Below, one piece after another: positions 1 through 64,000 of a stretch of DNA of 64,000 bases. Below the pieces are notes generated by a model that saw only the letters and a list, made by a program, of their open reading frames with translations, was not told the DNA's origin and ran no database searches. Origin of the DNA: an uncultured Bacteroidota bacterium (GTDB lineage: Bacteria > Bacteroidota > Rhodothermia > Rhodothermales > Rubricoccaceae). Positions within the stretch are counted from its first letter, which is position 1. Every line of letters starts with the position of its first letter. The DNA lies in the NCBI GenBank assembly GCA_963848075.1, contig CAWKCB010000004.1, positions 1,270,376-1,334,375 of the forward strand. The letters are read 5' to 3'. The position numbers were made by a program, and so were the translations under genes.

Positions 1-354
1 CGCGTGGCGACGGCGTACCGCGGCCAGTGGACGTACGAGGGCGTCGTCCTCGACCCCCAGCAGTTCAGCGCGTTCAACGTCGGCAGCTCGCGGCGGGCGT
101 CGATCCTGGCCCTCGAGCCGGAGGACCGGTCGCCGAGCTGGCGGCTGGCGCTCCTGATCGCGGCCTACGTCCGGCACGCCCCGTGGTCCCGGCGCCCGTT
201 CGGCGTCACCGTCCGCCACTTCTACAGCGAGGTCTCGATGGTCGGCCGGAGCCACCCGACGTGGGCCCTCGGCGAGACGCCCGTGCGCGCCAACCGGCCG
301 TACGAGGTGGACCCGTACCGCTTCCGCTTCCTCTCCCTTTCTCGCGAGCTCTGA
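1..354 (+). CDS. C-terminal fragment of a hypothetical protein (gene begins upstream of the window)
   Basis: Reading frame is open to the window edge, with stop TGA at 352-354. Amino-acid composition is natural rather than the R/P/G bias of shadow frames. No domain recognised. Confidence 0.55.
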   Translation, partial: RVATAYRGQWTYEGVVLDPQQFSAFNVGSSRRASILALEPEDRSPSWRLALLIAAYVRHAPWSRRPFGVTVRHFYSEVSMVGRSHPTWALGETPVRANRPYEVDPYRFRFLSLSREL

Positions 355-366
355 CCCGCCGTCCCC

Positions 367-678
367 ATGCCGTACACGCCCACGACCGCCTCCGTCCGCG
401 ACGACGCCCACACCTCCGACGGCCCTCCGATGGCGTTGGTGCTCAGCGTCGCCGCGTCGCTCGTGTCCTTGCTGGCGGTCGTCGCCGGTTTCGCACTCGT
501 AGCCGCCTCGCTGATGGGCGTGGAGACCGTCTCGCTCGGGTGGGGCGCCGGCTTGTGCGTAGGGGGGTGGGCGCTGGCCGCCGCCGTTCGCGAGCGGGTG
601 GGGGGGCTGATCTCGCGGGGCGAGACGGACTTGCCCTCCCAGGACACCCCGTGGCCCGTCGCCCACGAGGCGAGCTAG
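367..678 (+). CDS. small membrane protein, hypothetical
   Basis: 103-aa ORF starting 12 nt after the upstream stop. Two hydrophobic helices are visible (LVLSVAASLVSLLAVVAGFALVAASL and GAGLCVGGWALAAAV). Confidence 0.5.
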   Translation: MPYTPTTASVRDDAHTSDGPPMALVLSVAASLVSLLAVVAGFALVAASLMGVETVSLGWGAGLCVGGWALAAAVRERVGGLISRGETDLPSQDTPWPVAHEAS

Positions 679-682
679 CCCC

Positions 683-1390
683 GTGGCCCTCGTCCTCCCC
701 GTCGGCCACTTCGACGCGGGCCTCGGGGCGGGGTCGCGCGCGGCCCCCGTCACGGCCCTCTTCGCGCTCTTGTGCGCGTTCGTGTTTATCGGGCCGCAGG
801 ACCAAGGCCGGGACGGCACGTGGGCGCAGAGTCTCGGCGCGGTGCCGTCGGACGTCGTGGCGTCTCTCGGAGGCCGGGCAGCCGGGGACGAGCCGTCCCA
901 CGACGTGTGGCCCCCGCTGACGCTGGCGACCTCACTCGTGGTGCACGCCAGCTGGGCCCACCTGTTCTACAACGTGGTCGCTCTCTGGGTGTTCGGGACC
1001 GCGATCGAGCGCGTCGCCGGGAGTGGGCCGGCGCTCCTCCTGTACCTCGGCGGCGGCGTGCTGGCGTCGCTTGGCGAGGTCGCGTTTTCGGCCGGGTCCG
1101 CGGTCCCCATCGTCGGGGCCTCAGGTGCGGTGGCGGTGGCGGCCGGCGCGTTCGCGGTCGGGTTCCCGCGGTCACGCGTTGTCGTGGCGGTCTTGTTCCT
1201 GACCGTGCCGATTCCGGCCTGGGTCGCGCTGGGAGCGTGGGCGGCGCTCGAGGTCGTGGTGGGGATGGGACGGGGCGGTGGGGACGTCGCCCACGTCGCG
1301 CACCTGTGCGGATTCGTCTTGGGCGGCCTCGCGGCATGGACAGTGCCGTTCCGCCAAAAACGGAGTTTAGACGCGGATTCTGGTTCCTGA
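683..1390 (+). CDS. rhomboid family intramembrane serine protease
   Basis: GASGAVAVAAGAF (GxSG catalytic Ser) and HVAHLCGFVLGG (catalytic His) lie in a polytopic hydrophobic protein. GTG start at 683. Confidence 0.85.
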   Translation: MALVLPVGHFDAGLGAGSRAAPVTALFALLCAFVFIGPQDQGRDGTWAQSLGAVPSDVVASLGGRAAGDEPSHDVWPPLTLATSLVVHASWAHLFYNVVALWVFGTAIERVAGSGPALLLYLGGGVLASLGEVAFSAGSAVPIVGASGAVAVAAGAFAVGFPRSRVVVAVLFLTVPIPAWVALGAWAALEVVVGMGRGGGDVAHVAHLCGFVLGGLAAWTVPFRQKRSLDADSGS

Positions 1391-1501
1391 GGTTCACCTG
1401 AGGATTGCGGTTCCACTCCTCCGCATCAGCTTTTTTGCAGATTCAGCACATAACGTTGCAGCGCTGACCGACCTGGCCCTCTCCCCCAACCCACCACACC
1501 C

Positions 1502-2014
1502 GTGTTCCAGGAACTGCCCGCGTTCCCGTGCCCGCGTTGCCACGAACGAGCGTTCACCAAGCGCGCCGTCGAGAACGACGCTCCCGCATCGTCGGGGACC
1601 GTCCTCACGCATCTCCACCTCTGCCATGCCTGCGGTGAGAACTACCTCTCGACCGTCCACGTCGGCCCCGACGACGTGCGGACGGAGACGTGGGATTACT
1701 ACCTCGACCGCGAGACGTCCCTGCGTCGGATCCGCCGGTACGAGCCCTCCGGACCGCACCGGTTGGTCGAGCAAGACCCCGTGTTCATCGTCGGGACGGA
1801 GACGGTGACGGAGGCGTCTTGGCGCGCCGCTCTCGAGACCACCCGGGGGGCCACGTCCCTCCTCCTCGACGAGGACCCGCAGCTGGAGCCGGCTCTCTCG
1901 GCGTTCGTCGAGCGCTGGCTCGCGTGGTGGTCGCGGACGGCCCGCCCCCACGCCACGATGTCCCCCATGTCCCCTCCCACCGGCCTCGGCTCCTTCCACC
2001 GCCGCGCCGCCTAG
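1502..2014 (+). CDS. hypothetical protein with N-terminal four-Cys zinc-ribbon pattern
   Basis: GTG-start 170-aa ORF with CPRC ... CHAC spacing near the N-terminus and native-like GC3-rich codons. No family recognised. Confidence 0.55.
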   Translation: MFQELPAFPCPRCHERAFTKRAVENDAPASSGTVLTHLHLCHACGENYLSTVHVGPDDVRTETWDYYLDRETSLRRIRRYEPSGPHRLVEQDPVFIVGTETVTEASWRAALETTRGATSLLLDEDPQLEPALSAFVERWLAWWSRTARPHATMSPMSPPTGLGSFHRRAA

Positions 2015-2026
2015 CTCTCCCTCCTC

Positions 2027-2893
2027 ATGGCCACGTCTACAGACATCCTTGGGACTCTTCCCGAATACAGTAAGGGTACAGACTTGCCCGAGTCTAACCT
2101 CTCAGCCACGACTGGCGCCTCCTCTACTCCCGGTCCCCAAGACCCGAGCTTCGAGCAGACTCAACGCGCCGTGCACGAGGGGCAGATGGCCAATAAGGGG
2201 GACCGCCAGGAAGCCATCAAAGAGGCCATCCGCACCTCGGAGCTCAGCGGCCGCAATCCCTTCAACGAAATCCGCGAGGGCACCCTGGCCGCCGCTGATG
2301 GAACGCCTCTGCTTGAGTCGATCAATCCGGGACGCCTGACTGAAATGGCGGGTCAGTACGCGAGTGACCTGCACAAGCGCGCGGAGAGTGTAGGCGAACC
2401 CCTCAGCAAGGAGGGAAAACAGATGTCGGACCAGACAGACTTCATCAAGAACGCCGTCGAGAAGGTCTACGTCGATCCCGAAGGCGTGCTCGGTAGGTAC
2501 GAAGAGCATTCGTCGGCAGGCCATCAGGTTGGCTTGACCGATCTCGGCGACCTGCGCAAGGACGCCCCCGAGGAGCTCCTCGACGAGGGGCTCCTCACCA
2601 AAGCGCTCGCCGCCAACGAGGAGATCAGGAACCGCAACCCTGAGTTGGTGGCCGCCACCGAGGCGGCCCGCGAGCGAGTCCGGGATCAGAAGCAGGCCGA
2701 GACGCTGCTGAACGAGATCGAGCCGCATGGCCGAACGTCCGAGGCTCGGGGAGGTCCCGAGCAGGGCTCCGGGTTCTATCCCAAACCGGAAAACGCTTTC
2801 AAGCCGGGAACGGGAGTTGGCGGCGCAGACAGTCTGATAGAGAGACAGGCCAAGAGCATCGAGGGGTACGCTACGATGGTCCCACAGCTCTAG
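2027..2893 (+). CDS. hypothetical hydrophilic/acidic protein, low-GC gene
   Basis: 288-aa ORF starting 13 nt after the previous stop. It has no TM segments, no recognisable domain, and is rich in E/K/D/T. Hand count of 2041-2100 gives 30/60 GC, against about 75% in the flanks. Confidence 0.55.
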   Translation: MATSTDILGTLPEYSKGTDLPESNLSATTGASSTPGPQDPSFEQTQRAVHEGQMANKGDRQEAIKEAIRTSELSGRNPFNEIREGTLAAADGTPLLESINPGRLTEMAGQYASDLHKRAESVGEPLSKEGKQMSDQTDFIKNAVEKVYVDPEGVLGRYEEHSSAGHQVGLTDLGDLRKDAPEELLDEGLLTKALAANEEIRNRNPELVAATEAARERVRDQKQAETLLNEIEPHGRTSEARGGPEQGSGFYPKPENAFKPGTGVGGADSLIERQAKSIEGYATMVPQL

Positions 2894-2924
2894 CCGCCTG
2901 GTCCGTTTTGTTGGCCGTTCGCGG

Positions 2925-3758
2925 TCACTCCTCCGCTTTCGCTGCGTCCCACAGTGCGTCCATCTGGGCCAGTGTCGCGTCGCCCTCGCCCAACCCGACC
3001 TCGACGGCGCGGAACCGGCGCGAGAACTTGGCCACGGTCCGCCGCAACGCCGTCTCCGGCACGACGCCCCGCAGCCGGGCGTAGTTGACGACGGCGAAGA
3101 GCAAGTCGCCGACCTCGTCTTCGAGCTGGTCCGCCGTCTCGGCCCCGCGCACCTCGTCGGCCTCCTCGGTCACCTTGGCCCAAGCGTCGTCGGCCGTCGG
3201 GAAGTCGAAGCCGATGGCGGCGGCCTTTTCCTGGACTCGCTCGGCACGGAGCAGCGCCGGCAGCGTGTCCGGCACGCCGTCGAGCGCCGACGGCGGAGCC
3301 TCTGTCTCGCCGGCCTCGACGCGCTCGGCGCGTTTGATGGCCTCCCAGTTGCGAAGCACGTCGCCCGTCCCGGACACGACCTCGTCGCCGAACACGTGGG
3401 GGTGGCGGCGGACCAGCTTCGTCATCTCGGCCCGCATCACGTCGGCCAGGTCGAACGTCCCGTTGGTCTCGGCGATGTGGGCGTGGAACAGGACGTGGAG
3501 GAACAGGTCGCCGAGCTCTTTCGAGACCTCGCCCGGGTCGCCCGCGTCGATGGCGTCGACCAGCTCGTAGGCCTCCTCGATGGTGAGGTGCTTGGTCGAG
3601 TCGTGGGTCTGGGCGACGTCCCACGGGCACTCGCGGCGGAGCCGGCGGACGATGGCGACGAAGTCTTGGAACAGGCCGGCGTGGGCGGCGGCGCGGTCGG
3701 CGTCGGACAGGCCGAGCGCGGCGACGTCGTAGGGGAACGTGTGACGGACGGGTGGCAC
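2925..3758 (-). CDS. mazG: nucleoside triphosphate pyrophosphohydrolase MazG
   Basis: Tandem MazG-type layout with CPWDVAQTH, EEAYELVDAI, ELGDLFLHVLFHA and RHPHVFGD motifs. GTG start. Confidence 0.9.
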   Translation of the reverse strand: MPPVRHTFPYDVAALGLSDADRAAAHAGLFQDFVAIVRRLRRECPWDVAQTHDSTKHLTIEEAYELVDAIDAGDPGEVSKELGDLFLHVLFHAHIAETNGTFDLADVMRAEMTKLVRRHPHVFGDEVVSGTGDVLRNWEAIKRAERVEAGETEAPPSALDGVPDTLPALLRAERVQEKAAAIGFDFPTADDAWAKVTEEADEVRGAETADQLEDEVGDLLFAVVNYARLRGVVPETALRRTVAKFSRRFRAVEVGLGEGDATLAQMDALWDAAKAEE

Positions 3759-3922
3759 GGGGGGCGCGGTATTTTTGATGCGTGGAGGTTACGTCTCGGC
3801 CTGTGCCGGGGTCTATCCTCCACCGCTCGCTTCGGCGGGCACCGAACGGCCGGCCGGACTTTCCCGGACCGGCGGACTCATGTCTCAGGGGGCCACCCGC
3901 GCCCCCGCACACCCCCAGCCTC

Positions 3923-4426
3923 ATGGCACGCGGAATCAACAAAGTCATCCTGGTCGGCAACCTCGGCGCCGACCCCGAGCTCCGGTACACCGGCAGCGGC
4001 ACGGCCGTCTGCAACTTCTCGGTCGCCACGACCGAGTCCTACAAGGACCGCGACGGCAACCAGGTCGAGAACACCGAGTGGCACCGGGTCGTGGCCTGGG
4101 CCCGGCTCGCGGAGATCTGTGGCGAGTACCTCTCGAAGGGCCGCCAGGTCTACATCGAGGGCCAGCTCCAGACCCGCCAGTGGGAGGACAAGGACGGCAA
4201 CACGAAGTACACGACCGAGATCAAGGCCCGCGAGATGCAGATGCTCGGGAGCCGCGACGGCGGCGGCGGATCGAGCGACGACGGCGACAGCTACGACCAG
4301 TCGCCACGGCCGCAGCGTCAGGCGTCGAGCAACGGCGGCAACGGCGGCGACCGGCCCCAAAAGGCCGCGGCCTCCGGGCCCGCCGACGACTACTCGTTCG
4401 AGCCCGACGATGATTTGCCATTTTAA
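3923..4426 (+). CDS. ssb: single-stranded DNA-binding protein
   Basis: [25 protein letters not shown]-fold N-terminus, Gly-rich linker, and C-terminal acidic tip DDDLPF. ATG at 3923 chosen inside the longer track ORF. Confidence 0.95.
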
Positions 4427-4447
4427 CCTGTACTTGGAAGAACGAAC

Positions 4448-4490
4448 GGAGGGGAGTGTCGCTCAGGTGGCCCTCCCCTCCAGTGTTTTT
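4448..4490 (+). terminator. putative rho-independent terminator of ssb
   Basis: Perfect 9-bp stem GGAGGGGAG (4448-4456) / CTCCCCTCC (4473-4481) with a 16-nt loop, followed by GTGTTTTT. Confidence 0.65.
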
Positions 4491-4495
4491 AGACG

Positions 4496-5056
4496 ATGGA
4501 GAAACCCTGTATTGCTTGCGGCCAGGTCAAGCCGATTGGTGCGTACTACCAGCATCCCCGGATGGCTGACGGCCACTTGAACAAGTGCAAGGAGTGCCAG
4601 AAGGCGTCGTCGAGGAAGACGTATCGGTTGCGAAGCCGGGATCCCGAGTGGGTCGAGGCTCAGCGGGCTCGCCACCGCGAGAAGTACCACCGTCTCGGTG
4701 ATCGCTGGAATGTGGACGCCACATCGAAGCGGAAAGTCAGAGCCCGCTACTCGCGTCGCTACCCGTACAAAATCCTGGCGGCGGCGGCAGCAGCTGAGGT
4801 CATCGTTCCAGACGGCCGCCAGCGCCACCACTGGTCGTACAGGGAAGAACACTGGACGGACATCATCCCTCTCCGGACCGCGCCTCATAAGAGATTGCAT
4901 CGCTTCCTCCTCTTCGACCCCGACACACGAATGTTCAGGACGAAGCCTGGAGGCGATCTTCTCGACACGAAGGCTGCGCACCTCCAATTCGCCCTGTCCA
5001 TCCTTAGGCTCTGCGAGTTGGATCAGCCGAACTCAGGCCGTAGAGAAATGCCATAG
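4496..5056 (+). CDS. HNH endonuclease-like protein with N-terminal CxxC...CxxC zinc finger (phage/homing type)
   Basis: CIACGQVKPIGAYYQHPRMADGHLNKCKEC resembles the zinc-finger head of phage HNH endonucleases. RHHWSY...DIIPL...HKRLH fits an HNH-type His/Asp pattern. Lower GC (35/60 at 4861-4920). Confidence 0.6.
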   Translation: MEKPCIACGQVKPIGAYYQHPRMADGHLNKCKECQKASSRKTYRLRSRDPEWVEAQRARHREKYHRLGDRWNVDATSKRKVRARYSRRYPYKILAAAAAAEVIVPDGRQRHHWSYREEHWTDIIPLRTAPHKRLHRFLLFDPDTRMFRTKPGGDLLDTKAAHLQFALSILRLCELDQPNSGRREMP

Positions 5057-5117
5057 GGCGCGCCAGCTGAGTTCATGCGATAGGGCCCCACCCGAGCCGC
5101 GTGCCTCGGTGAAAGAC

Positions 5118-5152
5118 GAAGACAGGCGCCGGACCCCCAGGCGCCTATCTTC
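5118..5152 (+). terminator. stem-loop downstream of the HNH gene (weak terminator candidate)
   Basis: 13-bp stem GAAGACAGGCGCC / GGCGCCTATCTTC with one mismatch and a 9-nt loop. No clear U tract follows. Confidence 0.3.
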
Positions 5153-5215
5153 GTTCGACCGGCTCCCGCCGGGCCCTCAGGGCTCCGGCCCGTTGTCTCG
5201 CCAGGTCCGCCCACC

Positions 5216-6571
5216 TTGGACCCCGACTCTAGTCTGGCCCTCGCGGCCCTCCCCCTCGCCGACGTGCTCCCTGGCCTGACCGGCCTGGCGGTTCAGATCG
5301 GCGCGTTCGTGCTCCTGCTGGCGCTGTCGGCTCTGTTCTCGGGGTCCGAAGTCGCCCTGTTCTCGGTCACCACGGCCGACCGGGAGGCCCTGGCCGACGA
5401 GGCGGCGGCGGACGCGGCCCGGGTGGTCCGGCTGCTCGACCGGCCCCGACGGCTGCTGGCGGCCGTCCTGCTGCTGAACACGGTCGTCAACGTAGGCGCG
5501 GCGATCCTGTCGACCCAGCTCATGCTGACGGCGGCCGAGGCGTTCGGGTGGAGCCGGCTGGCGGCGCTGGCGGCCAACGTGGTCGGGCTGACGTTCATCC
5601 TGCTGGTGACGAGCGAGATCGCGCCCAAGCTTATCGCGAGCCGCCAGCCGGTCCGGTTCGCCCGAACCGTGTCGGGGCTGCTGTCGCCCCTCGTCCGCGC
5701 GGTGACGCCCATCGCGGACCTGCTCGCGGCGATGGCGACGGCGGTCCAGGCCCGGTTCCGGACCGAGGCCGAGCCGTTGTCGTCGGCCGACATCAAGTCG
5801 ATGGCCGACGTCGGCGAGGCCGAGGGGTCGATCGGTGAGGAGGAGCGGGCGCTGATCCACTCGATCGTCGAGTTCGGCGAGACGACCGTCCGCGAGGTCA
5901 TGGTGAGCCGGGTCGACATGCAGGCGCTCAGCGCCGACGCCGACCTCGAGGCGGCGCTCGACCTGATCCGCGCGAGCGGCCACAGCCGGTTCCCGCTCTA
6001 CCGCGAGCACCTCGACAACGTGCTCGGGGTCGTCTACGCGAAGGACCTGCTGCCGTCGCTCGACGGCGCCGGCCGGACGCCCGACTGGGCCGCCATCGCC
6101 CGGCGCCCGCTCTTCGTCCCACCCGGCAAGGCGCTCGACGACATGCTGGCCGACTTCCAGGGGTCCAACACCCACATGGCCATCGTCGTCGACGAGTACG
6201 GTGGGACGGCCGGGCTGGTCACCCTAGAGGACCTGCTGGAGGAGGTCGTCGGCGAGATCCGCGACGAGTTCGACGCCGAGCACGAGCGGCTCGTGGTGGC
6301 CGTCGCGCCCGGCGTGTTCCGGGCCGAGGCCCGTGTCGACCTGGACGACCTGGCCGAGGCCGTCGGCGTGGAGATGGAGACGGACGGGTACGACTTCGAG
6401 ACGCTGGGCGGATTGATCTTGCACCTCACCGGCGACATCCCGTCGCCCGGCGACGAGGTCCGCCACGAGGGGCTGCTGCTGCGCGTCGAGGGCGTCGAGG
6501 ACAACCGGATCCTGGGCGTCCGCGTCGAGCACGTGCTGGAGCCGGAGACGCCCGAGGCCCCCGAGCCATGA
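5216..6571 (+). CDS. CNNM/CorC-HlyC family protein (DUF21 + CBS pair + CorC_HlyC; GldE-like)
   Basis: N-terminal TM domain with SGSEVALFSV, a CBS pair (VREVMVSRVDM..., HMAIVVDEYGGTAGLVTLEDLLEEVVGEI), and a C-terminal CorC_HlyC-like segment. TTG start. Confidence 0.85.
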   Translation: MDPDSSLALAALPLADVLPGLTGLAVQIGAFVLLLALSALFSGSEVALFSVTTADREALADEAAADAARVVRLLDRPRRLLAAVLLLNTVVNVGAAILSTQLMLTAAEAFGWSRLAALAANVVGLTFILLVTSEIAPKLIASRQPVRFARTVSGLLSPLVRAVTPIADLLAAMATAVQARFRTEAEPLSSADIKSMADVGEAEGSIGEEERALIHSIVEFGETTVREVMVSRVDMQALSADADLEAALDLIRASGHSRFPLYREHLDNVLGVVYAKDLLPSLDGAGRTPDWAAIARRPLFVPPGKALDDMLADFQGSNTHMAIVVDEYGGTAGLVTLEDLLEEVVGEIRDEFDAEHERLVVAVAPGVFRAEARVDLDDLAEAVGVEMETDGYDFETLGGLILHLTGDIPSPGDEVRHEGLLLRVEGVEDNRILGVRVEHVLEPETPEAPEP

Positions 6572-7425
6572 TCCGCGCGCTCGCGCTCCTCCTCGCCCTC
6601 GCCGCCTGTGCCCAGCCGGACCTCCCGGCCCCGTCGCCCGGCGAGCCGTCCGCTCTGGCCCCGCGCGACTCCGTCGCCGACTGGTCGGCTGCGTTCCGTG
6701 CCGAGGGCGCCGTCGGGACCTTCGTGCTGCTCGACACCCAAACGGGCCGGACGACGCGGCACGACCCGGACCGCGCGGCCACCCGGTTCAGCCCGGCCTC
6801 GACGTCGAAGGTGTTCAACAGCTTGGTGGTCCTCGACCGAGGCGTCGTCGCCGACGTCGACTCGCTCTACGCGTGGGACGGCGTCGAGCGGAGCGTCCCG
6901 CAGTGGAACCAGGACCACTCGCTGCGGACCGGCGTGCAGGTCTCGGCGGTGTGGCTGTTCCAGAGGCTCGCGCGCCGGGTCGGCCGCGACGGCTACGCCG
7001 CCGTCTTCGCACGCGAGCGCTACGGCAATAGCGCCTTGAGCGACTCGCTCGAGCTGTCGTGGCTCGACGGGACCTGGCGGATCTCGGCCGACGAGCAGGT
7101 CGTGTTCCTAGACCGCCTCCGCCGGGGCGACCTGGCGTTCTCGGACGACGACCAGGCGACGGTCCGCGACCTCGTGCCGGTGCTGGCGGAGGGCGGAGGC
7201 ACGAGGGTGACGGGCAAGACCGGGTGGGGGCAGCCGGACGGCGAGCCCGACATCGGGTGGATCGTCGGCTGGGTCGAGCGGGCGGAGGGCGACGTGGTGT
7301 TCGCGATGAACGCCGAGGCGGCCCCGGGCGAGACGTTCGACGTCGGGCCAGGGCGGCTGCGGATCGTCCGGTCGGTTTTGGACGGCGAGGGCTTGTGGCC
7401 GGCTGAGAAGGGGGAGGCGCCGTAG
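6568..7425 (+). CDS. class D (OXA-like) beta-lactamase / penicillin-binding lipoprotein
   Basis: Lipobox LALAAC. Motifs SPASTSK (SxxK), SAV, YGN, KTGWG and GWIVGW occur in OXA order. ATGA overlap with the upstream gene. Confidence 0.8.
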   Translation: MIRALALLLALAACAQPDLPAPSPGEPSALAPRDSVADWSAAFRAEGAVGTFVLLDTQTGRTTRHDPDRAATRFSPASTSKVFNSLVVLDRGVVADVDSLYAWDGVERSVPQWNQDHSLRTGVQVSAVWLFQRLARRVGRDGYAAVFARERYGNSALSDSLELSWLDGTWRISADEQVVFLDRLRRGDLAFSDDDQATVRDLVPVLAEGGGTRVTGKTGWGQPDGEPDIGWIVGWVERAEGDVVFAMNAEAAPGETFDVGPGRLRIVRSVLDGEGLWPAEKGEAP

Positions 7426-7458
7426 CTTCGGGCCTTCACACCCGCGCCATCTTCGCCT

Positions 7459-9045
7459 GTGCCCGACGTCACCCCCAACGACTCCGCCGACGCCGTCGAG
7501 CGTGGCGTCTGGTCCTCGAAACTCGGCTTCGTCCTCGCCGCGAGCGGCTCGGCCATCGGGCTCGGCAACATCGTGTTCTTCGCGTCGAACGCCTACCAGT
7601 TCGGTGGCGGCGCGTTCTACGTCCCGTACTTCATCGCGCTCTTCGCCCTCGGCATCCCCGTGATGATCGCCGAGTTCAGCCTGGGCACGCTGACCGGGCG
7701 GAGCTTCCCGATGGCGCTCTCGGCCGTCGTCGGGAAGAGGGGCGAGTTCGTCGGGTGGTGGTCGCTCGCGAGCGCGCTCTTCATCACGATGTACTACGTC
7801 ACGATCCTGAGTTGGGCGCTGTGCATGATGGTCGGGGCCCTCTTCGGACTGCTCGAGCCCGGCGCGACGGCGCCGTTCGCCCCGTTCGCCGAACCGAGCG
7901 AGGGCCCGAACGCGACGGCCTACTTCTTCGGCATCCTGGCCTCGTGGTGGCCGATGATCGGCGTCGTGGCCATCTGGGCGGTCACGCTGCTGGCCCTCCT
8001 GAAGGGGACCGAGACGATCGAGAAAACGGTCCGCGTGGCGGTCCCGCTGATGTGGCTCTTCATGATCGTCCTGATCATCCGCGGGGTGACGCTGCCGGGC
8101 GGGACGGACGGCGTGCTGTACCTGTTCACGCCTGACCTGGCCGGGATCTCCGAGCCCGGGATCTGGAAGGGGGCCTTCAGCCAGATGTTCTTCTCGCTGT
8201 CGCTCGGGCTGGGCACCATGACGGCCTACGCGAGCTACCTCCCGAAGGACTCGGACCACGTCAACAACTCGTTCATGGTGAGCTTTTTGAACTGCGGGTT
8301 CGAGTACATCGCCGGGATCGCCATCTTCTCGATGCTGTTCGCGTTCTCGCTGAACCCGGCCGGCTCGTCGATCTCGCTCCCGTTCTTCGTCATCCCCCAG
8401 GGGATCGCGGCGTTCCCGTTCGGGGTCAAGCTGTTCGGGTTCGCGTTCTTCCTGCTCATCGTGATGGCCGGCGTGACGAGTGCGATCTCGCTCGTGGAGG
8501 GGATGGCGAGCGCGATCATCGACAAGATGGGGATCGACCGGAAGAAGGCGCTCCTGATGGTGGCCGTCCCGGGCATCGTCGGCTCGCTCGTCACGGCGCT
8601 CCCGTTCATCGTGGACCCGGGTCTGGGCGAGAACGGGACGGTGGGCCTGAACTTCCTCGACATCCTGGACCACTGGGCGTTCGGGTACAGCCTGCTCACC
8701 GTCGGCCTGATCGAGTGCGTGTTGCTGGGCTGGGTCTTCGGGGCGGGCAACCTGCGGGCGTTCGTGAACGAGAACGCCAAGCTCAAGCTCGGGCCGTGGT
8801 TCGACGTCTTCCTCCGGTTCATCATCCCGGCACTCCTCCTCACCGTGATCCTGTGGAACCTGTACATCGACCTGGTGGAGGGCCCGCTCTACGGGTCGAC
8901 CTACCCGCTCGGGTTCGTGGACTGGTTCCCCGTCGTGGTCCCCCTCGTCTGGATCTTCGGCACCTTGGGCCTCGCGACCTACCTCACCCGTCAGCGGTCG
9001 GCGCCGGACCCGGCCGAGCCCGCCATCGCCACCTTCGAGGGCTAA
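7459..9045 (+). CDS. sodium-dependent transporter, neurotransmitter:sodium symporter (SNF/NSS) family
   Basis: WSSKLGFVLAASGSAIGLGNIVFF ... GGGAFYVPYFIALFALGIPVMIAEFSLG signature in a roughly 12-TM protein. GTG start. Confidence 0.9.
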   Translation: MPDVTPNDSADAVERGVWSSKLGFVLAASGSAIGLGNIVFFASNAYQFGGGAFYVPYFIALFALGIPVMIAEFSLGTLTGRSFPMALSAVVGKRGEFVGWWSLASALFITMYYVTILSWALCMMVGALFGLLEPGATAPFAPFAEPSEGPNATAYFFGILASWWPMIGVVAIWAVTLLALLKGTETIEKTVRVAVPLMWLFMIVLIIRGVTLPGGTDGVLYLFTPDLAGISEPGIWKGAFSQMFFSLSLGLGTMTAYASYLPKDSDHVNNSFMVSFLNCGFEYIAGIAIFSMLFAFSLNPAGSSISLPFFVIPQGIAAFPFGVKLFGFAFFLLIVMAGVTSAISLVEGMASAIIDKMGIDRKKALLMVAVPGIVGSLVTALPFIVDPGLGENGTVGLNFLDILDHWAFGYSLLTVGLIECVLLGWVFGAGNLRAFVNENAKLKLGPWFDVFLRFIIPALLLTVILWNLYIDLVEGPLYGSTYPLGFVDWFPVVVPLVWIFGTLGLATYLTRQRSAPDPAEPAIATFEG

Positions 9046-9049
9046 CCCG

Positions 9050-9469
9050 ATGCGCACGCTCCTCCTCTCCGCCGCCTTGCTGGCGACCGCCGCCAGCGCC
9101 CAGGACGTCCTCTCGGTCACGCCCGACGTGCCGACGGTCGGCGAGCCGGTCACGGTCACGTTCAGCGCGCCCGTCGACTCGGTCACGGTGACGTACCGGC
9201 CCGGAGCCGTGACAGCCCACGAAGAGCGGTTCACGCCCGGCGCAGCTGCGTTCACGTTCACCCCCGAGCGGGCCGGCGTGGTCTCGGTCGCCTCGGGCGA
9301 CGCGAGCCAGAGCCTGTCGGTCCGCTTCCGGGGGACGCCGGTCGGCGGGCTGATCGTGATGATCCTGGCTGGCCTGATCCTGTTCGGCGGGGCCGGCCTG
9401 GCGCTCCGGGCGCTGCTGGCCGACGGCCACCGGATCGAGCCCGACCCGACGCTCCGGCCGGACACGTGA
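9050..9469 (+). CDS. hypothetical secreted, C-terminally membrane-anchored protein
   Basis: Signal peptide MRTLLLSAALLATAASAQ, a beta-rich middle, and C-terminal TM segment GGLIVMILAGLILFGGAGLAL. Confidence 0.6.
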   Translation: MRTLLLSAALLATAASAQDVLSVTPDVPTVGEPVTVTFSAPVDSVTVTYRPGAVTAHEERFTPGAAAFTFTPERAGVVSVASGDASQSLSVRFRGTPVGGLIVMILAGLILFGGAGLALRALLADGHRIEPDPTLRPDT

Positions 9470-9879
9470 CCCGAGCGCTCGCGGTCGCGGTCGTGCTCGC
9501 CGTCGGCGCCCACGCCCAGACGCCGGCCGACGCTCCCGTCCGCTACGAGTCGGTCCGCCTGGGCCACGGTCTCGGCCCGGCTCCCGTGGCCGGGACTGTC
9601 GCCTCTCCTCCACCCGGAGACGACTGGTTCGGCCGCGACAAGGCGCTCCACGCCGGCGGCTCGTTCCTGCTGACGCTGGCGGGCCAGTACGTTCTGACGG
9701 ACAAGGCCGCGCTCTCGAACGGCGACGCGCTGCCAGTCGCCGCCGGGGCCGCGCTCGCGCTCGGCCTGGCGAAGGAGGTGATGGACAGCCGTCGCGAGCG
9801 GGGCCCCCACTTCTGCTGGCGCGACCTCGCCGCCGACGCGGCCGGCGTGGCCCTGGCGGCGGCCGTGGTGGGGCTGTAG
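9466..9879 (+). CDS. YfiM-like (DUF2279) protein
   Basis: GRDKALHAGGSF ... GLAKEVMDSRRERGPHFCWRDLAADAAG parallels E. coli YfiM (QDKAQHF ... KELYDSR ... WSWKDLAWDVAG). GTGA overlap with the upstream gene. Confidence 0.7.
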   Translation: MTRALAVAVVLAVGAHAQTPADAPVRYESVRLGHGLGPAPVAGTVASPPPGDDWFGRDKALHAGGSFLLTLAGQYVLTDKAALSNGDALPVAAGAALALGLAKEVMDSRRERGPHFCWRDLAADAAGVALAAAVVGL

Positions 9880-9970
9880 GGTTCGGGGTTCGGGGTTCGG
9901 GGTTCGGGGTTCGGGGTTCGGGGTTCGGGGTTCGGGGTTCGGGGTTCGGGGTTCGGGGTTCGGGGTTCGG
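9879..9970 (+). repeat. perfect heptanucleotide tandem array (GGGGTTC) x about 13
   Basis: TTC recurs every 7 nt at 13 positions from 9882 to 9968, with GGGG between each. The array starts with the last G of the TAG stop at 9877-9879. Confidence 0.97.
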
Positions 9971-10061
9971 CCGGGACGACTCCGCGCCGGCCTCGATGAT
10001 CGAAGGCCACGGGGCGACAAGACCCCTCCGCACTCGGCGCACCTCGGACTCGCTCGGAGCT

Positions 10062-10089
10062 GAACCCTGAACCGAGAACCCCGAACCGG
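10062..10089 (+). repeat. four degenerate inverted heptads (GAACCCT GAACCGA GAACCCC GAACCGG)
   Basis: GAACC recurs at 10062, 10069, 10076 and 10083. This is the reverse complement of the GGGGTTC unit and lies 92 nt downstream of the main array. Confidence 0.85.
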
Positions 10090-10131
10090 ACGTCGCCCGG
10101 CAGCGCATCCACTCGCCCAACCTCCCCTCCG

Positions 10132-10161
10132 CCATTTCCCCGTCCCCATTTCCCATTTCCC
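10132..10161 (-). repeat. C-rich heptads CCATTTC CCCGTCC CCATTTC CCATTTC (GGGAAAT/GGGGACG on the minus strand)
   Basis: Direct reading shows four 7-nt units upstream of purF. Confidence 0.85.
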
Positions 10162-10218
10162 GCGAGCGGAGCGAGTCCCCCTGCCGTTAACCTGTCCCTC
10201 CGGCCTCCCCCCGACACC

Positions 10219-11733
10219 GTGGACAAAGCGCGCGACCACTGCGGCATCTTCGGCGTGTTCAACCACCCCGACGCCGCCCGGCTGAGCTACTTCGGGCTGC
10301 ACGCCTTGCAGCACCGCGGCCAGGAGTCGGCCGGGATCGTGACGAGCGTCTACGACGAGGCGAAGGGGCGCCGCGTGATGCCGGTGCTCAAGGACTTCGG
10401 GCTCGTGCTCGACGTGTTCACCGACAAGGACCGGTTCGACGACACACTCGTCGGCGACGCGGCGATCGGCCACACCCGGTACTCGACGTCGGGGAGCGCG
10501 ACGAACCCGGCCAACATCCAGCCGTTCGTCGTCCACGACCGCGAGGGCCACTTCGCGCTGGGCCACAACGGCAACCTGTCGAACGCCCGGGCGATCCGCG
10601 AGCGCTTGGTCGAGCGAGGGACCCTGTTCAGCTCGTCGTCCGACACCGAGCTCATCCTGCACCTGGCGGCCCAGAGCAAAGAGGAGGGGCCGGTGGCCCG
10701 GATGGTCGACGCGCTCCACCAGTGCGAGGGCGCGTTCTCGCTCGTCATCCTGACCGACGACGCGCTCATCGCGGCGCGCGACCCGAACGGGTTCCGCCCG
10801 CTCGCGCTCGGCAAGCTCCCGCCGGCCGAAGGCCGCGAGCACTCGGGCTGGGTGGTGGCCTCGGAGTCGTGCGCGTTCGACATCATCGGGGCCGAGTACG
10901 TCCGCGACATCGAGCCCGGCGAGATCCTGGTCATCGACCGGGCCGGCGTCGAGCGCGTCGAGGCCGGCGGCGACTTCAACGGGGTCTGCATGCCGCGCCA
11001 CCACGGCGTGAGCCAGTGCGTGTTCGAGTACGTCTACTTCTCACGGCCCGACTCGATGGTGTTCGGGGCGACCGTCGACAAGGTCCGCCGCAAGATGGGC
11101 AAGCGGCTCGCCCACGACGCGCCGGTCCCCCTCGTCGAGAAGGGCGACGGCAAGCGGCCCATCGTGATGTCGGTCCCGGACTCGTCCAACACGGCGGCCA
11201 TCGGCTACGTCTCGGAGTCGAACAAGATGGGCCACCGCTGCAAGCTGGACATCGGCCTGATCCGGAACCACTACGTCGGGCGCACCTTCATCTCGCCGGG
11301 CCAGTCGAGCCGCGAGCAGCGCGTGCGGACCAAGTTCAACCCGGTCGCCGGCGTCCTGAAAGACCGGGTCGTGGTGATGGTCGACGACTCGATCGTGCGC
11401 GGGACGACGGCCCGCCAGCTGGTCCGGATGGTCCGCGACGCGGGCGCGGCCGAGGTCCACTTCCGGTCGGCGAGCCCGCCGGTCCGGTGGCCGTGCTTCT
11501 ACGGGATGGACTTCCCGTCGCGCGAGGAGCTCGCGGCCAACAAGCACGGGGCCGTCGACGCGATCGCCGACTGGCTCGGGGTCGACTCGCTGGGCTACCT
11601 CTCGGTCGAGGGGATGCTGGCGGCGGTCGAGGAGGCCCACGAGAGTAGGGACCGCTACTGCCACGCCTGCTTCTCGGGCGAGTACCCGGTGCCGATCGAG
11701 ACGGGCGTGGTCAAGGAGGAGAACGACTGGTAG
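10219..11733 (+). CDS. purF: amidophosphoribosyltransferase (glutamine PRPP amidotransferase), Fe-S type
   Basis: Short propeptide then CGIFGVF (N-terminal nucleophile Cys). PRTase motif VVMVDDSIVRGTT. Cys ligand pattern CVFEYVYF, WPCFYG, CHACFSGEYP. GTG start. Confidence 0.95.
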   Translation: MDKARDHCGIFGVFNHPDAARLSYFGLHALQHRGQESAGIVTSVYDEAKGRRVMPVLKDFGLVLDVFTDKDRFDDTLVGDAAIGHTRYSTSGSATNPANIQPFVVHDREGHFALGHNGNLSNARAIRERLVERGTLFSSSSDTELILHLAAQSKEEGPVARMVDALHQCEGAFSLVILTDDALIAARDPNGFRPLALGKLPPAEGREHSGWVVASESCAFDIIGAEYVRDIEPGEILVIDRAGVERVEAGGDFNGVCMPRHHGVSQCVFEYVYFSRPDSMVFGATVDKVRRKMGKRLAHDAPVPLVEKGDGKRPIVMSVPDSSNTAAIGYVSESNKMGHRCKLDIGLIRNHYVGRTFISPGQSSREQRVRTKFNPVAGVLKDRVVVMVDDSIVRGTTARQLVRMVRDAGAAEVHFRSASPPVRWPCFYGMDFPSREELAANKHGAVDAIADWLGVDSLGYLSVEGMLAAVEEAHESRDRYCHACFSGEYPVPIETGVVKEENDW

Positions 11734-11776
11734 CGGGCGCCCGCTGAGGAGGCTCGCCCCGCAGCCGTGGGCGGCG

Positions 11777-12571
11777 TCAGGCGCCGCCGGCCGCCGCGTC
11801 CTCGTCGGCTTGCGCCGTGGGCTCGGCGCTCCCGTCGAGCGCGTCGGCGGCGGGTGCGAGGAGGCCGAGCAGGTCGGAGGTCGTCGCCAGGATCTCGCCG
11901 GCCCCCTCGCGGACCAGCTCGCCCTCCGTCCCGAACCCACACAGCACGCCGACGGCCTGGGCCCCGCCGGCCCGAGCCGTCTGCATGTCGACCGTCGTGT
12001 CGCCGACGACCAAGCACCGCTCGGGCGCGACGCCCATCGCGTCGGCCACGAAGAGGAGCGGGTCCGGGAAGGGCTTCATGCGCGGCGTCGTCTGGGACCC
12101 GGCGATGGCCGTGAAGCGGTCGAGCACGTCGTAGTGGGCGAGGAACGCGCGGATGCGACCTTCGTCGCCGGTCGAGATCGCGCTGATCGGGTAGCGGCCG
12201 CCGAGGTCGCGGAGCATCTCGGCCACGCCCGGGACCATGTCGTGGGGGACCTCGTCGGCCGCCTCGGGCGGGTGCTCCGCCGACCGGTCGCGCTGGCCGC
12301 GCACGTGGGCAAGGAGGTCGGCGATGGCGCCTTTGACGGACGAGAGCTCGTCGTCGATGCCGAGCCGGTCGAGCGCGCCGTAGGCGGCGTTGACCGGCGT
12401 CTCGGCACCCATCACGATCCGCCGCGCGAGCTCTGTGGCCCGTCGCCCGCTCACGAGGGGGACGGCGTTCAGCACCGCCGCGACCTGGGCCACCAGGTGG
12501 TCGTCCGTGTCGGCGAGCGTGCCGTCGATGTCGAACACGAGGGCATCGACGCGGGTAAGGTCGAGGGGCAT
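11777..12571 (-). CDS. HAD-IA family hydrolase (phosphoglycolate phosphatase-like)
   Basis: Motif I FDIDGTLADT, and later VVGDTTVDMQTARAGG (motif IV-like). Confidence 0.8.
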   Translation of the reverse strand: MPLDLTRVDALVFDIDGTLADTDDHLVAQVAAVLNAVPLVSGRRATELARRIVMGAETPVNAAYGALDRLGIDDELSSVKGAIADLLAHVRGQRDRSAEHPPEAADEVPHDMVPGVAEMLRDLGGRYPISAISTGDEGRIRAFLAHYDVLDRFTAIAGSQTTPRMKPFPDPLLFVADAMGVAPERCLVVGDTTVDMQTARAGGAQAVGVLCGFGTEGELVREGAGEILATTSDLLGLLAPAADALDGSAEPTAQADEDAAAGGA

Positions 12572-12901
12572 ACGGACGGGGTGGGAGGCCGGGACTCACG
12601 AATGAGGTCCCACGCCGACTCGTTCCTGCGCGGTCGCCCTCGCGTGCGTCGACAACGCGAGCGGACGGCGGCGAGCCGGCGGAGACCCCCGGCCTCTGTC
12701 GCAGGCCGGAGTCTCGGGGCGGGGCCGGATCGGGAGTGGAAAACACAAGATTGTGCGGACTCGTCTCGCCAGTGTAGACGGGCTCGCCACAACAGGTTGC
12801 GCGCGATGTCTCATGTCCGCTACATTCCAGCCACGTCGAGTTCCCGTTGTGGATAACTTCCTGCGCGGGCCGATTCCTTTCCTCCACCTCACCCCGAACG
12901 G

Positions 12902-12979
12902 ATGAACCGCCTCATCCCCACCATGACGGCAGCAGCGGCCCTCGTCGGCCTCGGTGTCTTCGTCGTGTTCCTGTTCTAG
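12902..12979 (+). CDS. possible 25-aa single-TM micro-protein
   Basis: ATG...TAG ORF below the track cutoff, MNRLIPTMTAAAALVGLGVFVVFLF. Third codon positions are G/C-rich like native genes. Unverified. Confidence 0.3.
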   Translation: MNRLIPTMTAAAALVGLGVFVVFLF

Positions 12980-13008
12980 ACGGCCGCCTCCAAGCCTCCG
13001 TCTAGCTC

Positions 13009-13044
13009 GCGAGCGCCGCCCGGGATCTCCCCGGCGGCGCTCGC
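13009..13044 (+). promoter_or_regulatory. strong GC hairpin between the micro-ORF and ccmC (terminator/attenuator candidate)
   Basis: 12-bp perfect stem GCGAGCGCCGCC / GGCGGCGCTCGC plus 3 inner GGG/CCC pairs and an ATCT loop, followed by GTCGGTTTGG. Confidence 0.35.
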
Positions 13045-13209
13045 GTCGGTTTGGGGGGTTCAGCGAGGCGCCCGCTGGCGGCACGGGTCGAGAGGGTTGC
13101 AGGCCCACAGGCTGGGGTGTCTCCCACGGCCGGCCTCACTCCTCTTTTCACGGTCAGGCGGGTGCGGCGGGCGCATCATGGGCGTTCCCGGGACGACCCG
13201 CCCGCCCTC

Positions 13210-13953
13210 ATGGACCGCGACCTCGCTCTTCCCCGCTACGGACTCGTCTACCGCCTCTTCGGCGTCGTCGTGGCGGTGTGGGTGACGGTCGTGGTGGTGC
13301 TCGGCATCTTGGGCCCGGTCACGAACCTGCCGATCCTGGAGCACACCGCCCGGAACCTCTACTTCCACGTCCCGATGTGGTTCGTGCTGTACGCCGGCGC
13401 CGTCGCCGGGGCGTGGCACGCGGGGCGCTACCTCGCGACCGGCCGGACGGTCCACGACGTCCGCTCGGAGGCGGCCTGGATGGTGTCGACGGTGGCGGGC
13501 GTGACGGCACTCGTGACGGGCGTGATCTGGGCCCGGTTCACGTGGTACCAGGGGACCGGGCTCTGGTGGAGCCCCGAGCCCCGGCAGAACATGGTGGCCG
13601 TCCAGCTGCTGATCTCGGGGGCGTACTTCGTGCTCCGGGGCTCGCTCGACCGGCCCCGCCAGCGCGCCCGGTTGTCGGCCGTCTACGCGCTCTTCGCGAC
13701 CGCCTCGATGCCGTTCCTGACCTACGTCCTCCCCCGGCGGATGGCGAGCCTGCACCCTGGCGCCGAGGGCAACCCGGCCTTTAGCGAGATGGACATCGCT
13801 GCCGACATGCGGTGGATCTTCTACGCCGCCGCGGTGGGCTTCCTCATGCTCGGCTGGTGGCTCTACACCCAGCGCGTCCGCGCCACCGTGGCCACGCTCC
13901 GCACCGAGGCGCTGGGCGCGCCGGACCCCGTCGCGGCCCCCGTCGTCTCATGA
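13210..13953 (+). CDS. ccmC: heme exporter / cytochrome c assembly protein CcmC
   Basis: Polytopic protein with W-rich loop WARFTWYQGTGLWWSPEPRQ (variant WWD motif). It is followed by ccmD- and ccmE-like genes. ATG 13210 chosen inside the longer ORF. Confidence 0.8.
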   Translation: MDRDLALPRYGLVYRLFGVVVAVWVTVVVVLGILGPVTNLPILEHTARNLYFHVPMWFVLYAGAVAGAWHAGRYLATGRTVHDVRSEAAWMVSTVAGVTALVTGVIWARFTWYQGTGLWWSPEPRQNMVAVQLLISGAYFVLRGSLDRPRQRARLSAVYALFATASMPFLTYVLPRRMASLHPGAEGNPAFSEMDIAADMRWIFYAAAVGFLMLGWWLYTQRVRATVATLRTEALGAPDPVAAPVVS

Positions 13954-14171
13954 TCCAGGCCGACACCACCATCGACGTCGTCGACGACGGGGCCGTGCAG
14001 GCCACGACGGCTCAGCCCCAGGGCATCGAGCGCGTGATGCTGGCCGAGGACAAGCTGCCGGTCGTGCTGGCGGTCGTCCTCGTGGTCTGGCTCGGCGTCT
14101 TGCTCCTGCTGCTCCGGACCGACCGCCGGCTCGCCCGCGTCGAGCGCGACCTGGCGGACCGAGAGGCCTAG
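13950..14171 (+). CDS. CcmD-like small membrane protein
   Basis: 73-aa ORF with ATGA overlap to ccmC, a single TM (LPVVLAVVLVVWLGVLLLLL) and a basic tail. Call rests mainly on position between ccmC and ccmE. Confidence 0.55.
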   Translation: MIQADTTIDVVDDGAVQATTAQPQGIERVMLAEDKLPVVLAVVLVVWLGVLLLLLRTDRRLARVERDLADREA

Positions 14172-14202
14172 CCCTTCTTCCCACCCCTTCCGACTCGTTT
14201 CC

Positions 14203-14637
14203 ATGCGTCCCACGACTCTCCTCGGCCTCGCCTTCGTCGGTCTCTTCGGGTTCCTCGTGGTCAACAGCTTTGGCGACCAGGTCTCGGGCTGGGAGACCTT
14301 CGACGACGCCGCCGCCAGCGGCCGGAAGGCCCACGTCGTCGGGACGTGGGTCCGCGACGCGCCGTCGACCTACGACCCGGCCCGCAACGTGTTCACGTTT
14401 TTGATGGCCGACACGTCGGGGACGACGCGGCCCGTCGTCTACGCCAACCCGAAGCCGGCCAACTTCGAGGACGCCACGCGCGTCGTCGTCCAGGGGCGGA
14501 TGACGCAGGCGGGCCAGGGCGAGGTGTTCGAGGCCGAGCACATTCTGGTCAAGTGCCCCTCGAAGTACAACGAGGGCGGCGAGTTCGAGATGGCCGAGCC
14601 CGGGATGCCCGTGACCCAGACGTCGGCCGGGCTGTGA
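14203..14637 (+). CDS. ccmE: cytochrome c maturation heme chaperone CcmE, CxxxY variant
   Basis: N-terminal TM anchor plus OB-like body. ILVKCPSKY aligns with the canonical VLAKHDENY heme-binding segment, with Cys118 (TGC 14554-14556) in place of His. Confidence 0.8.
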   Translation: MRPTTLLGLAFVGLFGFLVVNSFGDQVSGWETFDDAAASGRKAHVVGTWVRDAPSTYDPARNVFTFLMADTSGTTRPVVYANPKPANFEDATRVVVQGRMTQAGQGEVFEAEHILVKCPSKYNEGGEFEMAEPGMPVTQTSAGL

Positions 14638-15176
14638 GCCGACGCCAGCGTCGCCGGTCGGCCCGCCCGGCGAGTCCTGGCCGTCGCACCCGTCGGAGGC
14701 GCTGGCGGCTGCCGCGGGTGAGCCGCTGGGCCTGGATCGGGATCGGCGCGGTCGCCGTCGTGGGGATGGTGGCCGCCGAGGCGCTGGGCTCGCGTCCCGA
14801 CGCCACCGACGCCGACGCGCCCGTCCCGCCGTGCCCGAGCACGCCCAACTGTGCCCGCTTGCGTGTGCCCGTCGCCGCGGCTCCGCTGGCCGTGACCGAG
14901 GCCGTCCATCGCGCGTTTGGCGGCTCGGGCGACAGCGGCCTGGGCGCCCCCGCCGCCTTCGTCCCCACCCCGAACGGCGCGCTGGCGTCGTTCGCGGTCG
15001 GCCCCTTCCAGGACGAGGTCGTCGTCGAGGTCGAGCCGGCCTCGCGAGGCGCCGTTCTGTGGGTCCGGAGCGCGTCCGAGGCGGGGCGGAGCGACCTCGG
15101 CGTGAACCGCCGCCGGGCTCGGCGCGTCGTGGAGGCCGTCGCCGCGTGGCTCCCCCCGGACGCGGTGGGGCCGTAG
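14634..15176 (+). CDS. DUF1499-like protein
   Basis: PPCPSTPNCARLRV resembles the CPxxPNC signature of DUF1499. GTGA overlap with the ccmE stop. A later start such as VSRWAW is possible. Confidence 0.55.
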   Translation: MSRRQRRRSARPASPGRRTRRRRWRLPRVSRWAWIGIGAVAVVGMVAAEALGSRPDATDADAPVPPCPSTPNCARLRVPVAAAPLAVTEAVHRAFGGSGDSGLGAPAAFVPTPNGALASFAVGPFQDEVVVEVEPASRGAVLWVRSASEAGRSDLGVNRRRARRVVEAVAAWLPPDAVGP

Positions 15177-15249
15177 GCCGGCGGGCCGGTGGCGGCTCCC
15201 TCCCCATGTTACGTCGGCCCCCTTCCTCTCCCCCCGCACTCCGTTTCCC

Positions 15250-15726
15250 ATGTCCGTCCCCACGAAGGAAGAGCTCCAGGGCATCGTCGACACCATGAAG
15301 TCGCTGGGGGCGGGGGACCTCCGGCTGCCGCCGCCCGTGCTGGAGGAGATGGAGGCCGAGATCCGCGACTACCGGCCAGTCGAAGGCGACGGGATCGGCG
15401 CGGCGATGGTGGCCCGCTTCCCCGTCCTCGAGCGCTACCAGAACCCGATGGGGCTGATGCAGGGCGGAATGGTGGCCGCGGCCGTCGACAACGTGGTCGG
15501 CCCGCTGAGCTACCTGGTGGCGCCGCCCAGCGTGACGGCCCAGCTCACGATGACCTACCTCGGCCCGGTCACGCCCGACCTGGGCTATGTCGAGGTCGAG
15601 GCCCAGCTCGTCGCCCGGTCGGGCCGACAACTCGTGTTCGACGCGACCGTCTCGGCGCCCGACGGCCGCCAGCTCGCCGTGGCCCGGTCGACGAACACGA
15701 TCGTGCGGAGGGGGACCGGGAAGTGA
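15250..15726 (+). CDS. PaaI-family hotdog-fold thioesterase
   Basis: NPMGLMQGGMVAAAVDNVVG core motif and typical length of about 150 aa. Confidence 0.8.
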   Translation: MSVPTKEELQGIVDTMKSLGAGDLRLPPPVLEEMEAEIRDYRPVEGDGIGAAMVARFPVLERYQNPMGLMQGGMVAAAVDNVVGPLSYLVAPPSVTAQLTMTYLGPVTPDLGYVEVEAQLVARSGRQLVFDATVSAPDGRQLAVARSTNTIVRRGTGK

Positions 15727-15882
15727 GGAGTGGAGACGACGGAGGGGGCGGAGAAGGCGGAAGGGGTAGAGAGCCCCCTCCTGCCGTTCCATCCCCTCCC
15801 CCCTCCGCACCCTCGCGCCTCTTTCGAGGGACGCTCGGCCCGGAGTGTCGAGACTCCGCCCAGAGCTCCCCGACCGCACGCG

Positions 15883-16467
15883 CTACCCCTCCCCTCCCAC
15901 CTCGTAGACCGTGACCGGCGGGCCCGAGGCCGGATCGAACCGGCAGCCCGCCTCGACGCCGACGGCCGCCAGCGCGCCCGCGTCGAGCGCGCCGGCCTCG
16001 ACCTCGGGCCACCGCGCGTGCATCGCGCCGAGCGCGAACGAGGCGCCCGAGCCCATCGCCCAGAACCGCGTGAACTCGTGGACCTCGCGCATGTCGTAGA
16101 CGCCGAAGATGCCCGTCGGCGCGGCGACGAGCAGCGAGACCTGGGTGCTCTCGTACGGGTCGCCCTCCTGGTCCGTCTCCGGGTTGAGGTAGTACTCGTC
16201 CTTCAGGATCGGGTGGAGCGCGCGGAACGTCTCGAAGAGGCCGCGCCGCGAGGTCAGGTCGGCGTCCTCGAACCGCTCCAGCGCGTCTTGCAACACCAGG
16301 TGGTGCGCCGTGAACCCGACGATCCCGACGTAGGCGTCGCCGATCCGGACCACCTTCTCCCCGGCCGCGTCGAGGTCGGGCGGCAGGCGGAGCCCGTCGA
16401 ACGAGGTGAGCGCGTCGGACGCGATGGCGACGCCGGTCGCGGTCCGGGTGGCGGTGAGGGTGGACAT
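15883..16467 (-). CDS. HslV-like / proteasome beta-type Ntn hydrolase family protein (orphan)
   Basis: MSTLTATRTATGVAIASD ... EKVVRIGDAYVGIVGF ... WAMGSGASFALGA parallels HslV (TTIVSV ... KKVRRL ... AIGSGGPYA). No hslU is adjacent. Confidence 0.65.
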   Translation of the reverse strand: MSTLTATRTATGVAIASDALTSFDGLRLPPDLDAAGEKVVRIGDAYVGIVGFTAHHLVLQDALERFEDADLTSRRGLFETFRALHPILKDEYYLNPETDQEGDPYESTQVSLLVAAPTGIFGVYDMREVHEFTRFWAMGSGASFALGAMHARWPEVEAGALDAGALAAVGVEAGCRFDPASGPPVTVYEVGGEG

Positions 16468-16569
16468 GGGGGCGTGCGGGGTGGAACGTGCGACGTGGAA
16501 CGTGTCCGACGCACGGAGGAGAGCGGCAACCTCTCAACGCCGCACGTTCAACACCGGACGTTCAACGTC

Positions 16570-17949
16570 TCACAGGTACAGCAGCGTCGCCGTGACGAAG
16601 AAGATGGTCAGGCCCAAGATGTCGTTCGAGACCGTGATGAACGGGCCCATCGCCAGGGCCGGGTCGATGCCGACGCGGTTGAGCACGAGCGGGACCGTCG
16701 CCCCGATGAGCGTCGAGAGCACGATGACGATCTGGAGCGACAGCGCCGCCGTGATCGCGAGCTGGCCCGTGTCGTCGCCGAAGCCGGACACCAGGACGAT
16801 CAGCGCCAGCGCCGCCGCCAGCACGGCCCCGTTCAAGAGCGCGACGGCCAGCTCCTTCCCGATCCGCCGGGCCAGGTCGCCCCGCCACAGGTCGCCCGAG
16901 GCCAGGCCCTGCACCGCGATCGCCGACGACTGGATGCCCGCGTTGCCGGCCATCGCCATCACGATGGGGATGAACAGCGCGAGCACGGGGGCCACCTGCA
17001 GCGCCTCCTCGAACCCGACGATGACCAGGCCGGACACGTAGGCGCCGACGAGCCCCAGCAGCAGCCACACCAGCCGGCCCCGCGAGACGGCGAACACGCT
17101 CGACGACAGCTCCTCCTCGCCCGTGATGCCGACGGCCCGCTGCAAGTCCTCCTCGGCCTCCTCGCGGATCACGTTCATCACGTCGTCGATCGTGATCCGG
17201 CCGAGCAGCCGGCCGCCGGCCGAGACGACGGGGAGCGCGACCAGGTCGTACCGCTCCATGATCCGGGCGACGTCCTCCTGGTCGAGGTCGGGCTCGACCG
17301 ACACGATGTCCGTCTCGGCGATCTCGGAGACGGGCGTGTCGGCCGGGGACAGCAGGAGCCGCTTGAGCGGGACGACGCCCGCCAGCCGGTCGTCGGCGTC
17401 GACGGCATAGACGGCGAACACGGGGTCGACGGCGTCGGCGTTGGCGCGGACGGCCTCGGTCGCCTCCGCCACGGTCGCCGTGAGCGGGACGGCCACCACC
17501 TCGGTCGCCATCAGCCCGCCGGCCGTGTCGTCGGCGTAGCTCAGCAGCGCCTCGATGTCGACGGCGTCCTCGAGCTGGACGAGCACGTCGTCGGCCTGGG
17601 TGACGTCGACGTCGGCGAGCACGTCGGCCTGGTCGTCGGACGCGAGCGGGTCGATGAGCGTGACCAGCTCGGTCGTGCTCAGGCCGTCCAGGAGGTCGAC
17701 CCGCTCGGCGCTCTCGAGCTCGGGCAGCGTCCGGCTCGTGACGTCGTCGGGGAGCCAGCGGAACGCGACCCGGGCCAGGTCGGGCGGGAGGTGCTGCAAC
17801 AGCGCCGCGACGTCGGCCGGCCGGAGCTCGGCGACCAGGTTGAGCACGTGGCCCCGGTGGCCGGCCTCGACCAAGTCGGCGACGACGTCGACCAAGTCGT
17901 CGTCGACGAGCGGCGAGGCGTCGGAGGAAACGGCGACGGGGTCGCTCAC
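16570..17949 (-). CDS. mgtE: magnesium transporter MgtE
   Basis: MgtE-N region, CBS pair, and TM domain with GIDPALAMGPFITVSNDILGL. GTG 17949 chosen; it forms a GTGA overlap with the rsmA stop. Confidence 0.9.
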   Translation of the reverse strand: MSDPVAVSSDASPLVDDDLVDVVADLVEAGHRGHVLNLVAELRPADVAALLQHLPPDLARVAFRWLPDDVTSRTLPELESAERVDLLDGLSTTELVTLIDPLASDDQADVLADVDVTQADDVLVQLEDAVDIEALLSYADDTAGGLMATEVVAVPLTATVAEATEAVRANADAVDPVFAVYAVDADDRLAGVVPLKRLLLSPADTPVSEIAETDIVSVEPDLDQEDVARIMERYDLVALPVVSAGGRLLGRITIDDVMNVIREEAEEDLQRAVGITGEEELSSSVFAVSRGRLVWLLLGLVGAYVSGLVIVGFEEALQVAPVLALFIPIVMAMAGNAGIQSSAIAVQGLASGDLWRGDLARRIGKELAVALLNGAVLAAALALIVLVSGFGDDTGQLAITAALSLQIVIVLSTLIGATVPLVLNRVGIDPALAMGPFITVSNDILGLTIFFVTATLLYL

Positions 17950-18941
17950 GGGCCGGGGCGGGAGGCGGCGGCGCCCAGGTGACGGGCCAAGAGGACGAAG
18001 TCGGCCGGGGAGACGGCCTCGGGGCGGAGCGTGGCGGCCCACTCGGGGACGTCGACGCCGGCGGCGCGAGCGAGCGGGCCCAGGCTGTTCCGGAGCATCT
18101 TCCGACGCTGCCCGAACGCCGCACGGACCGTCCGCTGAAGCGCCGCGAAAGGTACGTCCGGCGGCTCGGCGGACGCGAAGTCGATGGCCACCACGGCGCT
18201 CTCGACCGCGGGCGGCGGGCGGAAGCACGCGGCCGGCACGTCGAGCAGCTTCTCAGCCCGGGCGTAGAGCGCGAAGTACACCGACAGCGTCCCGTAGGTC
18301 TTCGACCCGTGCGGCGCCGCCAGCCGGTCGGCCACCTCGCGCTGGACCATCACGACGGCCCGGGCCACGACCTCGCGGGCGTCGAGCAGCGCGAACAGGA
18401 TCGGCGACGTGATGTAGTACGGCAGGTTGCCGACGACGTGGAGGCGCGGGGACCGGGGACTGGGGACCGAGGACTGAGGAGCACTGGGTAGGTCTCCTCC
18501 CCCCGTCGGGGGGAGGCCGGGAGGGGGGCGCTCGCCCGAGCCCAGCGGACGGTCCGACAGGCCCTCCCCCCGGCCCCCTCCCGGTGGCAGGGGGGGACTC
18601 TCCGGAGCGCTCGTTGCCGTCTCCGCCGCGAGCGCGCGCCAGTCGGCCTCCAGGACGTCGGCATGGCGGACGTCGAGGGCGGGGAAGCGTCGGCGGAGGT
18701 GGGCGATCGACTCCTCGTCCACTTCGAGCGCCACCAGATCCGGGTACCGGCGCAACAGGTCGCCCGTCAGCGCGCCCTCGCCAGGGCCGATCTCGACCAC
18801 CCGCGCGCCGGCCGGCGCCCCGACGGCGGCCACGATCCGGTGGATCACGCCGTCGTCGGTCAGGAAATGCTGGCCGAGGCTCTTCTTCGGGCGGACGGAC
18901 ACGTGGGGAGGTGGAGACGAGAGGACGGAGAGTAGGCCCAC
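17946..18941 (-). CDS. rsmA: 16S rRNA (adenine1518/1519-N6)-dimethyltransferase RsmA/KsgA carrying an in-frame insertion of about 60 aa
   Basis: RPKKSLGQHFL, VVEIGPGEGALT (SAM motif) and VGNLPYYITSPIL are present. 331 aa, with a P/G-rich segment (residues about 107-166) between the SAM-binding region and GNLPY. Confidence 0.9.
   Translation of the reverse strand: MGLLSVLSSPPPHVSVRPKKSLGQHFLTDDGVIHRIVAAVGAPAGARVVEIGPGEGALTGDLLRRYPDLVALEVDEESIAHLRRRFPALDVRHADVLEADWRALAAETATSAPESPPLPPGGGRGEGLSDRPLGSGERPPPGLPPTGGGDLPSAPQSSVPSPRSPRLHVVGNLPYYITSPILFALLDAREVVARAVVMVQREVADRLAAPHGSKTYGTLSVYFALYARAEKLLDVPAACFRPPPAVESAVVAIDFASAEPPDVPFAALQRTVRAAFGQRRKMLRNSLGPLARAAGVDVPEWAATLRPEAVSPADFVLLARHLGAAASRPGP
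18444..18623. repeat. repeat- and hairpin-rich element embedded in frame in rsmA
   Basis: Heptads GGGGACC GGGGACT GGGGACC GAGGACT GAGGAGC at 18448-18482. Perfect hairpin CCTCCCCCC (18496-18504) / GGGGGGAGG (18508-18516). 11-bp inverted repeat CCGGGAGGGGG (18517-18527) / CCCCCTCCCGG (18574-18584). Confidence 0.75.
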
Positions 18942-19004
18942 CCACGGCCGGGACGGGCGCTCACCCCATCCTCCACTCTCTCTTCTCCGTCCCCCGCCCT
19001 CTCC

Positions 19005-21605
19005 TCACGCCGGCGGGTGGCCACGGCGGTACCACAGCAGGCTCCCGAGCGCGAGGGCGCCGAGGTAGGCCAGGAGCGTGGAGACCCACGAGATCACCAG
19101 GCCGCGCCCCCGCGTCTGGGGCCGGTACCGCATCGTGACGATGTGGTCGCCCGCGGGGACCGGGATGCCCCGGAGGAGGAAGTCCGTGCGGACGATGGGC
19201 ACGGGGTCCTGTCCAACCTGGGCCGTCCACCCCGCCGGGTAGTAGACCTCGCTGGCGACCAACAGCCGCGGCCGGTCCGTCCGGACGTGGTAGACGACCT
19301 CGTCCGGCTCGAACCGCTCCAGCTCGACGACGACGGCGCCGGAGTCGGGTGCGGCGCCCGTCAGCGCGTCGGCCGAGGCGCCCTCGGGCAGCGGCTCCGA
19401 CACGAACGCCGTGCGGCGGAGGTCGGTCTCGGGGTCCCGGATCTGGCCGACGAGCGCGTCCTCGTCCGTCACCACGGCGACCGAGTCGACGAAGAACGCG
19501 CGCGGCAGCGTCGTCGAGTCGACGGCGACGACGAGCCCGGTCTGCTCGTCCTGGAACAACGGGGTGTAGCCCGGCACGACGCCCGGCAGGACGGTGTAGC
19601 GCGCCGACAGCAGCGAGAGCGCGTTCTGGTTGAGGCCGGTCGAGTCGTCCGGCAACAGCCGGTCGAAGTAGTCCTGGATAAGCGCCAGCTTGGCCCCGTG
19701 GTACCCGCCGATGGACTCGTAGAAGTAGGACGGGACGGCGTTCTGGGACCAGTTGGCCGGGAGCACGCGGAAGTGTCCGGGCCCGCCGGCCTCCCTCACC
19801 TGCTCGACCAAGAACTGGTCGGCCTGGGTCGGCTGAATCTGGGCCTCGATCCGCGACGTCCGCTGGAGCGCCGGGTCGTCCTCGCTGAAGTAGCGTCGGC
19901 CGACGCCCCACAGGTCGATGGTCACCAGCACGGCCAGGCCCGCGAGCGCCACCCAGGCGGGGACGCGGCGCCACAGGTACGCGGCGGCGAGCGCGAGCGC
20001 GAGCCCGAGCAGCAGCAGCGACCGGCCGGCGTCGCTCGCGAAGAGGGCTCGCCGCTCGGCCTCGGCGCCGTCGAGGTACTGGGCCGCCGCCAGGCGCACC
20101 TGGGGGTCGGCCGGCGAGAGCCCGTTCTGCTGGGCCACGGCCGCCGCGACCTGAGCCCCCTCGTCGGGCTTCTCGAACCCGAGCGGCCCGCCGCCGGTCA
20201 GCCACAGCCCGCCGACCAGGAGCGCGAGCGCGGCGCCGGTGCCCAGGACCACGCGGCGCTTGCGGAGCTCGGCCTCGGGCGTCGCCTCGCGGCGCTGGAG
20301 GTAGTACGCGCCCCACCCGGCCAGGAGCGCCAGCAGCAGGACGACCGCGGACAGCCACGTCTCGGGCACGCGGAACGCGCTGAACAGCGGCAGCACCTCG
20401 AAGGCCGGCCGGTTCAACAGGGGCAGGTTCTCGCCCAGCGAGAACAGGACCATCACGACGGCCGCGACGGTGAACGCCGCGACCGACCGCCGCGCCACGC
20501 CGACCGCGCCGACGAGCGCCAGGAAGGCCACCACCGGACCGACGTAGTGGGGGCCGGCCGTGAACGGCTTGGCCCCCCAGTACGTCGCGCCGCCCCCACC
20601 GTACGCCCCCGGGATCACCAGCGTCAGCAGCTCGCCGACGCCCTGGCTCCACGCCATCGCGTACGCCCACGTGAGCCCGCCGCCGGGCCCGGCCGACCGC
20701 GTCGTGAACGCCTTGTACTCGGCCTGGAGCAGGTACGGGTCGGCGACCATCGCGAGCGCGAGCACGGCACCGGCGCCCAGCAGCCCCGTCGAGACCGCCC
20801 ACGTCTTCGCGCGCCCGTCCCTCGCCGCCGCGACGCCCTCGGCGACCCACCAGATGACGGCGGCGATGACCACGTAGTAGGTGATCTGGACGTGGCCGGC
20901 CCGCAGGTTGGCCGCCGCCGCGATCGCGAACAGCAGCGTCAGGAAGGCGCTCATCATCTTGCCCGTCTCGGGCGTCCGTCGGATGACGGCGGCGAACGCC
21001 AGCAGGAGCCACGGCGCGAAGGCGAGCGCGATGAACTTGGTGTTGTGGCCGGCCACCAGGATGATCGGGAGGTACGTCGAGAGCCCGTAGCCGACCGCCG
21101 CGACGACGCCCGCCAGCGGGATCCGCGTGAGGTAGAACACCAGCAGGTACGTCCCGATCAGGAGCATCAGGGCGTGGGCCACCGGCCACAGGCCCGCCTT
21201 GCGGAGCGCCATCACGACCGTGTCGACGCCCGGCACGCGCGAGCCGCTCAGGATCATCGTCCCCGGCATCCCGCCGAACACGTTGGGCGCCCACTCGGGC
21301 CGGACGCCCGTCTCGGTCTCGTACTCGAGCATGGCCTCGGCCGTGGCCGCCCACTGGACCGTGTCGCCGCCGACGAGCGTCCGCCCGCCGAACGTCGTCG
21401 GGGCGAAGAAGCCGAGGGCGACGACGACCAGGAAGCCGACGCAGACGGCCTGCTGGACCCAGCCCGGCTGCCGCTCCCAGAGCGTCGTCTCGCGCGTCAC
21501 GGGACCCGCGCGGCGGACGCGGCTCCGCTGCTTCCAGACCTCGTTGCCTTCGAGGGGCGCCGGCCCCCCCGCCGCTCCGGGACGGCTCTTCCTCGACTTC
21601 GCCAT
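19005..21605 (-). CDS. YfhO-family large polytopic membrane protein
   Basis: 866 aa, many TM segments, with motifs such as VAGHNTKFIALAF and AGHVQITYY typical of Bacteroidota YfhO-like proteins as recalled. Function tentative. Confidence 0.7.
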   Translation of the reverse strand: MAKSRKSRPGAAGGPAPLEGNEVWKQRSRVRRAGPVTRETTLWERQPGWVQQAVCVGFLVVVALGFFAPTTFGGRTLVGGDTVQWAATAEAMLEYETETGVRPEWAPNVFGGMPGTMILSGSRVPGVDTVVMALRKAGLWPVAHALMLLIGTYLLVFYLTRIPLAGVVAAVGYGLSTYLPIILVAGHNTKFIALAFAPWLLLAFAAVIRRTPETGKMMSAFLTLLFAIAAAANLRAGHVQITYYVVIAAVIWWVAEGVAAARDGRAKTWAVSTGLLGAGAVLALAMVADPYLLQAEYKAFTTRSAGPGGGLTWAYAMAWSQGVGELLTLVIPGAYGGGGATYWGAKPFTAGPHYVGPVVAFLALVGAVGVARRSVAAFTVAAVVMVLFSLGENLPLLNRPAFEVLPLFSAFRVPETWLSAVVLLLALLAGWGAYYLQRREATPEAELRKRRVVLGTGAALALLVGGLWLTGGGPLGFEKPDEGAQVAAAVAQQNGLSPADPQVRLAAAQYLDGAEAERRALFASDAGRSLLLLGLALALAAAYLWRRVPAWVALAGLAVLVTIDLWGVGRRYFSEDDPALQRTSRIEAQIQPTQADQFLVEQVREAGGPGHFRVLPANWSQNAVPSYFYESIGGYHGAKLALIQDYFDRLLPDDSTGLNQNALSLLSARYTVLPGVVPGYTPLFQDEQTGLVVAVDSTTLPRAFFVDSVAVVTDEDALVGQIRDPETDLRRTAFVSEPLPEGASADALTGAAPDSGAVVVELERFEPDEVVYHVRTDRPRLLVASEVYYPAGWTAQVGQDPVPIVRTDFLLRGIPVPAGDHIVTMRYRPQTRGRGLVISWVSTLLAYLGALALGSLLWYRRGHPPA

Positions 21606-21608
21606 GGA

Positions 21609-22154
21609 CTAGGTGTGGATCGGGCGGGCGTGGGCGCGGTCGGCCTCGTGCTGGCGGAGGGCGGCGGCCGTCGCCGCCGGGAGGTCGCGGACCGAGACCG
21701 TGGTGACGCGCGCGGCGACGGTCCCCTCCGGGACCAGGATCTCGCGGACCTCGACCGTGACGTCGACGAGTGACGGGGAGCAGGCCAGCGAGAAGATGGA
21801 CGGGTCGAGCGCGCCCTCGACGCTTACGAACACGGTGTCGCCGCGGACGGCAGCCGCGAGCGGGCGCGGGGCGCGGTCGCCGCTGGGTGAGACCGCGACG
21901 GCGTCGTAGAGCACCTCGACGGCGCCGTCCGGCGTCGGGCTCGGGCTCTCGCCGACGCCCGCGCCGACGCTGACCTCGATGATGGGCGGCGCGTCGGTGA
22001 CGAACGCGACCGTCAGCGTGTCGCCGATCCCGCGGCCGTCGGCCACGAGCAGGCCGCCGGTCGTCGTCGTGCGCGACGTCTCGAACGAGCAGTCGGTGAG
22101 GGAGCACGCGCCGAGGGCGACGGTGGCCAGGAGCAGGAGGGCGAACGAGCGCAT
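21609..22154 (-). CDS. hypothetical lipoprotein
   Basis: MRSFALLLLATVALGAC lipobox. ATG 22154 chosen inside the longer ORF. The gene ends 3 nt before the yfhO-like start. Confidence 0.6.
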   Translation of the reverse strand: MRSFALLLLATVALGACSLTDCSFETSRTTTTGGLLVADGRGIGDTLTVAFVTDAPPIIEVSVGAGVGESPSPTPDGAVEVLYDAVAVSPSGDRAPRPLAAAVRGDTVFVSVEGALDPSIFSLACSPSLVDVTVEVREILVPEGTVAARVTTVSVRDLPAATAAALRQHEADRAHARPIHT

Positions 22155-22304
22155 GGCCGGCAAGATAGCCCGTGCCTGCCGCGGTCCCGCTGCCGCGCCA
22201 GTCTGTGGGGTCCGTCCCGGCATTCTCCAACCGCTCCCCCCCGCTCCCCCGACCATCGTCCCGCTCAAGGCTGGAAAGGCCGCCCCCTCGGAAGCTGACG
22301 AGGA

Positions 22305-22483
22305 GAGGCTTTCACGATCCGGCTCCCGCCCTCATGCCGTCATCCCCGCGAACGCGGGACCCGAGTCTTCGAGGACGGCGCAGCCCATCCAGGACGCCGG
22401 GGCCCGTCGGCGCTCGCGACTCTGGATCCCCGCCTGCGCGGGGATGACGGGGGCGGGGAAACGGCGCCCTCTGTGAAAGCCTC
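22305..22483. repeat. REP/MITE-like palindromic element (copy A)
   Basis: Outer inverted repeat GAGGCTTTCAC (22305-22315) / GTGAAAGCCTC (22473-22483). Inner units GTCATCCCCGCGAACGCGGGA (22339-22359) and CTCTGGATCCCCGCCTGCGCGGGGATGAC (22420-22448). Confidence 0.8.
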
Positions 22484-22532
22484 CCCCTACCAGCCCTCTG
22501 GAGGCAACCCGTCCGGGCGCGCCGGTCCGGCG

Positions 22533-23306
22533 TCAACTCACCCGTCCGTACGTCTCCAACTCGCTCGCGATCGCTGCCCGGACCTGCTCCTGAAGGTCGG
22601 CCGCGTCGGCGCGGGTTAGGCCGGCGGTCGGGATCGGCTCGCCCAGGACGAACCGGGTCTCGCCGGGTCGGGCCAGCTTGCCCACGACCGACAGCAGCCC
22701 GGCGTGGCCGACGACCGTCACCGGCACGACGGGCACGCCCGCCTCGATGGCGAGCACGAACGGCCCACGCATAAACGGGTGGAGGGCGTGGCCGTGGCTC
22801 CGCCCGCCCTCGGGGTACAGCAGGACCGAGTCGCCGCCGCGGATCCGATCGGCCACCCGGCGGAGGTCGGCGACCGAGCGACGGGCGTTGGAGCGGTCGA
22901 TGAACAGGCACGCCGTCTTCTCCAGCACCCACCCGACCATCGGCCACGCCCGGATCTCGTGCCGGGCGACGTAGAGGAACGGCCGTGGGAGGCCGAGCAT
23001 CGCCACCGGGATGTCGAGCGAGTTGACGTGGTTCGACGCGAACACGACCGGCCCGTCTGGCACCGGCGCCCGGGTCTCGACGCGGACGCGGACGCCCCAC
23101 AGCGTCAGGATGAACCGGGCCCACGGCCGCATCCAGAGCCGCAGCGTCCGCGCCGTCGGTCGGAACGCCGAGTGGAGCACGACGGCCGGGCTCATCGTCA
23201 CGGTAAAGAACGTGGCCCAGGCCAGCACCCAGCCGAACCACAGTCGGTGGGCCGGCGAGGGCGGCGGCGGGTCGACGAACAAGTGGGGTCGGTCGGGCGT
23301 GGGCAC
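22533..23306 (-). CDS. plsC: 1-acyl-sn-glycerol-3-phosphate acyltransferase
   Basis: NHVNSLD (HX4D) and LLYPEGGRS (PEGTR-like) motifs. GTG start. Confidence 0.85.
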   Translation of the reverse strand: MPTPDRPHLFVDPPPPSPAHRLWFGWVLAWATFFTVTMSPAVVLHSAFRPTARTLRLWMRPWARFILTLWGVRVRVETRAPVPDGPVVFASNHVNSLDIPVAMLGLPRPFLYVARHEIRAWPMVGWVLEKTACLFIDRSNARRSVADLRRVADRIRGGDSVLLYPEGGRSHGHALHPFMRGPFVLAIEAGVPVVPVTVVGHAGLLSVVGKLARPGETRFVLGEPIPTAGLTRADAADLQEQVRAAIASELETYGRVS

Positions 23307-23315
23307 GGGCGGAAG

Positions 23316-24116
23316 CTATCCCCGGCCCGCGTCTCGGAGCGCCCGCCGCGCCGACCGGATCAAGGCCGTCGCCGCGCCGAGCCCGCTCGTCCGGGCCGGC
23401 TCGGGGAGCGCGTCGATCACGAGCGGCGCGTCGGCGCCGGCCGCGGCGAGCGCGTCCAGGTGGGCGTCCCACCCCACGCTCCCCTCCCCGACACTCGCCC
23501 CGACCCAGCCCCCACCGGCCACGTCCCCGTCGCGAACGCCGACGCAGACGATCGGCACGACGGCGGCGACGAGCGCGGCCAGGCCGTCGGCCGGCGCCTC
23601 GCCGCTTGCCAGGGCGTCGGCCGGCCGCCAGTCGGCGCCGACCGCCGGGTGGCCGACGGCCGCGAGCCGCGCCGCCAACGCGGCGCCGGTGGCCACCTCC
23701 GTCGCCGCGTCGTTGCGGACGGCCAGCGTCAGGCCGAGCCGGGCGGCTCGGTCGCCGGCCTGCCGCAGCGCGTCCGCCGCGGCGCTGCCGTCCGAGGGCT
23801 CGGCCGCCAGCGCCCCCACGCGGACGCGGGCGCACCCGAACCGGTCGCCGAACGCGGCCACCTCGTCCAGACGGTCGACCTCGTTGAGCCACACCGCCCG
23901 CGACGCCGCGGCCCCCTCGAACAGCCCGGGGTCGAGCGCGACGACCGCCAGCTCGGCCTCGTCGAGGCGCCGCCGGAGCGGCCCCTCGGTCACGTCGGGC
24001 ACGCGCCCGCCGCCGACCGTCCGCAGCGCGACGCCGTCGAGGCCCCAGAACAGCGTCAGGCGGACCGCGCGGGCGGGGTCTCCGGTGGCCACGTCGGTCG
24101 TCCAGGCGGTCGTCAT
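23316..24116 (-). CDS. xylose isomerase-like TIM-barrel (sugar phosphate isomerase/epimerase) family protein, tentative
   Basis: 266 aa with natural composition and ATGA overlap with the upstream gene. Family call is from general resemblance only. Confidence 0.45.
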   Translation of the reverse strand: MTTAWTTDVATGDPARAVRLTLFWGLDGVALRTVGGGRVPDVTEGPLRRRLDEAELAVVALDPGLFEGAAASRAVWLNEVDRLDEVAAFGDRFGCARVRVGALAAEPSDGSAAADALRQAGDRAARLGLTLAVRNDAATEVATGAALAARLAAVGHPAVGADWRPADALASGEAPADGLAALVAAVVPIVCVGVRDGDVAGGGWVGASVGEGSVGWDAHLDALAAAGADAPLVIDALPEPARTSGLGAATALIRSARRALRDAGRG

Positions 24117-24790
24117 TGGAGGATCAGGGAGTCGGCGGGGAAGGGCCCGTCGAGGTCGGGGTCGGCGGGCGCCACGTAGCGGGCCCGCTCGGTCGTCCGC
24201 TCGACGAGGGCCCGCGCGAGGGCGACCGGGTCGAGCGCCGGGTCGAGCCGCTCGATGGCCACGCCGTCGATCTCGGCCGGCCCTTGGGGCCCCACCATGA
24301 CGACGGCGCGGACGGCGCCGCTCGGCCACAGCGAGCTCCGGATCACCTGGCGGATGCCGTCGCCGGCGGACCAGAACGCGACCTCGACGGTCCGCTCGGG
24401 CTGCGACGTCCACAGCGACCGCTCGACGAGCACGCGAGCGGCTTCGAGCACCGCCGCCGCCGCGGGCCCGTCCGCTCGCGTGCCGACGATGACCAGCTCG
24501 GAGCGGCCCAGCGGGCTCCGCCCCGGCACGAACCCGCCGACGACCGGGACGCCCAGGTCGGTCTGGTACGTCGCCACGAGCCCCCCGTCGCCGAACGGCG
24601 TCACGCCCGCGCGGACGAGCTCGCGCCGGAGGAACGCCCGTCGGGGCGTCGTGGACTGGGCCGCGGCGAGGGAGTCCGCCAGGCCCACCAGGGCGCGGGG
24701 CGAGACGGTGACCGCCGGGCCAGACGGCAGGGGGTCGGGACCGGCGCACGCCGAGACGGCGAGAGCGGAGGCCAGCAGGAGGACGCGCAT
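24113..24790 (-). CDS. hypothetical lipoprotein (M28-peptidase-like core without obvious metal ligands)
   Basis: MRVLLLASALAVSAC lipobox, with ATG 24790 preferred over GTG 24796. VIVGTRADGPAAAAVLEAARVL ... VEVAFWSAGDG weakly recalls the M28 fold. Confidence 0.55.
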   Translation of the reverse strand: MRVLLLASALAVSACAGPDPLPSGPAVTVSPRALVGLADSLAAAQSTTPRRAFLRRELVRAGVTPFGDGGLVATYQTDLGVPVVGGFVPGRSPLGRSELVIVGTRADGPAAAAVLEAARVLVERSLWTSQPERTVEVAFWSAGDGIRQVIRSSLWPSGAVRAVVMVGPQGPAEIDGVAIERLDPALDPVALARALVERTTERARYVAPADPDLDGPFPADSLILQ

Positions 24791-24796
24791 GGGCAC

Positions 24797-24832
24797 AAAA
24801 AAGGGGCCGCCCGGCAGATGCCGGGCGGCCCC
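24797..24832 (-). terminator. rho-independent terminator of the porin-like gene
   Basis: Perfect 13-bp stem GGGGCCGCCCGGC (24803-24815) / GCCGGGCGGCCCC (24820-24832) with an AGAT loop. The A6 run at 24797-24802 gives a U tract on the minus-strand transcript. Confidence 0.85.
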
Positions 24833-24853
24833 AAGACTACGGATCCGCCGGGG

Positions 24854-26017
24854 CTAGTTGAAGCCGACCGAGAGACCGACGGTACCGCCGATGGACGGCT
24901 TGACAGAGTTAGCGCCACCGATGGGGTACCCATAATCAGTGTACTCCTCCTGGACAGCGAACTTGACAAAGATGGACGCGGGGAGGTTCGGCGGCGAGAT
25001 CCGGATGTACGGCGAGACGGTGCCGGCGTGGCTGCCGATCCCGGACGTCGTGCCGATGTTCTCGACCGTCGGCTGATCGAACCGCGTCTGGATCTGGGCC
25101 GAGGCCCCGATCTCGAACACGCTCAGCTTGACGCCGGCCCCGAACATGAAGTTCAGGAGGTCCGAGTCGTCGTCCACCTCCGGCACGCCACCGGCCTGGA
25201 GCATGAAGTAGTCGATGCCGCCGAACAGGCGGAACCGATCGCTCGGGTAGTCGAAGTCGGCGCCGAACGTGATGGCGTCGCGGCCGTCCGAGTTCGAGAG
25301 CGCCGTCGGAAGCAGGAGCGGCGAGAACGCGGCGTTACCGGCGACGAGGGCCGTCGGCTGGATGTTCGGGGAGCCGTCGGCGTTGCGGGGCCCGATAGAG
25401 AGGGGCTGCTCGCCGAACCCGGGGATGTTCGCCCGGGCCTGGTCGCCGAACTCGCGCTCGCTGCCCAGGTCGAAGATGTAGCCGCCGTGGACGCCGACGA
25501 CGCGGCCGCGGGCCGAGCCGAACACCTTAACGCCCTGGAGACCGAAGTCGCTCTCGATGTTGCCGATCCCGTTCGTGAACGAGGGCGTGTCGGAGCCGGC
25601 CTGGAACTCGTTCTTGGCGACCGTCAGCAGGGCGCCGCCGCCGAGCTTGAAGGCCGGGAAGCTGATGAAGTTGACCTGGGCGCCGACGTTGACGCGCTGG
25701 CTCACGATGTCGCCGTTGGTGCCGGCCACGTTCAGCTCACCGTCGTTGCCCCTGGTGTCCCAGATGCTCTCGGCCTCGCCCCAGGCGTAGGACGCCCACA
25801 GCTTGATCGGGGCGGCGTCGGAGGGGATCCCGAGCGCGTACGTGTCGAGGGTGATGGTCTGGGGGTCCTGGGCCGACGCGCCGGTCTCGAAGACGCCGGG
25901 CGTCGCGTTCTCGGCCGTCCGGGGCGAGTCGGTGTCGTTCTTCTTCTTGTCGTCGTCACCGGGGGTGCCGATCGCGAGCGAGCCGGCCAACAGGCCAACG
26001 AGTGCCACGTTGAGCAT
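24854..26017 (-). CDS. outer-membrane beta-barrel (porin-like) protein
   Basis: N-terminal signal-like segment, alternating beta-strand pattern rich in G/N/F/Y, and C-terminal ...GLSVGFN. Confidence 0.65.
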   Translation of the reverse strand: MLNVALVGLLAGSLAIGTPGDDDKKKNDTDSPRTAENATPGVFETGASAQDPQTITLDTYALGIPSDAAPIKLWASYAWGEAESIWDTRGNDGELNVAGTNGDIVSQRVNVGAQVNFISFPAFKLGGGALLTVAKNEFQAGSDTPSFTNGIGNIESDFGLQGVKVFGSARGRVVGVHGGYIFDLGSEREFGDQARANIPGFGEQPLSIGPRNADGSPNIQPTALVAGNAAFSPLLLPTALSNSDGRDAITFGADFDYPSDRFRLFGGIDYFMLQAGGVPEVDDDSDLLNFMFGAGVKLSVFEIGASAQIQTRFDQPTVENIGTTSGIGSHAGTVSPYIRISPPNLPASIFVKFAVQEEYTDYGYPIGGANSVKPSIGGTVGLSVGFN

Positions 26018-26201
26018 GAGAAATCCTCTGGGGGTTGCGGGGGGATATAGACGGGGTGCAAGCGAGGAGCGCTTGCAGTGGGGCTCCTAAGCCCGCATCC
26101 TCGGGCGGTTCCGACCGGAAGATCCCCCGGACCTAGGAACGGCCACCAGGAACGGCACGGGACGTCCCTCGCTACCTTCTTCGCACACGCTCCCCACAGT
26201 A

Positions 26202-27971
26202 ATGGACTCTCCGGCTCGTGCTGCCCAGGCCTTCCTCGACCGCGAGCGGTCGCTGCTCAGCGCGCTCAGCGCCCTCCTCGACCGGTCCGACGCCCCCGAG
26301 GACACGCGCCGCCGCCTGGCCGACCTCGCCCGGACGCTCGACGAGCTGTTCCTGCTCGTCGTCGCCGGCGAGTTCAACGCGGGCAAGTCGACCGTCGTCA
26401 ACGCGCTCTTCGGGCGGCGCGTCATGGAGGAGGGGCCCGTCCCGACGACCGACAAGATCACCGTCCTGCGCCACGGCGACGCCGACGCGACGCACCGGCG
26501 CGGCGACCACGTCACCGTGCGGACGCTCGACCACCCGCTCCTGGAGAGCCTGGCCCTCGTTGACACGCCCGGGACCAACTCGATCGTCAAGGAGCACCAG
26601 GCCCTGACCGAGGACTACATCCCGCGCGCCGACTTGGTCCTGTTCGTGACCAGCTACGACCGGCCGCTCTCGGACTCCGAACGGACGTTCCTCGAGTACA
26701 TCCGCGGCGCCTGGGGCCGGCGCCTGGTCGTCGCCGTCAACAAGGCGGACCTGGCCGAGACCGAGGCGGCGCTCGACCAGGTGCTCGGCCACGTCCGCGA
26801 CGGGCTCGCGCGGATCTTCGCCGAGGCCGGCATCGAGGACGCCCGGCCGCCGCTGCTCTTCCCCGTCGCCGCCCGGCTCGCGCTCCAGGCCAAAGAGTCC
26901 GACCCCGACGGTTACCGCACGGACGAGCGGTGGGAGCGGTCCCGGTTCGCCTCGTTCGAGCGGTTCCTGACCGAGACGCTGACCGAGGGCGCCCGGGTCG
27001 CGCTCAAGCTGGCCGGCCCGCTCGACGCGGCCCAGACGCTGCTCGCCGACGTCCGCGAGCGGATCGAGGCCCAGCGCGAGATCCTCTCGGCCGACGAGAC
27101 GGAGCTGGCGACGCTGAACGGCCGGTTCGACGAGGTCCGCGCCCAGCTCGGCGAGGTCGCCGGCCGGGCCGTGGCCGACGTCGACCGCGAGCTGCTGGAG
27201 ATGGAGAAGCGGGGCGTCCGCTTCCTCGACGACACCATCCGCGTCTCGCGCCTCACCCTGATCCGCGACCGGAACGCGTTCCGCGAGGAGTTCGACCGCC
27301 AGGTCGTCCGCGACGCCGAGCACCGGATCGAGTCCCGCTTGGGCGAGGCCGCCGACGCCCTGCTCCGCCGCGTGTTCGAGCTGTGGAACGAGACCTACAC
27401 CCGGCTCGCCGACTTGCGCCGGGACCGGGCCCGCTCCGAGAGCGGGTTCCTCTACGACCGCGAGGAGGTCCTGCGCGACGTGCTCAAGGAGGCCCGGCGG
27501 GCCATCGACCAGTACGACGTGGGCGAGGAGGCCCGGCGCCTGCTCGAGAACGCCCGCTCGGCGCTGACCGTCGGCGGGGCCACGGCGGTCGGCGTCGGGG
27601 CCATCGCGGTGGTGCTCATCGCAACGACGGCGTTCGACGTGACGGGCGGGGTCCTGGCGGCCGGCGCGCTGGCGGCCCTCGGGTTCATCGTGCTGCCGGC
27701 CCAGCGGCGCCGCGCCGTCAAGGAGTTCTCCGAGCGCGTCGACACGCTGCGGGCCGAGCTCCGCGACGGGCTCGAGCGCGAGCTGACCGACGAGGTGGAC
27801 CAGGCCGTGGCCAAGGTCCGGGCGCTGGTCCTGCCCGTGGCCCGGCTGGCGCTCGACGCCCGCGCCGCGCTCGACGCCCAGGCCGCCGACGCCGACCGGA
27901 TCGACGCCGAGGCCACCGCGCTCCGCGCCGAGGTCCGCACCACCTTCGGGACGGGCGACGTGGAGGGGTAG
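26202..27971 (+). CDS. bacterial dynamin-like GTPase (BDLP family)
   Basis: G1 GEFNAGKST, G3 VDTPGTNS, G4 VNKADL. Long helical stalk and a hydrophobic paddle (VGVGAIAVVLIATTAFDVTGGVLAAGALAALGFIVL). Confidence 0.85.
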   Translation: MDSPARAAQAFLDRERSLLSALSALLDRSDAPEDTRRRLADLARTLDELFLLVVAGEFNAGKSTVVNALFGRRVMEEGPVPTTDKITVLRHGDADATHRRGDHVTVRTLDHPLLESLALVDTPGTNSIVKEHQALTEDYIPRADLVLFVTSYDRPLSDSERTFLEYIRGAWGRRLVVAVNKADLAETEAALDQVLGHVRDGLARIFAEAGIEDARPPLLFPVAARLALQAKESDPDGYRTDERWERSRFASFERFLTETLTEGARVALKLAGPLDAAQTLLADVRERIEAQREILSADETELATLNGRFDEVRAQLGEVAGRAVADVDRELLEMEKRGVRFLDDTIRVSRLTLIRDRNAFREEFDRQVVRDAEHRIESRLGEAADALLRRVFELWNETYTRLADLRRDRARSESGFLYDREEVLRDVLKEARRAIDQYDVGEEARRLLENARSALTVGGATAVGVGAIAVVLIATTAFDVTGGVLAAGALAALGFIVLPAQRRRAVKEFSERVDTLRAELRDGLERELTDEVDQAVAKVRALVLPVARLALDARAALDAQAADADRIDAEATALRAEVRTTFGTGDVEG

Positions 27972-28047
27972 GGTTCGGGGACGGAGGCCGTCGTTAAGCG
28001 TCAACCTGAGGCAGAGCGCCGCCCGGCGTTCGGGCTCGTCCCGTCGG

Positions 28048-28731
28048 TCATCGTGGCTCCGCCCGGCCCTGCTGGTCCGTGTCGAGGTCCACGATCTTCT
28101 TCCGCCGACGCTTCAGGCGCGCGTCCCAGTCAAGATCCGCGAGGAGGTATGCGAACGTTGCCCCCTCCCCCACAGTCACGGTCGTCTGCCCGGACTGGTT
28201 GGCGTCTGCCCCGACCGTGACCTCAATGGGCCCGCGGCCGGCCGTGATCTCCACATTCTGGCTGCGTCCGAACGTGTCGACAATGGAGGCCTCGGCGGCG
28301 ACGAACACGTCGGTGACGATGCGGGCGCGCCGACCTATGGATTTGAGGTCGCGGAGCGCATCCTTGTCGGCATTCGCCATCCTCTCGATGTCGTCGTGAT
28401 CGAGGCCGAGCTTGACCAGCTTCAGCGATCCCTCCTGCAAGCGCTCCCAGGCCTGGCCGGCACTGCCAGTGAAACCGATTCCCTTGAGCGTGCCCTCGAC
28501 GGCCTCGACGAACTTCGATTTCCGGGTCCGGCTGAAGTCGATTTCGACCGTGTAGACCTTGGCCTTCTTCGTCTTAGGGATCTTGATCTCGCCCTCGACC
28601 TCGAGGTAGTTCGCGCCCGCTACGGGCCAGCGTTTCTCCCCGTACGAGAGGAGCCGGACGTCCTCGGACCCGGCGCGAAAGTAGCGGATGTTGTTGTAGT
28701 TGAGAGAGCGGTATCTCACGACGGCTTTCAT
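28048..28731 (-). CDS. hypothetical beta-rich protein in low-GC islet (possible gasdermin-N-like pore-forming fold; unverified)
   Basis: 227 aa from ATG 28731 (MKAVVRYRSL...). No TM segment or known motif. Segments RRARIVTDVFVAAEASIV and TVTVGEGATFAYLLADLDWD are followed by a 24-aa charged tail. Local GC is 29/60 at 28681-28740. Confidence 0.6.
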   Translation of the reverse strand: MKAVVRYRSLNYNNIRYFRAGSEDVRLLSYGEKRWPVAGANYLEVEGEIKIPKTKKAKVYTVEIDFSRTRKSKFVEAVEGTLKGIGFTGSAGQAWERLQEGSLKLVKLGLDHDDIERMANADKDALRDLKSIGRRARIVTDVFVAAEASIVDTFGRSQNVEITAGRGPIEVTVGADANQSGQTTVTVGEGATFAYLLADLDWDARLKRRRKKIVDLDTDQQGRAEPR

Positions 28732-28870
28732 GATTACAGGGTGTTGGTGGATGGGTCTCCCGATGCGGCCGGTCCCCGAATGAGTTCTCGAAGACGACCT
28801 CGAACACGCGATAGTCGAGGATAGGAGATGATGAGTTTTGGTTTCCATATGGCAATTGCCCTATTCTGGA
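28732..28870. promoter_or_regulatory. AT-rich divergent intergenic region (putative divergent promoters)
   Basis: Lies between divergently oriented genes. Hand count of 28801-28860 gives 28/60 GC, the lowest-GC stretch noticed in the window. No consensus elements assigned. Confidence 0.4.
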
Positions 28871-29989
28871 ATGAATCTCGTACCGGCCACCATGCCGTTC
28901 TTTTCTGCTGACATCCTCGGCCCTCTGCGCGAAGCCCAGCGCGCGCTCCTCTCGCTCGACGCCAACGGAGACCTCGCCTCGTGGGCTACGCCTGCGTTCG
29001 CTCCCCTCTCTGAGTTGTTCCGGACGGACCACGTGTTCACCGTCGCCCCGGATGAGAGCGGAGAACGGCTCTCGATCTGCCACCCCGCGGCGGACGACTC
29101 GTTCGCGGAGGGGATCGCGAGGGAGTTCGTAGGCTTTGAGGACGGGTTCACGCGCTTCCGCGAGGCCTACCCAACCGGACTCCACCAGGTGCTCAAGTTG
29201 GCCGGCCCCGGCGTGCACCACGATGCCCCATTTATCAAGGGCCGGATCCGGGAGTCGCAGGCGATCTACCACGGCGTGCTGCGACCGGCCCAGGTTGAGC
29301 GCCAGCTCGCGGTAGCCGTCCCTCTCGAGACAGGAGAGGCGCTGCTGGAGATCGGGTTCGATGCGCGACACGTTCCGGCGATGGGTGAGGCCCGGCACCT
29401 TGCCCTCGGCCTCCTCCTCCCAGCTTTTGAGGCCGGCGTCCGGATCCGTGAGGCGGCCGGCGTTGCGGCCCGCCGGGAGTCTGCAGCGCTCGACGCGAGC
29501 GGAGCCGCTGTATTGGCCGTCGACGCGGACGGGATTGAACGGCACCGGACGCCTGCGTTCGAACGCCTCGTCGCGTCCGAACCTGAACGCGAGGATCTGA
29601 TCCGGGCTGTCGCCACATTCGCTCAGGAGCACACCCGAGGTGCGTCGCCGCCTCCCTCGCGGACTCTGCTGCTCGCAAGCGGTGCCTATGTGCTCCGAGC
29701 CACCCACGACGCTTCCATCCTCGAGGGGCCAGGCCTGCTCGTGTTTGTGGAGCGCCTGTCCGTGCTCCCGCCGGCGGCGGCCTTACAGACTCGGTTCGGG
29801 CTCTCCCCACGGGAAGCCGAGGTAACCCTTTTGTTGGCACAGGGGCACTCGGACAAAAGTGTAGCCGATGTTTTGTTCATCAGCCCCCACACGGCCCGAC
29901 GGCACGCCGAGCGGGTTCTGAAAAAAATCGGCGTGTCGAGCCGGTCAGCTGTCGCCTACGCCTGCCTAACGGGACCGGGTAGGCTGTAG
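28871..29989 (+). CDS. LuxR-family transcriptional regulator (C-terminal HTH, uncharacterised N-terminal sensor-like domain)
   Basis: C-terminus LSPREAEVTLLLAQGHSDKSVADVLFISPHTARRHAERVLKKIGVSSRSA is a GerE/LuxR HTH. Start is ambiguous (TTG 28838, ATG 28871 or ATG 28892). Confidence 0.8.
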   Translation: MNLVPATMPFFSADILGPLREAQRALLSLDANGDLASWATPAFAPLSELFRTDHVFTVAPDESGERLSICHPAADDSFAEGIAREFVGFEDGFTRFREAYPTGLHQVLKLAGPGVHHDAPFIKGRIRESQAIYHGVLRPAQVERQLAVAVPLETGEALLEIGFDARHVPAMGEARHLALGLLLPAFEAGVRIREAAGVAARRESAALDASGAAVLAVDADGIERHRTPAFERLVASEPEREDLIRAVATFAQEHTRGASPPPSRTLLLASGAYVLRATHDASILEGPGLLVFVERLSVLPPAAALQTRFGLSPREAEVTLLLAQGHSDKSVADVLFISPHTARRHAERVLKKIGVSSRSAVAYACLTGPGRL

Positions 29990-29994
29990 GTCCC

Positions 29995-31332
29995 TCATTC
30001 CTCGTCTTCGATCCGCCGCGCCTCGCGCTCCTCCGCGTCTGACCGGCGCGAGTACCACTTCATGAGCGGCGTGACGGAGACCCCGTGGACGACGATGCTG
30101 ACGGCGATGGTCGTCAGGACCAGGCCGAGCAGGAGGTCCGAGAAGCCGTCGTCGAGCCCGTGCGTCTCGGCGAACATGAGGTAGTAGACCGAGCCGATCC
30201 CGCGGACGCCGAACCACGCGATCAGCTCGCGCTGGAGCCCGCTCGACGACGACCCCGCCATCCCGATCCAGACCGCCAGCGGGCGGACGATGAGGAGCAC
30301 CGCCGGGACGAACCAGAGCGCGTCGAGCGTCCAGTCGGCCCGGTGGAGCAGCGCGCCGACGAGGACCACCAAGGCCACCGCCCCGATCCGCTCGAGCTGC
30401 TCGGCGAACCCGAGCACGGCCGACGCCATGTAGGCCGGGGCCACGTGCTCGTCGACGGCGACCTCCTCGGCCTGGCCCTCGTGGGCCATCGCCTCGACGT
30501 CCGCGGCCGGCTCGTCGCCGGTCTCGCGGCGCTCCTCGGCGCGGAGCGCGAGCCCGGCCGCGAACGCCGCCAGGAACGCGTAGGTGCTCACCAGGAGCGC
30601 CACGCCGTAGGCCAGCGCCACCAGCCCGAGCGCCAGGAAGTCGTCCGTGCCGACGGCCTCCCGGTGGGTCCGCCGGAGGTACACCACCAGCCGCCCGACG
30701 GCCACGCCCAAGAGGGCCCCCACGGCGATCCCGCCGAACACGGCCCACACGACGTCGACCAGGAGCCAGCGGCTGAAGTTCACGCCGACGTCGTGGAGGC
30801 CGAGCAGCCCCAGCCCCAGCATCACGAAGGGGAACGCGGCGCCGTCGTTGAACCCGGCCTCGCCGGTGAGCGAGAACCGGAGCCGGTCGGTGTCGTCGGG
30901 GTCCTCGATCTGGACGTCCGACGCCAACACGGGGTCGGTCGGCGCCAAGACGGCGCCCAGCAGGACGGCCGCCCCGATGGGCAGCTCCAGCCCGAACACC
31001 CCGATCGCGGCGATGCCGGCCACGGTCAACGTCATCGAGACGGTCGCGAGGCGGATCGGGAGCTTCCACCGGCCGTCCGAGAGCGGCGTCCGCAGCTTGA
31101 GCCCGGCCGCGAACAGCGACAGGATCACGACGATCTCCGTCAGCACCTCGAGGATGCCGGCCTCGTCGATCGGGTCGATCACGAGCAGCCCGATCCCGAG
31201 CGGCCCGATCCCCAGGCCGACCAGGAGGTAGAGCTGGGCGGTCGAGAGCGGGAGCCGGCCGAGCGTCGTCTTCCCCAACGCCATCAGCGTCAGGAGCAGG
31301 CCGGCGACGACGAACCAGAGAGCAAACGGCAT
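29995..31332 (-). CDS. cation:proton antiporter (CPA1, Na+/H+ exchanger family)
   Basis: 445-aa polytopic protein with typical Na_H_Exchanger pattern (GEAGFNDGAAFPFV, RGIGSVYYL). Confidence 0.85.
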   Translation of the reverse strand: MPFALWFVVAGLLLTLMALGKTTLGRLPLSTAQLYLLVGLGIGPLGIGLLVIDPIDEAGILEVLTEIVVILSLFAAGLKLRTPLSDGRWKLPIRLATVSMTLTVAGIAAIGVFGLELPIGAAVLLGAVLAPTDPVLASDVQIEDPDDTDRLRFSLTGEAGFNDGAAFPFVMLGLGLLGLHDVGVNFSRWLLVDVVWAVFGGIAVGALLGVAVGRLVVYLRRTHREAVGTDDFLALGLVALAYGVALLVSTYAFLAAFAAGLALRAEERRETGDEPAADVEAMAHEGQAEEVAVDEHVAPAYMASAVLGFAEQLERIGAVALVVLVGALLHRADWTLDALWFVPAVLLIVRPLAVWIGMAGSSSSGLQRELIAWFGVRGIGSVYYLMFAETHGLDDGFSDLLLGLVLTTIAVSIVVHGVSVTPLMKWYSRRSDAEEREARRIEDEE

Positions 31333-31450
31333 GGGCCTTCGATAGACGACCCCGGCTCGCCGAGGCGATGCCGGGGCCGGAGGGAGATGGATGTCGGAGC
31401 GCGAGCGGAGGCCTCAACGCGGCGTGCGCGTTGCCGGTCCCCCTCGGGCG

Positions 31451-31603
31451 TCAGTTGCCGCCGTTGGTGTCCTTCTTGTCGCCGCCACCGCCGGACCCGC
31501 CGCCGCCACCGCCCTGCGGGTCGTTGGTCTGCTTGATGCGGCCGGTCTTGGTGTTGTCGTCGCCGCGCTTCTCGTTGCGGGTGGTGTCGTCGGAGTCGCT
31601 CAT
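31451..31603 (-). CDS. possible 50-aa hydrophilic Gly-rich protein
   Basis: ORF below the track cutoff: MSDSDDTTRNEKRGDDNTKTGRIKQTNDPQGGGGGGSGGGGDKKDTNGGN. Nearly every third codon position is G/C, as in native genes. Confidence 0.45.
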   Translation of the reverse strand: MSDSDDTTRNEKRGDDNTKTGRIKQTNDPQGGGGGGSGGGGDKKDTNGGN

Positions 31604-31681
31604 GGGAGGGTGGGGATGGGGCACCGTACACGAGCCGGCACGCCCGGCAGGTCCGGTCGGAGGTCGGTCCCAGGCTCTCCC

Positions 31682-32332
31682 CTACCCCACCTCGTCCGCC
31701 AGCTGGCGGAGGAACGCGCGCAGGAACGCGGCGCGGCGCTCGCCCTCCGCGCGGCCGGCGTCGGTCCGCAGGGTGGCCGGCAGGCGCAGGAGCTTGGTGA
31801 ACAGGTGGTCCGTCGCCCAGCGCCGGTCGTCGAGCGGGCGCGTCGGCGGCTCCGACGGGACGGGGTCGGTCGGGTGCGTCAGGGCGGACCCCAGCGCCCC
31901 GGCCGTCGCGTAGAGACGGGCCACGCCGATGGCCCCGAGCGCGTCGAGCCGGTCGGCGTCCTGGACGACCGCCGCCTCGACCGTCTGGGGCTCGATCCCG
32001 GCCGACCAGCTGTGGGCCTCGATGACGTGGGCGACGGCGTCGAGCCGGTCGGGCGGATAGCCCTCTCCCCGCAGCCAGCCCGTCGCCGCTCCAGCCGCGA
32101 GAGCCGAGGCCCGCGCGCGGTCCGGTGCGTCCTTCGGCACCGCCACGACGTCGTGGAGCCACGCGGCCGGCACGACGACGGCCAGGTCGGCGCCCTCGGC
32201 GTCCGCGAGCCGGCGGGCCCACGTCACCACGCGGCGGACGTGGGCCAGGTCGTGCGCCGCGTCGCCGGCCATCGCCGACCGGACGTGCGTCTCGCACCGG
32301 TCCGACCACGCCTCGACCTCGGCGGCGCTCAC
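31682..32332 (-). CDS. HD-domain metal-dependent phosphohydrolase (YedJ-like)
   Basis: HDLAHVRRV ... WLHDV ... QDADRLDALGAIG motifs. GTGA overlap with the upstream gene. Confidence 0.8.
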   Translation of the reverse strand: MSAAEVEAWSDRCETHVRSAMAGDAAHDLAHVRRVVTWARRLADAEGADLAVVVPAAWLHDVVAVPKDAPDRARASALAAGAATGWLRGEGYPPDRLDAVAHVIEAHSWSAGIEPQTVEAAVVQDADRLDALGAIGVARLYATAGALGSALTHPTDPVPSEPPTRPLDDRRWATDHLFTKLLRLPATLRTDAGRAEGERRAAFLRAFLRQLADEVG

Positions 32333-33159
32333 GCCCACGCCTCGCGGTGGTCCTCCGCGAACTGGCGGAACGACCGGGGCGGGCGGCCCAGGACTCGCTC
32401 GACCGTGTCCGTCACGCGGTCGGCCAGGCCCAGCCGCGTCGACGTGTAGATCCCCGCCATGACGGCGGCGAACGCGGGGGCGTCGCCGGCCGCGAGCCGG
32501 CGCCGGACGAACGCGGCTAGGCCCGGCCGTCGGTAGTCGACGCGACGGCCGACGACGTCGGACAGGACCCGGGCGACCTCGAACAGGTCGATGGCCTCGG
32601 GCCCGGTCAGGTCGAAGGGGCCCGGGGCGGCGCCCGACGTGAGCCAGACGGCGGCCACGTCGCCGACGTCGCGGGCGTCGACCATCGACGTCTCGCCCGT
32701 TCCAGCCGGAACGTCGATCCACCCCTCGCGAACCTCGTCCGCGTGGACCTCCGAAAAGTTCTGCATGAAGTAGGCCGCTCGAAGCAGGCCCGCAGCGACC
32801 GGTGCCGCCACGAGGTGTTTCTCCGTCGATCGGTGCGGCAGCAGCGGGTTCCGGCCGGCTCCCAAGACGGACAGGAACGCGACGCGGCCCACGCCCGCCG
32901 CGACGGCTGCGTCGACGACGGGGTTGACGGCGTCGGCGCCGAGCGCGGGCGGGCGCATCAGGAACAGGCCGTCGGCCCCGTCGAGAGCGGGCCGGTGCGT
33001 GGTCGCATCGGCGAAGTCGAAGCGGACGGGCTCGGCCCCGTCCGGCAGTGCGTCGTCCGTGTGGCGGACGGCCGCGACCGTATCGTGCCCGTCGGCCAGG
33101 AGCCGTCGGACGACGGCCGCCCCAACGGTGCCGGTTGCCCCGGTGACGACGATGCGCAT
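32329..33159 (-). CDS. NmrA-like / NAD(P)-binding Rossmann-fold protein
   Basis: MRIVVTGATGTVGAAVVRRLL N-terminal dinucleotide-binding motif. Confidence 0.75.
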   Translation of the reverse strand: MRIVVTGATGTVGAAVVRRLLADGHDTVAAVRHTDDALPDGAEPVRFDFADATTHRPALDGADGLFLMRPPALGADAVNPVVDAAVAAGVGRVAFLSVLGAGRNPLLPHRSTEKHLVAAPVAAGLLRAAYFMQNFSEVHADEVREGWIDVPAGTGETSMVDARDVGDVAAVWLTSGAAPGPFDLTGPEAIDLFEVARVLSDVVGRRVDYRRPGLAAFVRRRLAAGDAPAFAAVMAGIYTSTRLGLADRVTDTVERVLGRPPRSFRQFAEDHREAWA

Positions 33160-33162
33160 GGG

Positions 33163-34218
33163 CTAGTCGCGGCGGGCAAACGCGTTGGCGGGGAGGTCAT
33201 GGGGCGACCCGACGCCGCCGCCGAACCCGGCCGCGAGCGCGCCCAGGAGCAGGGCGAAAAACCCGACGAGGGCCGCCGTGCCGAGGAAGTCGGTCGCGCT
33301 CTCGGCCGCCGAGACGGCCTCGGTCTGGAGCGAGTCGACCTCCTGGGAAACGGTCCGGCGGGCGCTCTGGAACTGGGCCTCCCAGCTCGTGACCGTCTCC
33401 CGGGCCTCGGCCTCCGACATCCCCGTCCGCGCGGCCAGCACGTTGACGAGGTCGGCCCGGTCGACGTCGCGGACGACGCCCTCGGCCCGCCCGTACGCCC
33501 GGTCGATGGCGGCCCGGACGTCGGCGTCGGCGATGTCGTCCGGCGCGTTCCGGGCCACGGCGTCGGCCTGGTCCGCGAGGGCCTCCGGCGTCAGGTCGGG
33601 GTCGCCGGTGTCGCGCAAGAGCTGCTCGGCCTCGGCGCGGATCGCCTCGACGTCGAGGTTCTGGAGGTCGACGCCGAACTGCTCCTGGGCGAGGTCGGCG
33701 GCGGCCGGGGCGACGGCCGTGACGCCGGACCCGATCGCGCTCAGGCCCGAGCCGATCAGCCCGGTCACACCCGAGACGACGCGCCCGACGCCGGACGTCA
33801 GGAGGTACAGCGTGAGCAGCGTCGTGAGCGCCCACACGACGACGCCGTGCAGCATCCCGTCGGTCTTGCGCGGCATCCCGGCGAGGCGGCCGGCTACCCA
33901 ACCGCCGGCGAACAGCGAGACCAGCGACGAGATCACCGTCCAGATCCCCTGGCCGATCCCGAACCCGCCGACCGAGTCGGACTCGGTGGCCGGGTCGAAC
34001 GTCTGGAGCCCGATGCCGAGCCCCAACAGGTTCAAGACGAACCCGGTCACGACGGCGACCAGGGCCCCGGCGAAGATGGCCCCCCAGCTGACGCGCTTGA
34101 TCGCGGCCGACCGGCGGCCGTAGTCGGTCGGGCCGTGCTCGTACTCGTTGTAGACGAAGACCTCGCGGTCGGGGGGCGTGGGGATGGAGCGGACGGTGGG
34201 CTCGACGGGTTCGGACAC
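33163..34218 (-). CDS. hypothetical membrane protein
   Basis: Four or more TM segments (WGAIFAGALVAVVTGFVLNLLGLGIGL etc.) plus a helical acidic middle region. GTG 34218 is a tentative start. Confidence 0.55.
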   Translation of the reverse strand: MSEPVEPTVRSIPTPPDREVFVYNEYEHGPTDYGRRSAAIKRVSWGAIFAGALVAVVTGFVLNLLGLGIGLQTFDPATESDSVGGFGIGQGIWTVISSLVSLFAGGWVAGRLAGMPRKTDGMLHGVVVWALTTLLTLYLLTSGVGRVVSGVTGLIGSGLSAIGSGVTAVAPAAADLAQEQFGVDLQNLDVEAIRAEAEQLLRDTGDPDLTPEALADQADAVARNAPDDIADADVRAAIDRAYGRAEGVVRDVDRADLVNVLAARTGMSEAEARETVTSWEAQFQSARRTVSQEVDSLQTEAVSAAESATDFLGTAALVGFFALLLGALAAGFGGGVGSPHDLPANAFARRD

Positions 34219-34348
34219 GATTTGGGGGGAGAGTTGGTGGGGCCCTCGCCCTACAAGGTCCCGTCCCGGACGTTCCGGGCCCGCACCGGTCTCGGGGCTC
34301 CCCCGAACCCCCGGGCAGGTCTTCCCGAAGCCCGACACGGCCTCGGTG

Positions 34349-37165
34349 CTACGCCACGACGAAGTTGACCAACCGGCCGGGCACCGCGATCTCCTTGCGG
34401 ACGGCCCCCTCCTCCAGGTACTTGGCCACGTTGGGCTCGGTCCGCGCGGCCGCCAGCATCGCGTCCTTGTCCGCGTCCGCGTCCACCACGACGGTCCCGC
34501 GGAGCTTGCCGTTGACCTGGACGGCGATCTCGACCGTGTCCTCCTTGAGGAGCTCGGCGTCGGCGTCGGGCCAGGGTTGGTAGGTGATCGTGTCGTCGTG
34601 GCCGAGCGCCTGCCACAACTCCTCGGCGAGGTGGGGGGCGAACGGCGACAGGAGCTGCGTGAACGTCTCGGCCGTCGGCTGGGGGATGTAGCCCCACTTG
34701 GTCGCCGCGTTGACGAACTCCATGAGTGCCGCGATGGCCGTGTTGAACCGCAGGCCCTCGACGTCGTCGCTGACCTTCTGAATGGTCGCGTGCAGGACGC
34801 GCTGCTGCTCGCGCGTCGGTGGGGCGTCCACGACGGTCGCGGCGCGCGAGCCCGTGTCGGGGTCGATCACCAAGCGGTAGGCCCGCGCGAGGAACCGGTG
34901 GACGCCGTCGACCGAGCGCGTATTCCAGGGCTTGGCCTGCTCGAGCGGGCCCATGAACATCTCGTAGAGCCGGAGCGAGTCGGCGCCGTACTCGGCCACG
35001 ATGTCGTCGGGGTTGACCACGTTGCCGCGGCTCTTCGACATCTTGTGGGCCCGGCTGCTCACGCGGACGTCGGGGTGGGCGGAGAGGACGAACCCGTCGC
35101 CCCCCTTCTCGACGTCGGTCTCCGAGACGGAGACGGCGACCAACATCGCGCCGTCGCGGTCGTCCTGGTGAGTCGCGGGCCCGTCGTCCTCGTCGGGCGC
35201 GTAGAGCTCGACGGCGTGCTCGGCCGAGACCCAGCCGAACGGCTGGCCGTCGTCGCCCACGCGGCGGAAGGCCGTGTACTCGACCTCGCCCAGGATCATG
35301 CCCTGGTTGACGAGCTTCTGGAACGGCTCGTCGGTCGACACCACGCCGGCGTCGAACAGCACCTTGTGCCAGAACCGGGCGTAGAGCAGGTGGAGCACCG
35401 CGTGCTCGGCCCCGCCGACGTACAAGTCGACCGGCATCCAGTACCGCTCCTTCTCGGGGTCGACGAGCGCCTGGTCGTTGCCCGGGTCGAGGTAGCGGAG
35501 GTAGTACCAGCACGAGCCGGCCCACTGCGGCATCGTGTTGGTCTCGCGGCGTGCGGGCCGGCCGGTCTCGGGGTCGGTCGTCGTGAGCCAGTCGGTCGCC
35601 GTCGCGAGCGGGCTCTCGCCGTTGTCGGCCGGCCGGTAGTCCTCGACCTCGGGCAACGTGAGCGGCAGCGCGCTCTTGGGCAGCGGCCGGGGCACCACGT
35701 CGCCGTCGTCGTCGGTCGTGTGGACGATCGGCATCGGCTCGCCCCAGTAGCGCTGGCGGCTGAAGAGCCAGTCGCGGAGCTTGTAGTTGACACGCTCCCG
35801 GCCGACCCCGTTCGACTCGAGCCACGCGATCACGTCGGCCTGCGCCGCCGGCACCGCCAGGCCGTCCAGCGTGACGCCCCGGTCGGCGATGTCGGCGACG
35901 GGCCCGCCGGAGGCGTCCGAGTTCATCACCGTGCCGTCGGCGCCGGTGTAGACCTCGGTCCAGTTCCGGGCGTCGTCGTTGTAGCCGCCGAACAGCAGGT
36001 CGGCCTCGGTGTCGGTCGGGGTGTCCGGGCCGGCGTGGGCGGCGAGCCAGGCGGCGGGCGGGCGGACGACCGGGCGGATCGGCAGGCCGTGGGCCTGGGC
36101 GAACTCGAAGTCGCGGGCGTCATGCGCGGGGACGGCCATGATGGCGCCGGTCCCGTAGCCGGCCAGCACGTAGTCGGCGATCCAGATCGGCACCTTCTCC
36201 CCGTTGACCGGGTTGACGGCGTGGGCCCCCGTGAACACGCCGGTCTTGGCCTTCTGCTCCTGGCGGTCGCGCTCGGTCTTGCGCGCCGCCTGGGCGACGT
36301 ACTCGCGGACGGCCTCCGCCTGGTCGGCGCCCGTGATCTCATTCACGAGCGGGTGCTCGGGCGCGAGCACCATGTAGGTCGCCCCGAACAACGTGTCCGG
36401 CCGCGTCGTGAACACGCGGACGTGGAGCGCGGGGTAGCCGAACACGCCGAAGTCGACCTCGGCCCCGACGCTCCGCCCGATCCAGTTCCGCTGCATCGCC
36501 TTGACGGACTCGGGCCAGTCGAGGTCGTCGAGCCCGTCGAGCAGCCGGTCGGCGTACTCGGTGATCCGGAGCATCCACTGCCGCATCGGGACCTGGACGA
36601 CGGGGTGGCCCCCGATCTCCGACCGGCCGTCGACGACCTCCTCGTTCGACAGGACCGCGCCCAGCTCGGGGCACCAGTTGACAGGCGCGAACGCCTCGTA
36701 GGCCAGGCCCCGCTCGTAGAGCGTCAGGAAGATCCACTGGGTCCACTTGACGTAGGCTGGGTCCGTCGTGTCGATCTCGCGCGACCAGTCGTAGCTGAAG
36801 CCGAGCCGCTGGAGCTGGCGCCGGAAGGTCTCCTCATTGCGGGCGGTCGTCACGCGGGGGTGGATCCCCTCGCGCAGGGCGGCCTGCTCGGCGGGGAGCC
36901 CGAACGCGTCCCAGCCCATCGGGTGGAGCACGTTGTAGCCCTGCATCCGCCGGACGCGGGCGACGATGTCGGTGGCCGTGTAGCCCTCGGGGTGGCCCAC
37001 GTGGAGCCCCGCGCCCGACGGGTACGGGAACATGTCGAGCGCGTAGAACCCGGGCTTGGAGGCGTCGAAGCCGTCGTCGCCGGGGCCGGGCTGGCGGAAC
37101 GTTTCGTGGTCGGCCCACCAGGCCTGCCACTTGGTCTCGATGTCGTCGTGGGGGTATCCGGCCAT
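34349..37165 (-). CDS. leuS: leucine--tRNA ligase
   Basis: HVGHPEGY (HIGH) and KMSKSRGN (KMSKS) motifs; 938 aa. Confidence 0.97.
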
Positions 37166-37322
37166 GCCTGGGTGCGGTCGTCGAGGGGCCGGAAGCTACC
37201 GTCGGCCCCCACCCGAGATCCCCGGCCCCGTCGTCTCCATCCAGGGAGAAGGCCAGCTGAACCACGAGGAACAGCCGCCCCGCGCTCTCCTCGCCCGAGC
37301 GAGCACGGCCGCTCCGTTCTCG

Positions 37323-37440
37323 CTCTCCTGACCCTAACGAGCCGTTCCCGCGAAGGCTGGACTCCAGGGCGGTCGGGGCGCCGAGGTCGCCCCTCTGGAT
37401 TCCCGCCTGCGCGGGGACGACGGCTCGGGTGCGAGGAGAG
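37323..37440. repeat. REP/MITE-like palindromic element (copy B)
   Basis: Arms CTCTCCTGACCCTAACGAGCCGTTCCCGCG and CGCGGGGACGACGGCTCGGGTGCGAGGAGAG. Unit CTCTGGATTCCCGCCTGCGCGGGGACGAC (37393-37421) matches 22420-22448 at 27 of 29 positions. Confidence 0.75.
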
Positions 37441-37536
37441 CTCCCTCCACATCGGAGAACGTAGCAGCCCTGCTCGCCTGCCAAGAGGACCGCGAGCGAG
37501 ACCGGAGCGGGGCGACCGGCCGGCTCGCGGGGGGCG

Positions 37537-38328
37537 TCACGGGGCGTGCGTTCGCCCCCCGGTCTCCATCGGCATCCCGTGCGGCTGAGGGTCGGCGTCG
37601 TGCGGGCGCTCGGCCTCCTCGCGGGCCTCGGCGCGGCTCCGCGTCCGCGTCTCGACGACGTCGATCACCAGGAGGCACGCCACCAGCCACGCGGTCCCGG
37701 ACAGCCACCCGGCCAGCACGTCGCTGAGGTAGTGGACGTTGAGGTACACCCGCGACAGCCCGACCGCCAGCACCACGAGCGGCCCGAGCACGGTGGCGAG
37801 CGCGCGGGCCCACCGCCGCTCGGTGAGCCGCCACACGAGGTACACCATCATCCCGTAGAACACGGTCGACGCGAACGCGTGGCCGCTGGGGAAGCTGTAG
37901 CCGGTGGCCTCGATGATCGGGTCCGTCGGCCGCTCGCGCGCGAACAGCGCCTTCAGGCCCAGCACGACCAACCCGCCCAGGCCGGACGCGGCCACGACCC
38001 GGAGCGCGGCCCAGTACCGCCGCGTCAGCACGAGCCCGAGCGCGACCACGACCACGAAGCCGATGAGCGTCGCGTTGTTGCCGAACCACGTGACGGCCCG
38101 GCCCAGCTCGGGGCTGCCCCCGAACGTGTCGTACACCCAGCCGTGGGCGATGGCGTCGAACCGGACGACGTCGTCGGCCTCCGTGACGGCGTCGACCACC
38201 TCCAGGAACCCCCACAGCGCGGCGACGACGGCGACGAACGCGATCGTGAACCCCAGGCCGTAGGGCACGCCCCGCGCCAGGCGGCGGCGGACGAAGCGGA
38301 CGGCGGGCGAAGCGGGCGAGGGGTCCAT
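37537..38328 (-). CDS. PAP2 superfamily phosphatase
   Basis: KALFARERP, PSGH and SRVYLNVHYLSD motifs. ATGA overlap with the upstream gene. Confidence 0.85.
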   Translation of the reverse strand: MDPSPASPAVRFVRRRLARGVPYGLGFTIAFVAVVAALWGFLEVVDAVTEADDVVRFDAIAHGWVYDTFGGSPELGRAVTWFGNNATLIGFVVVVALGLVLTRRYWAALRVVAASGLGGLVVLGLKALFARERPTDPIIEATGYSFPSGHAFASTVFYGMMVYLVWRLTERRWARALATVLGPLVVLAVGLSRVYLNVHYLSDVLAGWLSGTAWLVACLLVIDVVETRTRSRAEAREEAERPHDADPQPHGMPMETGGRTHAP

Positions 38329-38960
38329 CAGAACAGCAGCAAGAGCGCGGCCACGACGCCGCCCGCGATCACGACGGCGTTGAGCGCAAAGAGGGCCAGC
38401 AGGCCGAGCGCGAACGGCAAGCTCGCTAGGCGGACAAACCGGAGCGCGCCGACGCCCTTTAGCCACGTCCCTTTCGAGAGCAGCGCCAGCCCCCGCGCGG
38501 CCCAGATCGAGCGGCCGACGGCGACCAGGCGGCTCCCCGTGCGCGGGCCGCGCGCTTGGGACGCCCGGCCCGAGGCCTGGAGCGCCGCGTCGCGGAGCTG
38601 GCCGGGGATCGAGGCGAGGTCGGCGAGGGTCCAGCCCGCGAGCGCCGCGGCGGCGGCCGGCAGCAGCAAGACGGCGCCCAACCCCCCGAGCAGCGGCCAC
38701 GCCTCGGCCGCCCCGCTCGGCACCCAGGCCGATCCGTCGAGCCACTGCCAGACGGCGGCGACGATCACGACGGCCGCCACGGCGCTCGCACCGGCCGTCC
38801 GGTACGCGAACCGGACGAGCGCCTCGACGCCGGGCAGGAGGCGGCCGAGGCGCGCCAGCGCACCGGGAGGCGCGCTGGACACGGCGACGTCGGGAGCCTC
38901 GTCGATCGCTGGGGCCGATGTCGCTGGGGACGACGGGACGGGGCGGGTCAGGGAATCCAC
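38328..38960 (-). CDS. hypothetical membrane protein
   Basis: 210 aa with several hydrophobic helices, translationally coupled to the PAP2 gene. GTG start. Confidence 0.55.
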   Translation of the reverse strand: MDSLTRPVPSSPATSAPAIDEAPDVAVSSAPPGALARLGRLLPGVEALVRFAYRTAGASAVAAVVIVAAVWQWLDGSAWVPSGAAEAWPLLGGLGAVLLLPAAAAALAGWTLADLASIPGQLRDAALQASGRASQARGPRTGSRLVAVGRSIWAARGLALLSKGTWLKGVGALRFVRLASLPFALGLLALFALNAVVIAGGVVAALLLLF

Positions 38961-39004
38961 GGGCGGAGCGACGGGTAGGACGGCGGAGCCCCTGCTACGC
39001 CGCC

Positions 39005-39433
39005 ATGCCCCCTGCGAGTTCGCCCGACATCGCCTCCGTCCTCCGCGGCGCCCGCACGATCGCCGTCGTGGGCTGCTCGCCGCGCGGGTTCCAGACGAGC
39101 CACCGGATCGCCCGCTACATCCAAAACGCCGGCTTCCAGATGATCCCGGTCAACCCGAACCACGACGAGGTCCTGGGCGAGACGGCCTACCCCGACCTCG
39201 ACTCGATCCCGGACGACGTCTCCATCGACGTCGTCGACGTGTTCCGCCGGCCCGAGTTCACGGCCGACGTCGTCCGCGACGCCGCGCGGCGGTCGGAGCG
39301 CACGGGCGACCGGCCGCTGATCTGGACCCAGATCGGCGTCCACTCCGACGAAGCCGAGCGGCTCGCCGAGGCCGCCAGCCTGCCCTACGTCGCCGACCGC
39401 TGCCTGATGGTCGACCACGCCGCGCTCCGATAA
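39005..39433 (+). CDS. CoA-binding domain protein (YccU-like)
   Basis: IAVVGCSPRGFQTSHRIARYIQNAGFQMIPVNP signature. Confidence 0.8.
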   Translation: MPPASSPDIASVLRGARTIAVVGCSPRGFQTSHRIARYIQNAGFQMIPVNPNHDEVLGETAYPDLDSIPDDVSIDVVDVFRRPEFTADVVRDAARRSERTGDRPLIWTQIGVHSDEAERLAEAASLPYVADRCLMVDHAALR

Positions 39434-39448
39434 ACGAGCGGCGGGCGT

Positions 39449-40117
39449 TTACCCCGGCGCGAGCCCGGCGGCGCGCGTGAACCGGTCGATCTCGTCGCGG
39501 ACCCGCGCGCGCATCGGGACGAGCCGCGCGTCGTCGGCCGACCGGCTCTCGGCCAGGACGGCCTCGAAAAACCACCGCTGGTCCTCGGGTCCGGCCGAGA
39601 GCCCGCGGCGCCCCGGCGCCGACGTGAAGATGTCGATGCCGCACTCCAGGCTCGACGCCATCGAGAACGCGTTGTGGAGCTTGTCGGCGAGCGAGACCGC
39701 GACGGCCTCGACCGGCCCGGCGGCCAGCGTCGCGAGGTACGCCTCCTTGCGGACGCGCCACGGCAGCCAGTCCCCGTCGGCGTCGCGCTTCGGCTCGCTG
39801 ACGGCCTCGACGATCCGGGTGACCGTCTCGCCGACGAGCCCCACCAGCGTCGCCCGCGCCAGCGCGTCGCCGTGGCGGTTGGCGTCTTCCAAGGCGTCGT
39901 GGAGGAAGGCCGCCGCGACGGCGTCGTCGCCCCAGCCGGCCCGCTGGACCGTCATCGCGACGGCCGTGACGTGGGCCATCGCGGGGACGCGCGACGGCGT
40001 GCCCCCGGGGTCCCGAACGCACGGGTCGCTCCACCGCCCCTTCCGGTACGTCCCGTCGTGCCACTCGGCCGCGACCTCGATGGCCCGCTCGACGAGCGGC
40101 GAGAACAGGTCGGTCAT
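39449..40117 (-). CDS. HD-domain protein (SpoT/RelA hydrolase-like)
   Basis: AAFLHDALED and SLADKLHN motifs. ATGA overlap with the bshC stop. Confidence 0.7.
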   Translation of the reverse strand: MTDLFSPLVERAIEVAAEWHDGTYRKGRWSDPCVRDPGGTPSRVPAMAHVTAVAMTVQRAGWGDDAVAAAFLHDALEDANRHGDALARATLVGLVGETVTRIVEAVSEPKRDADGDWLPWRVRKEAYLATLAAGPVEAVAVSLADKLHNAFSMASSLECGIDIFTSAPGRRGLSAGPEDQRWFFEAVLAESRSADDARLVPMRARVRDEIDRFTRAAGLAPG

Positions 40118-41808
40118 GGGCGGACGACGTAGTGAGCGGTCGCGTCGAGCGGGACGGCGTCGACGATCTCGGCGAGCGCGCCGAGCCCGTGTCGGGCGAC
40201 GACGCCGAGCGGACCCAGCGCCCGCTCTTGCAACGTGCCCTCGGGCCACAGCGCCGCCTGCGCCCGCATCAGCCGCTCGCGCACGACCCCGTGGTTCCGC
40301 TTTTCAGCACGGACCGCCTTGGTGGCCAGCGCGCCGATCGCCTTCTCGACGGCCCGCCGCGTGGCTCCGACGCTCGCGGCCAGCGTCGCGTCGGTCTCGG
40401 ACGCGACGGGTCCGAGCGCGTCGACGGCGGCGAGCGCGGCCTCGGACGCCCGGGCGAAGGCCGCCTCCAGGTCGACGTCGGACGCCTCCAGCGCGAGCCG
40501 GCGCCACAGCGCGTGCAGCCGCTGCTGCGGGTCGACGGCCCCGGCCCCGAGGTCGGGCACGGTCAGGCCGTAGCGGTCGAGCACCTTGGCCACGCCGGGC
40601 TCGACGACCGTCACGCTCAGGCGCGGCTCGACGACCGGCATCGGCACGCCGAAGTGCTCGTAGACCGGCCCGAGTTGGGCGAAGTAGGCGGCCTCGCCCG
40701 GCCCGGCGACGTAGGCCGCCGTCGGCAGCAGGGTGTCCTGGACGAGCGGACGGAGGACGACGTTCGGGCTGATCGACCCAGGGTCGGCACCGATCCGCGC
40801 CAGCAAGTCCTCCGTCGAGATCCGCTCGCCGGTGCCGCGCCGGACGAACCCGCCCCCGGATCGAGTCCGGGGCAGGCGGTCGGCCGGGTCGAGGGGCGTC
40901 CGTGCCCCCTCCCCCATCACGAACAGGTTGACGGGCGTCGGCGCGACCTGGGCGTGGAAGCCGGCGTCGACGAGGGCCCGGCTCCGCGCCTCCAGACGCG
41001 CCAGCGTCTCCGGCCACGCCCTCGCCTCCTGAACAAACACCGGCGCCGCGAGTCGCTTGAGCCGCGCGTCGTCGGCCGACATGAGGACGATGTCGGGGAC
41101 GAGGGCGCGCAGCAGAGTCGCGAAGGCGTCGCGCATCGTCCGCCCCGGGACGTAGGCGTCCCGGGCGAGCCCCAAGGCGTCGGCGCGGCCGGGGCCGTCG
41201 GGGAGCGCCGCCTCCAGTTCAGCGAGTGCGCGGCCGGTCGCTCGGGCATCCAGCACGATCCGCCCGACGGGACCTCGGTCGGCGTCGGCCGGGCGTCCGT
41301 CGTCGTACGTGCAAGTGCGGACGTGCCCGTCGTGGGCGAACGTCGCCCGCTGGATCTCGGCGAAGTCGTGGTCCTCGTCGGCCAGCCAGAACACGGGGAC
41401 GGCCGGGCGACCGGTCTCGCGCGCCAGCCGCGCCGCCAGGCGGACGGCCGTCCGCGCTTTGTAGATCGTGTAGAGCGGGCCGGCGAACAGCCCGAGCTGC
41501 TGGCCCGTGACGACCGCCACGGCGTCCGGATGGCGTAGCGCGTCGACCCAGCCGAGCACGGCGTCGGAGCTGTCCCACGTCTGGTTCTGCTCGGCGAGCA
41601 CGTCGGCGACGGCGTCGCGTGTGCCCCGGGCGGTGGCCTCTTGGGCGGCGACGTGGGCGGCTTGGGCCCGGTCGGCAGGGTCGTGGGGAGACCACCGGTA
41701 CAACGCGAGTGCGGCCGGGTCGCCGGCCAACATCGCCTGGTGCAGCGCCGAGGCGCCCAAGGCCGCGAGCGGAATCGGCGCGACGGCCGGGGCGACGAGG
41801 TCGGTCAC
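40114..41808 (-). CDS. bshC: bacillithiol biosynthesis cysteine-adding enzyme BshC
   Basis: VVTGQQLGLFAGPLYTIYKA and FWLADEDHDF motifs characteristic of BshC/UPF0747. GTGA overlap with the upstream gene. Confidence 0.85.
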   Translation of the reverse strand: MTDLVAPAVAPIPLAALGASALHQAMLAGDPAALALYRWSPHDPADRAQAAHVAAQEATARGTRDAVADVLAEQNQTWDSSDAVLGWVDALRHPDAVAVVTGQQLGLFAGPLYTIYKARTAVRLAARLARETGRPAVPVFWLADEDHDFAEIQRATFAHDGHVRTCTYDDGRPADADRGPVGRIVLDARATGRALAELEAALPDGPGRADALGLARDAYVPGRTMRDAFATLLRALVPDIVLMSADDARLKRLAAPVFVQEARAWPETLARLEARSRALVDAGFHAQVAPTPVNLFVMGEGARTPLDPADRLPRTRSGGGFVRRGTGERISTEDLLARIGADPGSISPNVVLRPLVQDTLLPTAAYVAGPGEAAYFAQLGPVYEHFGVPMPVVEPRLSVTVVEPGVAKVLDRYGLTVPDLGAGAVDPQQRLHALWRRLALEASDVDLEAAFARASEAALAAVDALGPVASETDATLAASVGATRRAVEKAIGALATKAVRAEKRNHGVVRERLMRAQAALWPEGTLQERALGPLGVVARHGLGALAEIVDAVPLDATAHYVVRP

Positions 41809-42341
41809 TCGGAGCCCGCCGCTCCCGTCATCGCCTCCAGGGTCTGGCGGAACTGGCGCATCCGGTCGTCGAACGTGATCACCCAGCGGGCCCCGTCCCA
41901 CCGGGCCGTCGTCGTCTGGACGCCGCTCGTCGGGGCGCCGGCCAGCGTGAACCGGCTCCGAACGACCACGTGGCGGAGCGAGTCGCCCTCGGCGACGCTG
42001 CCCAGGACGTCGGCCTCGAGTGACCCGTAGGCCTCGCCCAGCTCGGGCTGAGCCTCGGCGACGGCGGCGAGGAACTGCGCGAACGCCTTGGGCGGCGCGA
42101 GCTTGGGGTCGACGTCGAACGGCGCCGCCCCGCCCTGGGCCGAGAGCGTCTGGAGCAAGCCGACGAACTCGGCCAGCTCGCCCGGGTCCAGGGCTTGGGC
42201 GGCCTCGACGTGGCGGCCGGCGGCGAACGCCTCGACGTAGGCCACGACGGCGGCCTCAGCGCCAGGGGCGCCCGGCGTGGCCGCGTCTTGGGCGAGGCAC
42301 GGCCCGGCGGCCAGGACCACCGCGAGAGAGACCCAGCGCAC
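41805..42341 (-). CDS. hypothetical secreted protein
   Basis: Signal peptide MRWVSLAVVLAAGPCLAQ. No domain recognised. Confidence 0.6.
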   Translation of the reverse strand: MRWVSLAVVLAAGPCLAQDAATPGAPGAEAAVVAYVEAFAAGRHVEAAQALDPGELAEFVGLLQTLSAQGGAAPFDVDPKLAPPKAFAQFLAAVAEAQPELGEAYGSLEADVLGSVAEGDSLRHVVVRSRFTLAGAPTSGVQTTTARWDGARWVITFDDRMRQFRQTLEAMTGAAGSE

Positions 42342-42343
42342 GG

Positions 42344-42931
42344 CTAGTTCCCGTCGCGCATCCGGGCGATCTCGTCGCGCAGCCTGGCCGCCGCCTCGTA
42401 GTCCTCGTCCGCGATGGCCTTCTCGAGCTGGTTCTCCATCCGGTCGAGCTGGGACATGGCCGAGGAGGCCGCGCTCTCGAACGGGTCCGGCTCGGCGTCC
42501 GACTCGACCGGCTCGCCCTCGTCGTCGGCCGGGATGCCGGCCTCGTCGAGCACGCCCGAGGCGACGAACAGGTCGGCGTCGGTGCGGACCGCCAGCGCGA
42601 CGGCGTCCGACGGGCGGGCGTCGAGCGTGGCCTCCTCGCCGTCGTAGGTGTAGCGGATCTTGGCGAAGAACGTCCCCTCTCGCAAGTCGTCGATGACGAC
42701 GTCGGTGACGTCGGCGCCGAGGGTGTCGAACAGCGACCGGAGCAGGTCGTGGGTCATCGGCCGCGGCGGCTGGATCTTCTCCAGTTCCAGCGCGATGGCC
42801 TGCGCCTCGAACGCCCCGATAATGATCGGGAGCCGCCGGTTGCCGCCGACCTCGCCGAGCACGAGGGCGTACGCGCCCCCGGACGAGGGGCTCGTCGAGA
42901 GCCCGATGATGTCGACCTGGATGTAGTCCAT
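42344..42931 (-). CDS. bifunctional nuclease (BFN/DUF151) with C-terminal UVR motif
   Basis: LPIIIGAFEAQAIALELEK ... RPMTHDLL ... DARPSDAVALAVR, plus a C-terminal EDYEAAARLRDEI UVR-like helix. Confidence 0.85.
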   Translation of the reverse strand: MDYIQVDIIGLSTSPSSGGAYALVLGEVGGNRRLPIIIGAFEAQAIALELEKIQPPRPMTHDLLRSLFDTLGADVTDVVIDDLREGTFFAKIRYTYDGEEATLDARPSDAVALAVRTDADLFVASGVLDEAGIPADDEGEPVESDAEPDPFESAASSAMSQLDRMENQLEKAIADEDYEAAARLRDEIARMRDGN

Positions 42932-43025
42932 TGAGAAGCAGTTGATCGGTCCAGTAAGGCGCGCAAGATACGGCCCGCCGGGCGCGCTCCCCCCGAACCG
43001 GGCACGGCGCGCGCGGTTCGCCGGG

Positions 43026-44288
43026 CTAGACCAGGCGGACGAGGGCGACCGACTTTTTGCCCTTCCGCAGCACCACCACGGCCCCGTCGACGGCGTCGGC
43101 GCGCGTCAGCGTCTGCCCCAGATCCTCGACGCGCGCGTCGCCGACGCGGACGCCGCCGCCGGTGACGGCCCGCTTGGCCTCGCCCCGGGACGACGCCAGC
43201 CCGGCCTCGACCAGCAGGTCCACCACGCCGACCCCCTCGCCCTCGAACTGGGCCGCCGAGACGTCGACGGACGGGGCCTCCTCGAACACCTCGGCCAGCG
43301 CCGCCGAGCTCAGCTCGGACAGGTCGCCGCCGAACAGCGCCCGCCCCGCCCGCTCGGCGGCCTCGGTCGCCTCGGGCCCGTGGACGAGGGTCGTCACCTC
43401 GCGGGCCAGCGCCCGCTGGGCTTGGCGCGCGCCGGGCCGCTCCTCCATCGCAGCCTCCAGCGCGTCGACCTCGTCGCGCCCGAGCCAGGTGAAGTACTGG
43501 AGGTAGGCGACCACGTCGCGGTCGTCGGTGTTCAGCCAGAACTGGTAGAACCGGTACGGCGACGTCCGCTCGGCGTCGAGCCAGACGGTGCCGGCCTCGG
43601 TCTTGCCGAACTTGGTCCCGGAGGCGTTCGTAACGAGTGGCATCACGAACCCGTGCGCCTTGCCGCCGGCGCTCCGGCGGACCAGCTCGGTCCCGGCCGT
43701 GATGTTGCCCCACTGGTCGCTCCCGCCGAGCTGGACCGTGGCACCCTGCTCTCGGTAGAGGTGGAGAAAGTCGGTCGCCTGGAGCAGCATGTAGCTGAAC
43801 TCGGTAAACGACAGCCCACTCTCGACCCGGCTCTTAACGGACTCCTTGGCCGTCATGTAGCCGATCGTGAAGTGCTTGCCGACGTCGCGCAGGAAGTCGG
43901 TCAGCGGGATGGTCGTCAGCCACTCGGCGTTGTTGGCCATCCGGGCGGCGTGGGGGCCGTCGAAGTCGAGGAACCGCTCGAGCTGGCGCCGGATGCCGAC
44001 CACGTTCGCGTCGACCTGCTCGCGCGTGAGCAGCGACCGCTCGTTCGCCTTGCCGGACGGGTCGCCGATAAGGCCGGTCCCCCCGCCGACGAGCGCGATC
44101 GGCGTGTGGCCGTGGCGCTGCAGCCGCGCCAGGCCCATGATGGGCACGAGCGAGCCGACGTGCAGGCTGTCGGCCGTCGGGTCGAACCCGCAGTAGGCCG
44201 TGCGCGAGCCCTCGGCGAGGTGGTCGTCGAGGTCGGGCGTGTGGTCGTAGAGGACGCCGCGCCAGCGGAGGTCGTCGAGGAGAGTCAT
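43026..44288 (-). CDS. tyrS: tyrosine--tRNA ligase
   Basis: SLHVGSLVPI (HIGH), KFGKTE (KMSKS-like), and a C-terminal S4-like domain. Confidence 0.95.
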   Translation of the reverse strand: MTLLDDLRWRGVLYDHTPDLDDHLAEGSRTAYCGFDPTADSLHVGSLVPIMGLARLQRHGHTPIALVGGGTGLIGDPSGKANERSLLTREQVDANVVGIRRQLERFLDFDGPHAARMANNAEWLTTIPLTDFLRDVGKHFTIGYMTAKESVKSRVESGLSFTEFSYMLLQATDFLHLYREQGATVQLGGSDQWGNITAGTELVRRSAGGKAHGFVMPLVTNASGTKFGKTEAGTVWLDAERTSPYRFYQFWLNTDDRDVVAYLQYFTWLGRDEVDALEAAMEERPGARQAQRALAREVTTLVHGPEATEAAERAGRALFGGDLSELSSAALAEVFEEAPSVDVSAAQFEGEGVGVVDLLVEAGLASSRGEAKRAVTGGGVRVGDARVEDLGQTLTRADAVDGAVVVLRKGKKSVALVRLV

Positions 44289-44315
44289 CTCGGGGGTGGA
44301 GGGGTGGAGGGCAAG

Positions 44316-44472
44316 GGCTGTCGCAACCTCGCCTACCGCGTCATCCTGAGCCTGCGAAGGATCTCAACTTGGACTCCGAGACCTGCCGCGCCGGCCCCTA
44401 TGGCCTCCACCGTCGGCGTCGAGATCCTTCGCTCCGCTCAGGACGACAAATGAGGGAGAGGTTGCGACAGCC
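44316..44472. repeat. REP/MITE-like palindromic element (copy C)
   Basis: Perfect 15-bp terminal inverted repeat GGCTGTCGCAACCTC (44316-44330) / GAGGTTGCGACAGCC (44458-44472). Inner arms GTCATCCTGAGCCTGCGAAGGATCTC (44340-44365) / GAGATCCTTCGCTCCGCTCAGGACGAC (44421-44447). Confidence 0.85.
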
Positions 44473-44475
44473 TCG

Positions 44476-44500
44476 GAATGAAAGACGGGCGGCCCGCCCC
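44476..44500 (-). terminator. weak terminator candidate after hisC
   Basis: The minus strand reads GGGGCGGGCCGCCCGTC followed by TTTCATTCC, giving a short GC stem and a partial U tract. Confidence 0.35.
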
Positions 44501-44503
44501 GCG

Positions 44504-45601
44504 TCACCCCTCCCCCACCGCGTCGAGGAAGGCGCGGCGGATGACGGCGTTCTCGGACGGGGCGCCGACGGAGATGCGGAGCCAGCCGGGGCGGCCGTCG
44601 CGACTGGCGAGGGCCGGGTAGCCGGTGACGTCGCGGGCGAGCACGCCGCGCTCGGCCAGCCGGCGCTGCAGATCGCCGGGCTCCAGCGGCGTGCGGACCA
44701 GGAAGAAGTTGGCGGCGCCGGGCAGCACCTCGACGCCGTCGAGCGACGCGCACCACGCCTCCAGCGACTCGCGCTCGGCCCTCAGCTCGGCCACGCGCTC
44801 GGCCACCAGGTCCCGCCGGTCCAGGATCGACAGCCCGACCTCCTCGCCCAGCCGGCCGACCAGGAACGGCAGCCGCGACTTCTCGATCTCGGCGACCACC
44901 TCGGGGTGACCCATCAGCACGCCCAGGCGGACGCCCGCCAACCCGAACGCCTTCGAGAACGTCCGCATCACCAGCACGTTGGCGTGGGCCTTTAGCACGT
45001 CCGTCGCCGTCGGGCCGTCCAGGAACTCGTGGTACGCCTCGTCGATGACGAGCACGCCGGGGACGCCGGCCGCCAGCCGCTCCAGACCGTCGTGGGCGAT
45101 CGTCTGGCCCGTCGGGTTGTTGGGCGTCGTGACGATGGTGAGCGGCGCGTCGGCGTCGACGGCCGCCTGCAGGATGGCGTCGGGGTCGTGGGCCAGGTCG
45201 GGTCCGGCGGGGACGTCGACGACGCGGGCCCCGTGCATCCGGGCGACGCTCGCGTAGAGCGCGAACATGGGGCTCGGCAGGACGACCGGCGTGCCGGCGT
45301 CCAAGAAACAGAGGCCGAGGGTGTGGGACAGCTCGTTCGACCCGCGCCCGACGATGACCGATCCCGCCGGCAACCCCTCCCGCTCTTCGATCGCGCGGAC
45401 CAGCCGGTGCGGCCGGTCGTCGGGGTATCGGTTCCAGGGCGTCGCGGCGAACGCGTCGAGCGCGGCCCGCTTGATCTCGTCCGGCAGGTCGTACGGGCTC
45501 TCGTTCTGGTCCACCTTCGCCTCCACGTCGAGCGTCGTCGGCACGCGGTAGGCGCGCTCGGCACGGATCTCGGGGCGGACGAGGTGGGTCGGGGCGGACA
45601 T
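44504..45601 (-). CDS. hisC: histidinol-phosphate aminotransferase
   Basis: TFSKAFGLAGVRLG (PLP Lys) and NPNNPTG-like TTPNNPTGQ motifs. ATG 45601 chosen. Confidence 0.92.
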   Translation of the reverse strand: MSAPTHLVRPEIRAERAYRVPTTLDVEAKVDQNESPYDLPDEIKRAALDAFAATPWNRYPDDRPHRLVRAIEEREGLPAGSVIVGRGSNELSHTLGLCFLDAGTPVVLPSPMFALYASVARMHGARVVDVPAGPDLAHDPDAILQAAVDADAPLTIVTTPNNPTGQTIAHDGLERLAAGVPGVLVIDEAYHEFLDGPTATDVLKAHANVLVMRTFSKAFGLAGVRLGVLMGHPEVVAEIEKSRLPFLVGRLGEEVGLSILDRRDLVAERVAELRAERESLEAWCASLDGVEVLPGAANFFLVRTPLEPGDLQRRLAERGVLARDVTGYPALASRDGRPGWLRISVGAPSENAVIRRAFLDAVGEG

Positions 45602-45641
45602 GGATCGGGGCGACGTGGAGTGAGGAATGGTCGGCGTCGGA

Positions 45642-46997
45642 CTACTCGCTCGCAGACCGCCTGAGGCCAACCGCTCGGGAGCCTTCCGCGTTCGACCCCG
45701 CACGTTCCACGTCCATCCGGACGCGGACGGCCAGGGCGTGGGCGTCGAGCCCCTCGGCCTCGGCGAACCGGGCGATGGCCTCGCCGGACTGCGCGAGCCG
45801 GGCCTGGGAGTAGCGGACGACCGACTGGCGCCGCAGGAACACGCCGACGCCCAGCGCCGACGCGAACCGGGCCGTGCCGCCGGTCGGCAACACGTGGTTC
45901 GGACCCGCGAAGTAGTCGCCGACGGGCTCGGGCGTGAGGTGGCCCAGGAAGACGGCGCCGGCGTGACGGACCCGACTCCACAGCGCGTCCGCGTCGTCGG
46001 ACAGGATCACCAGGTGCTCGGGCGCCAGCTCGTCGACGCAGGCCACGGCCTCGTCCATCGAGCCGGTGACGACGGCGGCGCCGTAGGCGGGGAGCGACGC
46101 CCGCAGCACGTCGGCGCGGGGGAGCGTGGGGACGAGACGGTCGACCTCGGCTTGGACGGCGCGCGCCAGCGCTTGCGACGGCGTGACCAAGATGGCGCTC
46201 GCGCGGGCGTCGTGCTCGGCCTGGGCCAGCAGGTCGGCCGCCGCCCACGTCGGGTCCGCCCCGTCGTCGGCCAGCACGACGACCTCGCTCGGCCCGGCGA
46301 CCGAGTCGATCCCGACCTGGCCGACGACGAGCTTCTTGGCCGTCGCCACCCAGGCGTTGCCGGGCCCCACCACGACGTCGACGCGGGGCACGGTCTCGGT
46401 CCCGAACGCCAGCGCGCCGATCGCCTGCGCCCCGCCCACGGCGACGACGTGCTCGAGGCCGAGCAGCCGCGCCGTCGCCAAGATGAGCGGGTGCGGGAGT
46501 CCGTCCGCTCCAGGTGGACTGCACACCCAGATCTCGTCGACGCCGGCGACCTGGGCCGGCACGGCGTTCATGATCACGCTCGACGGCAACGGCGCCGTCC
46601 CGGCCGGCACGTAGAGCCCGGCCCGCTCGACGGGCGAGATCCGCTGCCCGAACGCGACGCCGTCGCCGTCGTCGTGCGCCCACGACGCGGGCCTCTCGCA
46701 CTCGTGGAACCGGCGGACGTTGGCGGCGGCCTGCTCCAGCGTCTCGCGGAGCGCCGGGTCGAGCGCGTCGAGCGCCCGGTCGAGCGCCTCGGTCGGCACG
46801 ACCAAGGTCTCCGGGCGGACGCCGTCGAACCGCTCGGTCAGGTCCAGCAGCGCCGCGTCGCCCCGCCGGCGGACGTCGTCCAGGATGGCGCGGACGGAGG
46901 CCTCGACGGCGTCGTCGAACACGGCGCGGCGGTCGAGCACGGCCGACAGGCGGGCGCGGCGCTCGGCGTACGGGACGAGGGGCAGCAGCGGGGGCAT
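45642..46997 (-). CDS. hisD: histidinol dehydrogenase
   Basis: LAQAEHD, GPSEVVVLAD and SVVRYS-type motifs; 451 aa. Confidence 0.95.
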   Translation of the reverse strand: MPPLLPLVPYAERRARLSAVLDRRAVFDDAVEASVRAILDDVRRRGDAALLDLTERFDGVRPETLVVPTEALDRALDALDPALRETLEQAAANVRRFHECERPASWAHDDGDGVAFGQRISPVERAGLYVPAGTAPLPSSVIMNAVPAQVAGVDEIWVCSPPGADGLPHPLILATARLLGLEHVVAVGGAQAIGALAFGTETVPRVDVVVGPGNAWVATAKKLVVGQVGIDSVAGPSEVVVLADDGADPTWAAADLLAQAEHDARASAILVTPSQALARAVQAEVDRLVPTLPRADVLRASLPAYGAAVVTGSMDEAVACVDELAPEHLVILSDDADALWSRVRHAGAVFLGHLTPEPVGDYFAGPNHVLPTGGTARFASALGVGVFLRRQSVVRYSQARLAQSGEAIARFAEAEGLDAHALAVRVRMDVERAGSNAEGSRAVGLRRSASE

Positions 46998-47174
46998 GCG
47001 GCAACGTACCTCGGCCCCCGATCCGCGATCCGCGGTTCACCCCTTCTTAGGCGGTGAGCGGTGGGCGAGGGACGCCCCCGGCCTGGCCCTCGGGCCACCC
47101 CACGCTCTCTGCCCGTTCCCCCTTCCCATCGCGGTGAGCGCAGCGTGCCCATCCCCGCGAGCGCCGGCGAGCCC

Positions 47175-48839
47175 CTACCGGAGTGCGACGCGGGGAAGCG
47201 GCTCGACCATCGGCGGGCGGAGCGCCTCGGACTCGATGGGCAGGCGGAGCGCGTCGGCCCAACCGGGTCGCGCGCCCAGACGGACGGTCAGCGCGCGGGC
47301 TTCTTCCACCCGCCCTTGAGCGAGCCGGACGATGCCCAGGAGGTACAGCGCCGGCGCGAACCGGGCGTCGTGGCCCAGGACCGACTCGAGGGCCCGTTCC
47401 GCCGCGTGGTAACGCCCCATCTCGATCAGTGCCTGCGCCTGCCCGAACGCGCCCAACCGGCGGTACGGGCCGGCGACGGCCGTCTCGGCGAACAGGTCGG
47501 CGGCGGCGGCTACCTCGCCCCGGCTCAGCAGGTGGTGCGCCAGCGAGTAGCCGGCGGGGGCGTAGCCCGCCCGGCGCGAGGCGTCGAGCGCCCCGGCGGC
47601 CAGCTCGACCTCCCCGACCTCCTCCAGCACCATCCCGGCCGTGTACTGCAGGACGGCGTCGTCGGGGGACTGGCGGAGCGCCTCGCGGAGCAACGCCACG
47701 TGGGGCCGCTGGTCCCAGCCGGCGCGCCGGGCCGGGACCTGGATCGCGCCGACGGCGGCGTGGGCCTGGGCGGCCGGCAGCGTCCGCGTGATCTCGGCGA
47801 GCGCGCTCGTCAGGCGGACGGAGCGGTCGGCGGTCTGGTAGTGGGCCAGCGCCGGGCCGGGGTCCGAGGCCAGCGAGATCGCCTCGTCGAGCAGGTCGGG
47901 CACGCCTCCGGTCTGCCGGCCCGACACGACGACGCCCAGCACGCGGCCGGCGTGGTCGAGCAGGGGCCCGCCGCTGTCGCCGGGCCGGACGGCGTTGGCG
48001 GCCACGCGGACCCGCTGTCCGTCCAGGACGAGGTCGGAAAAGCGGCCGGCGACCGTCCGGCGTTGGACGCCGGCGGGCCACCCGGCGGTGAACGCCACGG
48101 GCCCGTCGGCCGCTTCCGGCGCGATGACGAGCGGGCGGAGACCGGCCCGACGCCCGACCTCGGCCGGCAGGTGCAGGATGGCCACGTCGCGGACCGGGTC
48201 GAGCGTCCAGACCCGCCCGACCGAGACCTCCCGGCCGCCGGGCAGCCGCACCCGGACGCGGCTCGCCCCGACGACCACGTGGTACGCCGTCACCAGCGCG
48301 TCGTCGCCGACGGCGAACGCGGAGCCGATCCGCTCGAACCGGACCCCGTCGATCTCGCCCTCGACCGTGACGGCGACGACGGACCGCTCGGCCACCCCGA
48401 CCGCCGCGTCGCCGGCGTAGGCCCGGATGGGATGCGCGCGCGTCGCGAGCGACCACCGCCGTCCACCCACCGTCACGTCCAGCCGCAGGCTCGGGACCGC
48501 GTCGACGGCCGCGCTCGTCACGCGGACGATCAGGCGGCGCTGGAGCTCGACCACGTTGCCCGTGGCCCGCCCCACCGGTGCGCCGTTCCGCACGAGCGAG
48601 AGCCCTTGGCCGAGCTGGCTCCCGACGTCCCACGACCGGAACGCCTCGTCGAGCGCTCGGCGAGCATCGGCAGTGACCGGCACCGCAAGCACTTCGAGCT
48701 CGATCTCCAGCAGGCCCCCCACCTCGATAGCCTCGCGGTCGACTCCGCTAAACACCTGGGCCCGGAGCGGGTCGCCCGCCGCGGCCACGGTGGGCGCGGC
48801 GAGCAGGACGGCGAGCAGGACGGTCGAGAGGCGAGTCAT
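47175..48839 (-). CDS. secreted trypsin-like (S1) serine protease with C-terminal TPR-like repeats
   Basis: Signal peptide, then catalytic triad context TAYHVV, RDVAILH, GDSGGPLL. The C-terminal helical repeat region looks TPR-like. Confidence 0.8.
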   Translation of the reverse strand: MTRLSTVLLAVLLAAPTVAAAGDPLRAQVFSGVDREAIEVGGLLEIELEVLAVPVTADARRALDEAFRSWDVGSQLGQGLSLVRNGAPVGRATGNVVELQRRLIVRVTSAAVDAVPSLRLDVTVGGRRWSLATRAHPIRAYAGDAAVGVAERSVVAVTVEGEIDGVRFERIGSAFAVGDDALVTAYHVVVGASRVRVRLPGGREVSVGRVWTLDPVRDVAILHLPAEVGRRAGLRPLVIAPEAADGPVAFTAGWPAGVQRRTVAGRFSDLVLDGQRVRVAANAVRPGDSGGPLLDHAGRVLGVVVSGRQTGGVPDLLDEAISLASDPGPALAHYQTADRSVRLTSALAEITRTLPAAQAHAAVGAIQVPARRAGWDQRPHVALLREALRQSPDDAVLQYTAGMVLEEVGEVELAAGALDASRRAGYAPAGYSLAHHLLSRGEVAAAADLFAETAVAGPYRRLGAFGQAQALIEMGRYHAAERALESVLGHDARFAPALYLLGIVRLAQGRVEEARALTVRLGARPGWADALRLPIESEALRPPMVEPLPRVALR

Positions 48840-48883
48840 GGGTCCCGAGGCGTAGCTCCCGAAGGAGCCCCGGGTCCCCCGGC

Positions 48884-49717
48884 CTAGGGGCCGGTCTCAG
48901 CGACGATGCCGCGGACCCAGGCGGCGAGTCGGTCCCGGACGCGGCGCCCCACCTCCAGCACGTCGGCGTGGTCGAGGGGCGCCGGGTCGAGGCCGGCCGC
49001 GGGGTTGGTGATGGTCGAGATCCCGAGGACCGGCAGGCCGATGGCGGCAGCCTGGAGCGCCTCGGGCACAGTACTCATGCCGACGGCGTCGGCACCAGCA
49101 CGGGCGAAAAAGCGGATTTCAGCGGGCGTTTCGTACGAGGGACCGGAGGTCCACACATACACCCCCTCACGGTACGGAATTTTCTGTGTTATCGCAATGT
49201 TACGAGCCTGCACCCGCCACGTTTCGTCGTACGGATTGGACAGATCGGGGAACCGGACCTCGCCCTCACCCACCGGCCCGGCCAGCGGGTTCTGAAATGC
49301 CAGGTTGAGGTGGTCCGTGATCAGCATGAGCGTGCCGGGCCCGAACGCCGGGTTGATCCCGCCGGCCGCGTTCGTCAGCACGAGCCCCTCTACGCCGAGC
49401 GCCTTCGCCAGCCGCACCGGGAAGCCGAGCGCCCGAGCGTCGTGGCCCTCGTACCCGTGGATCCGCCCCTGGACGACGAGCACCGGTCGGCCGGCAAGGT
49501 GGCCGAGCACCAACCGGCCCGCGTGGCCTTCGACCGTCGACGCCGGGTAGTGAGGGACGTCGGCGGTCGAGAGCGTCACGGCGTCCTCGACCTCGTCGGC
49601 CAGTGCGCCCAGGCCCGAGCCCAGGACGAGCGCCAACGTCGGCACGAGGTCGGTGTGGGCGCGGATGGCGGCGACGGCCTCGCCGATCTGACGGGCGTCG
49701 AGCGCGGGGTCGGTCAT
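48884..49717 (-). CDS. purine nucleoside phosphorylase (PunA/PNP family)
   Basis: GRIHGYEGH, NAAGGINP and MSTVPE motifs. ATG 49717 chosen; the track ORF extension only translates the heptad repeat. Confidence 0.9.
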   Translation of the reverse strand: MTDPALDARQIGEAVAAIRAHTDLVPTLALVLGSGLGALADEVEDAVTLSTADVPHYPASTVEGHAGRLVLGHLAGRPVLVVQGRIHGYEGHDARALGFPVRLAKALGVEGLVLTNAAGGINPAFGPGTLMLITDHLNLAFQNPLAGPVGEGEVRFPDLSNPYDETWRVQARNIAITQKIPYREGVYVWTSGPSYETPAEIRFFARAGADAVGMSTVPEALQAAAIGLPVLGISTITNPAAGLDPAPLDHADVLEVGRRVRDRLAAWVRGIVAETGP

Positions 49718-49766
49718 GGGGAACGGGGAACGGGGAACGGGGAACGGGGAACGGGGAACGGGAAGG
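49718..49766 (+). repeat. heptanucleotide tandem array (GGGGAAC) x 6 plus a partial unit
   Basis: Six perfect units at 49718-49759, then GGGAAGG. The array starts at the nucleotide adjacent to the PNP start codon, so the PNP mRNA carries (GTTCCCC)6 immediately 5' of ATG. Confidence 0.97.
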
Positions 49767-49838
49767 TCGGCCGACTCGGCCACGGAGTGGGGGGACCCGA
49801 GCTGAACTTCTCGGCGGTCCCAGCTCCCCTCCGCCCCC

Positions 49839-50228
49839 TCACCGTGTTCGCCGGGCGAGCCAGACGGCCCACACGACGACGGCGACGGCGGCGAGCTGAC
49901 GGAGCGGGACGAAGGCGAGGGCGAGCGTGGGCGCGCTCGGCCGGGCGTCGGGGCGGAGCGCGGCGGCGTAGAGGGCCACGCCCAGGCCGAGCGTCAGCAC
50001 GGCGCCGACCAGGGCGGCCCACGACGCCAGCCGGTGGTCTCGCGCCAGCCGGACCGTCCACAGCAGGCCGGCCGCCGGGAGCGCGGCGTAGAGCGCGCCG
50101 TCGCCGACGGCCGCCCACGACGGGCTCGCGCCGACGCGGTGGGCGGCGACGGCCGGGAACGCGGCGCCGGCGGCCAGCACCAGCACCGCCACGCCGACCG
50201 CCCCCACGCGGAGGTGGGCCGGCGTCAC
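49839..50228 (-). CDS. hypothetical small membrane protein
   Basis: 129 aa with 4 hydrophobic helices. GTGA overlap with the recX stop. Confidence 0.5.
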   Translation of the reverse strand: MTPAHLRVGAVGVAVLVLAAGAAFPAVAAHRVGASPSWAAVGDGALYAALPAAGLLWTVRLARDHRLASWAALVGAVLTLGLGVALYAAALRPDARPSAPTLALAFVPLRQLAAVAVVVWAVWLARRTR

Positions 50229-50941
50229 GCGTCGTCCCAGCCGTCGGCGTCCTCGTCGGCCGCGGCGGCGTCGACGGCGGCGCGGGCCGTGTCGAACCCG
50301 AACCCGCGGCGGACCAGAAAGTCGAGCGTCTTCTTCTGCCGCTTGCGGACGTCCTCCTCGGACGCGAGCGACCGCCACTTTTTGGCCGCCTGCTCGCGCG
50401 CCTCGGCCCCCATGTCTTCGGCCTCGGTGAGCTCCGCCAGCGCTGCGTCGATCGTGACTCGCCCGACCCCCTTCCGCATCAGGTCCTGGCGGAGCCGCGC
50501 CGGCCCGTAGCCCCGCCCGTTGAAGCGGTCGCGGGCGAACGCGCGGGCGTAGGCCTCGTCGTCCACCAGCCCGATCCGCTCGAGGTCGGCCACGGTGTCC
50601 TCGGCGATGGCCTCGGCGAACCCCTTGCGGAGCAGCGACTGGCGGACCTCGTCGGCCGTCCGGGCCCGGTTCGACAGGCCGGCCATCGCCGACGCCTTCG
50701 CCGAGAACGTCTCCTGGCGGACCAGGAGCGCCCGTTGCTGCTCGGCCGTCAGCATGACGCCTTTGCGCAGGCCGGCCTCGATCACCAGGTCGACGGCGAG
50801 CCCGAAAGCGAACGTCTCGTCGATGAAGATGCTGGCCCGGTCGAGGTCCTTCTTCTGCTGAGCGACGCGCGTGACGGTCCCGTCAGCCAGGTCGAGGTCG
50901 GCGGGGTCGGGGCGCTCGCGGCGCTGGGAGTTGAAGGCCAT
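50225..50941 (-). CDS. recX: recombination regulator RecX
   Basis: Three-repeat helical pattern (RARTADEVRQSLLRKGF, DDEAYARAFARDR, GPARLRQDLMRKGV, DFLVRRGF). ATG 50941 preferred over TTG 50974. Confidence 0.85.
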   Translation of the reverse strand: MAFNSQRRERPDPADLDLADGTVTRVAQQKKDLDRASIFIDETFAFGLAVDLVIEAGLRKGVMLTAEQQRALLVRQETFSAKASAMAGLSNRARTADEVRQSLLRKGFAEAIAEDTVADLERIGLVDDEAYARAFARDRFNGRGYGPARLRQDLMRKGVGRVTIDAALAELTEAEDMGAEAREQAAKKWRSLASEEDVRKRQKKTLDFLVRRGFGFDTARAAVDAAAADEDADGWDDA

Positions 50942-51047
50942 GCGGGGTGGAGAGGTGGACTCGTGGAGTGCCAACGTGCGGCGGCGGGGTCAGGTCCGCC
51001 TTCGGGCTCGCCCTCGGCCACGGCTCCGCCCGCCCAGGCCCCCGTCG

Positions 51048-53561
51048 TCACCACCTCGCCGAGACGCTGACGACGGGCCAGCCGGGCAGGCCACGGGGGT
51101 CGGTCGCGAGGGGGAGGCCGACGCCTCCCGTTCCCGGGCCCGCGGGCGACGCGCGCGGCCGGGCCGTCACCTGGGCCAGCGTGGTCCATCGGATCCCCCA
51201 CAGGGCCGCGTTGGCGCCGACGGCGGCGCCCGCGCGGACCTGCACGGCGTCGCGCACGCCGTTGGGCCGGGCCAGGCCGGACTCGACGTCGAGGCGCACG
51301 GCGGCGGTCCACGGCCCCCGGCCGCGCTGGGCGATGAGCCCCAGCGCGACGGGCCGGTCGTAGGCCGAGGGCCGCCAGTCGCCGCCCGGCTCGGGGCGGA
51401 CCTGGGCTCGGGCCAGCGCGCCGCTCAGCCCGAGCGTCCAATCGCCTCGGCCGTAGCGGGCCGCCAGCTCGACGCCGGCCGCTCGGCCGTCGTGGGGTGG
51501 GTGGGCCCGCAGGAGATCCGCCGGGACGACGCCGGCCTCGCGTGCCGAGGCCTCCAGCGGCTCCAGCAGGCCCCGCGACCGCCGGCCGTACACGTCGACG
51601 CTGAACGCGAACGGGTCCGCCGGGGCCCACTCGGCGCCGGCGCCGACCTGCCACGCCCGCGCCAGCGGCACGTCGCGGCCGGTGAGGAGCCAGCGCGACG
51701 CCGCGAGCGCATACCGACCGCTGACCCGGTCGCGGACGCGCTGGACGGCCTGCGTCTGGCGGCTGACACCGGCGCGGACGACCAGCCGGTCGGCGTCGGG
51801 CGTCCACCGAGCGAACAGGCGCGGGCTGAGGTCGAGGCCCAGCACGCGGCCGTCGTCGGCGCGGACCTCGGCGCGGAGGCCGGGTTGGACCTGCCACCCC
51901 TCCGCCGGCCGCCACGTGTCCATCGCGTAGACGGCCATCTCGGCCACGCGCTGCTCGCCCTCGGTGGTCCCGTCCGGGCCGAGCTGGGCGCCGTCGACGG
52001 CGCGGTGCGCGAGTTGGACGCCGAACCGCACCTGGTGCGCGAGCGACACGAAGCGGTCCACGTCGAGCGACGCGCCGTGCTCGACGAGCGCCTGGTCCGT
52101 CTGGGCCACGGCCGAGGGGAACCGCCGCTCCTCGGTCGCCGCGTGACCGGTCCGGTACGCGAGCGCCGACAGCAGCGTCTTCTGGCCCTGGAGCCCGCGG
52201 TACCGTGCCGACGCCGAGTGCGTCCGCCAGCCGTAGTCGAGCCCGCCGGCCACGCCCGGCAGGTCGATGCGGACGGCGTCGGTCCCGAGCGCTCCGGCGA
52301 CGTCGACGTGTGCGTGTTCACCGACGGCCGCGCTCAGCTTGACGTCGGCGTCGGCGAACGCGACGGTGGGGGCGTGGCCGCGACGGAACGGGTCGCCGCC
52401 GGTCGGGTCCAGGACCCACGCGCCGCCCTCAGCACGCAAGCCCGGCCGCAAGATCGGCCCGAGGACTGACCGCCGCAGGCCGACGTGGACGCCGACGCGG
52501 TCGCCCAGCGGCACGTCGGCCACGGCCCGGACGTCGACGGCGCCCAGGCCGACCGTCCGCAGCGTGTCGCCGTGGAGGGCGTCGGTCGTCTCGACGTCCA
52601 GGACGGCCGCGAGCCCGCCGCCGAGGGGGGCCGGCAGCGAGCCCCGGTGGAACCGGACGCGCGACAGGGCCTCCGGCTGGAACGCCGAGAACAGCCCGAA
52701 GGCGTGCCACGGCTCGTACAGCGGGACGCCGTCGCGGACGTAGCGCGTCTGGGTCGGGTCCGCCCCCCGGACCACCAAAGCGCCCGACGCGCCGCCGGTC
52801 CGCGACAGGCCCGGCAGCCACGACAGCGTCGCCGCCAGGTCGGCCTCGCCCAAGGCGTAGGGGATCGCGGCGGCCTGGCGGGCGCCCAACTCCGTCATCC
52901 CCGGCGTGGGCCCGGGCGGGTCGGGCCCGGCGACGACCGGCGTGTCGGGCGCCTCGACGGTCTCGGCCTGGAGCCGGACGGTCGGCGGCAAGCGCGGCGA
53001 GTCGGGGAACACGTCGAGCTCCAAGCGGACCGGCCGGTACCCGACGTGCGACACGCGGACGACGTAGCGGCCCGTCGGGAGGTCGGGCACGGCGAACCCG
53101 CCGTCGTAGGCGACGACGTCGCCCAGGCCCAGGTCGACGAGCCAGACGTGGGCGCCCATCAGCGCTGCGCTCGTCTCGGCGTCCACCACGCGTCCGTCGA
53201 GCGTGCCCGTGTACGCCTCGCGCTCGGTCTCGCCGGCCACCGTCACGTTGAGCGGCTCCTTGATCAGGACGTACTGGCCCGCCCGGATCCGCTCGGCGCG
53301 GACGCCCGTGCTGCGCAAAAGGTAGCGCAGCGCCCGGTCGGGGTCGTCCGACGCCCGGAAGCGGCCGCTCACCCGGATGTCGTCGACCAGCCGCAAGGCG
53401 AACACCAACTCCAGGCCGGTCGCCTCGGCGAGTTCGTAGAGCGCCTCCGACAGCGGGGCGTTCACCCAGACGAACTCGGCCTCCGACTGCGCCGCCGCCG
53501 GGCGCGCCGCGCCCAGGGCGAGCACGGCCGCGAGCACGGCGACGGGAGCGGAGAGGCGCAT
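51048..53561 (-). CDS. TonB-dependent receptor with N-terminal STN signalling domain and CarboxypepD_reg-like domain
   Basis: Signal peptide. STN-like LSEALYELAEATGLELVF ... LLRSTGVRAE. Then GRVVDAETSAALMGAHVWL (Cna-like/CarboxypepD_reg), a plug, and a beta-barrel ending in aromatic W. Confidence 0.85.
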   Translation of the reverse strand: MRLSAPVAVLAAVLALGAARPAAAQSEAEFVWVNAPLSEALYELAEATGLELVFALRLVDDIRVSGRFRASDDPDRALRYLLRSTGVRAERIRAGQYVLIKEPLNVTVAGETEREAYTGTLDGRVVDAETSAALMGAHVWLVDLGLGDVVAYDGGFAVPDLPTGRYVVRVSHVGYRPVRLELDVFPDSPRLPPTVRLQAETVEAPDTPVVAGPDPPGPTPGMTELGARQAAAIPYALGEADLAATLSWLPGLSRTGGASGALVVRGADPTQTRYVRDGVPLYEPWHAFGLFSAFQPEALSRVRFHRGSLPAPLGGGLAAVLDVETTDALHGDTLRTVGLGAVDVRAVADVPLGDRVGVHVGLRRSVLGPILRPGLRAEGGAWVLDPTGGDPFRRGHAPTVAFADADVKLSAAVGEHAHVDVAGALGTDAVRIDLPGVAGGLDYGWRTHSASARYRGLQGQKTLLSALAYRTGHAATEERRFPSAVAQTDQALVEHGASLDVDRFVSLAHQVRFGVQLAHRAVDGAQLGPDGTTEGEQRVAEMAVYAMDTWRPAEGWQVQPGLRAEVRADDGRVLGLDLSPRLFARWTPDADRLVVRAGVSRQTQAVQRVRDRVSGRYALAASRWLLTGRDVPLARAWQVGAGAEWAPADPFAFSVDVYGRRSRGLLEPLEASAREAGVVPADLLRAHPPHDGRAAGVELAARYGRGDWTLGLSGALARAQVRPEPGGDWRPSAYDRPVALGLIAQRGRGPWTAAVRLDVESGLARPNGVRDAVQVRAGAAVGANAALWGIRWTTLAQVTARPRASPAGPGTGGVGLPLATDPRGLPGWPVVSVSARW

Positions 53562-53616
53562 CGGCAGAGGATAGAGACGGCGTCAACGGACGGCCCCCGC
53601 GCGTCCGCGCCCGCCT

Positions 53617-54771
53617 CTACTCCACGATCCGGAACCCGTCGCCCTCGGCCTCGACGCGGGCGCCGAAGGCCAGGGCCACCTTGTCGAGCGCGTCGCGCAG
53701 GCCGTCGGCGCCGTACTCGCCGTCGGAGACGGGCTCGCCCGCGAGCGCCGGGGCGACGGAGACGGCCACGCCGAAGCGGTCCGCCAGCTGGCGGGCGACC
53801 TCGCCGACGGTCAGGCCCCGGGCGAAGACGGACCCGGTCCACGCGAGTGTGCCCAGGTCGGCCGGCTCGGGCGCGGTCGGGGCGTCGAGCGCGAGCACGC
53901 GGCTCCGCTCGCCGGGCGCCAGGCGGACCGCCGCGTCGGGCGTGGCCCGGGGCATCAGCGTCACGGCGCCCTGGACGAGGGTCACCTCGGTCTCGACGTC
54001 GGTCGCGTCGACGGTGAACGTGGTGCCGAGCACCATCACCTCGGCGTTGGGCGTCGTCACCTCGAACGGGCGAGCCGGGTCGTGGGCGATGCGGAAGAAG
54101 GCTCGGCCACCGAGCATCCGCGCCTGGCGGGGCTCGTCCGCGGACACCCGGAGCCGGGCGCCGTCGGCGAGTTGGATCGTCGAGCCGTCGTCGAACGCGA
54201 CCGTCTGGGCGCCGGCCACGGTCTCCCAGCCGGCGTCGCGCATCGCGAGGAACGTGAGGACGCCGGCGAACGCGACGACGGCGACCAAGGCGGCCACGCG
54301 GGCGACCCAGCGGACCGGACGGGCGGACCGGAGCGCGGCCCGGTCGGCGGCCGGGCGGTCCGCAGCCCGGCGCGGGGCGGGCGCAAGGCGGACGGGCGCG
54401 GCCACGGTCGTCGGCGCGGAGGCGGCCTCGGCCCATGCCGCGTCGAAGGCGTCGCGGTCGGCCCGGATGCGGCGGACGGCGGCGACGAGCCCGGGGTGGG
54501 CAGCGAGCGCGGCGTCGAGCGCCGGCCGGGCCGCGTCGACCTGGGCGCGCTCGGCGTCCGTCAGCAGGTCGTCGTCGGCCAGGGCGTAGAGGACGAGCAG
54601 CGCGCGGTTGGGCAGGTCGCGCGCGAGCTCGGCCCGGACGCCGGCCCGCAAGCTCTGCCACCGCGCGAAGGCCTCGGAGAGCGCGGGGTGGTCGCGGAGC
54701 GCCGCGTCGAGGGCGGCCCGCTCGTCGGGCGGGAGCGCGTCGTAGAAGGCGAGGGCGTCGAGGTCGCTCAT
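53617..54771 (-). CDS. FecR-family anti-sigma factor / transmembrane sensor
   Basis: N-terminal anti-sigma region, single TM (VAALVAVVAFAGVLTFLA), and a FecR domain (GGRAFFRIAHDPARPFEVTTPNAEVMVLGTTF). Confidence 0.85.
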   Translation of the reverse strand: MSDLDALAFYDALPPDERAALDAALRDHPALSEAFARWQSLRAGVRAELARDLPNRALLVLYALADDDLLTDAERAQVDAARPALDAALAAHPGLVAAVRRIRADRDAFDAAWAEAASAPTTVAAPVRLAPAPRRAADRPAADRAALRSARPVRWVARVAALVAVVAFAGVLTFLAMRDAGWETVAGAQTVAFDDGSTIQLADGARLRVSADEPRQARMLGGRAFFRIAHDPARPFEVTTPNAEVMVLGTTFTVDATDVETEVTLVQGAVTLMPRATPDAAVRLAPGERSRVLALDAPTAPEPADLGTLAWTGSVFARGLTVGEVARQLADRFGVAVSVAPALAGEPVSDGEYGADGLRDALDKVALAFGARVEAEGDGFRIVE

Positions 54772-54782
54772 AGGGAGGGGGG

Positions 54783-55346
54783 TCAGGCCGCGAAGGCGGC
54801 GAGGACGAGGACGGCGAGGGCCTGGAGGGTGCCGTCGGTCAGCAAGTCGCGGAGCTTGTCGAAAGCTCGCTTGACTTGCATCTTGACGGCGGCCTCGGTC
54901 GTGTCGAGCGTCTCGGCGATCTCGGCGTAGGGGTAGCCGAGCTCGCGGAGCTCCAAGATGGTCCGGGCGTGGTCGGTAAGGGTGGCCAGGGCGGCCTCGA
55001 GGTCGATCCGGAGCCCGACGTCGTCGGCGTCGACCGAGCCCGGGGTCGGGAGGTCGGGGTCGAACAGGGCCTCGCGCGTCGAGTAGCGGCCGCGGTAGAA
55101 GTCCTGGAGCTCGAAGAGCGCGGCCTTCATCGCGAACGCCTTGAAGCGGTCCGGCCGCTGGAGCGCGTCGAGGCCGCGGTGGACGCGCAAAAGTGCGTTC
55201 TGGACCAGGTCGTCGACCTCGGGCGCGCCCCCGATGCGGCTGCGGAAGAAGGCCTGGATGGGCGACGCGACGGCGGCGAGCAGAGCCTCGCGAGCAGCAG
55301 CGTCGCCAGCCTGGGCACGAGAGACGGCGTCGGGGTGGAAGGGCAT
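54783..55346 (-). CDS. ECF (RpoE-like) sigma-70 family factor
   Basis: Region 2 (DDLVQNALLRVHRGL) and region 4 HTH (ELGYPYAEIAETLDTTEAAVKMQVKRA). Lies 11 nt upstream of fecR. Confidence 0.9.
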   Translation of the reverse strand: MPFHPDAVSRAQAGDAAAREALLAAVASPIQAFFRSRIGGAPEVDDLVQNALLRVHRGLDALQRPDRFKAFAMKAALFELQDFYRGRYSTREALFDPDLPTPGSVDADDVGLRIDLEAALATLTDHARTILELRELGYPYAEIAETLDTTEAAVKMQVKRAFDKLRDLLTDGTLQALAVLVLAAFAA

Positions 55347-55663
55347 GGGCGGGACGCCCCAAGGGGGGCACGAGGTGAGCCGCCGCTCGGCCTCGCAGAG
55401 TCACGCGAGGTTCCGGACGACGGTTGGCGAATCTCGGGACCGCACGCTCGCGGCGCCACACGAGCGCTCCGGCGCGGGGCGCCGACGACGACGGTCACCG
55501 TCGGGGCGGGGTCCCCTTTCCAGACGCCCGTCTCGAATGGAGCTGGAGCGGAAACCGACCGGAATCTGGGGGCGACCCGGAGGTCAGGGCGCGCCGAGCG
55601 TGACGCCACGTCCACGGAGTCCGTCGCTTTCGCGTCGCCCGGGCAGGCCGTCCTTGGGGACCG

Positions 55664-56476
55664 CTACTCCGCCGCCGTCTCCTCGCCGCCGCCAGCCGTC
55701 CGCCACCCCTGGTAGGCCCGGTCGTAGAGGGCCTGGGCCTCGGCCAGGACGGGGCTCTGGGGGAAGAGCGTCGTGAGCTGGTCGTACAGGTCGAGCGCCG
55801 ACCGGTAGCGCGAGAGCTGGCGGTCGCGGACGCTGCCGTCGGCGTAGGCGGCCTGGGCGCGGAGCGCGCCGAGCAGCGCGTCGTCGGCGTAGACGCTCGA
55901 CGGGTACTCGTCCAAGACGCCGCGGTACTTGATGACCGCGGCCTCGTAGTACTCGCGGCGCTCGTAGAGCCGCCCGCCCTGGTACTCCTTGCGGGCCAGC
56001 TTCTCGCGGAGCTCGGCGGCCAGCGCCTCGGCGGTCGCCGTGTTGGGGCTGGCCGGGTACTGCTGGAGGTAGATCCGGATGTAGCTCAGCGCCTGGCGCG
56101 TGTCGGTCTGGTCGAGCTCGTAGCGCGGGCTGAGCTCGGCGTAGGCCTGGATCCGCTCGAACGCGGCCTGCTCGACGCGCGGGTCGGTCCGGTAGAACTC
56201 GATAAAGCGGGTGAACTCGTTGCCCGCGAGCAGGTACTGCCGGTCCGCCGCGTAGGCCCGGGCGAGGGCGAGCTGGGCGTCGTCGGCGAGCTCACCGGTC
56301 CGGCCGAAGTCGAGGGCCGCGCGGAGGTACTCCGTCGCCAGGGCGGGCTTGCCGCGCTCGGCCGCCTCGACGCCCCGGTCGTACGCTTCCTGAGCCGATC
56401 CGAACGTCGTGGGGCCGCCTCCACAGCCCCCGAGGGCGACGACGACGAGGGCGAGGAGCCCAGAGCGAATCGGCAT
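55664..56476 (-). CDS. bamD: outer membrane protein assembly factor BamD (YfiO-like TPR lipoprotein)
   Basis: Lipobox LGGC and TPR-like repeats with the typical BamD pattern (YLLAGNEFTRFIEFYRTDPRVEQAAF ...). ATG 56476 chosen. Confidence 0.8.
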   Translation of the reverse strand: MPIRSGLLALVVVALGGCGGGPTTFGSAQEAYDRGVEAAERGKPALATEYLRAALDFGRTGELADDAQLALARAYAADRQYLLAGNEFTRFIEFYRTDPRVEQAAFERIQAYAELSPRYELDQTDTRQALSYIRIYLQQYPASPNTATAEALAAELREKLARKEYQGGRLYERREYYEAAVIKYRGVLDEYPSSVYADDALLGALRAQAAYADGSVRDRQLSRYRSALDLYDQLTTLFPQSPVLAEAQALYDRAYQGWRTAGGGEETAAE

Positions 56477-56563
56477 GGAGGGTCGGGAGGGGGCGGGGCG
56501 CGATGCGGGCACGAACGGGGCCGGGGATGGCTTATTGCAGCCCAAGCTCGCCCCCCGGCGTCC

Positions 56564-56593
56564 GGGCAATGGGAATGGGGAACGGGGAAATGG
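56564..56593 (+). repeat. degenerate G-tract heptads GGGCAAT GGGAATG GGGAACG GGGAAAT GG
   Basis: Direct reading. Located in the bamD upstream intergenic region. Confidence 0.8.
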
Positions 56594-56729
56594 CAGACGC
56601 CGAGTGAAGGCCGGAGCGTCTCGCGGTCCGCCCTCCGCCGTTCGTCTCCTCCTGAATCCGCTGGACCTGCCTGTGCTCAGGACGGAAGGGTGGGAGCGGA
56701 TGCCCTCTCGCCTCCTCGCGGAGCGGGGA

Positions 56730-58121
56730 TCACTCCAGCAGCACCGCCTGCCCGTCGCGGAAGCCGAGCACGTAGAGGGCCTCGTTGACCTGGCCGCCGT
56801 CGAACCGGAAGCGGTGGCCGAGCCCCTCGAACAGCGTGGCCTGGCGGATCGCGTCGGCCAGGTCCGACTCGTCCGTGTCGAGGGTCGTGAGCACGAACCG
56901 CGTGATGTCGTAGCCGATGATCGCGAGCCGGTCCTGGCCGATCCCGGCGAGCTCGCGGTAGCGGCGGCCGAAGGCGTCGGCGGCGCCGGGGGCGACGAAA
57001 AAGTCCTGGGTGAACACGGCGCCCAACCGGCTGGCCCGGGCCGTCGACGACGAGAGCCCCTCCCACTCGGTGTTGCCGAGCGGGCGCGGCGCGCGGCCGA
57101 GCGCGTCGAGGGCCCGGAGCGCGTCGGCGGCGTAGCGCGGGGCGTCGCGCCCGGTCACGGGGAGGTAGACCGCGTCGACGCCCCGGAGCGCCCCCTCGCC
57201 GATGGCCCGGTCGAGGTCCTCCCACTGGGCCGCGTCGGCGAGCGACTCCTGGAACCGGATCGAGGCGCCGAGCCGGCTCGCCTCGGTCGCGAACGCCCCG
57301 GCCATGTCGGCGCCCAGCGTCCCCCGCTGCGAGGCCACGCCCAGGCGGTCGGCCCCGAGCCGGCCGACGGCGTAGCGGGCCATCGCCCGGCCCCGCGCCG
57401 GGAACGTCGGGTTGGCCTGGAACACGAACCGGCGGCCCTGGCCGACGGCCTCGTCGGTCGCCAGCGGGGCCATCAGCACCACGCCCGCGGCCTCGGCCTC
57501 GGCCCCCGCCATCGCGGCCTCGTCGCTGAAGAGGGGCCCCACGATCGCGTCGGCGCCCTGGCCGACGACGCCCTCGACGGCCTGCCGCGCGCCGTCGCCG
57601 GTCCCGCGCGAGTCGCGGAACACCATCCGCACCGGGCGCCCCCGGCCGGACGCGTTCCGCTCGTCGACGGCGATCCGGATCCCGTTGAACAGCGCCTGCC
57701 CGAGGTAGCCGTCGGACCCGGCGACGGGCAGGACGATGCCGAGGTCGAACGGCCGTCCGCGCCCGCTCGCTCCGCCCTGGCCCGCGAGACCTCGGACGCG
57801 CCGGGCCTCGTCGGCGTAGCGGCTCGACGGGTAGGCCGAGACCAACCGGTCGGCCGCCGCCAAGGCCGCGTCGAAGTCGCCGTCGGCGTAGGCCGCCTTG
57901 GCCACCATCAGCGTCGCCGCCGTCGTCCGCTCGTTGTAGCCGAACTCGTCGGCGGCGCGGGCGAAGAGCCGCTCGGCCTCGGCGTACTCGCCCTGGCCGT
58001 ACGACGCGAGCCCGTTCTGGAAGGCGGCCTCGGCCGCGGGCACGGCCTCAGCCGTCGCCGGCTGGGCTCCGGCGGGGCTCGCAACAGCGGCGAGCAGGAC
58101 GAGACAGAGGAGGCGGACCAC
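56730..58121 (-). CDS. periplasmic binding protein type I (LivK-like) with N-terminal TPR-like region
   Basis: Signal peptide from GVG-independent GTG 58121 (VVRLLCLVLLAAVASPAGAQ), a TPR-like segment, then a LivK-like pattern (IVLPVAGSDGYLGQALFNGIRIAVDE ... ADAIVGPLFS). ATG 58208 is an alternative start. Confidence 0.7.
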   Translation of the reverse strand: MVRLLCLVLLAAVASPAGAQPATAEAVPAAEAAFQNGLASYGQGEYAEAERLFARAADEFGYNERTTAATLMVAKAAYADGDFDAALAAADRLVSAYPSSRYADEARRVRGLAGQGGASGRGRPFDLGIVLPVAGSDGYLGQALFNGIRIAVDERNASGRGRPVRMVFRDSRGTGDGARQAVEGVVGQGADAIVGPLFSDEAAMAGAEAEAAGVVLMAPLATDEAVGQGRRFVFQANPTFPARGRAMARYAVGRLGADRLGVASQRGTLGADMAGAFATEASRLGASIRFQESLADAAQWEDLDRAIGEGALRGVDAVYLPVTGRDAPRYAADALRALDALGRAPRPLGNTEWEGLSSSTARASRLGAVFTQDFFVAPGAADAFGRRYRELAGIGQDRLAIIGYDITRFVLTTLDTDESDLADAIRQATLFEGLGHRFRFDGGQVNEALYVLGFRDGQAVLLE

Positions 58122-58220
58122 GGCGAGGGGGGGCGGACGGGAGGGGGTGGGCAAGATCCGACCGTCCGCCCGGCCCGGCAAGGCGAACGGTCGCTCTCCG
58201 CCGGGCACGCGCCGAATCCT

Positions 58221-58628
58221 TCAGCCCGACGCGAGCGAGCGGCCGACGGCCAGCCCCAGCGCCACGAACGCGAGCCCGACAGCGACGCTCCCCGCCGCGT
58301 TGGCGACCGCCAGCCCGCGCCGCCCGGCCTCCCACAGCACCACCGTGTCGGCCGAGTAGGTCGAGAACGTCGTGAACGACCCGAGCACGCCGACAAGGAC
58401 GGCCAGCCGAGCGTCGTCGCCTTTGACCAGGGGGAGCGCCAGCCCGATCAGCAGGCAGCCCAGCGCGTTCGCCGCCCACGTCCCCCACGGGACGCCGGGG
58501 CCGGCCACCCGGAGCGCGAGCAGCCCGACCCCGTACCGCATCACCGCGCCGACGGCGCCCCCGAGGGCTACGAGCAGAAACGGGCGGAGGGCGATGGCGC
58601 GAGGGCGGAGAGTCCAGGCGTCGAACAT
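58221..58628 (-). CDS. crcB: fluoride ion channel CrcB
   Basis: GTWAANALGCLLIG and GVLGSFTTFSTY motifs; 135 aa with 4 TM. Confidence 0.9.
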   Translation of the reverse strand: MFDAWTLRPRAIALRPFLLVALGGAVGAVMRYGVGLLALRVAGPGVPWGTWAANALGCLLIGLALPLVKGDDARLAVLVGVLGSFTTFSTYSADTVVLWEAGRRGLAVANAAGSVAVGLAFVALGLAVGRSLASG

Positions 58629-58678
58629 AGCCGATGGCTGTGGCCGTCGGCCACGTCGCGCCCGCGACGGACGCCGAG

Positions 58679-59704
58679 TCAGCCGCCGGTCTCGGCGAGG
58701 TACTCGGCACCGCGTCCCTTGATCTGCTCGTCCCAGACCTGCATCCACCCAGGCCCCTCCGTCGCCAGCCGGTCCCAGTCGAGGTCCATCGGCGTGTAGG
58801 TGTCGTCGCCCATCCAGCTGGGCAGGCGGTCGGCCGGGATGTCGGTGCGGGCGGGGATCCGGTGGAAGTCGGCGGCCTGGCGGACGAGCGCGTCGGGCGT
58901 GGTGACGAACTCGATGAACGCGCGCGCCAGGTCGGGCTGGGGGGCCCCGGCCGGGATGGCGACGGCGTCGACCAGGACGGGCGTGCCCGAGGTCGGCGCG
59001 TGGAACCCGAACGGGTAGTCCTGGGCTTGGAGGTAGGTGTCGGGCAGGTTCCACAGCGTCAGGTCGGCCTCGCCGCGGGCGATCTGGAGGTAGAGCTGGG
59101 TCGGGTTGGCGGCGTAGCCCTTCGTGTTCTGGTCGAGCCGGGCGAGCCATCGGTAGCCGTCTTGGACGGTCGGCTGGCGCAGGATGAGCGCGCCCCAGAT
59201 GGTCCGCATCGTGCCCGACTCGAGCGGCGAGCGGATCAGGAGCCGGTCGCGCCACTCCGGATCGAGGAGCGCGTCCCAGTCGACGGGGACGTCGCCGGTG
59301 GAGATGGCGTCGGTGTTGAAGAGGACGCCCTCGGGCGTGAGGTACGTCCCGTACCACCGGCCCTGGGCGTCCTTCGCCGCGTCCGGCACGGCGTCCGCCC
59401 ACGACGGCGCGAACGGCTGCAGGAGCGAGTCGGCCGCGGCCTGCATGAACAGGGTTTGGGGCGCGCCCCACCAGACCGACGCCTGGGGGTTGGCCCGCTC
59501 GCCCGCGATCCGGTCGTAGACCTCCTGGCTGCCCAGGTCGATCCACTGGACGTCGACCGTCGGGTTCTCGGTCTCGAACGCCTCTTCGTAGGCCCGGAGC
59601 ATCTCCTTGCCGTGGGGCGAGTAGACCAGGAGCGGCGTCCGCCCGTCGCCGGAGCAGGCGGAGAGCGCGACGGCAAAGGCAAGAACGAGCGCGAGACGGA
59701 GCAC
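58679..59704 (-). CDS. ABC-type extracellular solute-binding protein (Fe3+/polyamine-like family 1), orphan
   Basis: Lipoprotein signal VLRLALVLAFAVALSAC from GTG 59704 (TTG 59785 alternative). LLVYSPHGKEML ... VWWGAPQTLF pattern. No permease or ATPase gene is adjacent. Confidence 0.7.
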   Translation of the reverse strand: MLRLALVLAFAVALSACSGDGRTPLLVYSPHGKEMLRAYEEAFETENPTVDVQWIDLGSQEVYDRIAGERANPQASVWWGAPQTLFMQAAADSLLQPFAPSWADAVPDAAKDAQGRWYGTYLTPEGVLFNTDAISTGDVPVDWDALLDPEWRDRLLIRSPLESGTMRTIWGALILRQPTVQDGYRWLARLDQNTKGYAANPTQLYLQIARGEADLTLWNLPDTYLQAQDYPFGFHAPTSGTPVLVDAVAIPAGAPQPDLARAFIEFVTTPDALVRQAADFHRIPARTDIPADRLPSWMGDDTYTPMDLDWDRLATEGPGWMQVWDEQIKGRGAEYLAETGG

Positions 59705-59943
59705 GGCGGAGCGAGGGAGGGCCGCACCTATCGACCGGGGCCGCCCCGCGTTCCCCACCCGACCGGCCGCCACGAGAACGGGCAACGCTCGCGGACACGG
59801 GCGGAGTCCCGGCAGGGGTTAAGAATTGCGTGGCCGGCCCGAAACCGAACGCGGGCTCGTTGCCTATCATGGACCGCCCGGGTGGGGCCACTCCTCGGGC
59901 CCGACGGATCTGCCCGGGCTCCTCCCTCCGACTTCCCAGACCG

Positions 59944-60114
59944 ATGCCTACCCAGAAAGCCACCGTCTCGAAGGTCGCGCGGAAGGTCCTGTCGCGGCCG
60001 GAATGGGCCGCCCAACTCCTGGGGGCGACGCGAGCCGGGAAGGTGGTCAAGGTGAAGACGGGCGACCGAGTCGTCTACTTCCGCCCGTCCAGGAAGGAGT
60101 ACTCGGCGGGGTAG
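59944..60114 (+). CDS. small basic hypothetical protein
   Basis: 56 aa from ATG 59944 (MPTQKATVSKVARKVLSRPEWAAQLLGATRAGKVVKVKTGDRVVYFRPSRKEYSAG), ending 21 nt upstream of the next gene. Confidence 0.4.
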   Translation: MPTQKATVSKVARKVLSRPEWAAQLLGATRAGKVVKVKTGDRVVYFRPSRKEYSAG

Positions 60115-60135
60115 CGGGCACGGCCGGAGGCGCTC

Positions 60136-60999
60136 ATGAACCTTGCCCTCCCGGCCCTCGTCATCACCCTGCTGCTCCTGCCCGGCGTCCTGCTGAGCTA
60201 CACTTACCGGCGGGGGGTGTTCGGGAAGAGCCCGCTGTCGCTGGGGCCGTTCCAAAACGAGATCGGGCGTGGGATCGTGTGGGCGGTGGCCGTCCACGCC
60301 GTCGGCGCGCTGGTCGTCGGCGGGCTGCCGGGGACGGACCTCGACTCCAGCGCGTTCCTGGCGCTCCTGTCGGGGTGGCCCGGCGACGCGTCGGTCGGGC
60401 TCGCGGACGACTTCGCGGCCGTCCACCAGAACCTCCTCCCGATCGCGCTCTACGTCCTCGTGACGACGGCGGCGGCGGCGGGGGTCGGCCTCCTGCTGCA
60501 CGGGGCGGTCCGGCGGCTCCAGCTCGACCTCCGGTACCGGATGTTCCGGTTCGACAACGACTGGTACTACCTCCTCTCGGGCGAGGCCCGGGTGTTCCGG
60601 GCCGGCGAGGAGGCGCCCTCGCGCGACGAGATCCGGCAGGAGATGGAGCGGAAGTTCGGGTTCGCGATGGTCTCCGCGTTGGTCGAGCACGGCGGGAGCC
60701 TGGTCCTCTACTGGGGTGTCCTCGTCGACTACCACTTCGCCGACGGCGACCTGGACCGGCTGGTGATCGCGAACGCCCAGCGGCGCTCGCTCGACGTGGC
60801 GGCGGCCCGGGTGTACGGGACGCCCCCGCCGCCGCAAGACGAACGGTTCTACCCGATCGACGGGGACTACCTCGTGCTCCCGTACGCGGCGGTGAAGAAC
60901 CTCAACGTGACGTACTCGATCCAGGACGACGAGCCCCCCACGCCAGCCGAGGAGGCCGACGTGGTGGTCATCGACCTCGACCTCGACCCGGAGGCGTGA
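60136..60999 (+). CDS. hypothetical membrane protein (3 N-terminal TM helices + soluble C-terminal domain)
   Basis: TM segments LALPALVITLLLLPGVLLSY, IVWAVAVHAVGALVVGGL and LLPIALYVLVTTAAAAGVGLLL, then a RYRMFRFDNDWYYLL... beta-rich domain. No family verified. Confidence 0.6.
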   Translation: MNLALPALVITLLLLPGVLLSYTYRRGVFGKSPLSLGPFQNEIGRGIVWAVAVHAVGALVVGGLPGTDLDSSAFLALLSGWPGDASVGLADDFAAVHQNLLPIALYVLVTTAAAAGVGLLLHGAVRRLQLDLRYRMFRFDNDWYYLLSGEARVFRAGEEAPSRDEIRQEMERKFGFAMVSALVEHGGSLVLYWGVLVDYHFADGDLDRLVIANAQRRSLDVAAARVYGTPPPPQDERFYPIDGDYLVLPYAAVKNLNVTYSIQDDEPPTPAEEADVVVIDLDLDPEA

Positions 61000-61003
61000 G
61001 CGT

Positions 61004-61213
61004 CTACGCCCGCCCGTGCGGCACCGGGTGGAGCCGCTGGCGGTCGGCGTAGGCCGCGCGGACGTCGGCCTCGCGGCGGGCCTCGGCGGTGGCGACCTCC
61101 ACGAGCGCCTCCTGGACGAGCTCGCGGAACCACTCGCGGTTGTCGTGGAGCGCGTCGACGAGGGCCTCCTTCATCGCCGCGCGGGCGGCGTCGGTCGTAG
61201 CGAACTCGGGCAT
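61004..61213 (-). CDS. small helical hypothetical protein (antitoxin-like appearance, unverified)
   Basis: 69 aa from ATG 61213: MPEFATTDAARAAMKEALVDALHDNREWFRELVQEALVEVATAEARREAD... It is the natural-looking C-terminal part of a longer shadow ORF. Confidence 0.45.
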   Translation of the reverse strand: MPEFATTDAARAAMKEALVDALHDNREWFRELVQEALVEVATAEARREADVRAAYADRQRLHPVPHGRA

Positions 61214-61311
61214 GCGAACGGGGTGAGGGGCGACGGAAGGTAGAGACGCACGGGCGACCCGGGAGTCCCGGACGGCGTGCCCCACACGGGGCCGGAGCCG
61301 CGCGCCCTGGC

Positions 61312-62862
61312 TCAGCTGTCGGTGCGCTCCTGGTTCGGGACCGCGGCGGCCCCCTCCTCGCCCTCGACGAACTGCTGGTAGTGGGCGAACCGCTCCAGGA
61401 TGATGGAGACGTAGTGGACCGGCTCGAGCCCGCGAGCGTAGCCGTGGCGGACCTCCGGGCGGTTGTACACGGCCGGGTCCGACTTCTGGAGCAGCCAGTA
61501 GGCCACGTCGTCCCAGACGGCCGGATTCCCGCCCTCGGCCTCCGTCAGGCGCATGGCGTCCAAAACGTGGCCGGCGCCGGCGTTGTAGCTGGCCAGGATG
61601 AACTTGATCCGCTCGTCGGGGTCGGCGATCTCGTCGGCCCAGTAGTTGTCTTCGAGCCACTTGAGGTAGCGGGCGGCGGCCTCGACGTTGGCCTCGGGGT
61701 CGTAGGGGTCGGCCAGGCCGAGGTCCTTGGCCGTGGCCGGCATGATCTGGAGCAGGCCCATCGCCCCGGCCCACGACTGGGCGCGCGGCTCGAACCGGCT
61801 CTCCTGGTACATCTGGCTCCCCAGCAGGCGCCAGTCCCAGCCGACGGTCGGCGCGTAGCGCTTGAGCAAGTCGTCGTAGCCGGAGAGGTTGCCGGTCTCG
61901 CCGGTCAAGAACCCCGTCTCGATCCGCTCGCGGTAGCCCCGGCGGTCGACGTAGTACTTCCGGTAGAGCTGGTTCCAGCGCTGGGTCTCGCGGTTCTCGA
62001 CGATCCACTCGTTGAGCGCCGATTCGAGCGCCGGCGCGTTGTCGCGGACGGCCCACGCGATCCCGTGCGGGGCGCCGACCGACGGCTGGACGACCAGGTT
62101 CTCGTAGTACCCCTCCTCGAGCTGGGCCACGTTCTCCTGGGCCACGGTCAGCTCGATGTTGCCGACGGCCACGTTCCGGATGAGCGCCTCGCTCGTGGTG
62201 TCGACCTCGACGATCCGGATGTCGCCCGTGATCCGGTCCTGGAGCTCGACCAGGCGGTCCACGTAGGGGTCGTCACTGGGGAGGAACACCTCCTGGCCGG
62301 CGAGGTCGGCCGGCCGGCGGACCGGCCGGGCCTGGATCGTGACCGGGCCGGCCGGGACGTCGCCGCCGTCGATCTGGCCCCGGCGCTCGGCGATGGCCTC
62401 GGGCACCTCCGGCGCGACGACCTCGGCCGTGTCGACGGGCGCCGTCGCCTGGACGACGACCGGCTGCGTCTCGTACAGGTTCGTGGTGAACCCGAACTTC
62501 GAGGTGTCCTCCTCGACCGGCTGGAGCCGCGCCGCGGCGATGTCGCCCAGGCCCGCGTTGAGGTAGTACAGGATGCTGTCGGGCGGGACCACCTTGATGT
62601 CGAACACGATGTCCTGGTCCTCGGCGAAGTCCCGGAGCAGCTCGTACTCGAAGCCGAACGCCTGGCCCCGGTACAGGAAGTAGCTCGTCGAGGTGTACGA
62701 CGTGAGCGCGACGAGCGTGTCCCGCTCCAGGATGTCGCCCAGGTCCCGCTCGATGGGGTCGGGGATGACGACGGACTCCGGGTTGGCAATGGAGCCGACC
62801 GCGGCAGCGACGAGCCCGCCGACGATCAAGATGGCGACGACGACAGAGGACTTCCGAAGCAT
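61312..62862 (-). CDS. membrane-bound lytic murein transglycosylase F-like (SBP_bac_3 + SLT domains)
   Basis: N-terminal solute-binding-like domain and C-terminal SLT motif MYQESRFEPRAQSWAGAMGLLQIMPATA. Confidence 0.88.
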   Translation of the reverse strand: MLRKSSVVVAILIVGGLVAAAVGSIANPESVVIPDPIERDLGDILERDTLVALTSYTSTSYFLYRGQAFGFEYELLRDFAEDQDIVFDIKVVPPDSILYYLNAGLGDIAAARLQPVEEDTSKFGFTTNLYETQPVVVQATAPVDTAEVVAPEVPEAIAERRGQIDGGDVPAGPVTIQARPVRRPADLAGQEVFLPSDDPYVDRLVELQDRITGDIRIVEVDTTSEALIRNVAVGNIELTVAQENVAQLEEGYYENLVVQPSVGAPHGIAWAVRDNAPALESALNEWIVENRETQRWNQLYRKYYVDRRGYRERIETGFLTGETGNLSGYDDLLKRYAPTVGWDWRLLGSQMYQESRFEPRAQSWAGAMGLLQIMPATAKDLGLADPYDPEANVEAAARYLKWLEDNYWADEIADPDERIKFILASYNAGAGHVLDAMRLTEAEGGNPAVWDDVAYWLLQKSDPAVYNRPEVRHGYARGLEPVHYVSIILERFAHYQQFVEGEEGAAAVPNQERTDS

Positions 62863-62949
62863 GGGCGAGCACTGAGAGAGGTCCGAGTCCTACGGCCCGT
62901 CCTCGCCGGGGGGTCCGAGGAAATCTCAATCCGGTGGCCGCCGGGCTCG

Positions 62950-63834
62950 TCAGCGCCGGTCGCTGAGCACGTCGAGGAGCGCGTCGATCATGGCCGCCTG
63001 CGCGTCCCGGTGCCCGTGCTCGGCCTCGACGTTGACGTAGGGAACGCCCTCCCGCGCCGCCCACACCGAGAGCGAGCCGTCGTCGGTCGCCGCGGCGTTG
63101 TCCTGCAGGACCGCGTTGAAGCCGCGCGCGGCGAGCGCGGCGTAGAGCGCCCGGTCGGTGACGAAGAAGAAGTCGTCCGGGTCGACGCCGGGGTGGAGCG
63201 TCACGGCCTCGGCGTCGCCCGCGTACTCGGCGCCGGGCGCGTACGAGGCCGCCGAGTAGTTGGCGTCCGTGTTGTTGTGGAGCGTCACGACGACGGCCGG
63301 CGGGACGGCCGCGTAGACCGCCAGCACCGAGTCGGCGAAGGCGGCGAGCGCCGCCTCGGCTGGGGCGTCGGCCTGGGAGAGCGACGCCAGCGTCCGCGCC
63401 CGGCCGGCCGGGGTGAACATCCGGTTCGGGTCGGCCCGGACCGTCTGCCCGCCGACGGTGAACGCGAGGTGCCGGTCGCCGGTGTGGACCAGCTCGACCA
63501 CGCGCCCGCCGCGCCGGCCGATCACGTCGAGCGCGGCCTCGACCGACGTCCCCTCGTCGTCGTGCAAGTTGAGCGCGTTGAGCGGGAACTGCTCGAAGCC
63601 TGGGCTCCCCAACAGGTCCGTGATCGGCGCCGTCCACACGCGGACGACGACGGACCCCTCCCCCAACCGGACCGACCGCTCCACCGCGCGGACGGAGTCG
63701 GGGGGGACGCGCTCGCTCGACCGGGTGACGACGGAGTCGGCGCGGCGGTCGCGGTCGCTGGCGACGGCGTCCGGCTTCCCGCCGGTCTGGGCGCACGCGG
63801 AGGCGGCGAGGACGAGGCAGAGGGCGAGGCGCAT
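62950..63834 (-). CDS. hypothetical lipoprotein
   Basis: Lipobox LVLAASAC from ATG 63834. No domain confidently recognised (LHNNTD ... EAEHGH hints at a hydrolase). Confidence 0.55.
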   Translation of the reverse strand: MRLALCLVLAASACAQTGGKPDAVASDRDRRADSVVTRSSERVPPDSVRAVERSVRLGEGSVVVRVWTAPITDLLGSPGFEQFPLNALNLHDDEGTSVEAALDVIGRRGGRVVELVHTGDRHLAFTVGGQTVRADPNRMFTPAGRARTLASLSQADAPAEAALAAFADSVLAVYAAVPPAVVVTLHNNTDANYSAASYAPGAEYAGDAEAVTLHPGVDPDDFFFVTDRALYAALAARGFNAVLQDNAAATDDGSLSVWAAREGVPYVNVEAEHGHRDAQAAMIDALLDVLSDRR

Positions 63835-63892
63835 GGAGGTCGGGGGCGGGACGTTCGGAGTCCGCAAGATCGCGGTCGGCGGCGCACGTCTC

Positions 63893-64000
63893 CTACTCCC
63901 CGACCCCCAGGCTTTGGAGGACCACCTCCAGGATCACGGGCAGCACGTAGAACAGGCCGGCGACGTAGGCCACGGCGTAGAGCCGGTTCTTGAACGCGAG
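63893..64000 (-). CDS. C-terminal fragment of a membrane protein (gene starts beyond the window end)
   Basis: The minus strand reads LAFKNRLYAVAYVAGLFYVLPVILEVVLQSLGVGE then TAG (63893-63895). The frame is open to the window edge. Confidence 0.35.
   Translation of the reverse strand, partial: LAFKNRLYAVAYVAGLFYVLPVILEVVLQSLGVGE

Follow-up and report, generated by a model that had tools for sequence, protein, structure and literature searches.

A perfect GGGGTTC heptamer array beside purF in a Rubrivirga species, probably a tolerated slippage expansion

The YfiM-like–purF spacer

The window, by which we mean the whole 64-kb stretch of DNA analysed here, belongs to a Rubrivirga species (Rhodothermales) with a GC content of about 72%. 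The locus under study lies in a spacer between a small lipoprotein gene and purF, both read from the same strand (Table 1). The product of the first gene matched the NCBIfam YfiM family (E = 4.4e-12) and, more faintly, Pfam DUF2279 (E = 0.0096); the earlier label of yfiM-like is therefore acceptable as a description, although the score of 46 bits stays under the family cut-off of 117. Upstream of purF, Rhodothermales keep an ortholog with the C-terminus ...VVGL*. The identity of purF, which starts with GTG, is well supported, with 462 bits against TIGR01134 (cut-off 350).

Table 1 Features of the locus and of a second perfect array in the window
Feature	Coordinates	Strand	Evidence
YfiM-like small lipoprotein gene, 137 aa	9466..9879	+	ORF list, family profiles, conserved ortholog
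Perfect heptanucleotide array, (GGGGTTC)13	9879..9970	+	TRF, chance test, G4Hunter, ViennaRNA
Unique spacer between the convergent arrays, 91 nt	9971..10061	+	Sequence, fold, alignment
Convergent partner, four degenerate units	10062..10089	-	Sequence, TRF, pattern search
Third heptamer array, GGGAAAT GGGAAAT GGGGACG GGGAAAT	10132..10161	-	Alignments
GTTAACCT motif, putative -10-like promoter element	10186..10193	+	Conservation in alignment
purF, amidophosphoribosyltransferase, 504 aa	10219..11733	+	TIGR01134, Pfam GATase_6/7
Second perfect array, (GGGGAAC)6.4	49718..49762	+	TRF score 90, sequence

The spacer opens with a perfect heptanucleotide array, which TRF reported as 13.1 copies, period 7, of the unit GGGTTCG (equivalent to GGGGTTC), with 100% matches, no indels and a score of 184. 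The array is 92 bp long, its first base is the last G of the TAG stop codon of the YfiM-like gene (9877-9879), and it contains 13 G-tracts, one GGG followed by 12 GGGG, separated by TTC. Both TRF and the sequence thus bear out the original observation of a perfect 13-unit array opening in a stop codon, and the distance given there also agrees with ours, the array lying 249-340 nt upstream of the purF start. The G-rich strand is the coding strand of the YfiM-like gene and the sense strand of purF. The array occupies non-coding DNA, between the YfiM-like stop (9879) and the purF start (10219), and the only ORFs crossing it are spurious high-GC ones. When the window was searched with a 14-mer, allowing up to two mismatches, 15 matches were obtained, compared to 1.46 expected by shuffling, and none of 100 shuffles reached 15.

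Downstream of the array, and separated from it by a stretch that contains short local stems and is common to no relative, lie four inverted units, GAACCCT GAACCGA GAACCCC GAACCGG on the plus strand (GAACCNN), which read CCGGTTC GGGGTTC TCGGTTC AGGGTTC on the minus strand. These inverted copies, which had also been noted, are real: the pattern GAACCNNGAACCNNGAACCNNGAACC, for which 0.00 chance matches are expected in the window, has its sole match beyond the array at 10062-10087. A third heptamer array, G-rich on the non-coding strand, lies 58 nt before purF; the closest relative (L202) has exactly the same sequence there.

In silico, the potential of the array to form G-quadruplexes (G4s) is predicted to be strong. 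Its mean G4Hunter score was 2.09, and the G-quadruplex model of ViennaRNA gave -93.9 kcal/mol with three G4s for the array alone, compared to -37.0 kcal/mol as a hairpin. For the region 9860-10110 folded as RNA, the structure was more stable than that of shuffled sequences (z = -2.86), the inverted units at 10062-10089 paired with array units in the minimum-free-energy fold, and the energy fell from -142.4 to -173.4 kcal/mol once G4s were allowed. Folded as single-stranded DNA, the region did no better than shuffles (z = -0.8). At this computational level, then, the claim of a G4-capable perfect microsatellite with an inverted partner stands.

At the other end of the spacer, the GTTAACCT motif lies about 25-30 nt from the purF start codon (25 nt in the window), and an alignment of 18 Rubricoccaceae purF upstream regions shows no variation at its T, A, C and T. 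Its conservation suggests a putative purF promoter element; a scan for the sigma-70 promoter consensus found none at the locus. The motif belongs to about 100 nt adjoining purF that the window has in common with L202, while 215 nt separate it from the end of the array. Since the conserved block and GTTAACCT lie next to purF, the array is likely to sit upstream of the purF promoter and to belong to the 3' trailer of the YfiM-like gene; its part of the spacer is the distal one, which is not conserved. Rfam gave no match at gathering score anywhere in the window and none at E ≤ 1 in 9400-10400, a scan of 9300-10400 with the intrinsic-terminator consensus found no terminator-like site, and in the sequence the inverted units at 10062-10089 are followed by no T-run.

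Relatives, public data and other arrays in the window

The order of the YfiM-like gene and purF is kept in relatives within the Rhodothermales, and none of more than 20 orthologous spacers, including those of L202, R. marina and SAORIC476, carries the array. L202, whose PurF is 95.4% identical, has an unrelated REP-like palindrome at the position of the array, and the complete spacer measures 82 nt in R. marina and 82-121 nt in some relatives. Between species, therefore, the array varies by presence or absence, and on the evidence of these spacers purF dispenses with it in relatives. The loci L189 and L210 are one sequence and provide no copy-number contrast.

In public sequencing runs, a 668-nt Logan contig (run X1) is identical to the window and starts exactly at 10132, and a 200-nt contig (run X18) matches 9832-9876 with two mismatches and then continues for 155 nt, with no match to 9972-10131. 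We found no contig from these runs spanning the array, a flank-anchored metagenome scan with GGGGCTGTAGGGTTCGGGGTTC gave no matches, and exact-protein look-ups with the YfiM-like protein, PurF and a 139-aa protein of the window returned no record.

Arrays of four or more GGGGTTC units occur in at least 120 metagenome contigs, mostly inside compound heptamer arrays, and an all-against-all comparison of the flanks of the 120 listed arrays found no locus twice. One contig among the matches listed belongs to the Vicinamibacterales (Acidobacteriota). Among the listed loci, 19 of 103 had a GAAC-phased partner on the downstream side and none of 97 had one on the upstream side; the pairs with the GGGGTTC unit are 19 convergent and 0 divergent. 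In the same listed loci the GGTTC/GAACC core is kept, the other two positions vary, and the arms reach about 130 nt. In a crude survey of gene context at the metagenome loci, the arrays lay closest to the stop codons of upstream same-strand ORFs, with 15 of the listed arrays within 60 nt, compared to 5 beside an upstream ORF of opposite orientation.

Within the window, about five to six G-rich heptamer arrays are present. The second perfect one adjoins the ATG (49717, minus strand) of a purine nucleoside phosphorylase gene (NCBIfam PRK08202, 336 bits) and is G-rich on the non-coding strand of that gene, whose start codon is fixed by the alignment of residue 9 with position 6 of the profile. 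A further convergent pair, GTGGAAC/GTTCAAC, lies at 16469-16569. Counted simply as GGG-phased heptamer arrays, the window holds 8, which is not above the 14 expected by shuffling and not significant. When 704 kb of Rhodothermota loci were surveyed together with the window, period 7 dominated the periods not divisible by 3: it accounted for 28 arrays of at least three copies, whereas period 5 gave 2 and period 8 gave 7.

Kinship with known repeat systems

The array is a further member of a described class, the G-rich heptameric simple sequence repeats (SSRs) of Rehm et al. 2015, in which the unit GGGGTTC and a Rubrivirga (Rhodothermales) host are new. That class comprises quadruplex-forming heptamers, GGGAATC in Xanthomonas and GGGGA(C/T)T in Nostoc, in perfect or heterogeneous arrays of 2-26 units, the longest perfect array having 14. 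Of these arrays 89-93% are intergenic, 70-75 form convergent plus/minus pairs, their length varies strongly between close species, they are tied to no single functional class of genes, and their G-rich tracts avoid the sense strand near start codons. The same study showed genome-wide abundance, a preference for four units, transcription and in-vitro G4 formation (PMC4692102). Our array resembles this class in its 7-nt unit, its G3-4 tract, its tandem and intergenic arrangement, and its convergent opposite-strand partner forming an inverted repeat. The strand rules are alike too, as 9879-9970 overlaps a TAG on the coding strand and 49718-49762 abuts an ATG on the non-coding strand, and so is the difference in presence or length between close species, the array being absent from L202. 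The differences are the unit, GGGGTTC/GGGGAAC rather than GGGAATC/GGGGATT, the host, which belongs to a phylum outside that study, and the G4, which here is a prediction.

Two other repeat families are related more loosely. As far as the survey of prokaryotic LSSRs (units of 5-11 nt) by Mrázek et al. 2007 is represented in PMC4679880 and PMC4692102, heptanucleotides are the commonest in many bacteria, units of a length not divisible by 3 occur in non-coding DNA only, and the repeats were proposed to arise by polymerase slippage; the array shares with these repeats a tandem tract far above chance length, whereas the survey, as represented there, is a statistical one without G-richness, strand rules or inverted partners. 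The TAACTGA heptamer direct repeats described by MacGregor 2015 in Beggiatoaceae, cyanobacteria and some Bacteroidetes are intergenic, reach 43 copies and often lie directly at start or stop codons. They are strain-specific, the spacers of relatives being shorter and without repeats, several heptamer arrays per spacer are common, and most are 'forward' immediately upstream of start codons, for which a role as a site of translational regulation was proposed (PMC4679880). The array is likewise one of several intergenic heptamer arrays in its spacer, lies directly at a stop codon and is absent from relatives, some of them with shorter spacers, but TAACTGA is AT-rich, does not form G4s and contains stop codons.

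Other systems agree in appearance and differ in context. With the phase-variable contingency SSRs of Haemophilus and Neisseria the array shares a perfect tandem repeat in which slipped-strand length change is expected. Contingency-locus SSRs lie inside reading frames or between the promoter elements of surface or restriction genes, whose expression they switch; our array follows a stop codon, and over 200 nt separate it from the putative promoter of purF, a housekeeping gene. The telomeric repeats of eukaryotes (for example TTGGGG, TTAGGG, TTTAGGG) are also short, G-rich and endowed with G4 potential, and the array had been called telomere-like. This is a resemblance of sequence only: the array is internal, about 9.9 kb into the window, both flanks are genes of conserved order, there is no telomerase or linear-replicon context, and nothing here links GGGGTTC to a telomere. 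A CRISPR was rejected for want of spacers, and a mobile-element insertion was rejected as no transposase or integrase lies nearby in the window (in L202 the REP-like palindrome occupies this position).

Origin and possible roles of the array

The explanation that we favour, and consider probable, is that the array is a G-rich heptamer SSR produced by a lineage-specific slippage expansion, tolerated where it stands and without control over purF. Replication slippage, which we infer as the origin, would have amplified a single GGGGTTC unit within a short, degenerate array of NNGGTTC units to 13 identical copies. A recent expansion is most likely, since no substitution has accumulated in the array and since it has no counterpart in any related genome examined; the earlier suggestion of recent expansion is upheld on this second ground. 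The array would then be a tolerated, slippage-prone element, presumably devoid of a dedicated function, with at most a structural side effect on the YfiM-like transcript, whose 3' trailer could fold into G4s and/or a long imperfect hairpin.

That trailer is also where the strongest functional proposal places it. If the array and its inverted partner formed a 3'-end element of the YfiM-like transcript, acting as a terminator, an insulator or a protection of the mRNA 3' end, one would understand why the consensus scan found the spacer to lack a canonical hairpin-plus-U-tract terminator, why the RNA fold is steadier than shuffles and gains from G4s, and why the arrays among the listed metagenome matches favour an upstream same-strand stop codon, 15 to 5 in the crude survey. 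The class as a whole prefers such a position, and most of its Xanthomonas members are reported as transcribed (PMC4692102). However, relatives of the same gene order have no array and spacers as short as 82 nt, which means that any 3'-end function is dispensable or supplied otherwise; the arms are unbalanced, with 13 units facing 4 over 91 nt, and the single-stranded DNA fold is no better than shuffles. We therefore regard a 3'-end element as rather unlikely, and the terminator originally proposed fares poorly in its specific form, with neither an Rfam family nor an intrinsic-terminator consensus at the locus. That the array acts in the purF leader or promoter, as a regulatory G4 or as a length-variable switch that tunes purine biosynthesis, is most improbable. 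The array does lie on the purF sense strand within a few hundred nucleotides of the start codon, and the second perfect array is also beside a purine gene, but the conserved promoter-like block with GTTAACCT sits less than about 100 nt from the start codon, the purF genes of relatives have array-less spacers of 82-121 nt, no Rfam riboswitch or leader appeared even at E ≤ 1, and the G-tracts of the class shun the sense strand near start codons (PMC4692102). The prediction of a regulatory G4 in the purF leader is thus unlikely to hold, since the array precedes the probable promoter and relatives manage purF without it.

The heptad spacing of GTTC/GAAC could alternatively provide a tandem platform for a protein that reads it, such as a cold-shock/OB-fold or nucleoid protein. 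The retention of the GGTTC/GAACC core in the metagenome loci among the matches listed would then reflect protein specificity, and there is a precedent in CspB, of which one molecule binds each heptamer of a direct repeat (MacGregor 2015, PMC4679880). The locus has no linked gene for a candidate protein, however, close relatives are without the array, and the units in the window differ (GGGGTTC, GGGGAAC, GGGAAAT, GGGGACN), so that its arrays have no single motif in common; we consider such a platform very unlikely. Hardly credible, in turn, is an artefact of assembly or sequencing affecting the array or its copy number, even though heptamer arrays break short-read assemblies in this group, with two contigs (L004 and L007) ending at such arrays, and even though the identical X1 contig begins just downstream, at the third array. 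Against an artefact, the 92 bp of the array are shorter than an ordinary read, it runs without interruption into flanks that have the gene order of relatives, the window has another perfect array of this type at 49718, and the GGGGTTC repeat recurs in at least 120 independent metagenome contigs.

A reading that goes beyond this locus sees the array as an unbalanced member of a cross-phylum class of long intergenic hairpins with NNGGTTC/GAACCNN arms, whose polarity would reflect a function or a directional mechanism rather than neutral slippage. Neutral slippage alone does not readily account for the strict positional and polarity rules of the class, which hint at selection or at a directional mechanism beyond the explanation favoured above; for this array we nevertheless judge the proposal unlikely. 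If it were true, such elements might switch co-transcriptionally between G4 and hairpin and in this way terminate transcription in both directions in high-GC bacteria, with no U-tract, or alternatively the inverted arm might be created by G4-induced template switching.

The array by itself opens no new question. In annotation it should not be called a purF riboswitch or leader, nor a telomere relic, and its copy number calls for caution in short-read assemblies. The class of G-rich heptameric repeats is extended to the Rhodothermota and, through metagenome matches, to the Acidobacteriota, and as a new unit, GGGGTTC, shows the same strand rules and convergent pairing, the case for these rules being general is strengthened. 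A culturable Rubrivirga whose perfect 13-unit array adjoins a housekeeping gene would be well suited to testing the function of the class.

Two regularities of orientation may be recorded here. In the class, the G-rich strand points away from the nearest ORF in every case, and all 19 pairs among the metagenome matches listed are convergent. Read on either strand, these 19 have the G-rich arm on the 5' side and the C-rich arm on the 3' side, which is the arrangement described as 'convergent' in Xanthomonas.

The (GGGGTTC)13 array and its inverted partner

Between a gene for a small YfiM-like lipoprotein (NCBIfam YfiM, E = 4e-12, below cut-off; DUF2279, E = 0.01) and purF (TIGR01134, 462 bits), the window, of ~72% GC, carries an array with period 7, 13.1 copies, 100% matches, no indels and a TRF score of 184, by a wide margin the highest among the 134 TRF rows for the window. 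It begins on the final G of the TAG stop codon that closes the ORF at 9466-9879, and its G-tracts are one GGG and twelve GGGG with TTC between them. The original prediction had described both the 13 perfect units and their start inside a stop codon, as well as an inverted partner, which lies 91 nt 3' of the array and reads GAACCCT GAACCGA GAACCCC GAACCGG on the plus strand, that is, four degenerate units of the opposite strand; all coordinates and distances in that prediction proved correct. The phased GAACCNN×4 pattern is expected 0.00 times by chance, and a probe of two units, allowing up to 2 mismatches, matched 15 times in the window against 1.46 expected, a count attained in 0 of 100 shuffles. 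The observation is confirmed, and its interpretation is partly supported.

Heptanucleotide units have been described as the most abundant class of long simple sequence repeats (SSRs) in most genomes, with polymerase slippage proposed as the cause (Mrázek et al. 2007, as cited in MacGregor 2015, PMC4679880). Rehm et al. 2015 (PMC4692102) reported G-rich heptamers, GGGAATC in Xanthomonas and GGGGA(C/T)T in Nostoc, of 2-26 units and 89-93% intergenic, with 70-75 pairs 'with convergent orientation', one array per strand, that form inverted repeats. These repeats vary extensively in length between Xcc and Xac, form G4 in vitro and are mostly reported as transcribed, and no function was identified for them (PMC4692102). 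In its G-rich 7-nt unit, intergenic position, convergent partner and variation between close relatives the window array matches this class, and it differs from the Xanthomonas and Nostoc repeats in its unit sequence, GGGGTTC, and in its phylum. The element is a new member of the class, in a new phylum and with a new unit.

Folded as RNA, 9860-10110 is predicted to reach -142.4 kcal/mol (z = -2.86 against shuffles), with inverted units paired to array units, and the ViennaRNA G-quadruplex model gives -173.4 kcal/mol, with two four-layer G4s and a hairpin. For the array alone the predicted energy goes from -37.0 as a self-hairpin to -93.9 kcal/mol with three G4s (ViennaRNA), and G4Hunter gives it a mean of 2.09, with a local peak of 2.44. 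When the region is modelled as single-stranded DNA and G4 terms are omitted, its fold is no better than those of shuffles (z = -0.8). These G4 and hairpin folds come from models and do not show that the structures form in the cell.

The YfiM-like/purF spacer in relatives

Throughout Rhodothermales an SNF transporter gene, a small ORF, the YfiM-like gene and purF follow one another in this order. The window PurF shares 95.4% identity with that of a Rubrivirga sp. whose genome is 4.4 Mb, and 91-93% with those of R. marina and Rubrivirga sp. SAORIC476. The spacer was read in three close relatives and also in more than 20 genomes and MAGs; none of the orthologous spacers held GGGGTTC repeats, and even a two-unit GGGGTTC was absent from 89 Rhodothermota purF loci. 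The spacer is only 82 nt long in R. marina and 121 nt in SAORIC476. In the closest relative, a Rubrivirga sp. (L202), the YfiM-like gene has its stop after the same residue as in the window (…VVGL*) and is followed by unrelated sequence with a REP-like palindrome, whereas the ~100 nt adjoining purF align with the window nearly base for base, and a third heptamer array, of the CCATTTC type, has the same number of units in both. The distal half of the spacer thus turns over quickly and the proximal half is stable. Across the sequences compared the array is specific to the window's lineage, and the lack of a counterpart in more than 20 orthologous spacers supports the recent expansion that had been proposed for it. 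The array is new in the lineage, perfect and placed like the known class, and it is dispensable for the adjoining genes in relatives.

The REP-like palindrome of L202 (2700-2900), CGTAGGGGCACGCCGGTGGCGTG … CACGCCACCGGCGTGCCCCTACG, stands at the place of the window array; palindromes resembling CCCCTACGG recur in other Rhodothermales spacers (L018-L021) and may belong to a dispersed palindromic element family. The YfiM-like/purF spacer has acquired different heptamers repeatedly, and heptamer arrays upstream of purF are assembly breakpoints in related MAGs and isolates: one contig (L004, 1-24) terminates in (CCCCCAT)3.4, another (L007, 1-110) ends at or near such an array, and a Logan contig of the public sequencing run X1, identical to the window, starts at 10132, again at or near one. 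The region 3' of purF varies as well: L202 (4641-7307) has a ParE-type toxin and RHH antitoxin followed by an IS481-family transposase, and the window has a HAD hydrolase gene encoded on the other strand.

The putative purF promoter and a proposed origin of the array

In the aligned purF upstream regions of 18 Rubricoccaceae loci the motif GTTAACCT is kept ~25-30 nt 5' of the start, with a C-rich, G-poor stretch after it and, in most loci, a GAAGATT- or TTGAAA-like block before it; it does not resemble the sigma-70 consensus. We infer from this conservation a core purF promoter with a short leader, a candidate Rubricoccaceae signature. Such a reading agrees with the spacers of relatives, whose 82-121 nt leave no room for more, and with the Rfam search, which found neither a leader nor a riboswitch, whether at gathering score or at E ≤ 1. 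Since the array lies at least 215 nt 5' of the motif, it most likely falls outside the purF transcript and within the 3' trailer of the YfiM-like gene. This distance and the short spacers of relatives speak against the G4 in the purF leader suggested in the original prediction, and as the Rfam result also counts against it, we regard a leader G4 formed by the array as highly improbable.

The main rival explanation places the effect at the other gene, with the array acting as a 3'-end structure of the YfiM-like transcript, through U-tract-less termination, insulation from purF or protection from 3'-exonucleases; we consider this rather unlikely. In the origin that we propose, slipped-strand amplification of one unit from a short degenerate NNGGTTC array would have produced the window array, which would be perfect because it is recent.

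Heptamer arrays in metagenomes and elsewhere in the window

At least 120 metagenome contigs carry (GGGGTTC)≥4, most of them with 60-72% GC and 4-14 copies. Among the matches listed, the arrays usually form part of compound arrays with a constant GGTTC core and drift at the two remaining positions; 19 of the 103 loci with enough sequence have a GAAC-phased array downstream and 0 of 97 have one upstream, and the G-rich arm is 5' in 19 of 19 pairs. Simple slippage does not explain this strict polarity. Long hairpins with arms of NNGGTTC / GAACCNN arrays, 50 to ~130 nt, are found in the metagenome contigs L174, L182, L189/L210 (one sequence, 13760-14070) and L192. L189 is assigned to Vicinamibacterales (Acidobacteriota) by an identical MutS, and its hairpin occupies a 350-nt divergent spacer that is 65 nt in a strain with a 92%-identical MutS. 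The window element (13 perfect units, 91-nt spacer, four degenerate inverted units) has this architecture in an unbalanced form. By rough gene calls, 15 arrays among the matches listed have the stop of an upstream same-strand ORF within 60 nt and 5 have an upstream opposite-strand ORF within that distance, and this crude survey of gene context agrees with the published rule.

We also compared array periods, multiples of 3 excluded, over the window together with 640 kb of related loci. With 3 or more copies, there were 28 arrays of period 7, 2 of period 5, 7 of period 8 and 3 of period 10, and the perfect ones numbered 7, 1 and 0 for periods 7, 5 and 8, respectively; period 7 is the stand-out class among the periods compared.

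Repeat arrays and the putative promoter motif in the window
Feature	Position	Context
(GGGGTTC)13	9879-9970	between YfiM-like gene and purF
GAACCNN ×4	10062-10089	inverted partner
CCATTTC-type array (GGGAAAT-type units on the non-coding strand, 58 nt 5' of purF)	10132-10161	
GTTAACCT	10186-10193	T, A, C and T positions invariant in 18 loci
GTGGAAC/GTTCAAC convergent pair	16469-16569	whole spacer between two minus-strand genes
GGGGACN units (CGGGGAC ×4)	18447	inside ORF 17946-18941, minus strand
(GGGGAAC)6.4	49718-49762	adjoins ATG of minus-strand purine nucleoside phosphorylase gene

Standing directly at the ATG of a minus-strand gene, (GGGGAAC)6.4 is G-rich on the non-coding strand of that gene. 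Both perfect G-rich window arrays adjoin purine genes (purine nucleoside phosphorylase and purF), which is probably a coincidence, since members of the described class are not biased towards any gene function. In the convergent pair, the GTGGAAC-type units lie by the start codon of the left gene and the inverted GTTCAAC-type units by the stop of mgtE, the right-hand gene. The CGGGGAC units and a G/C-rich palindromic stretch occupy 18447-18600, in frame within rsmA/ksgA (Pfam RrnaAD, E = 3e-44), where they encode a P/G/S-rich insertion of ~60 aa directly before the GNLPY motif; this appears to be a repeat of the heptamer type that is tolerated within a protein loop.

Follow-up and report, generated by a model that had tools for sequence, protein, structure and literature searches.

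Earlier work has treated intrastrand triplex motifs and G-tract heptamers as curiosities of intergenic DNA, and in the DNA analysed here both are found within an open reading frame (ORF), that of rsmA (ksgA), which encodes a universally conserved rRNA methyltransferase. This raises the question of what the extra DNA in the gene consists of, how it came to be there and how it relates to the protein that is read through it. The window is the whole 64-kb stretch of DNA that was analysed, and all positions refer to it unless another locus is named.

Gene and protein

The rsmA gene was placed at 17946-18902 on the minus strand, encoding 318 aa from a GTG at 18902, using the ORF, Pfam and structure matches. 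A database protein (P0001, 318 aa) that begins at the same GTG is 100% identical to the window RsmA, and homologue names would put the organism in Rubrivirga. Counted from a GTG at 18941 instead, the ORF (17946-18941, minus strand) is uninterrupted and has 331 aa, the length given in a preliminary description of this DNA. From its sequence, the product is assigned as the 16S rRNA A1518/A1519 dimethyltransferase, with a match to the Pfam domain RrnaAD at E = 3e-44 and to solved KsgA structures at 1e-42. The alignment with these structures breaks at query residues 105-107 and 164-167, and in 3uzu about 4 residues stand opposite about 58 in the query. In the AlphaFold2 model the core has a pLDDT >90, and Foldseek aligned the model to E. 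coli KsgA 1qyr with a TM-score of 0.87 (normalised to the target); as modelled, the core and catalytic motifs are intact and adopt the KsgA fold. An mgtE-like Mg2+ transporter gene (16570-17949, minus strand; ORF list and sequence) lies directly downstream, with its GTG start overlapping the rsmA stop codon (GTGA). The same gene order is found in loci L081-L084, where the downstream genes have MgtE Pfam domains.

The alignment break and the composition delimit an insert of 59 codons (177 nt; residues 108-166 of the 331-aa product) at 18444-18620 on the minus strand, TATSAPES...SPRSPR, which agrees with the approximately 60 extra P/G-rich residues noted previously before LHVVGNLPYY. It is located between helix C (DWRALAAE) and strand 4 (LHVVGNLPYY), just ahead of the catalytic motif NLPYY, and its peptide is P-, G- and S-rich. 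The distance from DW to NLPYY is 77 residues in the window RsmA versus 20 in the shortest orthologues, and the earlier figure of about 25 residues for E. coli KsgA is roughly right. AlphaFold2 gives the insert no secondary structure and a pLDDT of approximately 50-70, and low pLDDT alone is not proof of disorder. The insert is predicted to be a surface loop compatible with the KsgA fold, as had been expected.

Repeat composition of the insert

The insert is a composite of two repeat classes that are both normally intergenic, triplex-motif palindromes and G-tract heptamers. The palindromes were identified using an ITxF-like scan for class II triplex motifs, defined as Y, a loop of 3-6 nt, R, a loop of 3 nt and R', the stems measuring about 9 nt and having no more than one mismatch. 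Two full three-block motifs were obtained from the 64 kb, both inside the insert and on opposite strands, and none from 20 shuffles of the window. TM-1 (18496-18528, plus strand, antisense to rsmA) is a class II (Y-R-R') motif, CCTCCCCCC GTC GGGGGGAGG CCG GGAGGGGGG, with no mismatches, and its Y and R blocks were also found as a hairpin. TM-2 (18562-18594, minus strand, sense), also class II, is CCCCCTGCC ACC GGGAGGGGG CCG GGGGGAGGG with one mismatch in the Y block, and it encodes the peptide PPLPPGGGRGEG. Both have the three blocks of class II with loops GTC/CCG and ACC/CCG, respectively. The R and R' blocks (GGGGGGAGG / GGAGGGGGG and GGGAGGGGG / GGGGGAGGG) are exact mirror images, as is required for the G.G:C and A.A:T (or T.A:T) triads of the purine motif. 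The two motifs are inverted relative to each other and 33 nt apart, and no repeat or match was found in the 33-nt spacer between them (18529-18561). Together they form a 38-nt inverted repeat, I1 (18492-18529 / 18561-18598), that is 74% complementary. It contains the 11-bp inverted repeat reported earlier at 18517-18527 / 18574-18584, which has no mismatch in its 11 bp and reaches 93% across 14 nt, and the perfect hairpin reported at 18496-18516 was recovered with its 9-bp stem and a 3-nt loop.

Perfect hairpins of at least 8 bp with homopurine/homopyrimidine arms occur once in the window versus 0.1 expected from shuffles; perfect hairpins overall are not enriched (18 observed vs about 23 in shuffles). 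Folded as RNA, a 186-nt stretch did not surpass dinucleotide-shuffled controls on either of its strands (z = +0.73 and -0.50), so the anomaly of the stretch is its G-run/C-run architecture and not added stability. No Rfam match was obtained at the gathering threshold across the whole 64-kb window.

The palindromes of the insert belong to the BoxC / PIT / TM class (PMC4666352), which the preliminary description had not named. The window copies do not fit the strict TMECO consensus, CCCTCNCCC N3-6 GGGNGAGGG N3 GGGNGAGGG, when searched as a regular expression, and no E. coli genome was matched when the window triplex-motif doublet was searched by BLAST. By sequence, TM-1 and TM-2 are assigned to the structural class and placed outside its E. 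coli subfamily. The rsmA pair is the only occurrence in the 64 kb scanned, and both members lie within the rsmA reading frame and not between genes, which is what makes the case unusual.

The second component, on the antisense strand beside strand 4, would be a decayed G4N3 heptamer microsatellite. It consists of GGGGACC GGGGACT GGGGACC GAGGACT GAGGAGC at 18448-18482 (plus strand, antisense to rsmA; direct repeat D4) and encodes QSSVPSPRSP. TRF reported a period of 7 at 18447-18480, which bears out the periodicity of the five heptads counted previously, although only three of these, GGGGACC, GGGGACT and GGGGACC, are intact tandem 7-nt G-tract units and two are degenerate (GAGGACT, GAGGAGC). 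A two-unit heptad pattern matched four times versus 1.3 expected. The tract is weak evidence when taken alone because only three units are intact, and it is the orthologues, with C4N3 arrays of 4-5 units at the same loop position, that make it convincing. A canonical G-quadruplex in the rsmA heptads was considered and rejected, with three intact G-tracts versus at least four needed, the next two units being GAGG and the next GGG lying 20 nt off at 18486.

As had been proposed, the heptads are of the same type as the intergenic arrays of the window. These are (GGGGTTC)x13 at 9879-9969 (plus strand), immediately after a TAG stop codon and used as the comparison array; its inverted partner (GAACCCY)x4 at 10060-10088 (plus strand); C-tract heptamers CCCCGTC CCCATTT CCCATTT... 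upstream of purF at 10138-10165 (plus strand); (GGGGAAC)x6.4 at 49718-49766 (plus strand, TRF), which abuts the ATG of a minus-strand gene and was previously called the PNP-upstream repeat; and GGGCAAT GGGAATG GGGAACG GGGAAAT at 56564-56591 (plus strand). The intergenic arrays obey the published placement rule (PMC4692102). The likeness drawn earlier between the peptide VPSPRSPR of the insert and PVPRSPF from the PNP-upstream repeat holds insofar as both are translations of C4N3 heptamers; the units differ, being CCCCRGT in the insert and CCCCGTT upstream of the PNP-like gene.

The proposal of a single element of about 180 bp was not borne out, as the stretch is made up of two inverted triplex-motif palindromes and a heptamer microsatellite. 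The idea of a dispersed 180-bp element in the window was dropped: neither a second copy of the insert nor one of the 21-nt hairpin with up to 3 mismatches was found in the 64 kb.

Loop variation among relatives

The RsmA loop was compared across 119 Rubricoccaceae orthologues. Its length is not similar in all of them and spans a six-fold range, from 20 to 125 residues, while the flanking parts differ by at most 6 residues. Loops of at least 40 residues were found in 53 of the 119, and many orthologues have a minimal loop. In the orthologue alignment the extra DNA is lineage-specific, in line with the first reading: the insert is absent from L002 (loop of 25 residues), and the loop of L001 is much shorter (34 residues), these two being the only Rubricoccaceae loci among the at least 80 matches listed in a genome contig scan. 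The rsmA cores of L083 and L084 are 97.2% identical at the nucleotide level, and their loops hold different modules. Heptamer-type peptide signatures were found in 20 loops versus 4.5 in shuffled loops, and triplex-motif-type signatures in 10 versus 2.6. The loops of relatives contain the same repeat classes in differing number, orientation and reading frame, and modules have been gained, lost, swapped and inverted. The loop evolves far faster than the rsmA gene. What had been described as an intergenic repeat colonising the gene in frame is therefore right as to the repeat types, which are otherwise intergenic, and as to the preserved frame, but the loop is a recurrent hot spot and not the result of one colonisation event.

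Copies of the modules outside the loop

Modules homologous to those of the window were found in the rsmA genes of relatives and in intergenic DNA. TM-1 is 92% identical over 38 nt to L082 rsmA 10453-10490 and 91% identical over 34 nt to L083 rsmA 10345-10378, and these homologous modules are read in different frames, as LPPTGGG in the window and as PPPAGGR and PPPGGGR in L082 and L083. The L081 rsmA module corresponds to the L082 module in reverse complement (88% over 43 nt). The close intergenic relatives of the insert that had been anticipated were found: the reverse complement of TM-1 matches intergenic L082 1796-1818 exactly (23/23 nt), and in the window a 16-nt exact half-copy of the insert, CCGGCCTCCCCCCGAC (Y block and flank), lies upstream of purF at 10200-10215 (plus strand). 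Near the half-copy, GAGTCCCCCTGCC at 10173-10185 is similar to the Y block of TM-2 together with its 5' flank. The L084 rsmA module is 93% identical over 46 nt to intergenic L084 1679-1724, and the loop modules of L083 and L084 each have an intergenic relative approximately 8.5 kb away. Intergenic and rsmA triplex motifs occur together within 21 kb in relatives. Judged by these alignments, the modules behave as DNA and not as protein; since the sequence is of low complexity, part of the module similarity could be convergent.

One L082 rsmA copy (10363-10395) fits the published TMECO consensus exactly, and by BLAST this module matched 5362 of 5426 E. coli genomes with a median of 14 matches per genome; no annotated features lay beneath the E. 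coli matches among those listed. In TM-1, as in the intergenic copies of L082-L084, the C-rich block has a GGTAG on its 5' side at a distance of 3-4 nt. GGTAG adjoins 4 of the 13 aligned copies, a minority, and GTAG was set aside as proof of REP/RAYT kinship and kept as a lead.

A related hairpin pattern matched at least 120 metagenome contigs. In-frame triplex motifs were also found in other real genes of metagenome contigs, with 5 clear cases among 143 hairpin matches in an uncontrolled sample. Counting rsmA itself, the genes with in-frame motifs encode RsmA, an RluA-type pseudouridine synthase, a hydantoinase, UvrA-like ATPases and a histidine kinase.

Origin of the insert

The insert is probably an intergenic-type repeat with the capacity to form non-B DNA that was imported into a permissive loop of RsmA, where it would be translated as a disordered P/G/S-rich linker and carried as a passenger that drives the hot spot. 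The modules would have entered rsmA from intergenic copies by ectopic recombination, gene conversion, template switching or transposition. Resident hairpin, triplex or G-tract structures may then stall replication, and stalling could promote slippage, deletion, inversion and further insertion, which would keep the site a hot spot. Selection would purge only variants with a broken frame or a perturbed fold, and the insert peptide presumably has no function of its own. That the insert is a tolerated passenger, with non-B DNA driving insertions and deletions, is the most likely account.

Growth in place is rather unlikely. Under this alternative, the DNA of an unconstrained loop in a genome of 73% GC was extended by slippage and hairpin-templated mutation, and its likeness to intergenic DNA is convergent. 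It would fit the lack of any target-site duplication, transposase or other insertion mechanism identified at rsmA, the single copy in the 64-kb window, the very low sequence complexity, a folding energy unremarkable against shuffles and heptamer units that differ by lineage, as local microsatellite evolution predicts. However, the intergenic matches in L082 and L084 run past the G/C runs into the flanks, the three-block architecture and its consensus recur across phyla, and one site holds modules in both orientations and in different frames. Cores that are 97% identical also have different modules, each with its intergenic relative approximately 8.5 kb away.

A contingency (phase-variation) cassette, in which 7-nt slippage or triplex-motif instability would toggle RsmA and perhaps the overlapping mgtE, is very improbable; if true, translation fidelity or kasugamycin susceptibility would be altered in a subpopulation. 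Catalytic motif IV has the heptads upstream of it, the gain or loss of a single unit would truncate the product at residue 195 or 232, orthologues have 4-5 near-perfect units, and the mgtE start overlaps the rsmA stop. In one orthologue, P0112, a frame-shifted stretch begins exactly at the 3' end of the loop; the frame is restored after 25 codons, however, which is more like homopolymer sequencing errors. All other orthologues are in frame, though in a database biased towards intact ORFs. With three intact units, the window tract is shorter and less pure than is usual for known phase-variable tracts, and the published heptamers are linked to increased stability of their neighbourhood and not to switching.

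The DNA repeats could also be incidental to a selected, lineage-specific extension of the protein, for instance a docking or spacer loop for ribosome assembly partners. Most of the family does retain some extension, with the loops of at least 40 residues counted above, and proline-rich linkers can be functional, but this too has little probability in view of the coding pattern. GC at codon positions 1/2/3 is 0.80/0.80/0.76 in the insert versus 0.83/0.46/0.94 and 0.77/0.52/0.95 in the flanks, and the insert DNA is without codon-position GC periodicity. The insert is open in each of the three sense frames, so its absence of stop codons is uninformative, and the only sign of selection in it is a length that is a multiple of 3. 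Homologous DNA read in differing frames and orientations, the six-fold length range with a minimal loop in many orthologues, and the low model confidence with no predicted structure also argue against a selected loop.

It is hardly credible that the homopolymer-rich stretch reflects an error of assembly or sequencing or marks a pseudogene. The insert does have runs of 6-7 G or C bases, a source of errors on some platforms, and P0112 illustrates how such errors may look, but the frame is intact over 177 nt, the flanking catalytic motifs are conserved, and comparable inserts are present in at least five independent assemblies and in named isolates, among them Rubrivirga marina and R. litoralis.

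On a wider and more tentative reading, BoxC-type motifs may not be restricted to intergenic DNA and may form a cross-phylum class of small palindromes, mobile or recombinogenic, that insert time and again into the reading frames of conserved genes and seed self-perpetuating, hypervariable disordered loops, with the rsmA heptads as a possible frameshift switch; this is doubtful as a whole.

Implications

What is new is the coding-region variant of known repeat classes. A family-wide indel hot spot offers a natural test system for the destabilisation of DNA by such motifs in vivo, and the rsmA loop can be used in this way because the reading frame is a built-in reporter. The locus also points to one route by which disordered P/G-rich loops may arise in bacterial proteins. 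For annotators and structure predictors it is a warning not to mistake such loops, which are repeat DNA, for protein domains.

Comparison with known systems

BoxC / PIT / TM(ECO) elements are intrastrand triplex motifs (Holder et al. 2015, PMC4666352; Hoyne et al. 2000 cited there), for which the class definition, inverted pairs and a tie to local instability have been reported (PMC4666352). In E. coli K-12 they are always intergenic and include five inverted pairs, and footprinting of E. coli in vivo gave no support for a stable triplex (PMC4666352). The window copies share the architecture of these repeats in E. coli and numerous other bacteria: a C-rich block is followed by a G-rich block and its mirror image, with a 3-nt loop after each of the first two, 9-nt stems, at most one mismatch and CCG as the second loop, as in E. 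coli type B. The pair in the window faces on opposite strands, as do the five E. coli pairs, and both coincide with local variation through insertions and deletions. Neither the E. coli nor the window copies are known to act as promoter or terminator or in any other way, and no mobility mechanism for triplex motifs was found in the literature. In contrast to the E. coli copies, which are reported as intergenic, the window copies lie within a conserved ORF and are predicted to be translated. Their host is a member of the Rhodothermales, while the reported TMECO copies come from Proteobacteria, and the single A/T is at another position (CCTCCCCCC / GGGGGGAGG).

REP/REPIN elements are GTAG-tagged palindromes mobilised by RAYT transposases. 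They resemble TM-1 and TM-2 as short G/C-rich palindromes that often form inverted doublets, but GTAG is missing from most triplex-motif copies, and the third, mirror block is not a feature of REP.

Read on the other strand, heptamers of the GGGGA(C/T)T type correspond to the cyanobacterial STRR1 unit CCCCAGT. The G4-forming heptamers described from Nostoc have the form GGGGA(C/T)T, and those from Xanthomonas read GGGNATC (Rehm et al. 2015, PMC4692102). The rsmA tract shares with the Nostoc repeats a 7-nt unit with a G4 tract, one unit being exactly GGGGACT, and as in Nostoc and Xanthomonas the G-rich strand is the non-coding strand. It differs in its location in a coding region, where the published repeats are under-represented (PMC4692102), in having three intact G4 tracts, below the four-tract quadruplex requirement, and in the host phylum, which is not that of Nostoc or Xanthomonas.

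Rickettsia palindromic elements (RPEs), reviewed along with further intragenic MITE-like repeats, are approximately 150 bp, each family encoding a conserved peptide (PMC10969869). Like them, the insert places small palindromic repeats within the reading frame of a conserved housekeeping gene; some orthologues have them and others do not, a surface loop tolerates them (for rsmA, as modelled), and non-coding copies also occur. Kinship in sequence is not expected. Unlike RPEs, the rsmA modules are about 33-45 nt, are read in varied frames and are piled up at one hot spot with a microsatellite. The size and the variable reading frames make membership in an RPE family implausible; the likeness raised in the preliminary description is apt as an analogy of mechanism only. 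Taken as such, it would extend the idea of selfish palindromes in proteins from Rickettsia to another phylum and another class of element.

The rsmA gene and its product

The open reading frame at 17946-18941 on the minus strand is uninterrupted, as the preliminary description had reported, and was identified as RsmA/KsgA from Pfam RrnaAD (E = 3e-44) and from solved KsgA structures (up to 1e-42). The identical database protein, P0001, has 318 aa and starts at the GTG at 18902. All alignments to solved structures were split in two; in the alignment to 3uzu, query residues 105 and 164 pair with chain residues 108 and 113, leaving about 55 extra residues in the query. The split falls at the insert TATSAPES...SPRSPR, 59 codons at 18444-18620, which agrees with the roughly 60 extra residues described before.

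In an AlphaFold2 model built on 50 orthologues, the core has pLDDT >90 and a target-normalised TM-score of 0.87 against E. coli KsgA 1qyr. The helix DWRALAAETAT (residues 88-98, 318-aa numbering) is followed by a segment without secondary structure (99-153, block-mean pLDDT ~50-70) and by the strand LHVVG (154-158), after which comes motif IV, NLPYY. Mapped on the KsgA fold as had been proposed, the insert is thus predicted to be unstructured between helix and strand 4 of the modelled core. In the class I methyltransferase topology, strand 4 has its N-terminal end on the sheet edge opposite the SAM/adenine pocket, so a loop there should be tolerated.

At 17946-17949, the rsmA stop codon and the GTG that starts the mgtE-like gene downstream overlap as GTGA, so a frameshift in the rsmA loop could affect mgtE translation too. 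The whole stretch from the upstream 866-aa gene to the start of rsmA (18903-19004) is taken up by an extended, imperfect palindrome, one arm rich in G/A and the other in C/T (GGGGAGGTGGAGACGAGAGGACGGAGAG ... CTCTCTTCTCCGTCCCC), which may be a terminator-like or regulatory hairpin.

The insert DNA is unlike coding DNA. Upstream of the insert, codon positions 1/2/3 have GC of 0.83/0.46/0.94; downstream the values are 0.77/0.52/0.95, and within the insert 0.80/0.80/0.76. None of the three sense frames contains a stop codon, so an open frame is uninformative in itself, and the composition (16 P, 11 G and 9 S in 59 residues) is the expected yield of C-runs and G-runs, whatever the frame. The RNA folding energy of the 186-nt insert stretch was no better than that of dinucleotide shuffles on either strand. 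The enzyme is intact and its loop is modelled without structure, and the insert DNA evolves as non-coding DNA.

Triplex motifs and heptamer repeats

The heptads, 9-bp hairpin and 11-bp inverted repeat of the preliminary description are all present where it placed them. When palindrome copies were aligned in one orientation, they consisted of three blocks separated by 3-nt loops, the first C-rich, the second G-rich and the third G-rich again, as a mirror image of the second. By sequence, they are class II (purine-motif) intrastrand triplex motifs, a class successively named BoxC, PIT and TM/TMECO (PMC4666352), and triplex formation is predicted here. The TMECO consensus is CCCTCNCCC N3-6 GGGNGAGGG N3 GGGNGAGGG; E. 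coli K-12 has 23 copies, every one intergenic, with five pairs inverted (PMC4666352). As a single strand the motif folds into a stable triplex in vitro, in vivo footprinting gave no support, promoter or terminator activity was not found, and the surroundings are more variable among strains (PMC4666352).

The window was scanned using our own re-implementation of the published search (PMC4666352) with 9-nt stems, ≤1 mismatch and G.G, A.A or T.A triads. Exactly two motifs were found in the 64-kb window, both inside the insert, with 0 in 20 shuffles that kept mononucleotide content within 300-nt blocks and nothing more. TM-1 (18496-18528, plus strand) reads CCTCCCCCC GTC GGGGGGAGG CCG GGAGGGGGG, and TM-2 (18562-18594, minus strand) reads CCCCCTGCC ACC GGGAGGGGG CCG GGGGGAGGG. 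Both failed the strict TMECO consensus, with A/T placed differently, and had no BLAST match in E. coli; to judge from their sequence, they belong to the structural class, outside the E. coli subfamily.

In the loci of relatives, rsmA carries triplex motifs, as does intergenic DNA at ~1.7-1.85 kb. The rsmA copy of one relative (L082, 10363-10395) is an exact fit to the published consensus, and a 61-nt BLAST query with it matched 5362 of 5426 complete E. coli genomes at a median of 14 places each, with an annotated feature under 0 of the matches listed. A metagenome scan for CCCTCCCCC-N3-GGGGGAGGG gave at least 120 contigs with GC of 0.34-0.73, and the third block GGGTGGGGG, or its complement upstream, was present in most of the matches listed; the class is therefore cross-phylum. 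GGTAG stands 3-4 nt 5' of the C-rich block in 4 of 13 aligned copies (window 18488-18495; L082 1708-1716; L083 1760-1770; L084 1846-1856) and is absent from the others; it recalls the GTAG tag of REP elements recognised by RAYT transposases.

The second repeat class is G-rich heptamers, which are abundant, mainly intergenic and G-quadruplex-forming; the Xanthomonas unit is GGGNATC and the Nostoc unit GGGGA(C/T)T (PMC4692102). The window has four arrays with 4 or more units, against 0.37 in shuffles. The intergenic arrays include (GGGGAAC)x6.4 at 49718-49766, which adjoins a gene on the minus strand at its ATG (49717); (GGGGTTC)x13 at 9879-9969, beginning one base past a TAG stop, with an inverted partner (GAACCCY)x4 ~90 nt downstream (10060-10088); and G-tract or C-tract arrays at 10138-10165 and 56564-56591. 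The rsmA tract (18448-18482) sits on the non-coding strand and has the same unit type, one unit being exactly GGGGACT. With only three intact G-tracts, it is ruled out as a canonical quadruplex motif and is a decayed array.

Variation of the loop in relatives

Homologues with organism names assign the organism to Rubrivirga (Rubricoccaceae, Rhodothermales). Among 119 orthologues, the DW...NLPYY segment measured 20 to 125 residues (median 37), with ≤28 in 39 and ≥60 in 21, and the parts before and after it stayed at 76-82 and 128-134 residues. In the comparison of orthologues suggested in the preliminary description, the closest relatives had far shorter loops, of 36 (P0002), 34 (L001) and 25 (L002) residues. 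Heptamer-type peptide strings (PQSPVPSP-, PHSPIPH-type), which are heptamers translated in three frames, occurred in 20 loops vs 4.5 in shuffled loops, and P-run to G-run strings, which reflect hairpins, in 10 vs 2.6. The site is a hot spot throughout the family. In one 271-aa orthologue (P0112, on a 2.24-Mb contig), a 25-codon +1-frame stretch (STSSATCRTTSPRPSCSPCSTPGRS) starts precisely where the variable loop ends on its 3' side and abolishes motif IV NLPYY before the frame is restored, through either a homopolymer sequencing error or a true inactivation of the allele at an unstable site.

Four further rsmA loci were compared, L081 and, from a single ENA sample, L082-L084. The rsmA-mgtE arrangement is present in all four, with NAD kinase upstream in L082-L084. 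Their loops have a common architecture: G-rich short tandem repeats (GGGGCAA, GGGGC, GGGGGAA) on the 5' side; in the middle, short palindromes whose 5' arm is C-rich and whose 3' arm is G-rich; and C4N3 heptamers immediately 5' of LHVVGNLPYY (CCCGCAT x4; CATCCCC/CGTCCCC x5; in the window, CAGTCCC/CGGTCCC). For the window module GCGCCCCCCTCCCGGCCTCCCCCCGACGGGGGGAGGAGAC, identity to L082 rsmA is 92% across 38 nt and to L083 rsmA 91% across 34 nt; the module reads LPPTGGG, and its counterparts, in another frame, read PPPAGGR and PPPGGGR, so nucleotide sequence is shared, not peptide. This window module also has an exact 23-nt match in intergenic DNA, at L082 1796-1818. The L084 rsmA module encoding PPLSPPVQEGDS shows 93% identity across 46 nt with intergenic copies in L084, where the copy lies 8.6 kb upstream, and in L083. 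The L081 rsmA module is the reverse complement of an L082 rsmA module (88% over 43 nt), and one palindrome is thus present in both orientations. The rsmA cores of L083 and L084 have 97.2% nucleotide identity and their loops differ in modules and heptad number, so the loop turns over far faster than the gene. These comparisons show modules common to loop and intergenic DNA, with fast modular turnover.

For L083 10001-11035 and L084 10001-11068, which represent two strains of the one sample, each loop module has a close intergenic relative ~8.5 kb upstream, and the difference between the loops is a candidate for recent gene conversion or element replacement. L082-L084 are also crowded with GGGGCGGGGCGG / CCACCCCGCCC 15-21-mers in coding and intergenic DNA (e.g., L082 7089-7109, 1772-1790 and 16852-16867), a sign of a separate short motif that is over-represented. 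In L081, 2.2 kb contain three copies of the perfect 18-nt palindrome CGCCAGAGGCCTCTGGCG, at 1121-1138, 1792-1809 and 540-559, its sites being the rsmA loop (encoding TPEASG), the first mgtE codons and the upstream gene; recurrent EASGA- and TASGAG-type strings in many orthologue loops suggest a third dispersed palindrome family.

Among metagenome contigs, 143 hairpin matches were screened for motif-spanning ORFs with coding-type GC periodicity on both sides, followed by a Pfam check; the sample was uncontrolled and yields no frequency. In-frame triplex motifs were found in Pfam-supported genes of unrelated bacteria: an RluA-type pseudouridine synthase (L188 326-1276, within PF00849), hydantoinase A (L162 2-2497, between Hydantoinase_A and the C-terminal domain), two UvrA-like ATPases with several inserts each (L149 2-3544; L160 2785-9198) and a histidine kinase (L117 192-4352). 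The rsmA case is therefore not unique.

Origin of the insert

Repeat modules from intergenic-type DNA probably lodged in the loop and then kept the site unstable. They would have arrived by ectopic recombination, gene conversion, template switching or an undefined transposition. Their hairpin, triplex or G-tract structures could cause polymerase stalling and slippage, as proposed for triplex motifs in E. coli (PMC4666352), and the loop site would stay unstable, with purifying selection retaining only variants in frame and compatible with the fold. Any triplex effect would be at the DNA level, since purine-motif triplexes are unable to form in RNA (PMC4666352); the mRNA would carry only 9-bp G:C hairpins.

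The main rival, purely local growth of low-complexity sequence, is unlikely, as the long matches take in flanks, module orientation flips and the consensus is common across phyla. A frameshift switch by 7-nt slippage is possible in principle, since gain or loss of one heptamer unit would truncate the product at residue 232 or 195 and the rsmA stop and the mgtE start share bases; with just three imperfect units in the window tract, it is improbable here. Equally doubtful is selection on the loop for a protein function, and an artefact is very improbable.

The observation of the preliminary description is confirmed, and its interpretation, that an intergenic repeat colonised rsmA in frame, is supported in part: the modules are common to intergenic DNA, but they represent two known repeat classes at a family-wide hot spot. 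The insert is a coding-region, hot-spot form of these classes. The coding-region form is new; no description of BoxC-type motifs inside genes was found in the literature outside subscription journals, which does not prove that none exists.

Comparison with known systems

The placement of the window's intergenic arrays fits the rule for the Xanthomonas and Nostoc G4 heptamers (PMC4692102). As in the E. coli pairs, TM-1 and TM-2 are inverted towards each other, here separated by 33 nt, and both use CCG, the E. coli type B loop. The Rickettsia palindromic elements, cited in the preliminary description, are analogous in mechanism to the rsmA insert (PMC10969869).

Follow-up and report, generated by a model that had tools for sequence, protein, structure and literature searches.

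The insertion, its two genes and their surroundings

The 64,000-nucleotide stretch of DNA analysed here (the window) carries, between a dynamin-like GTPase gene (26202-27971, plus strand) and a Na+/H+ exchanger gene (29995-31332, minus strand), a strain-specific insertion of approximately 2 kb (27980..30019) that contains two genes only. On the minus strand, 28048..28731 (stop codon 28048-28050) is the coding sequence of a 227-residue protein resembling the gasdermin N domain, an assignment that draws on the translated reading frame, homologues, Pfam and an AF2 model. An alternative longer reading of 266 residues starts at the ATG at 28848, and homologues begin at M1 of the 227-residue form. 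The GC content by codon position (0.60/0.45/0.81) is that of a coding gene, and full-length homologues of the 227-residue protein exist with 43-52% identity. On re-check, the reading frame reported in an earlier note on this DNA, as well as the stretches quoted there (LKLVKLGLDHDD...ARIVTDVFVAAEASIV, GQTTVTVGEGATFAYLLADLDWD and the tail ARLKRRRKKIVDLDTDQQGRAEPR), proved letter-perfect. The same note had described the gene as low in GC, and both local GC and GC3 indeed lie under those of the surroundings: GC is 0.59-0.67 around the gasdermin-like gene vs 0.73 across the window, and GC3 is 0.81 in this gene and 0.76 in the LuxR gene, with 0.93-0.99 in the flanking genes.

The gasdermin-like gene was acquired horizontally, together with the LuxR-type regulator, in a marine Rubrivirga genome. 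In the contig of a related Rubrivirga sp. (L063) the exchanger and dynamin-like genes are 75 bp apart according to the gene calls, with 91 bp left unaligned by blastn, and blastn synteny with this contig is lost at window position 27979 and returns at 30020. Neither a target-site duplication nor terminal or inverted repeats were found at the edges of the insertion. A phage or plasmid origin was considered and dropped, as there was no tblastn match in either collection, no structural match in BFVD and no match in viral contigs.

The second gene, on the plus strand, encodes a LuxR/GerE-family regulator (28838..29989). Its longest reading frame starts at the TTG at 28838, and the homologue alignment supports a start at the ATG at 28892. 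The helix-turn-helix region at about 29801-29956 matches GerE (PF00196, E 6e-12 over residues 322-373), and the PDB matches, which cover the helix-turn-helix only, are the DNA-binding domains of GerE, NarL, VraR and DevR. For residues 1-300 there was no sequence match in Pfam, NCBIfam or the PDB, and so no autoinducer-binding or receiver domain was found; this unannotated N-terminal part of about 300 residues, which is conserved in just a handful of metagenomic homologues, is presumably a sensory domain. The homologues of the regulator share 70% and 45% identity with it. The proposal that the gasdermin-like gene is paired with a divergently transcribed LuxR-type gene is thus confirmed by the GerE match, and the pairing recurs in a second context, an unrelated contig (L077) in which the effector is 52% and the regulator 70% identical. 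The pair was also found on a 2.1-kb contig, and the closest homologues apart from L077 have no adjacent LuxR gene.

The divergent intergenic region (28732..28891), the candidate control region, contains an 18-bp near-palindrome, ATATGGCAATTGCCCTAT (28847-28864), and a -35 box of sigma-70 type, oriented towards the gasdermin-like gene, overlaps it. The window has a single copy of the palindrome, and none turned up in 100 shuffles. A conserved LuxR operator shared with L077, L076 and L078 was sought and not found, the palindrome being specific to the window; as it is absent from the intergenic region of L077, its role as an operator is hypothetical.

The neighbours in the window are housekeeping genes (dynamin-like GTPase, Na/H exchanger, HD protein, LeuRS) and do not form a defence island. 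The interval from 19005 to 37165, about 9 kb to each side of the insertion, yielded no protease domain. Four reading frames in this interval have no Pfam match; at least three of them (21609-22268, 24113-24796 and 24854-26017) belong to blocks common to the related genome and consequently lie outside the insertion. The lipoprotein encoded by 24113-24796 was considered as a protease and rejected, having no Pfam match and being conserved in the related genome. The same picture emerged across approximately 45 non-redundant loci of the family, many of them on short contigs, where no recurrent protease family or other conserved neighbour was found, and an all-against-all BLAST of 128 neighbour proteins returned only small clusters from closely related loci. 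The earlier statement that no protease is encoded nearby therefore holds for the interval 19005-37165 and extends to the family, in which no adjacent protease is conserved. Proteases of the type that partner gasdermins were seen at two of these loci: in L044 the same strand encodes a TPR-CHAT protease 1.5 kb further downstream, and L012 has TPR plus Peptidase_S8 divergently upstream. CHAT is missing even in L037 and L039, whose family proteins are closely related to that of L044. In the Methylobacter-type loci the adjacent gene encodes an M74-type peptidase, matched weakly in L016, and at one locus an RTX-repeat protein lies directly downstream. PADLOC matches among the family neighbours are generic kinases or ATPases, and the contexts are heterogeneous and mostly not related to defence. 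The window contains no second member of the family, and none of the roughly 45 loci showed tandem paralogues.

Relationship to the gasdermin pore-forming domain

The protein belongs to a family of at least 331 clusters, mostly metagenomic, whose loci were gathered with hand-made degenerate DNA patterns. The C-terminal pattern TFAY...DDQWG gave four matches in genomes, two of which are true members (L005, L006); the other two, a Parabacteroides locus (L004) and a short Vicinamibacterales contig (L007), match the pattern only and have no tblastn match, and all 12 matches in viral contigs are due to chance. The members are about 220 residues long (~213-232), corresponding to the pore-forming domain alone, and end about 20 residues past the last strand aligned to gasdermin. 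Classical Sec signal peptides are present in 26 of the 142 members analysed (18%). An N-terminal Cys, whether in the first six positions or immediately ahead of the core, is found in none of the 142, and no Cys position is conserved across the family, so that a disulfide lock in the Sec-exported subclade was dropped as an explanation. The query contains no Cys at all, in line with the earlier remark that an N-terminal Cys is missing.

Searched alone, the query scores 13.8 bits (E 0.041) against the Pfam Gasdermin model (PF04598), below the cut-off of 25. A homologue of 49% identity (P0002) reaches 33.3 bits (E 4.5e-8), above the curated cut-off of 25, with residues 45-201 spanning model positions 57-217 of 240, and 20 of the 142 members match the model at E<=1e-3 (best 1.2e-9). 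None of the 142 matches a Pfam family other than Gasdermin. A PDB search with the family profile retrieved human and mouse GSDMD (best E 3.3e-5, GSDMD-N 6vfe) as well as GSDMA3 and TrichoGSDM, and hhalign against human GSDMD gave a probability of 85% and E 6e-6. Query-alone phmmer against the PDB yielded E 0.58, yet aligned the same core region. This core, residues 86-203 (28123..28476, minus strand), aligns to human GSDMD residues 101-224 by hhalign, by the family profile against 6vfe and by query-alone phmmer. The segments aligned to gasdermins are collinear across 115-157 residues, with three distinct conserved motifs among them, and identity to mammalian GSDMD/A3 N domains is ~10-20%; for the first ~85 residues of the query there is no alignable counterpart in the gasdermin comparisons. 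Within the core lie the strands ARIVTDVFVAA and TVTVGEGATFAYLLADL, with VYVVTEV of GSDMD corresponding to ARIVTDVFV and TVTIPSGSTLAFRVAQL to TVTVGEGATFAYLLADL. Both strands that had been picked out by eye as gasdermin landmarks coincide with segments in the HMMER and hhalign alignments to GSDMD (NVYVVTEV and TVTIPSGSTLAFRVAQL), and the suspected relationship to gasdermins has, by profile searches, gained statistical support at the family level. At that level of support, the 227-residue protein is a true, albeit very divergent, homologue of the gasdermin pore-forming domain.

The link to known bacterial gasdermins (bGSDMs) is slighter. The PADLOC bGSDM profile (PDLC02986) is matched by two of the 142 members (best E 2.3e-4) and returned nothing at E<=1 for the query; the eukaryote-derived Pfam model is thus matched ten times more often (20 vs 2). 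Solved bGSDM structures are absent from the PDB sequence matches up to E 10 and from the Foldseek top 50, and a published list of 50 bGSDMs has no Methylobacter or Rubrivirga entry. The family is one of previously unnamed bacterial "N-domain-only" proteins and not of canonical bacterial gasdermins. The architecture had been suspected to be undescribed, and no account of it was met in the literature searched.

The AF2 model of the query (pLDDT 89.2, pTM 0.87) depicts a soluble α/β protein. In Foldseek searches with this model and with a second, independent AlphaFold model, of a Methylobacter homologue (pLDDT 93), the top 5 and top 7 matches, respectively, were all gasdermins, led for both models by TrichoGSDM 8jyv (probability 0.96 and 0.93) and followed by 7z1x, 6cb8, 8gtj, 9pe0, 8jyw, 8gtn and 6n9n. 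These matches have E values of 1e-3 or worse, TM scores of 0.2-0.36 (about 0.3) and RMSD values of ~9-23 Å. The structural check proposed at the outset accordingly gave a divided answer: only gasdermins rank at the top, but global superposition on the solved gasdermins is poor.

Judged from the aligned sequences, the segments ~72-99 and ~157-188 bear the alternating pattern expected of amphipathic membrane-inserting β-hairpins. The candidate first hairpin (residues 72-99; 28435..28518, minus strand) was delineated from the hydrophobicity periodicity of the family and from the second model: the query model places short helices here and the Methylobacter homologue model a β-hairpin (E79-83/E86-90). 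Over the model helix 71-78 the family-averaged hydrophobicity displays β (180-degree) periodicity (mu180 1.6-1.8 vs mu100 0.3-0.8), in contrast to the genuine helices at 112-132, which display α periodicity. The candidate second hairpin (residues 157-188; 28168..28263, minus strand) reads NVEITAG-RG-PIEVTVGA followed by a Gly/Ser-rich loop. It is flanked by the two GSDMD-aligned strands and falls, in the alignment, opposite the part of GSDMD that separates VYVVTEV from TVTIP. Its mu180 is 1.2-1.7 vs mu100 <0.3, with strict alternation of hydrophobic and polar columns at positions 160-164 and 169-173.

In the C-terminal tail (residues 204-227; 28051..28122, minus strand) the polybasic stretch RLKRRRKK forms a loop ahead of IVDLDTD, a conserved β-strand, after which comes the family motif D-Q-(W)-G; the final ~5 residues are peculiar to the query. 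The number of K/R in the loop varies from 0 to 9 across the family, while conservation reaches 99% at D219, 90% at W202 and 79% at G222. Strand 213-219 has a pLDDT of about 97 in both models. Since the tail is conserved family-wide (residues 204-222), includes this confidently modelled strand and terminates a protein whose 227 residues make up the length of a gasdermin domain alone, it is probably not a removable inhibitory peptide of the bGSDM kind. Residues 204-222 may represent either the final strand of the core or a minimal lock, and truncation after LADLDWD may destabilise the protein rather than activate it.

Possible modes of action

The reading we favour, albeit tentatively, is that of a latent putative gasdermin-type pore former which comprises the pore-forming domain alone and is gated by transcription. 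According to this reading, the protein would be synthesised as a soluble, latent cytoplasmic monomer under the control of the divergent regulator, whose ~300-residue N-terminal domain would sense a signal. Conserved basic residues (R19, K33, K/R34, R137 and the polybasic stretch 205-212) might then bind anionic lipids of the inner membrane, possibly after a further trigger; segments ~72-99 and ~157-188 would refold into β-hairpins, and oligomers of the protein would form a β-barrel pore, making the membrane permeable and leading to regulated cell death or lysis. Candidate triggers of release are lipid binding alone and the loss or displacement of the C-terminal strand. Several observations weigh against this proposal. 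Global agreement with the solved gasdermins is weak, the first ~85 residues are unaligned and the query by itself falls short of the Pfam cut-off. The locus lies among housekeeping genes rather than in a defence island, the closest homologues besides L077 lack an adjacent LuxR gene, and the palindrome is not kept in L077. With 18% of its members Sec-exported, the family taken together does not fit a suicide function confined to the cytoplasm. Finally, to control a lethal pore former by transcription alone would be hazardous, and no post-translational lock was identified here; to our knowledge, all characterised gasdermins carry one.

The protein might instead be a cleavage-activated gasdermin served by a protease encoded elsewhere (housekeeping, stress-induced or from a phage), in which a cut in the exposed loop RLKRRRKK would free the IVDLDTDQ strand that holds the latent state and let the domain enter the membrane. 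This is the mode of all characterised bGSDMs, and the tail would suit it, its strand being packed in the fold at very high model confidence, with D219 nearly invariant and a flexible polybasic loop preceding it; the proteases of L044 and L012 and the M74-type peptidase of the Methylobacter-type loci point the same way. We nevertheless hold it to be unlikely: neither the 2-kb insertion nor the ~9 kb on either side encodes a protease, no protease family recurs among the 128 neighbour proteins, CHAT is not kept even in L037 and L039, and the polybasic loop may have no K/R at all. The protein does not, moreover, exceed a gasdermin domain in length, and what has been called a tail may be the last core strand, GSDMD having a strand at the equivalent place.

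The fold may alternatively serve a non-lytic task, either in binding to membranes or lipids or as a regulated conduit, with the Sec-exported relatives acting as periplasmic or secreted factors that target the envelope or other organisms and the Rubrivirga copy being a cytoplasmic variant. The signal peptides imply that the fold can be present outside the cytoplasm and leave its producer alive, and the heterogeneous, mostly non-defence contexts and the neighbouring RTX-repeat protein fit such a task, as does the precedent of pejvakin/DFNB59, a gasdermin-family member not proven to be a pore former. What renders this rather improbable is the family-wide alternating amphipathic pattern exactly at the regions of the gasdermin transmembrane hairpins, which is hard to explain without membrane insertion; nor does any domain match point to another activity. 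A chance or convergent likeness among β-rich, Gly/Ser/Thr-rich sequences of unrelated fold, as could be argued from the E values of the query alone, from the unaligned N-terminal third and from Foldseek TM scores as low as those between unrelated folds, with high RMSD values for the gasdermin matches, is very improbable indeed, given that the Pfam model, the PDB search with the family profile, hhalign and the 3Di searches with two models all point to gasdermins alone. The collinear alignment with its three motifs argues against coincidence as well, as does the weak link to the bGSDM model.

Returning to the transcription-gated pore former, it is conceivable, if somewhat doubtful, that the family constitutes a third prokaryotic gasdermin lineage: a domain alone, with no protease, lipid anchor or removable peptide, nearer in sequence to metazoan GSDM-N than known bGSDMs are, switched by a regulator and not by proteolysis, and with a sizeable Sec-exported subclade acting outside the cytoplasmic membrane on its own envelope or on other cells. 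The characterised bacterial gasdermins are in every case protease-triggered suicide effectors of anti-phage defence, and we know of cleavage-independent gasdermins from one placozoan and one fungus only. If the proposal were true, protease-independent control would be no eukaryotic oddity, a closer prokaryotic relative might be at hand for the origin of the eukaryotic gasdermins, and gasdermin-type pores may work outside the cytoplasm. With one regulator and one effector, the Rubrivirga locus amounts to a minimal two-gene module and can be tested directly in the laboratory.

Comparison with known systems

The characterised bGSDMs, all of them cleavage-activated and protease-triggered, include those of Runella, Bradyrhizobium and Vitiosangium (Johnson et al. 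2022, 2024). The published bGSDMs are 249-318 residues long with a cleavable peptide of 17-67 residues; 43 of 50 adjoin a protease gene, most have a palmitoylated N-terminal Cys and many lie in defence islands; the gasdermin domains of the 50 span 207-251 residues, and the sole entry shorter than 249 residues is an incomplete one of 195. Like these, the present protein is a small bacterial GSDM-N homologue without the large eukaryotic C-terminal domain, and its hairpin regions are likewise predicted to form small α/β elements already in the latent state. It differs in that the family spans 213-232 residues, has an N-terminal Cys in none of 142 members and no conserved protease neighbour, and is scarcely reached by the bGSDM profile, the query locus itself lying outside defence islands.

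With mammalian GSDMD/A3, the best profile matches, the protein shares the collinear core of β-strand, helix and β-strand as well as the second transmembrane-hairpin region, but lacks the C-terminal autoinhibitory domain, the caspase site and an alignable α1/β1-β2 lipid-binding region.

The genetic arrangement may have a parallel in CBASS operons under CapW or CapH/CapP, in which a potentially lethal effector is accompanied by a dedicated, divergently encoded transcription regulator. The regulator families are unrelated, and CBASS effectors have a separate post-translational activator, whereas none is known for the gasdermin-like/LuxR pair.

The closest counterparts in architecture are TrichoGSDM of Trichoplax (PDB 8JYV/8JYW) and RCD-1 of Neurospora, which are lone pore-forming domains of ~220-250 residues without a C-terminal repressor or a dedicated protease. 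Judged by its length and the extent of its alignments, the query is similarly a single GSDM-N domain without a C-terminal regulatory region. TrichoGSDM is locked as a disulfide-linked dimer, whereas the query is devoid of Cys and the family of conserved Cys; RCD-1 requires two incompatible alleles to meet, whereas the window holds one family gene, although a partner may lie elsewhere in the genome. Compared with both, the family is bacterial, the N-terminal α1 helix region is missing from its alignments, and the protein is coupled to a transcription factor.

Gene and gasdermin homology

The open reading frame at 28048-28731 (minus strand), in which the earlier note had seen gasdermin-N-like landmarks by eye, was confirmed, and its translation is identical to the stretches quoted there. 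It is a real gene, with full-length homologues at 43-52% identity and a GC content of 0.60, 0.45 and 0.81 at codon positions 1, 2 and 3. An alternative reading of 266 residues begins at ATG 28848; since all homologues (starting MKAVV, MAQVIV or MAKV...) begin at the 227-residue start, the shorter form is the likely product. The low GC content reported previously was reproduced (local values of 0.59-0.67 vs 0.73 for the window), and the gene is compositionally foreign, with a GC3 of 0.81 here and 0.76 in the divergent regulator gene, compared with 0.93-0.99 for the flanking genes.

On its own, the protein matched the Pfam Gasdermin profile at E 0.041 (13.8 bits, below the cut-off of 25) and the GSDMD N domain among PDB sequences at E 0.58; these matches are leads, short of proof. 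A word-indexed search returned a single other cluster, P0002 (49% identity), which lies above the curated Gasdermin threshold (33.3 bits, E 4.5e-8), its residues 45-201 aligning to profile positions 57-217 of 240. Exhaustive HMMER searching with the resulting two-sequence profile retrieved 331 clusters at E ≤ 1e-3 and 245 at E ≤ 1e-10, nearly all of them full-length proteins of 210-250 aa. By these matches the query's family is sizeable, and most of it comes from metagenomes. Individual matches to Pfam Gasdermin were obtained for 20 of the 142 aligned members (best E 1.2e-9), and no other Pfam family was matched by any of the 142. When the family profile was run against all PDB sequences, GSDMD (E 3.3e-5), GSDMA3 and the Trichoplax gasdermin were recovered, the sole non-gasdermin match being a weak one to twinfilin. 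Likewise, hhalign placed the family on human GSDMD-N with 85% probability (E 6e-6, 115 columns), query residues 86-203 covering GSDMD 101-224, and the landmarks picked out by eye are the motifs aligned to GSDMD. The profile searches that the earlier note had proposed thus support gasdermin homology at the family level.

AlphaFold models of the query (pLDDT 89.2, pTM 0.87) and of the Methylobacter marinus family member (pLDDT 93.0, pTM 0.90) point the same way. The top five and top seven Foldseek matches in the PDB, respectively, were all gasdermins (TrichoGSDM, GSDMD, the GSDMA3 pore, GSDMB and the GSDME pore), with a best probability of 0.93-0.96. However, for both models the E-values fail 1e-3 and the TM-scores are just 0.2-0.36; gasdermins do rank first, but the evidence for the fold is consistent yet weak. 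Taken together, sequence and predicted structure make it very probable that the query is homologous to the gasdermin pore-forming domain, and the original call is upheld as that of a genuine, very divergent homologue.

Candidate hairpin regions, tail and predicted export

Strict alternation of hydrophobic and polar columns was observed in two regions of the family alignment, residues ~72-99 and ~157-188. In the latter, polar columns separate the hydrophobic ones (e.g. 160/162/164 and 169/171/173), a Gly/Ser-rich loop follows, and the region falls between two strands aligned to GSDMD. Segment 71-78, modelled by AlphaFold as a helix, has β-type periodicity (mu180 1.6-1.8 vs mu100 0.3-0.8), as does 157-176, while the genuine amphipathic helices at 112-132 show α periodicity; the M. 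marinus model already shows a β-hairpin in the first region. The two regions match the positions of the elements that in gasdermins refold into transmembrane hairpins, and such a sequence pattern is what a β-barrel pore former would be expected to show. Basic positions are conserved at R19, K33, K/R34, R137 (invariant) and a polybasic stretch, 205-212, and could bind anionic lipids.

The 24-residue charged tail of the query, judged from models and alignment, appears to be no free appendage. It comprises a polybasic loop (0-9 K/R across the family), the strand IVDLDTD (pLDDT about 97 in both models) and then a family motif; D219 is conserved in 99% and G222 in 79% of members, and W202, preceding the loop, in 90%. 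Without signal peptides, family proteins measure 213-232 aa, compared with 249-318 aa for 50 published bacterial gasdermins, whose gasdermin domains span 207-251 aa, and by length the family therefore comprises just the gasdermin domain. A strand occupies the equivalent position in GSDMD, so the tail may represent the final strand of the core; alternatively, it may be a minimal lock.

In 26 of the 142 members (18%; e.g. P0026, P0027, P0029 and P0059) the protein begins with a classical Sec signal peptide that has an AxA-type cleavage site, so the latent fold would be compatible with export. A subclade is accordingly predicted to reach the periplasm or beyond, which speaks against cytoplasmic suicide as the sole role of the whole family. 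No conserved cysteine pair was found in this subclade, and the query has no signal peptide from either its 227- or its 266-residue start.

Genomic setting and regulator

The window's LeuRS and PurF share 90%-identity clusters with Rubrivirga (Rhodothermaceae) proteins, and a contig of a related Rubrivirga sp. (L063) retains most of the surrounding gene order except for two indels. In L063 the genes for a dynamin-like GTPase and a Na+/H+ exchanger are directly adjacent, and blastn colinearity ends at 27979 and restarts at 30020; the gasdermin-like and divergent LuxR-type genes therefore form a two-gene insertion of ~2 kb. Neither a target-site duplication nor terminal inverted repeats were found at its edges. 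The same pair is present on a 2.1-kb contig of another data set. The second indel, at 32331-34351, holds an NmrA-like gene (32329-33159) and a 391-aa ORF with no Pfam match (33163-34338) in place of two small ORFs of L063. The dynamin-like GTPase (26202-27971, plus strand; Dynamin_N, also matched by the PADLOC LeoA/LeoBC models) adjoins the insertion, but it lies at the same place in L063, outside the insertion, so its proximity to a putative pore former is probably accidental. Also conserved in L063, and without Pfam or NCBIfam matches, are a 387-aa β-rich protein (24854-26017, minus strand) and a 227-aa predicted lipoprotein (24113-24796, minus strand).

The regulator (28892-29989, plus strand, with its start at ATG 28892 by homologue alignment) carries a GerE/LuxR helix-turn-helix (E 6e-12); its N-terminal ~300 residues gave no Pfam, NCBIfam or PDB match and retrieved a few metagenomic relatives. 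The pairing described earlier recurs in a second genomic context: on L077, an unrelated contig with a GC of 0.68, a regulator 70% identical to that of the window (P0194, 4771-5955, plus strand) is divergent from a 225-aa family member (3845-4522, minus strand) sharing 52% identity with the query. Effector and regulator are thus conserved as a pair, the regulator better than the effector. Two further relatives of the regulator, within L076 6001-10349 and L078 6001-9982, are divergent from large unrelated genes and are followed by an ECF sigma factor, a Ser/Thr kinase-TPR protein or both. Gasdermin-like genes in L013 and L037 are flanked by the same set, which might be a regulatory module that recurs with different targets. 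The 160-bp divergent intergenic region holds an 18-bp near-palindrome, ATATGGCAATTGCCCTAT (28847-28864), which occurs once in the 64-kb window and in none of 100 shuffles. A sigma-70-like -35 box overlaps it, although this phylum may not follow the sigma-70 consensus, and the L077 intergenic region lacks the near-palindrome; a role as a control site is hypothetical.

Neighbourhoods were sampled at 49 metagenomic loci, collected with a degenerate DNA pattern, and at genome and contig loci. Among 128 neighbour proteins from ~45 non-redundant loci no recurrent partner emerged by Pfam or all-against-all BLAST; these frequencies are rough, because many contigs are short and only nine loci extend ≥1.5 kb on both sides. 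Regulators (LuxR-type, ECF sigma with Ser/Thr kinase-TPR, sigma-54 activator, SARP-NB-ARC) are common beside family genes, possibly by chance. A Peptidase_M74 (MepA-like murein endopeptidase) gene adjoins the family gene at Methylobacter-type loci (L010, 6889-7764; L030, 10922-11797), and a weak M74-like match does so at an unrelated high-GC locus (L016, 1598-2359). At L012 an RTX calcium-binding repeat protein (256 aa) is encoded immediately downstream of the family gene. Searches of phage, plasmid and viral-contig collections returned nothing to suggest carriage by phages or plasmids.

Activation and comparison with known gasdermins

As the earlier note had it, no protease domain was detected around the gene (19005-37165), and the query has no cysteine at all, an N-terminal Cys being found in 0 of 142 members. 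The suggested inspection of homologue neighbourhoods yielded gasdermin-type proteases at two of the ~45 loci only. In L044 (1702-7265) the ORFs downstream of the family gene and in its orientation encode a 92-aa product, a 312-aa zf-HC2 anti-sigma-like protein and, 1.5 kb from the family gene, a TPR-CHAT protease (1121 aa), the protease type that activates the Runella gasdermin; this arrangement is not conserved in the close relatives L037 and L039. In L012 (3994-9564) a TPR protein and a Peptidase_S8 subtilase lie divergently upstream.

Our tentative preference is for a latent, domain-only pore former, its production gated by its own divergent transcription regulator. That a protease acting in trans removes the C-terminal strand would suit a tail serving as minimal lock, but the scarcity of such proteases near family genes makes this unlikely. 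The Sec signal peptides would favour a non-lytic or extracellular role, which for the query is likewise improbable, while a chance resemblance to gasdermins is very unlikely.

The literature searched describes bacterial gasdermins only as protease-activated, with a short inhibitory peptide, and contains no report of protease-less or Sec-exported bacterial homologues; a structure-clustering study noted unannotated, uncharacterised gasdermin-like clusters. Within that literature the domain-only, protease-less architecture is undescribed for bacteria. PADLOC gave no match for the query, its bacterial gasdermin model matched just 2 of 142 members weakly, and solved bacterial gasdermins were absent from the PDB sequence matches (E up to 10) and the Foldseek top 50. 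Canonical bacterial gasdermins are closest by host kingdom, but their defining accessories are missing here. By architecture the closest known proteins are TrichoGSDM and RCD-1, domain-only gasdermins activated without cleavage, although neither of their locks (disulfide dimer; allelic heterodimerisation) is available to the query. By sequence, the closest are the N domains of metazoan GSDMD and GSDMA3.
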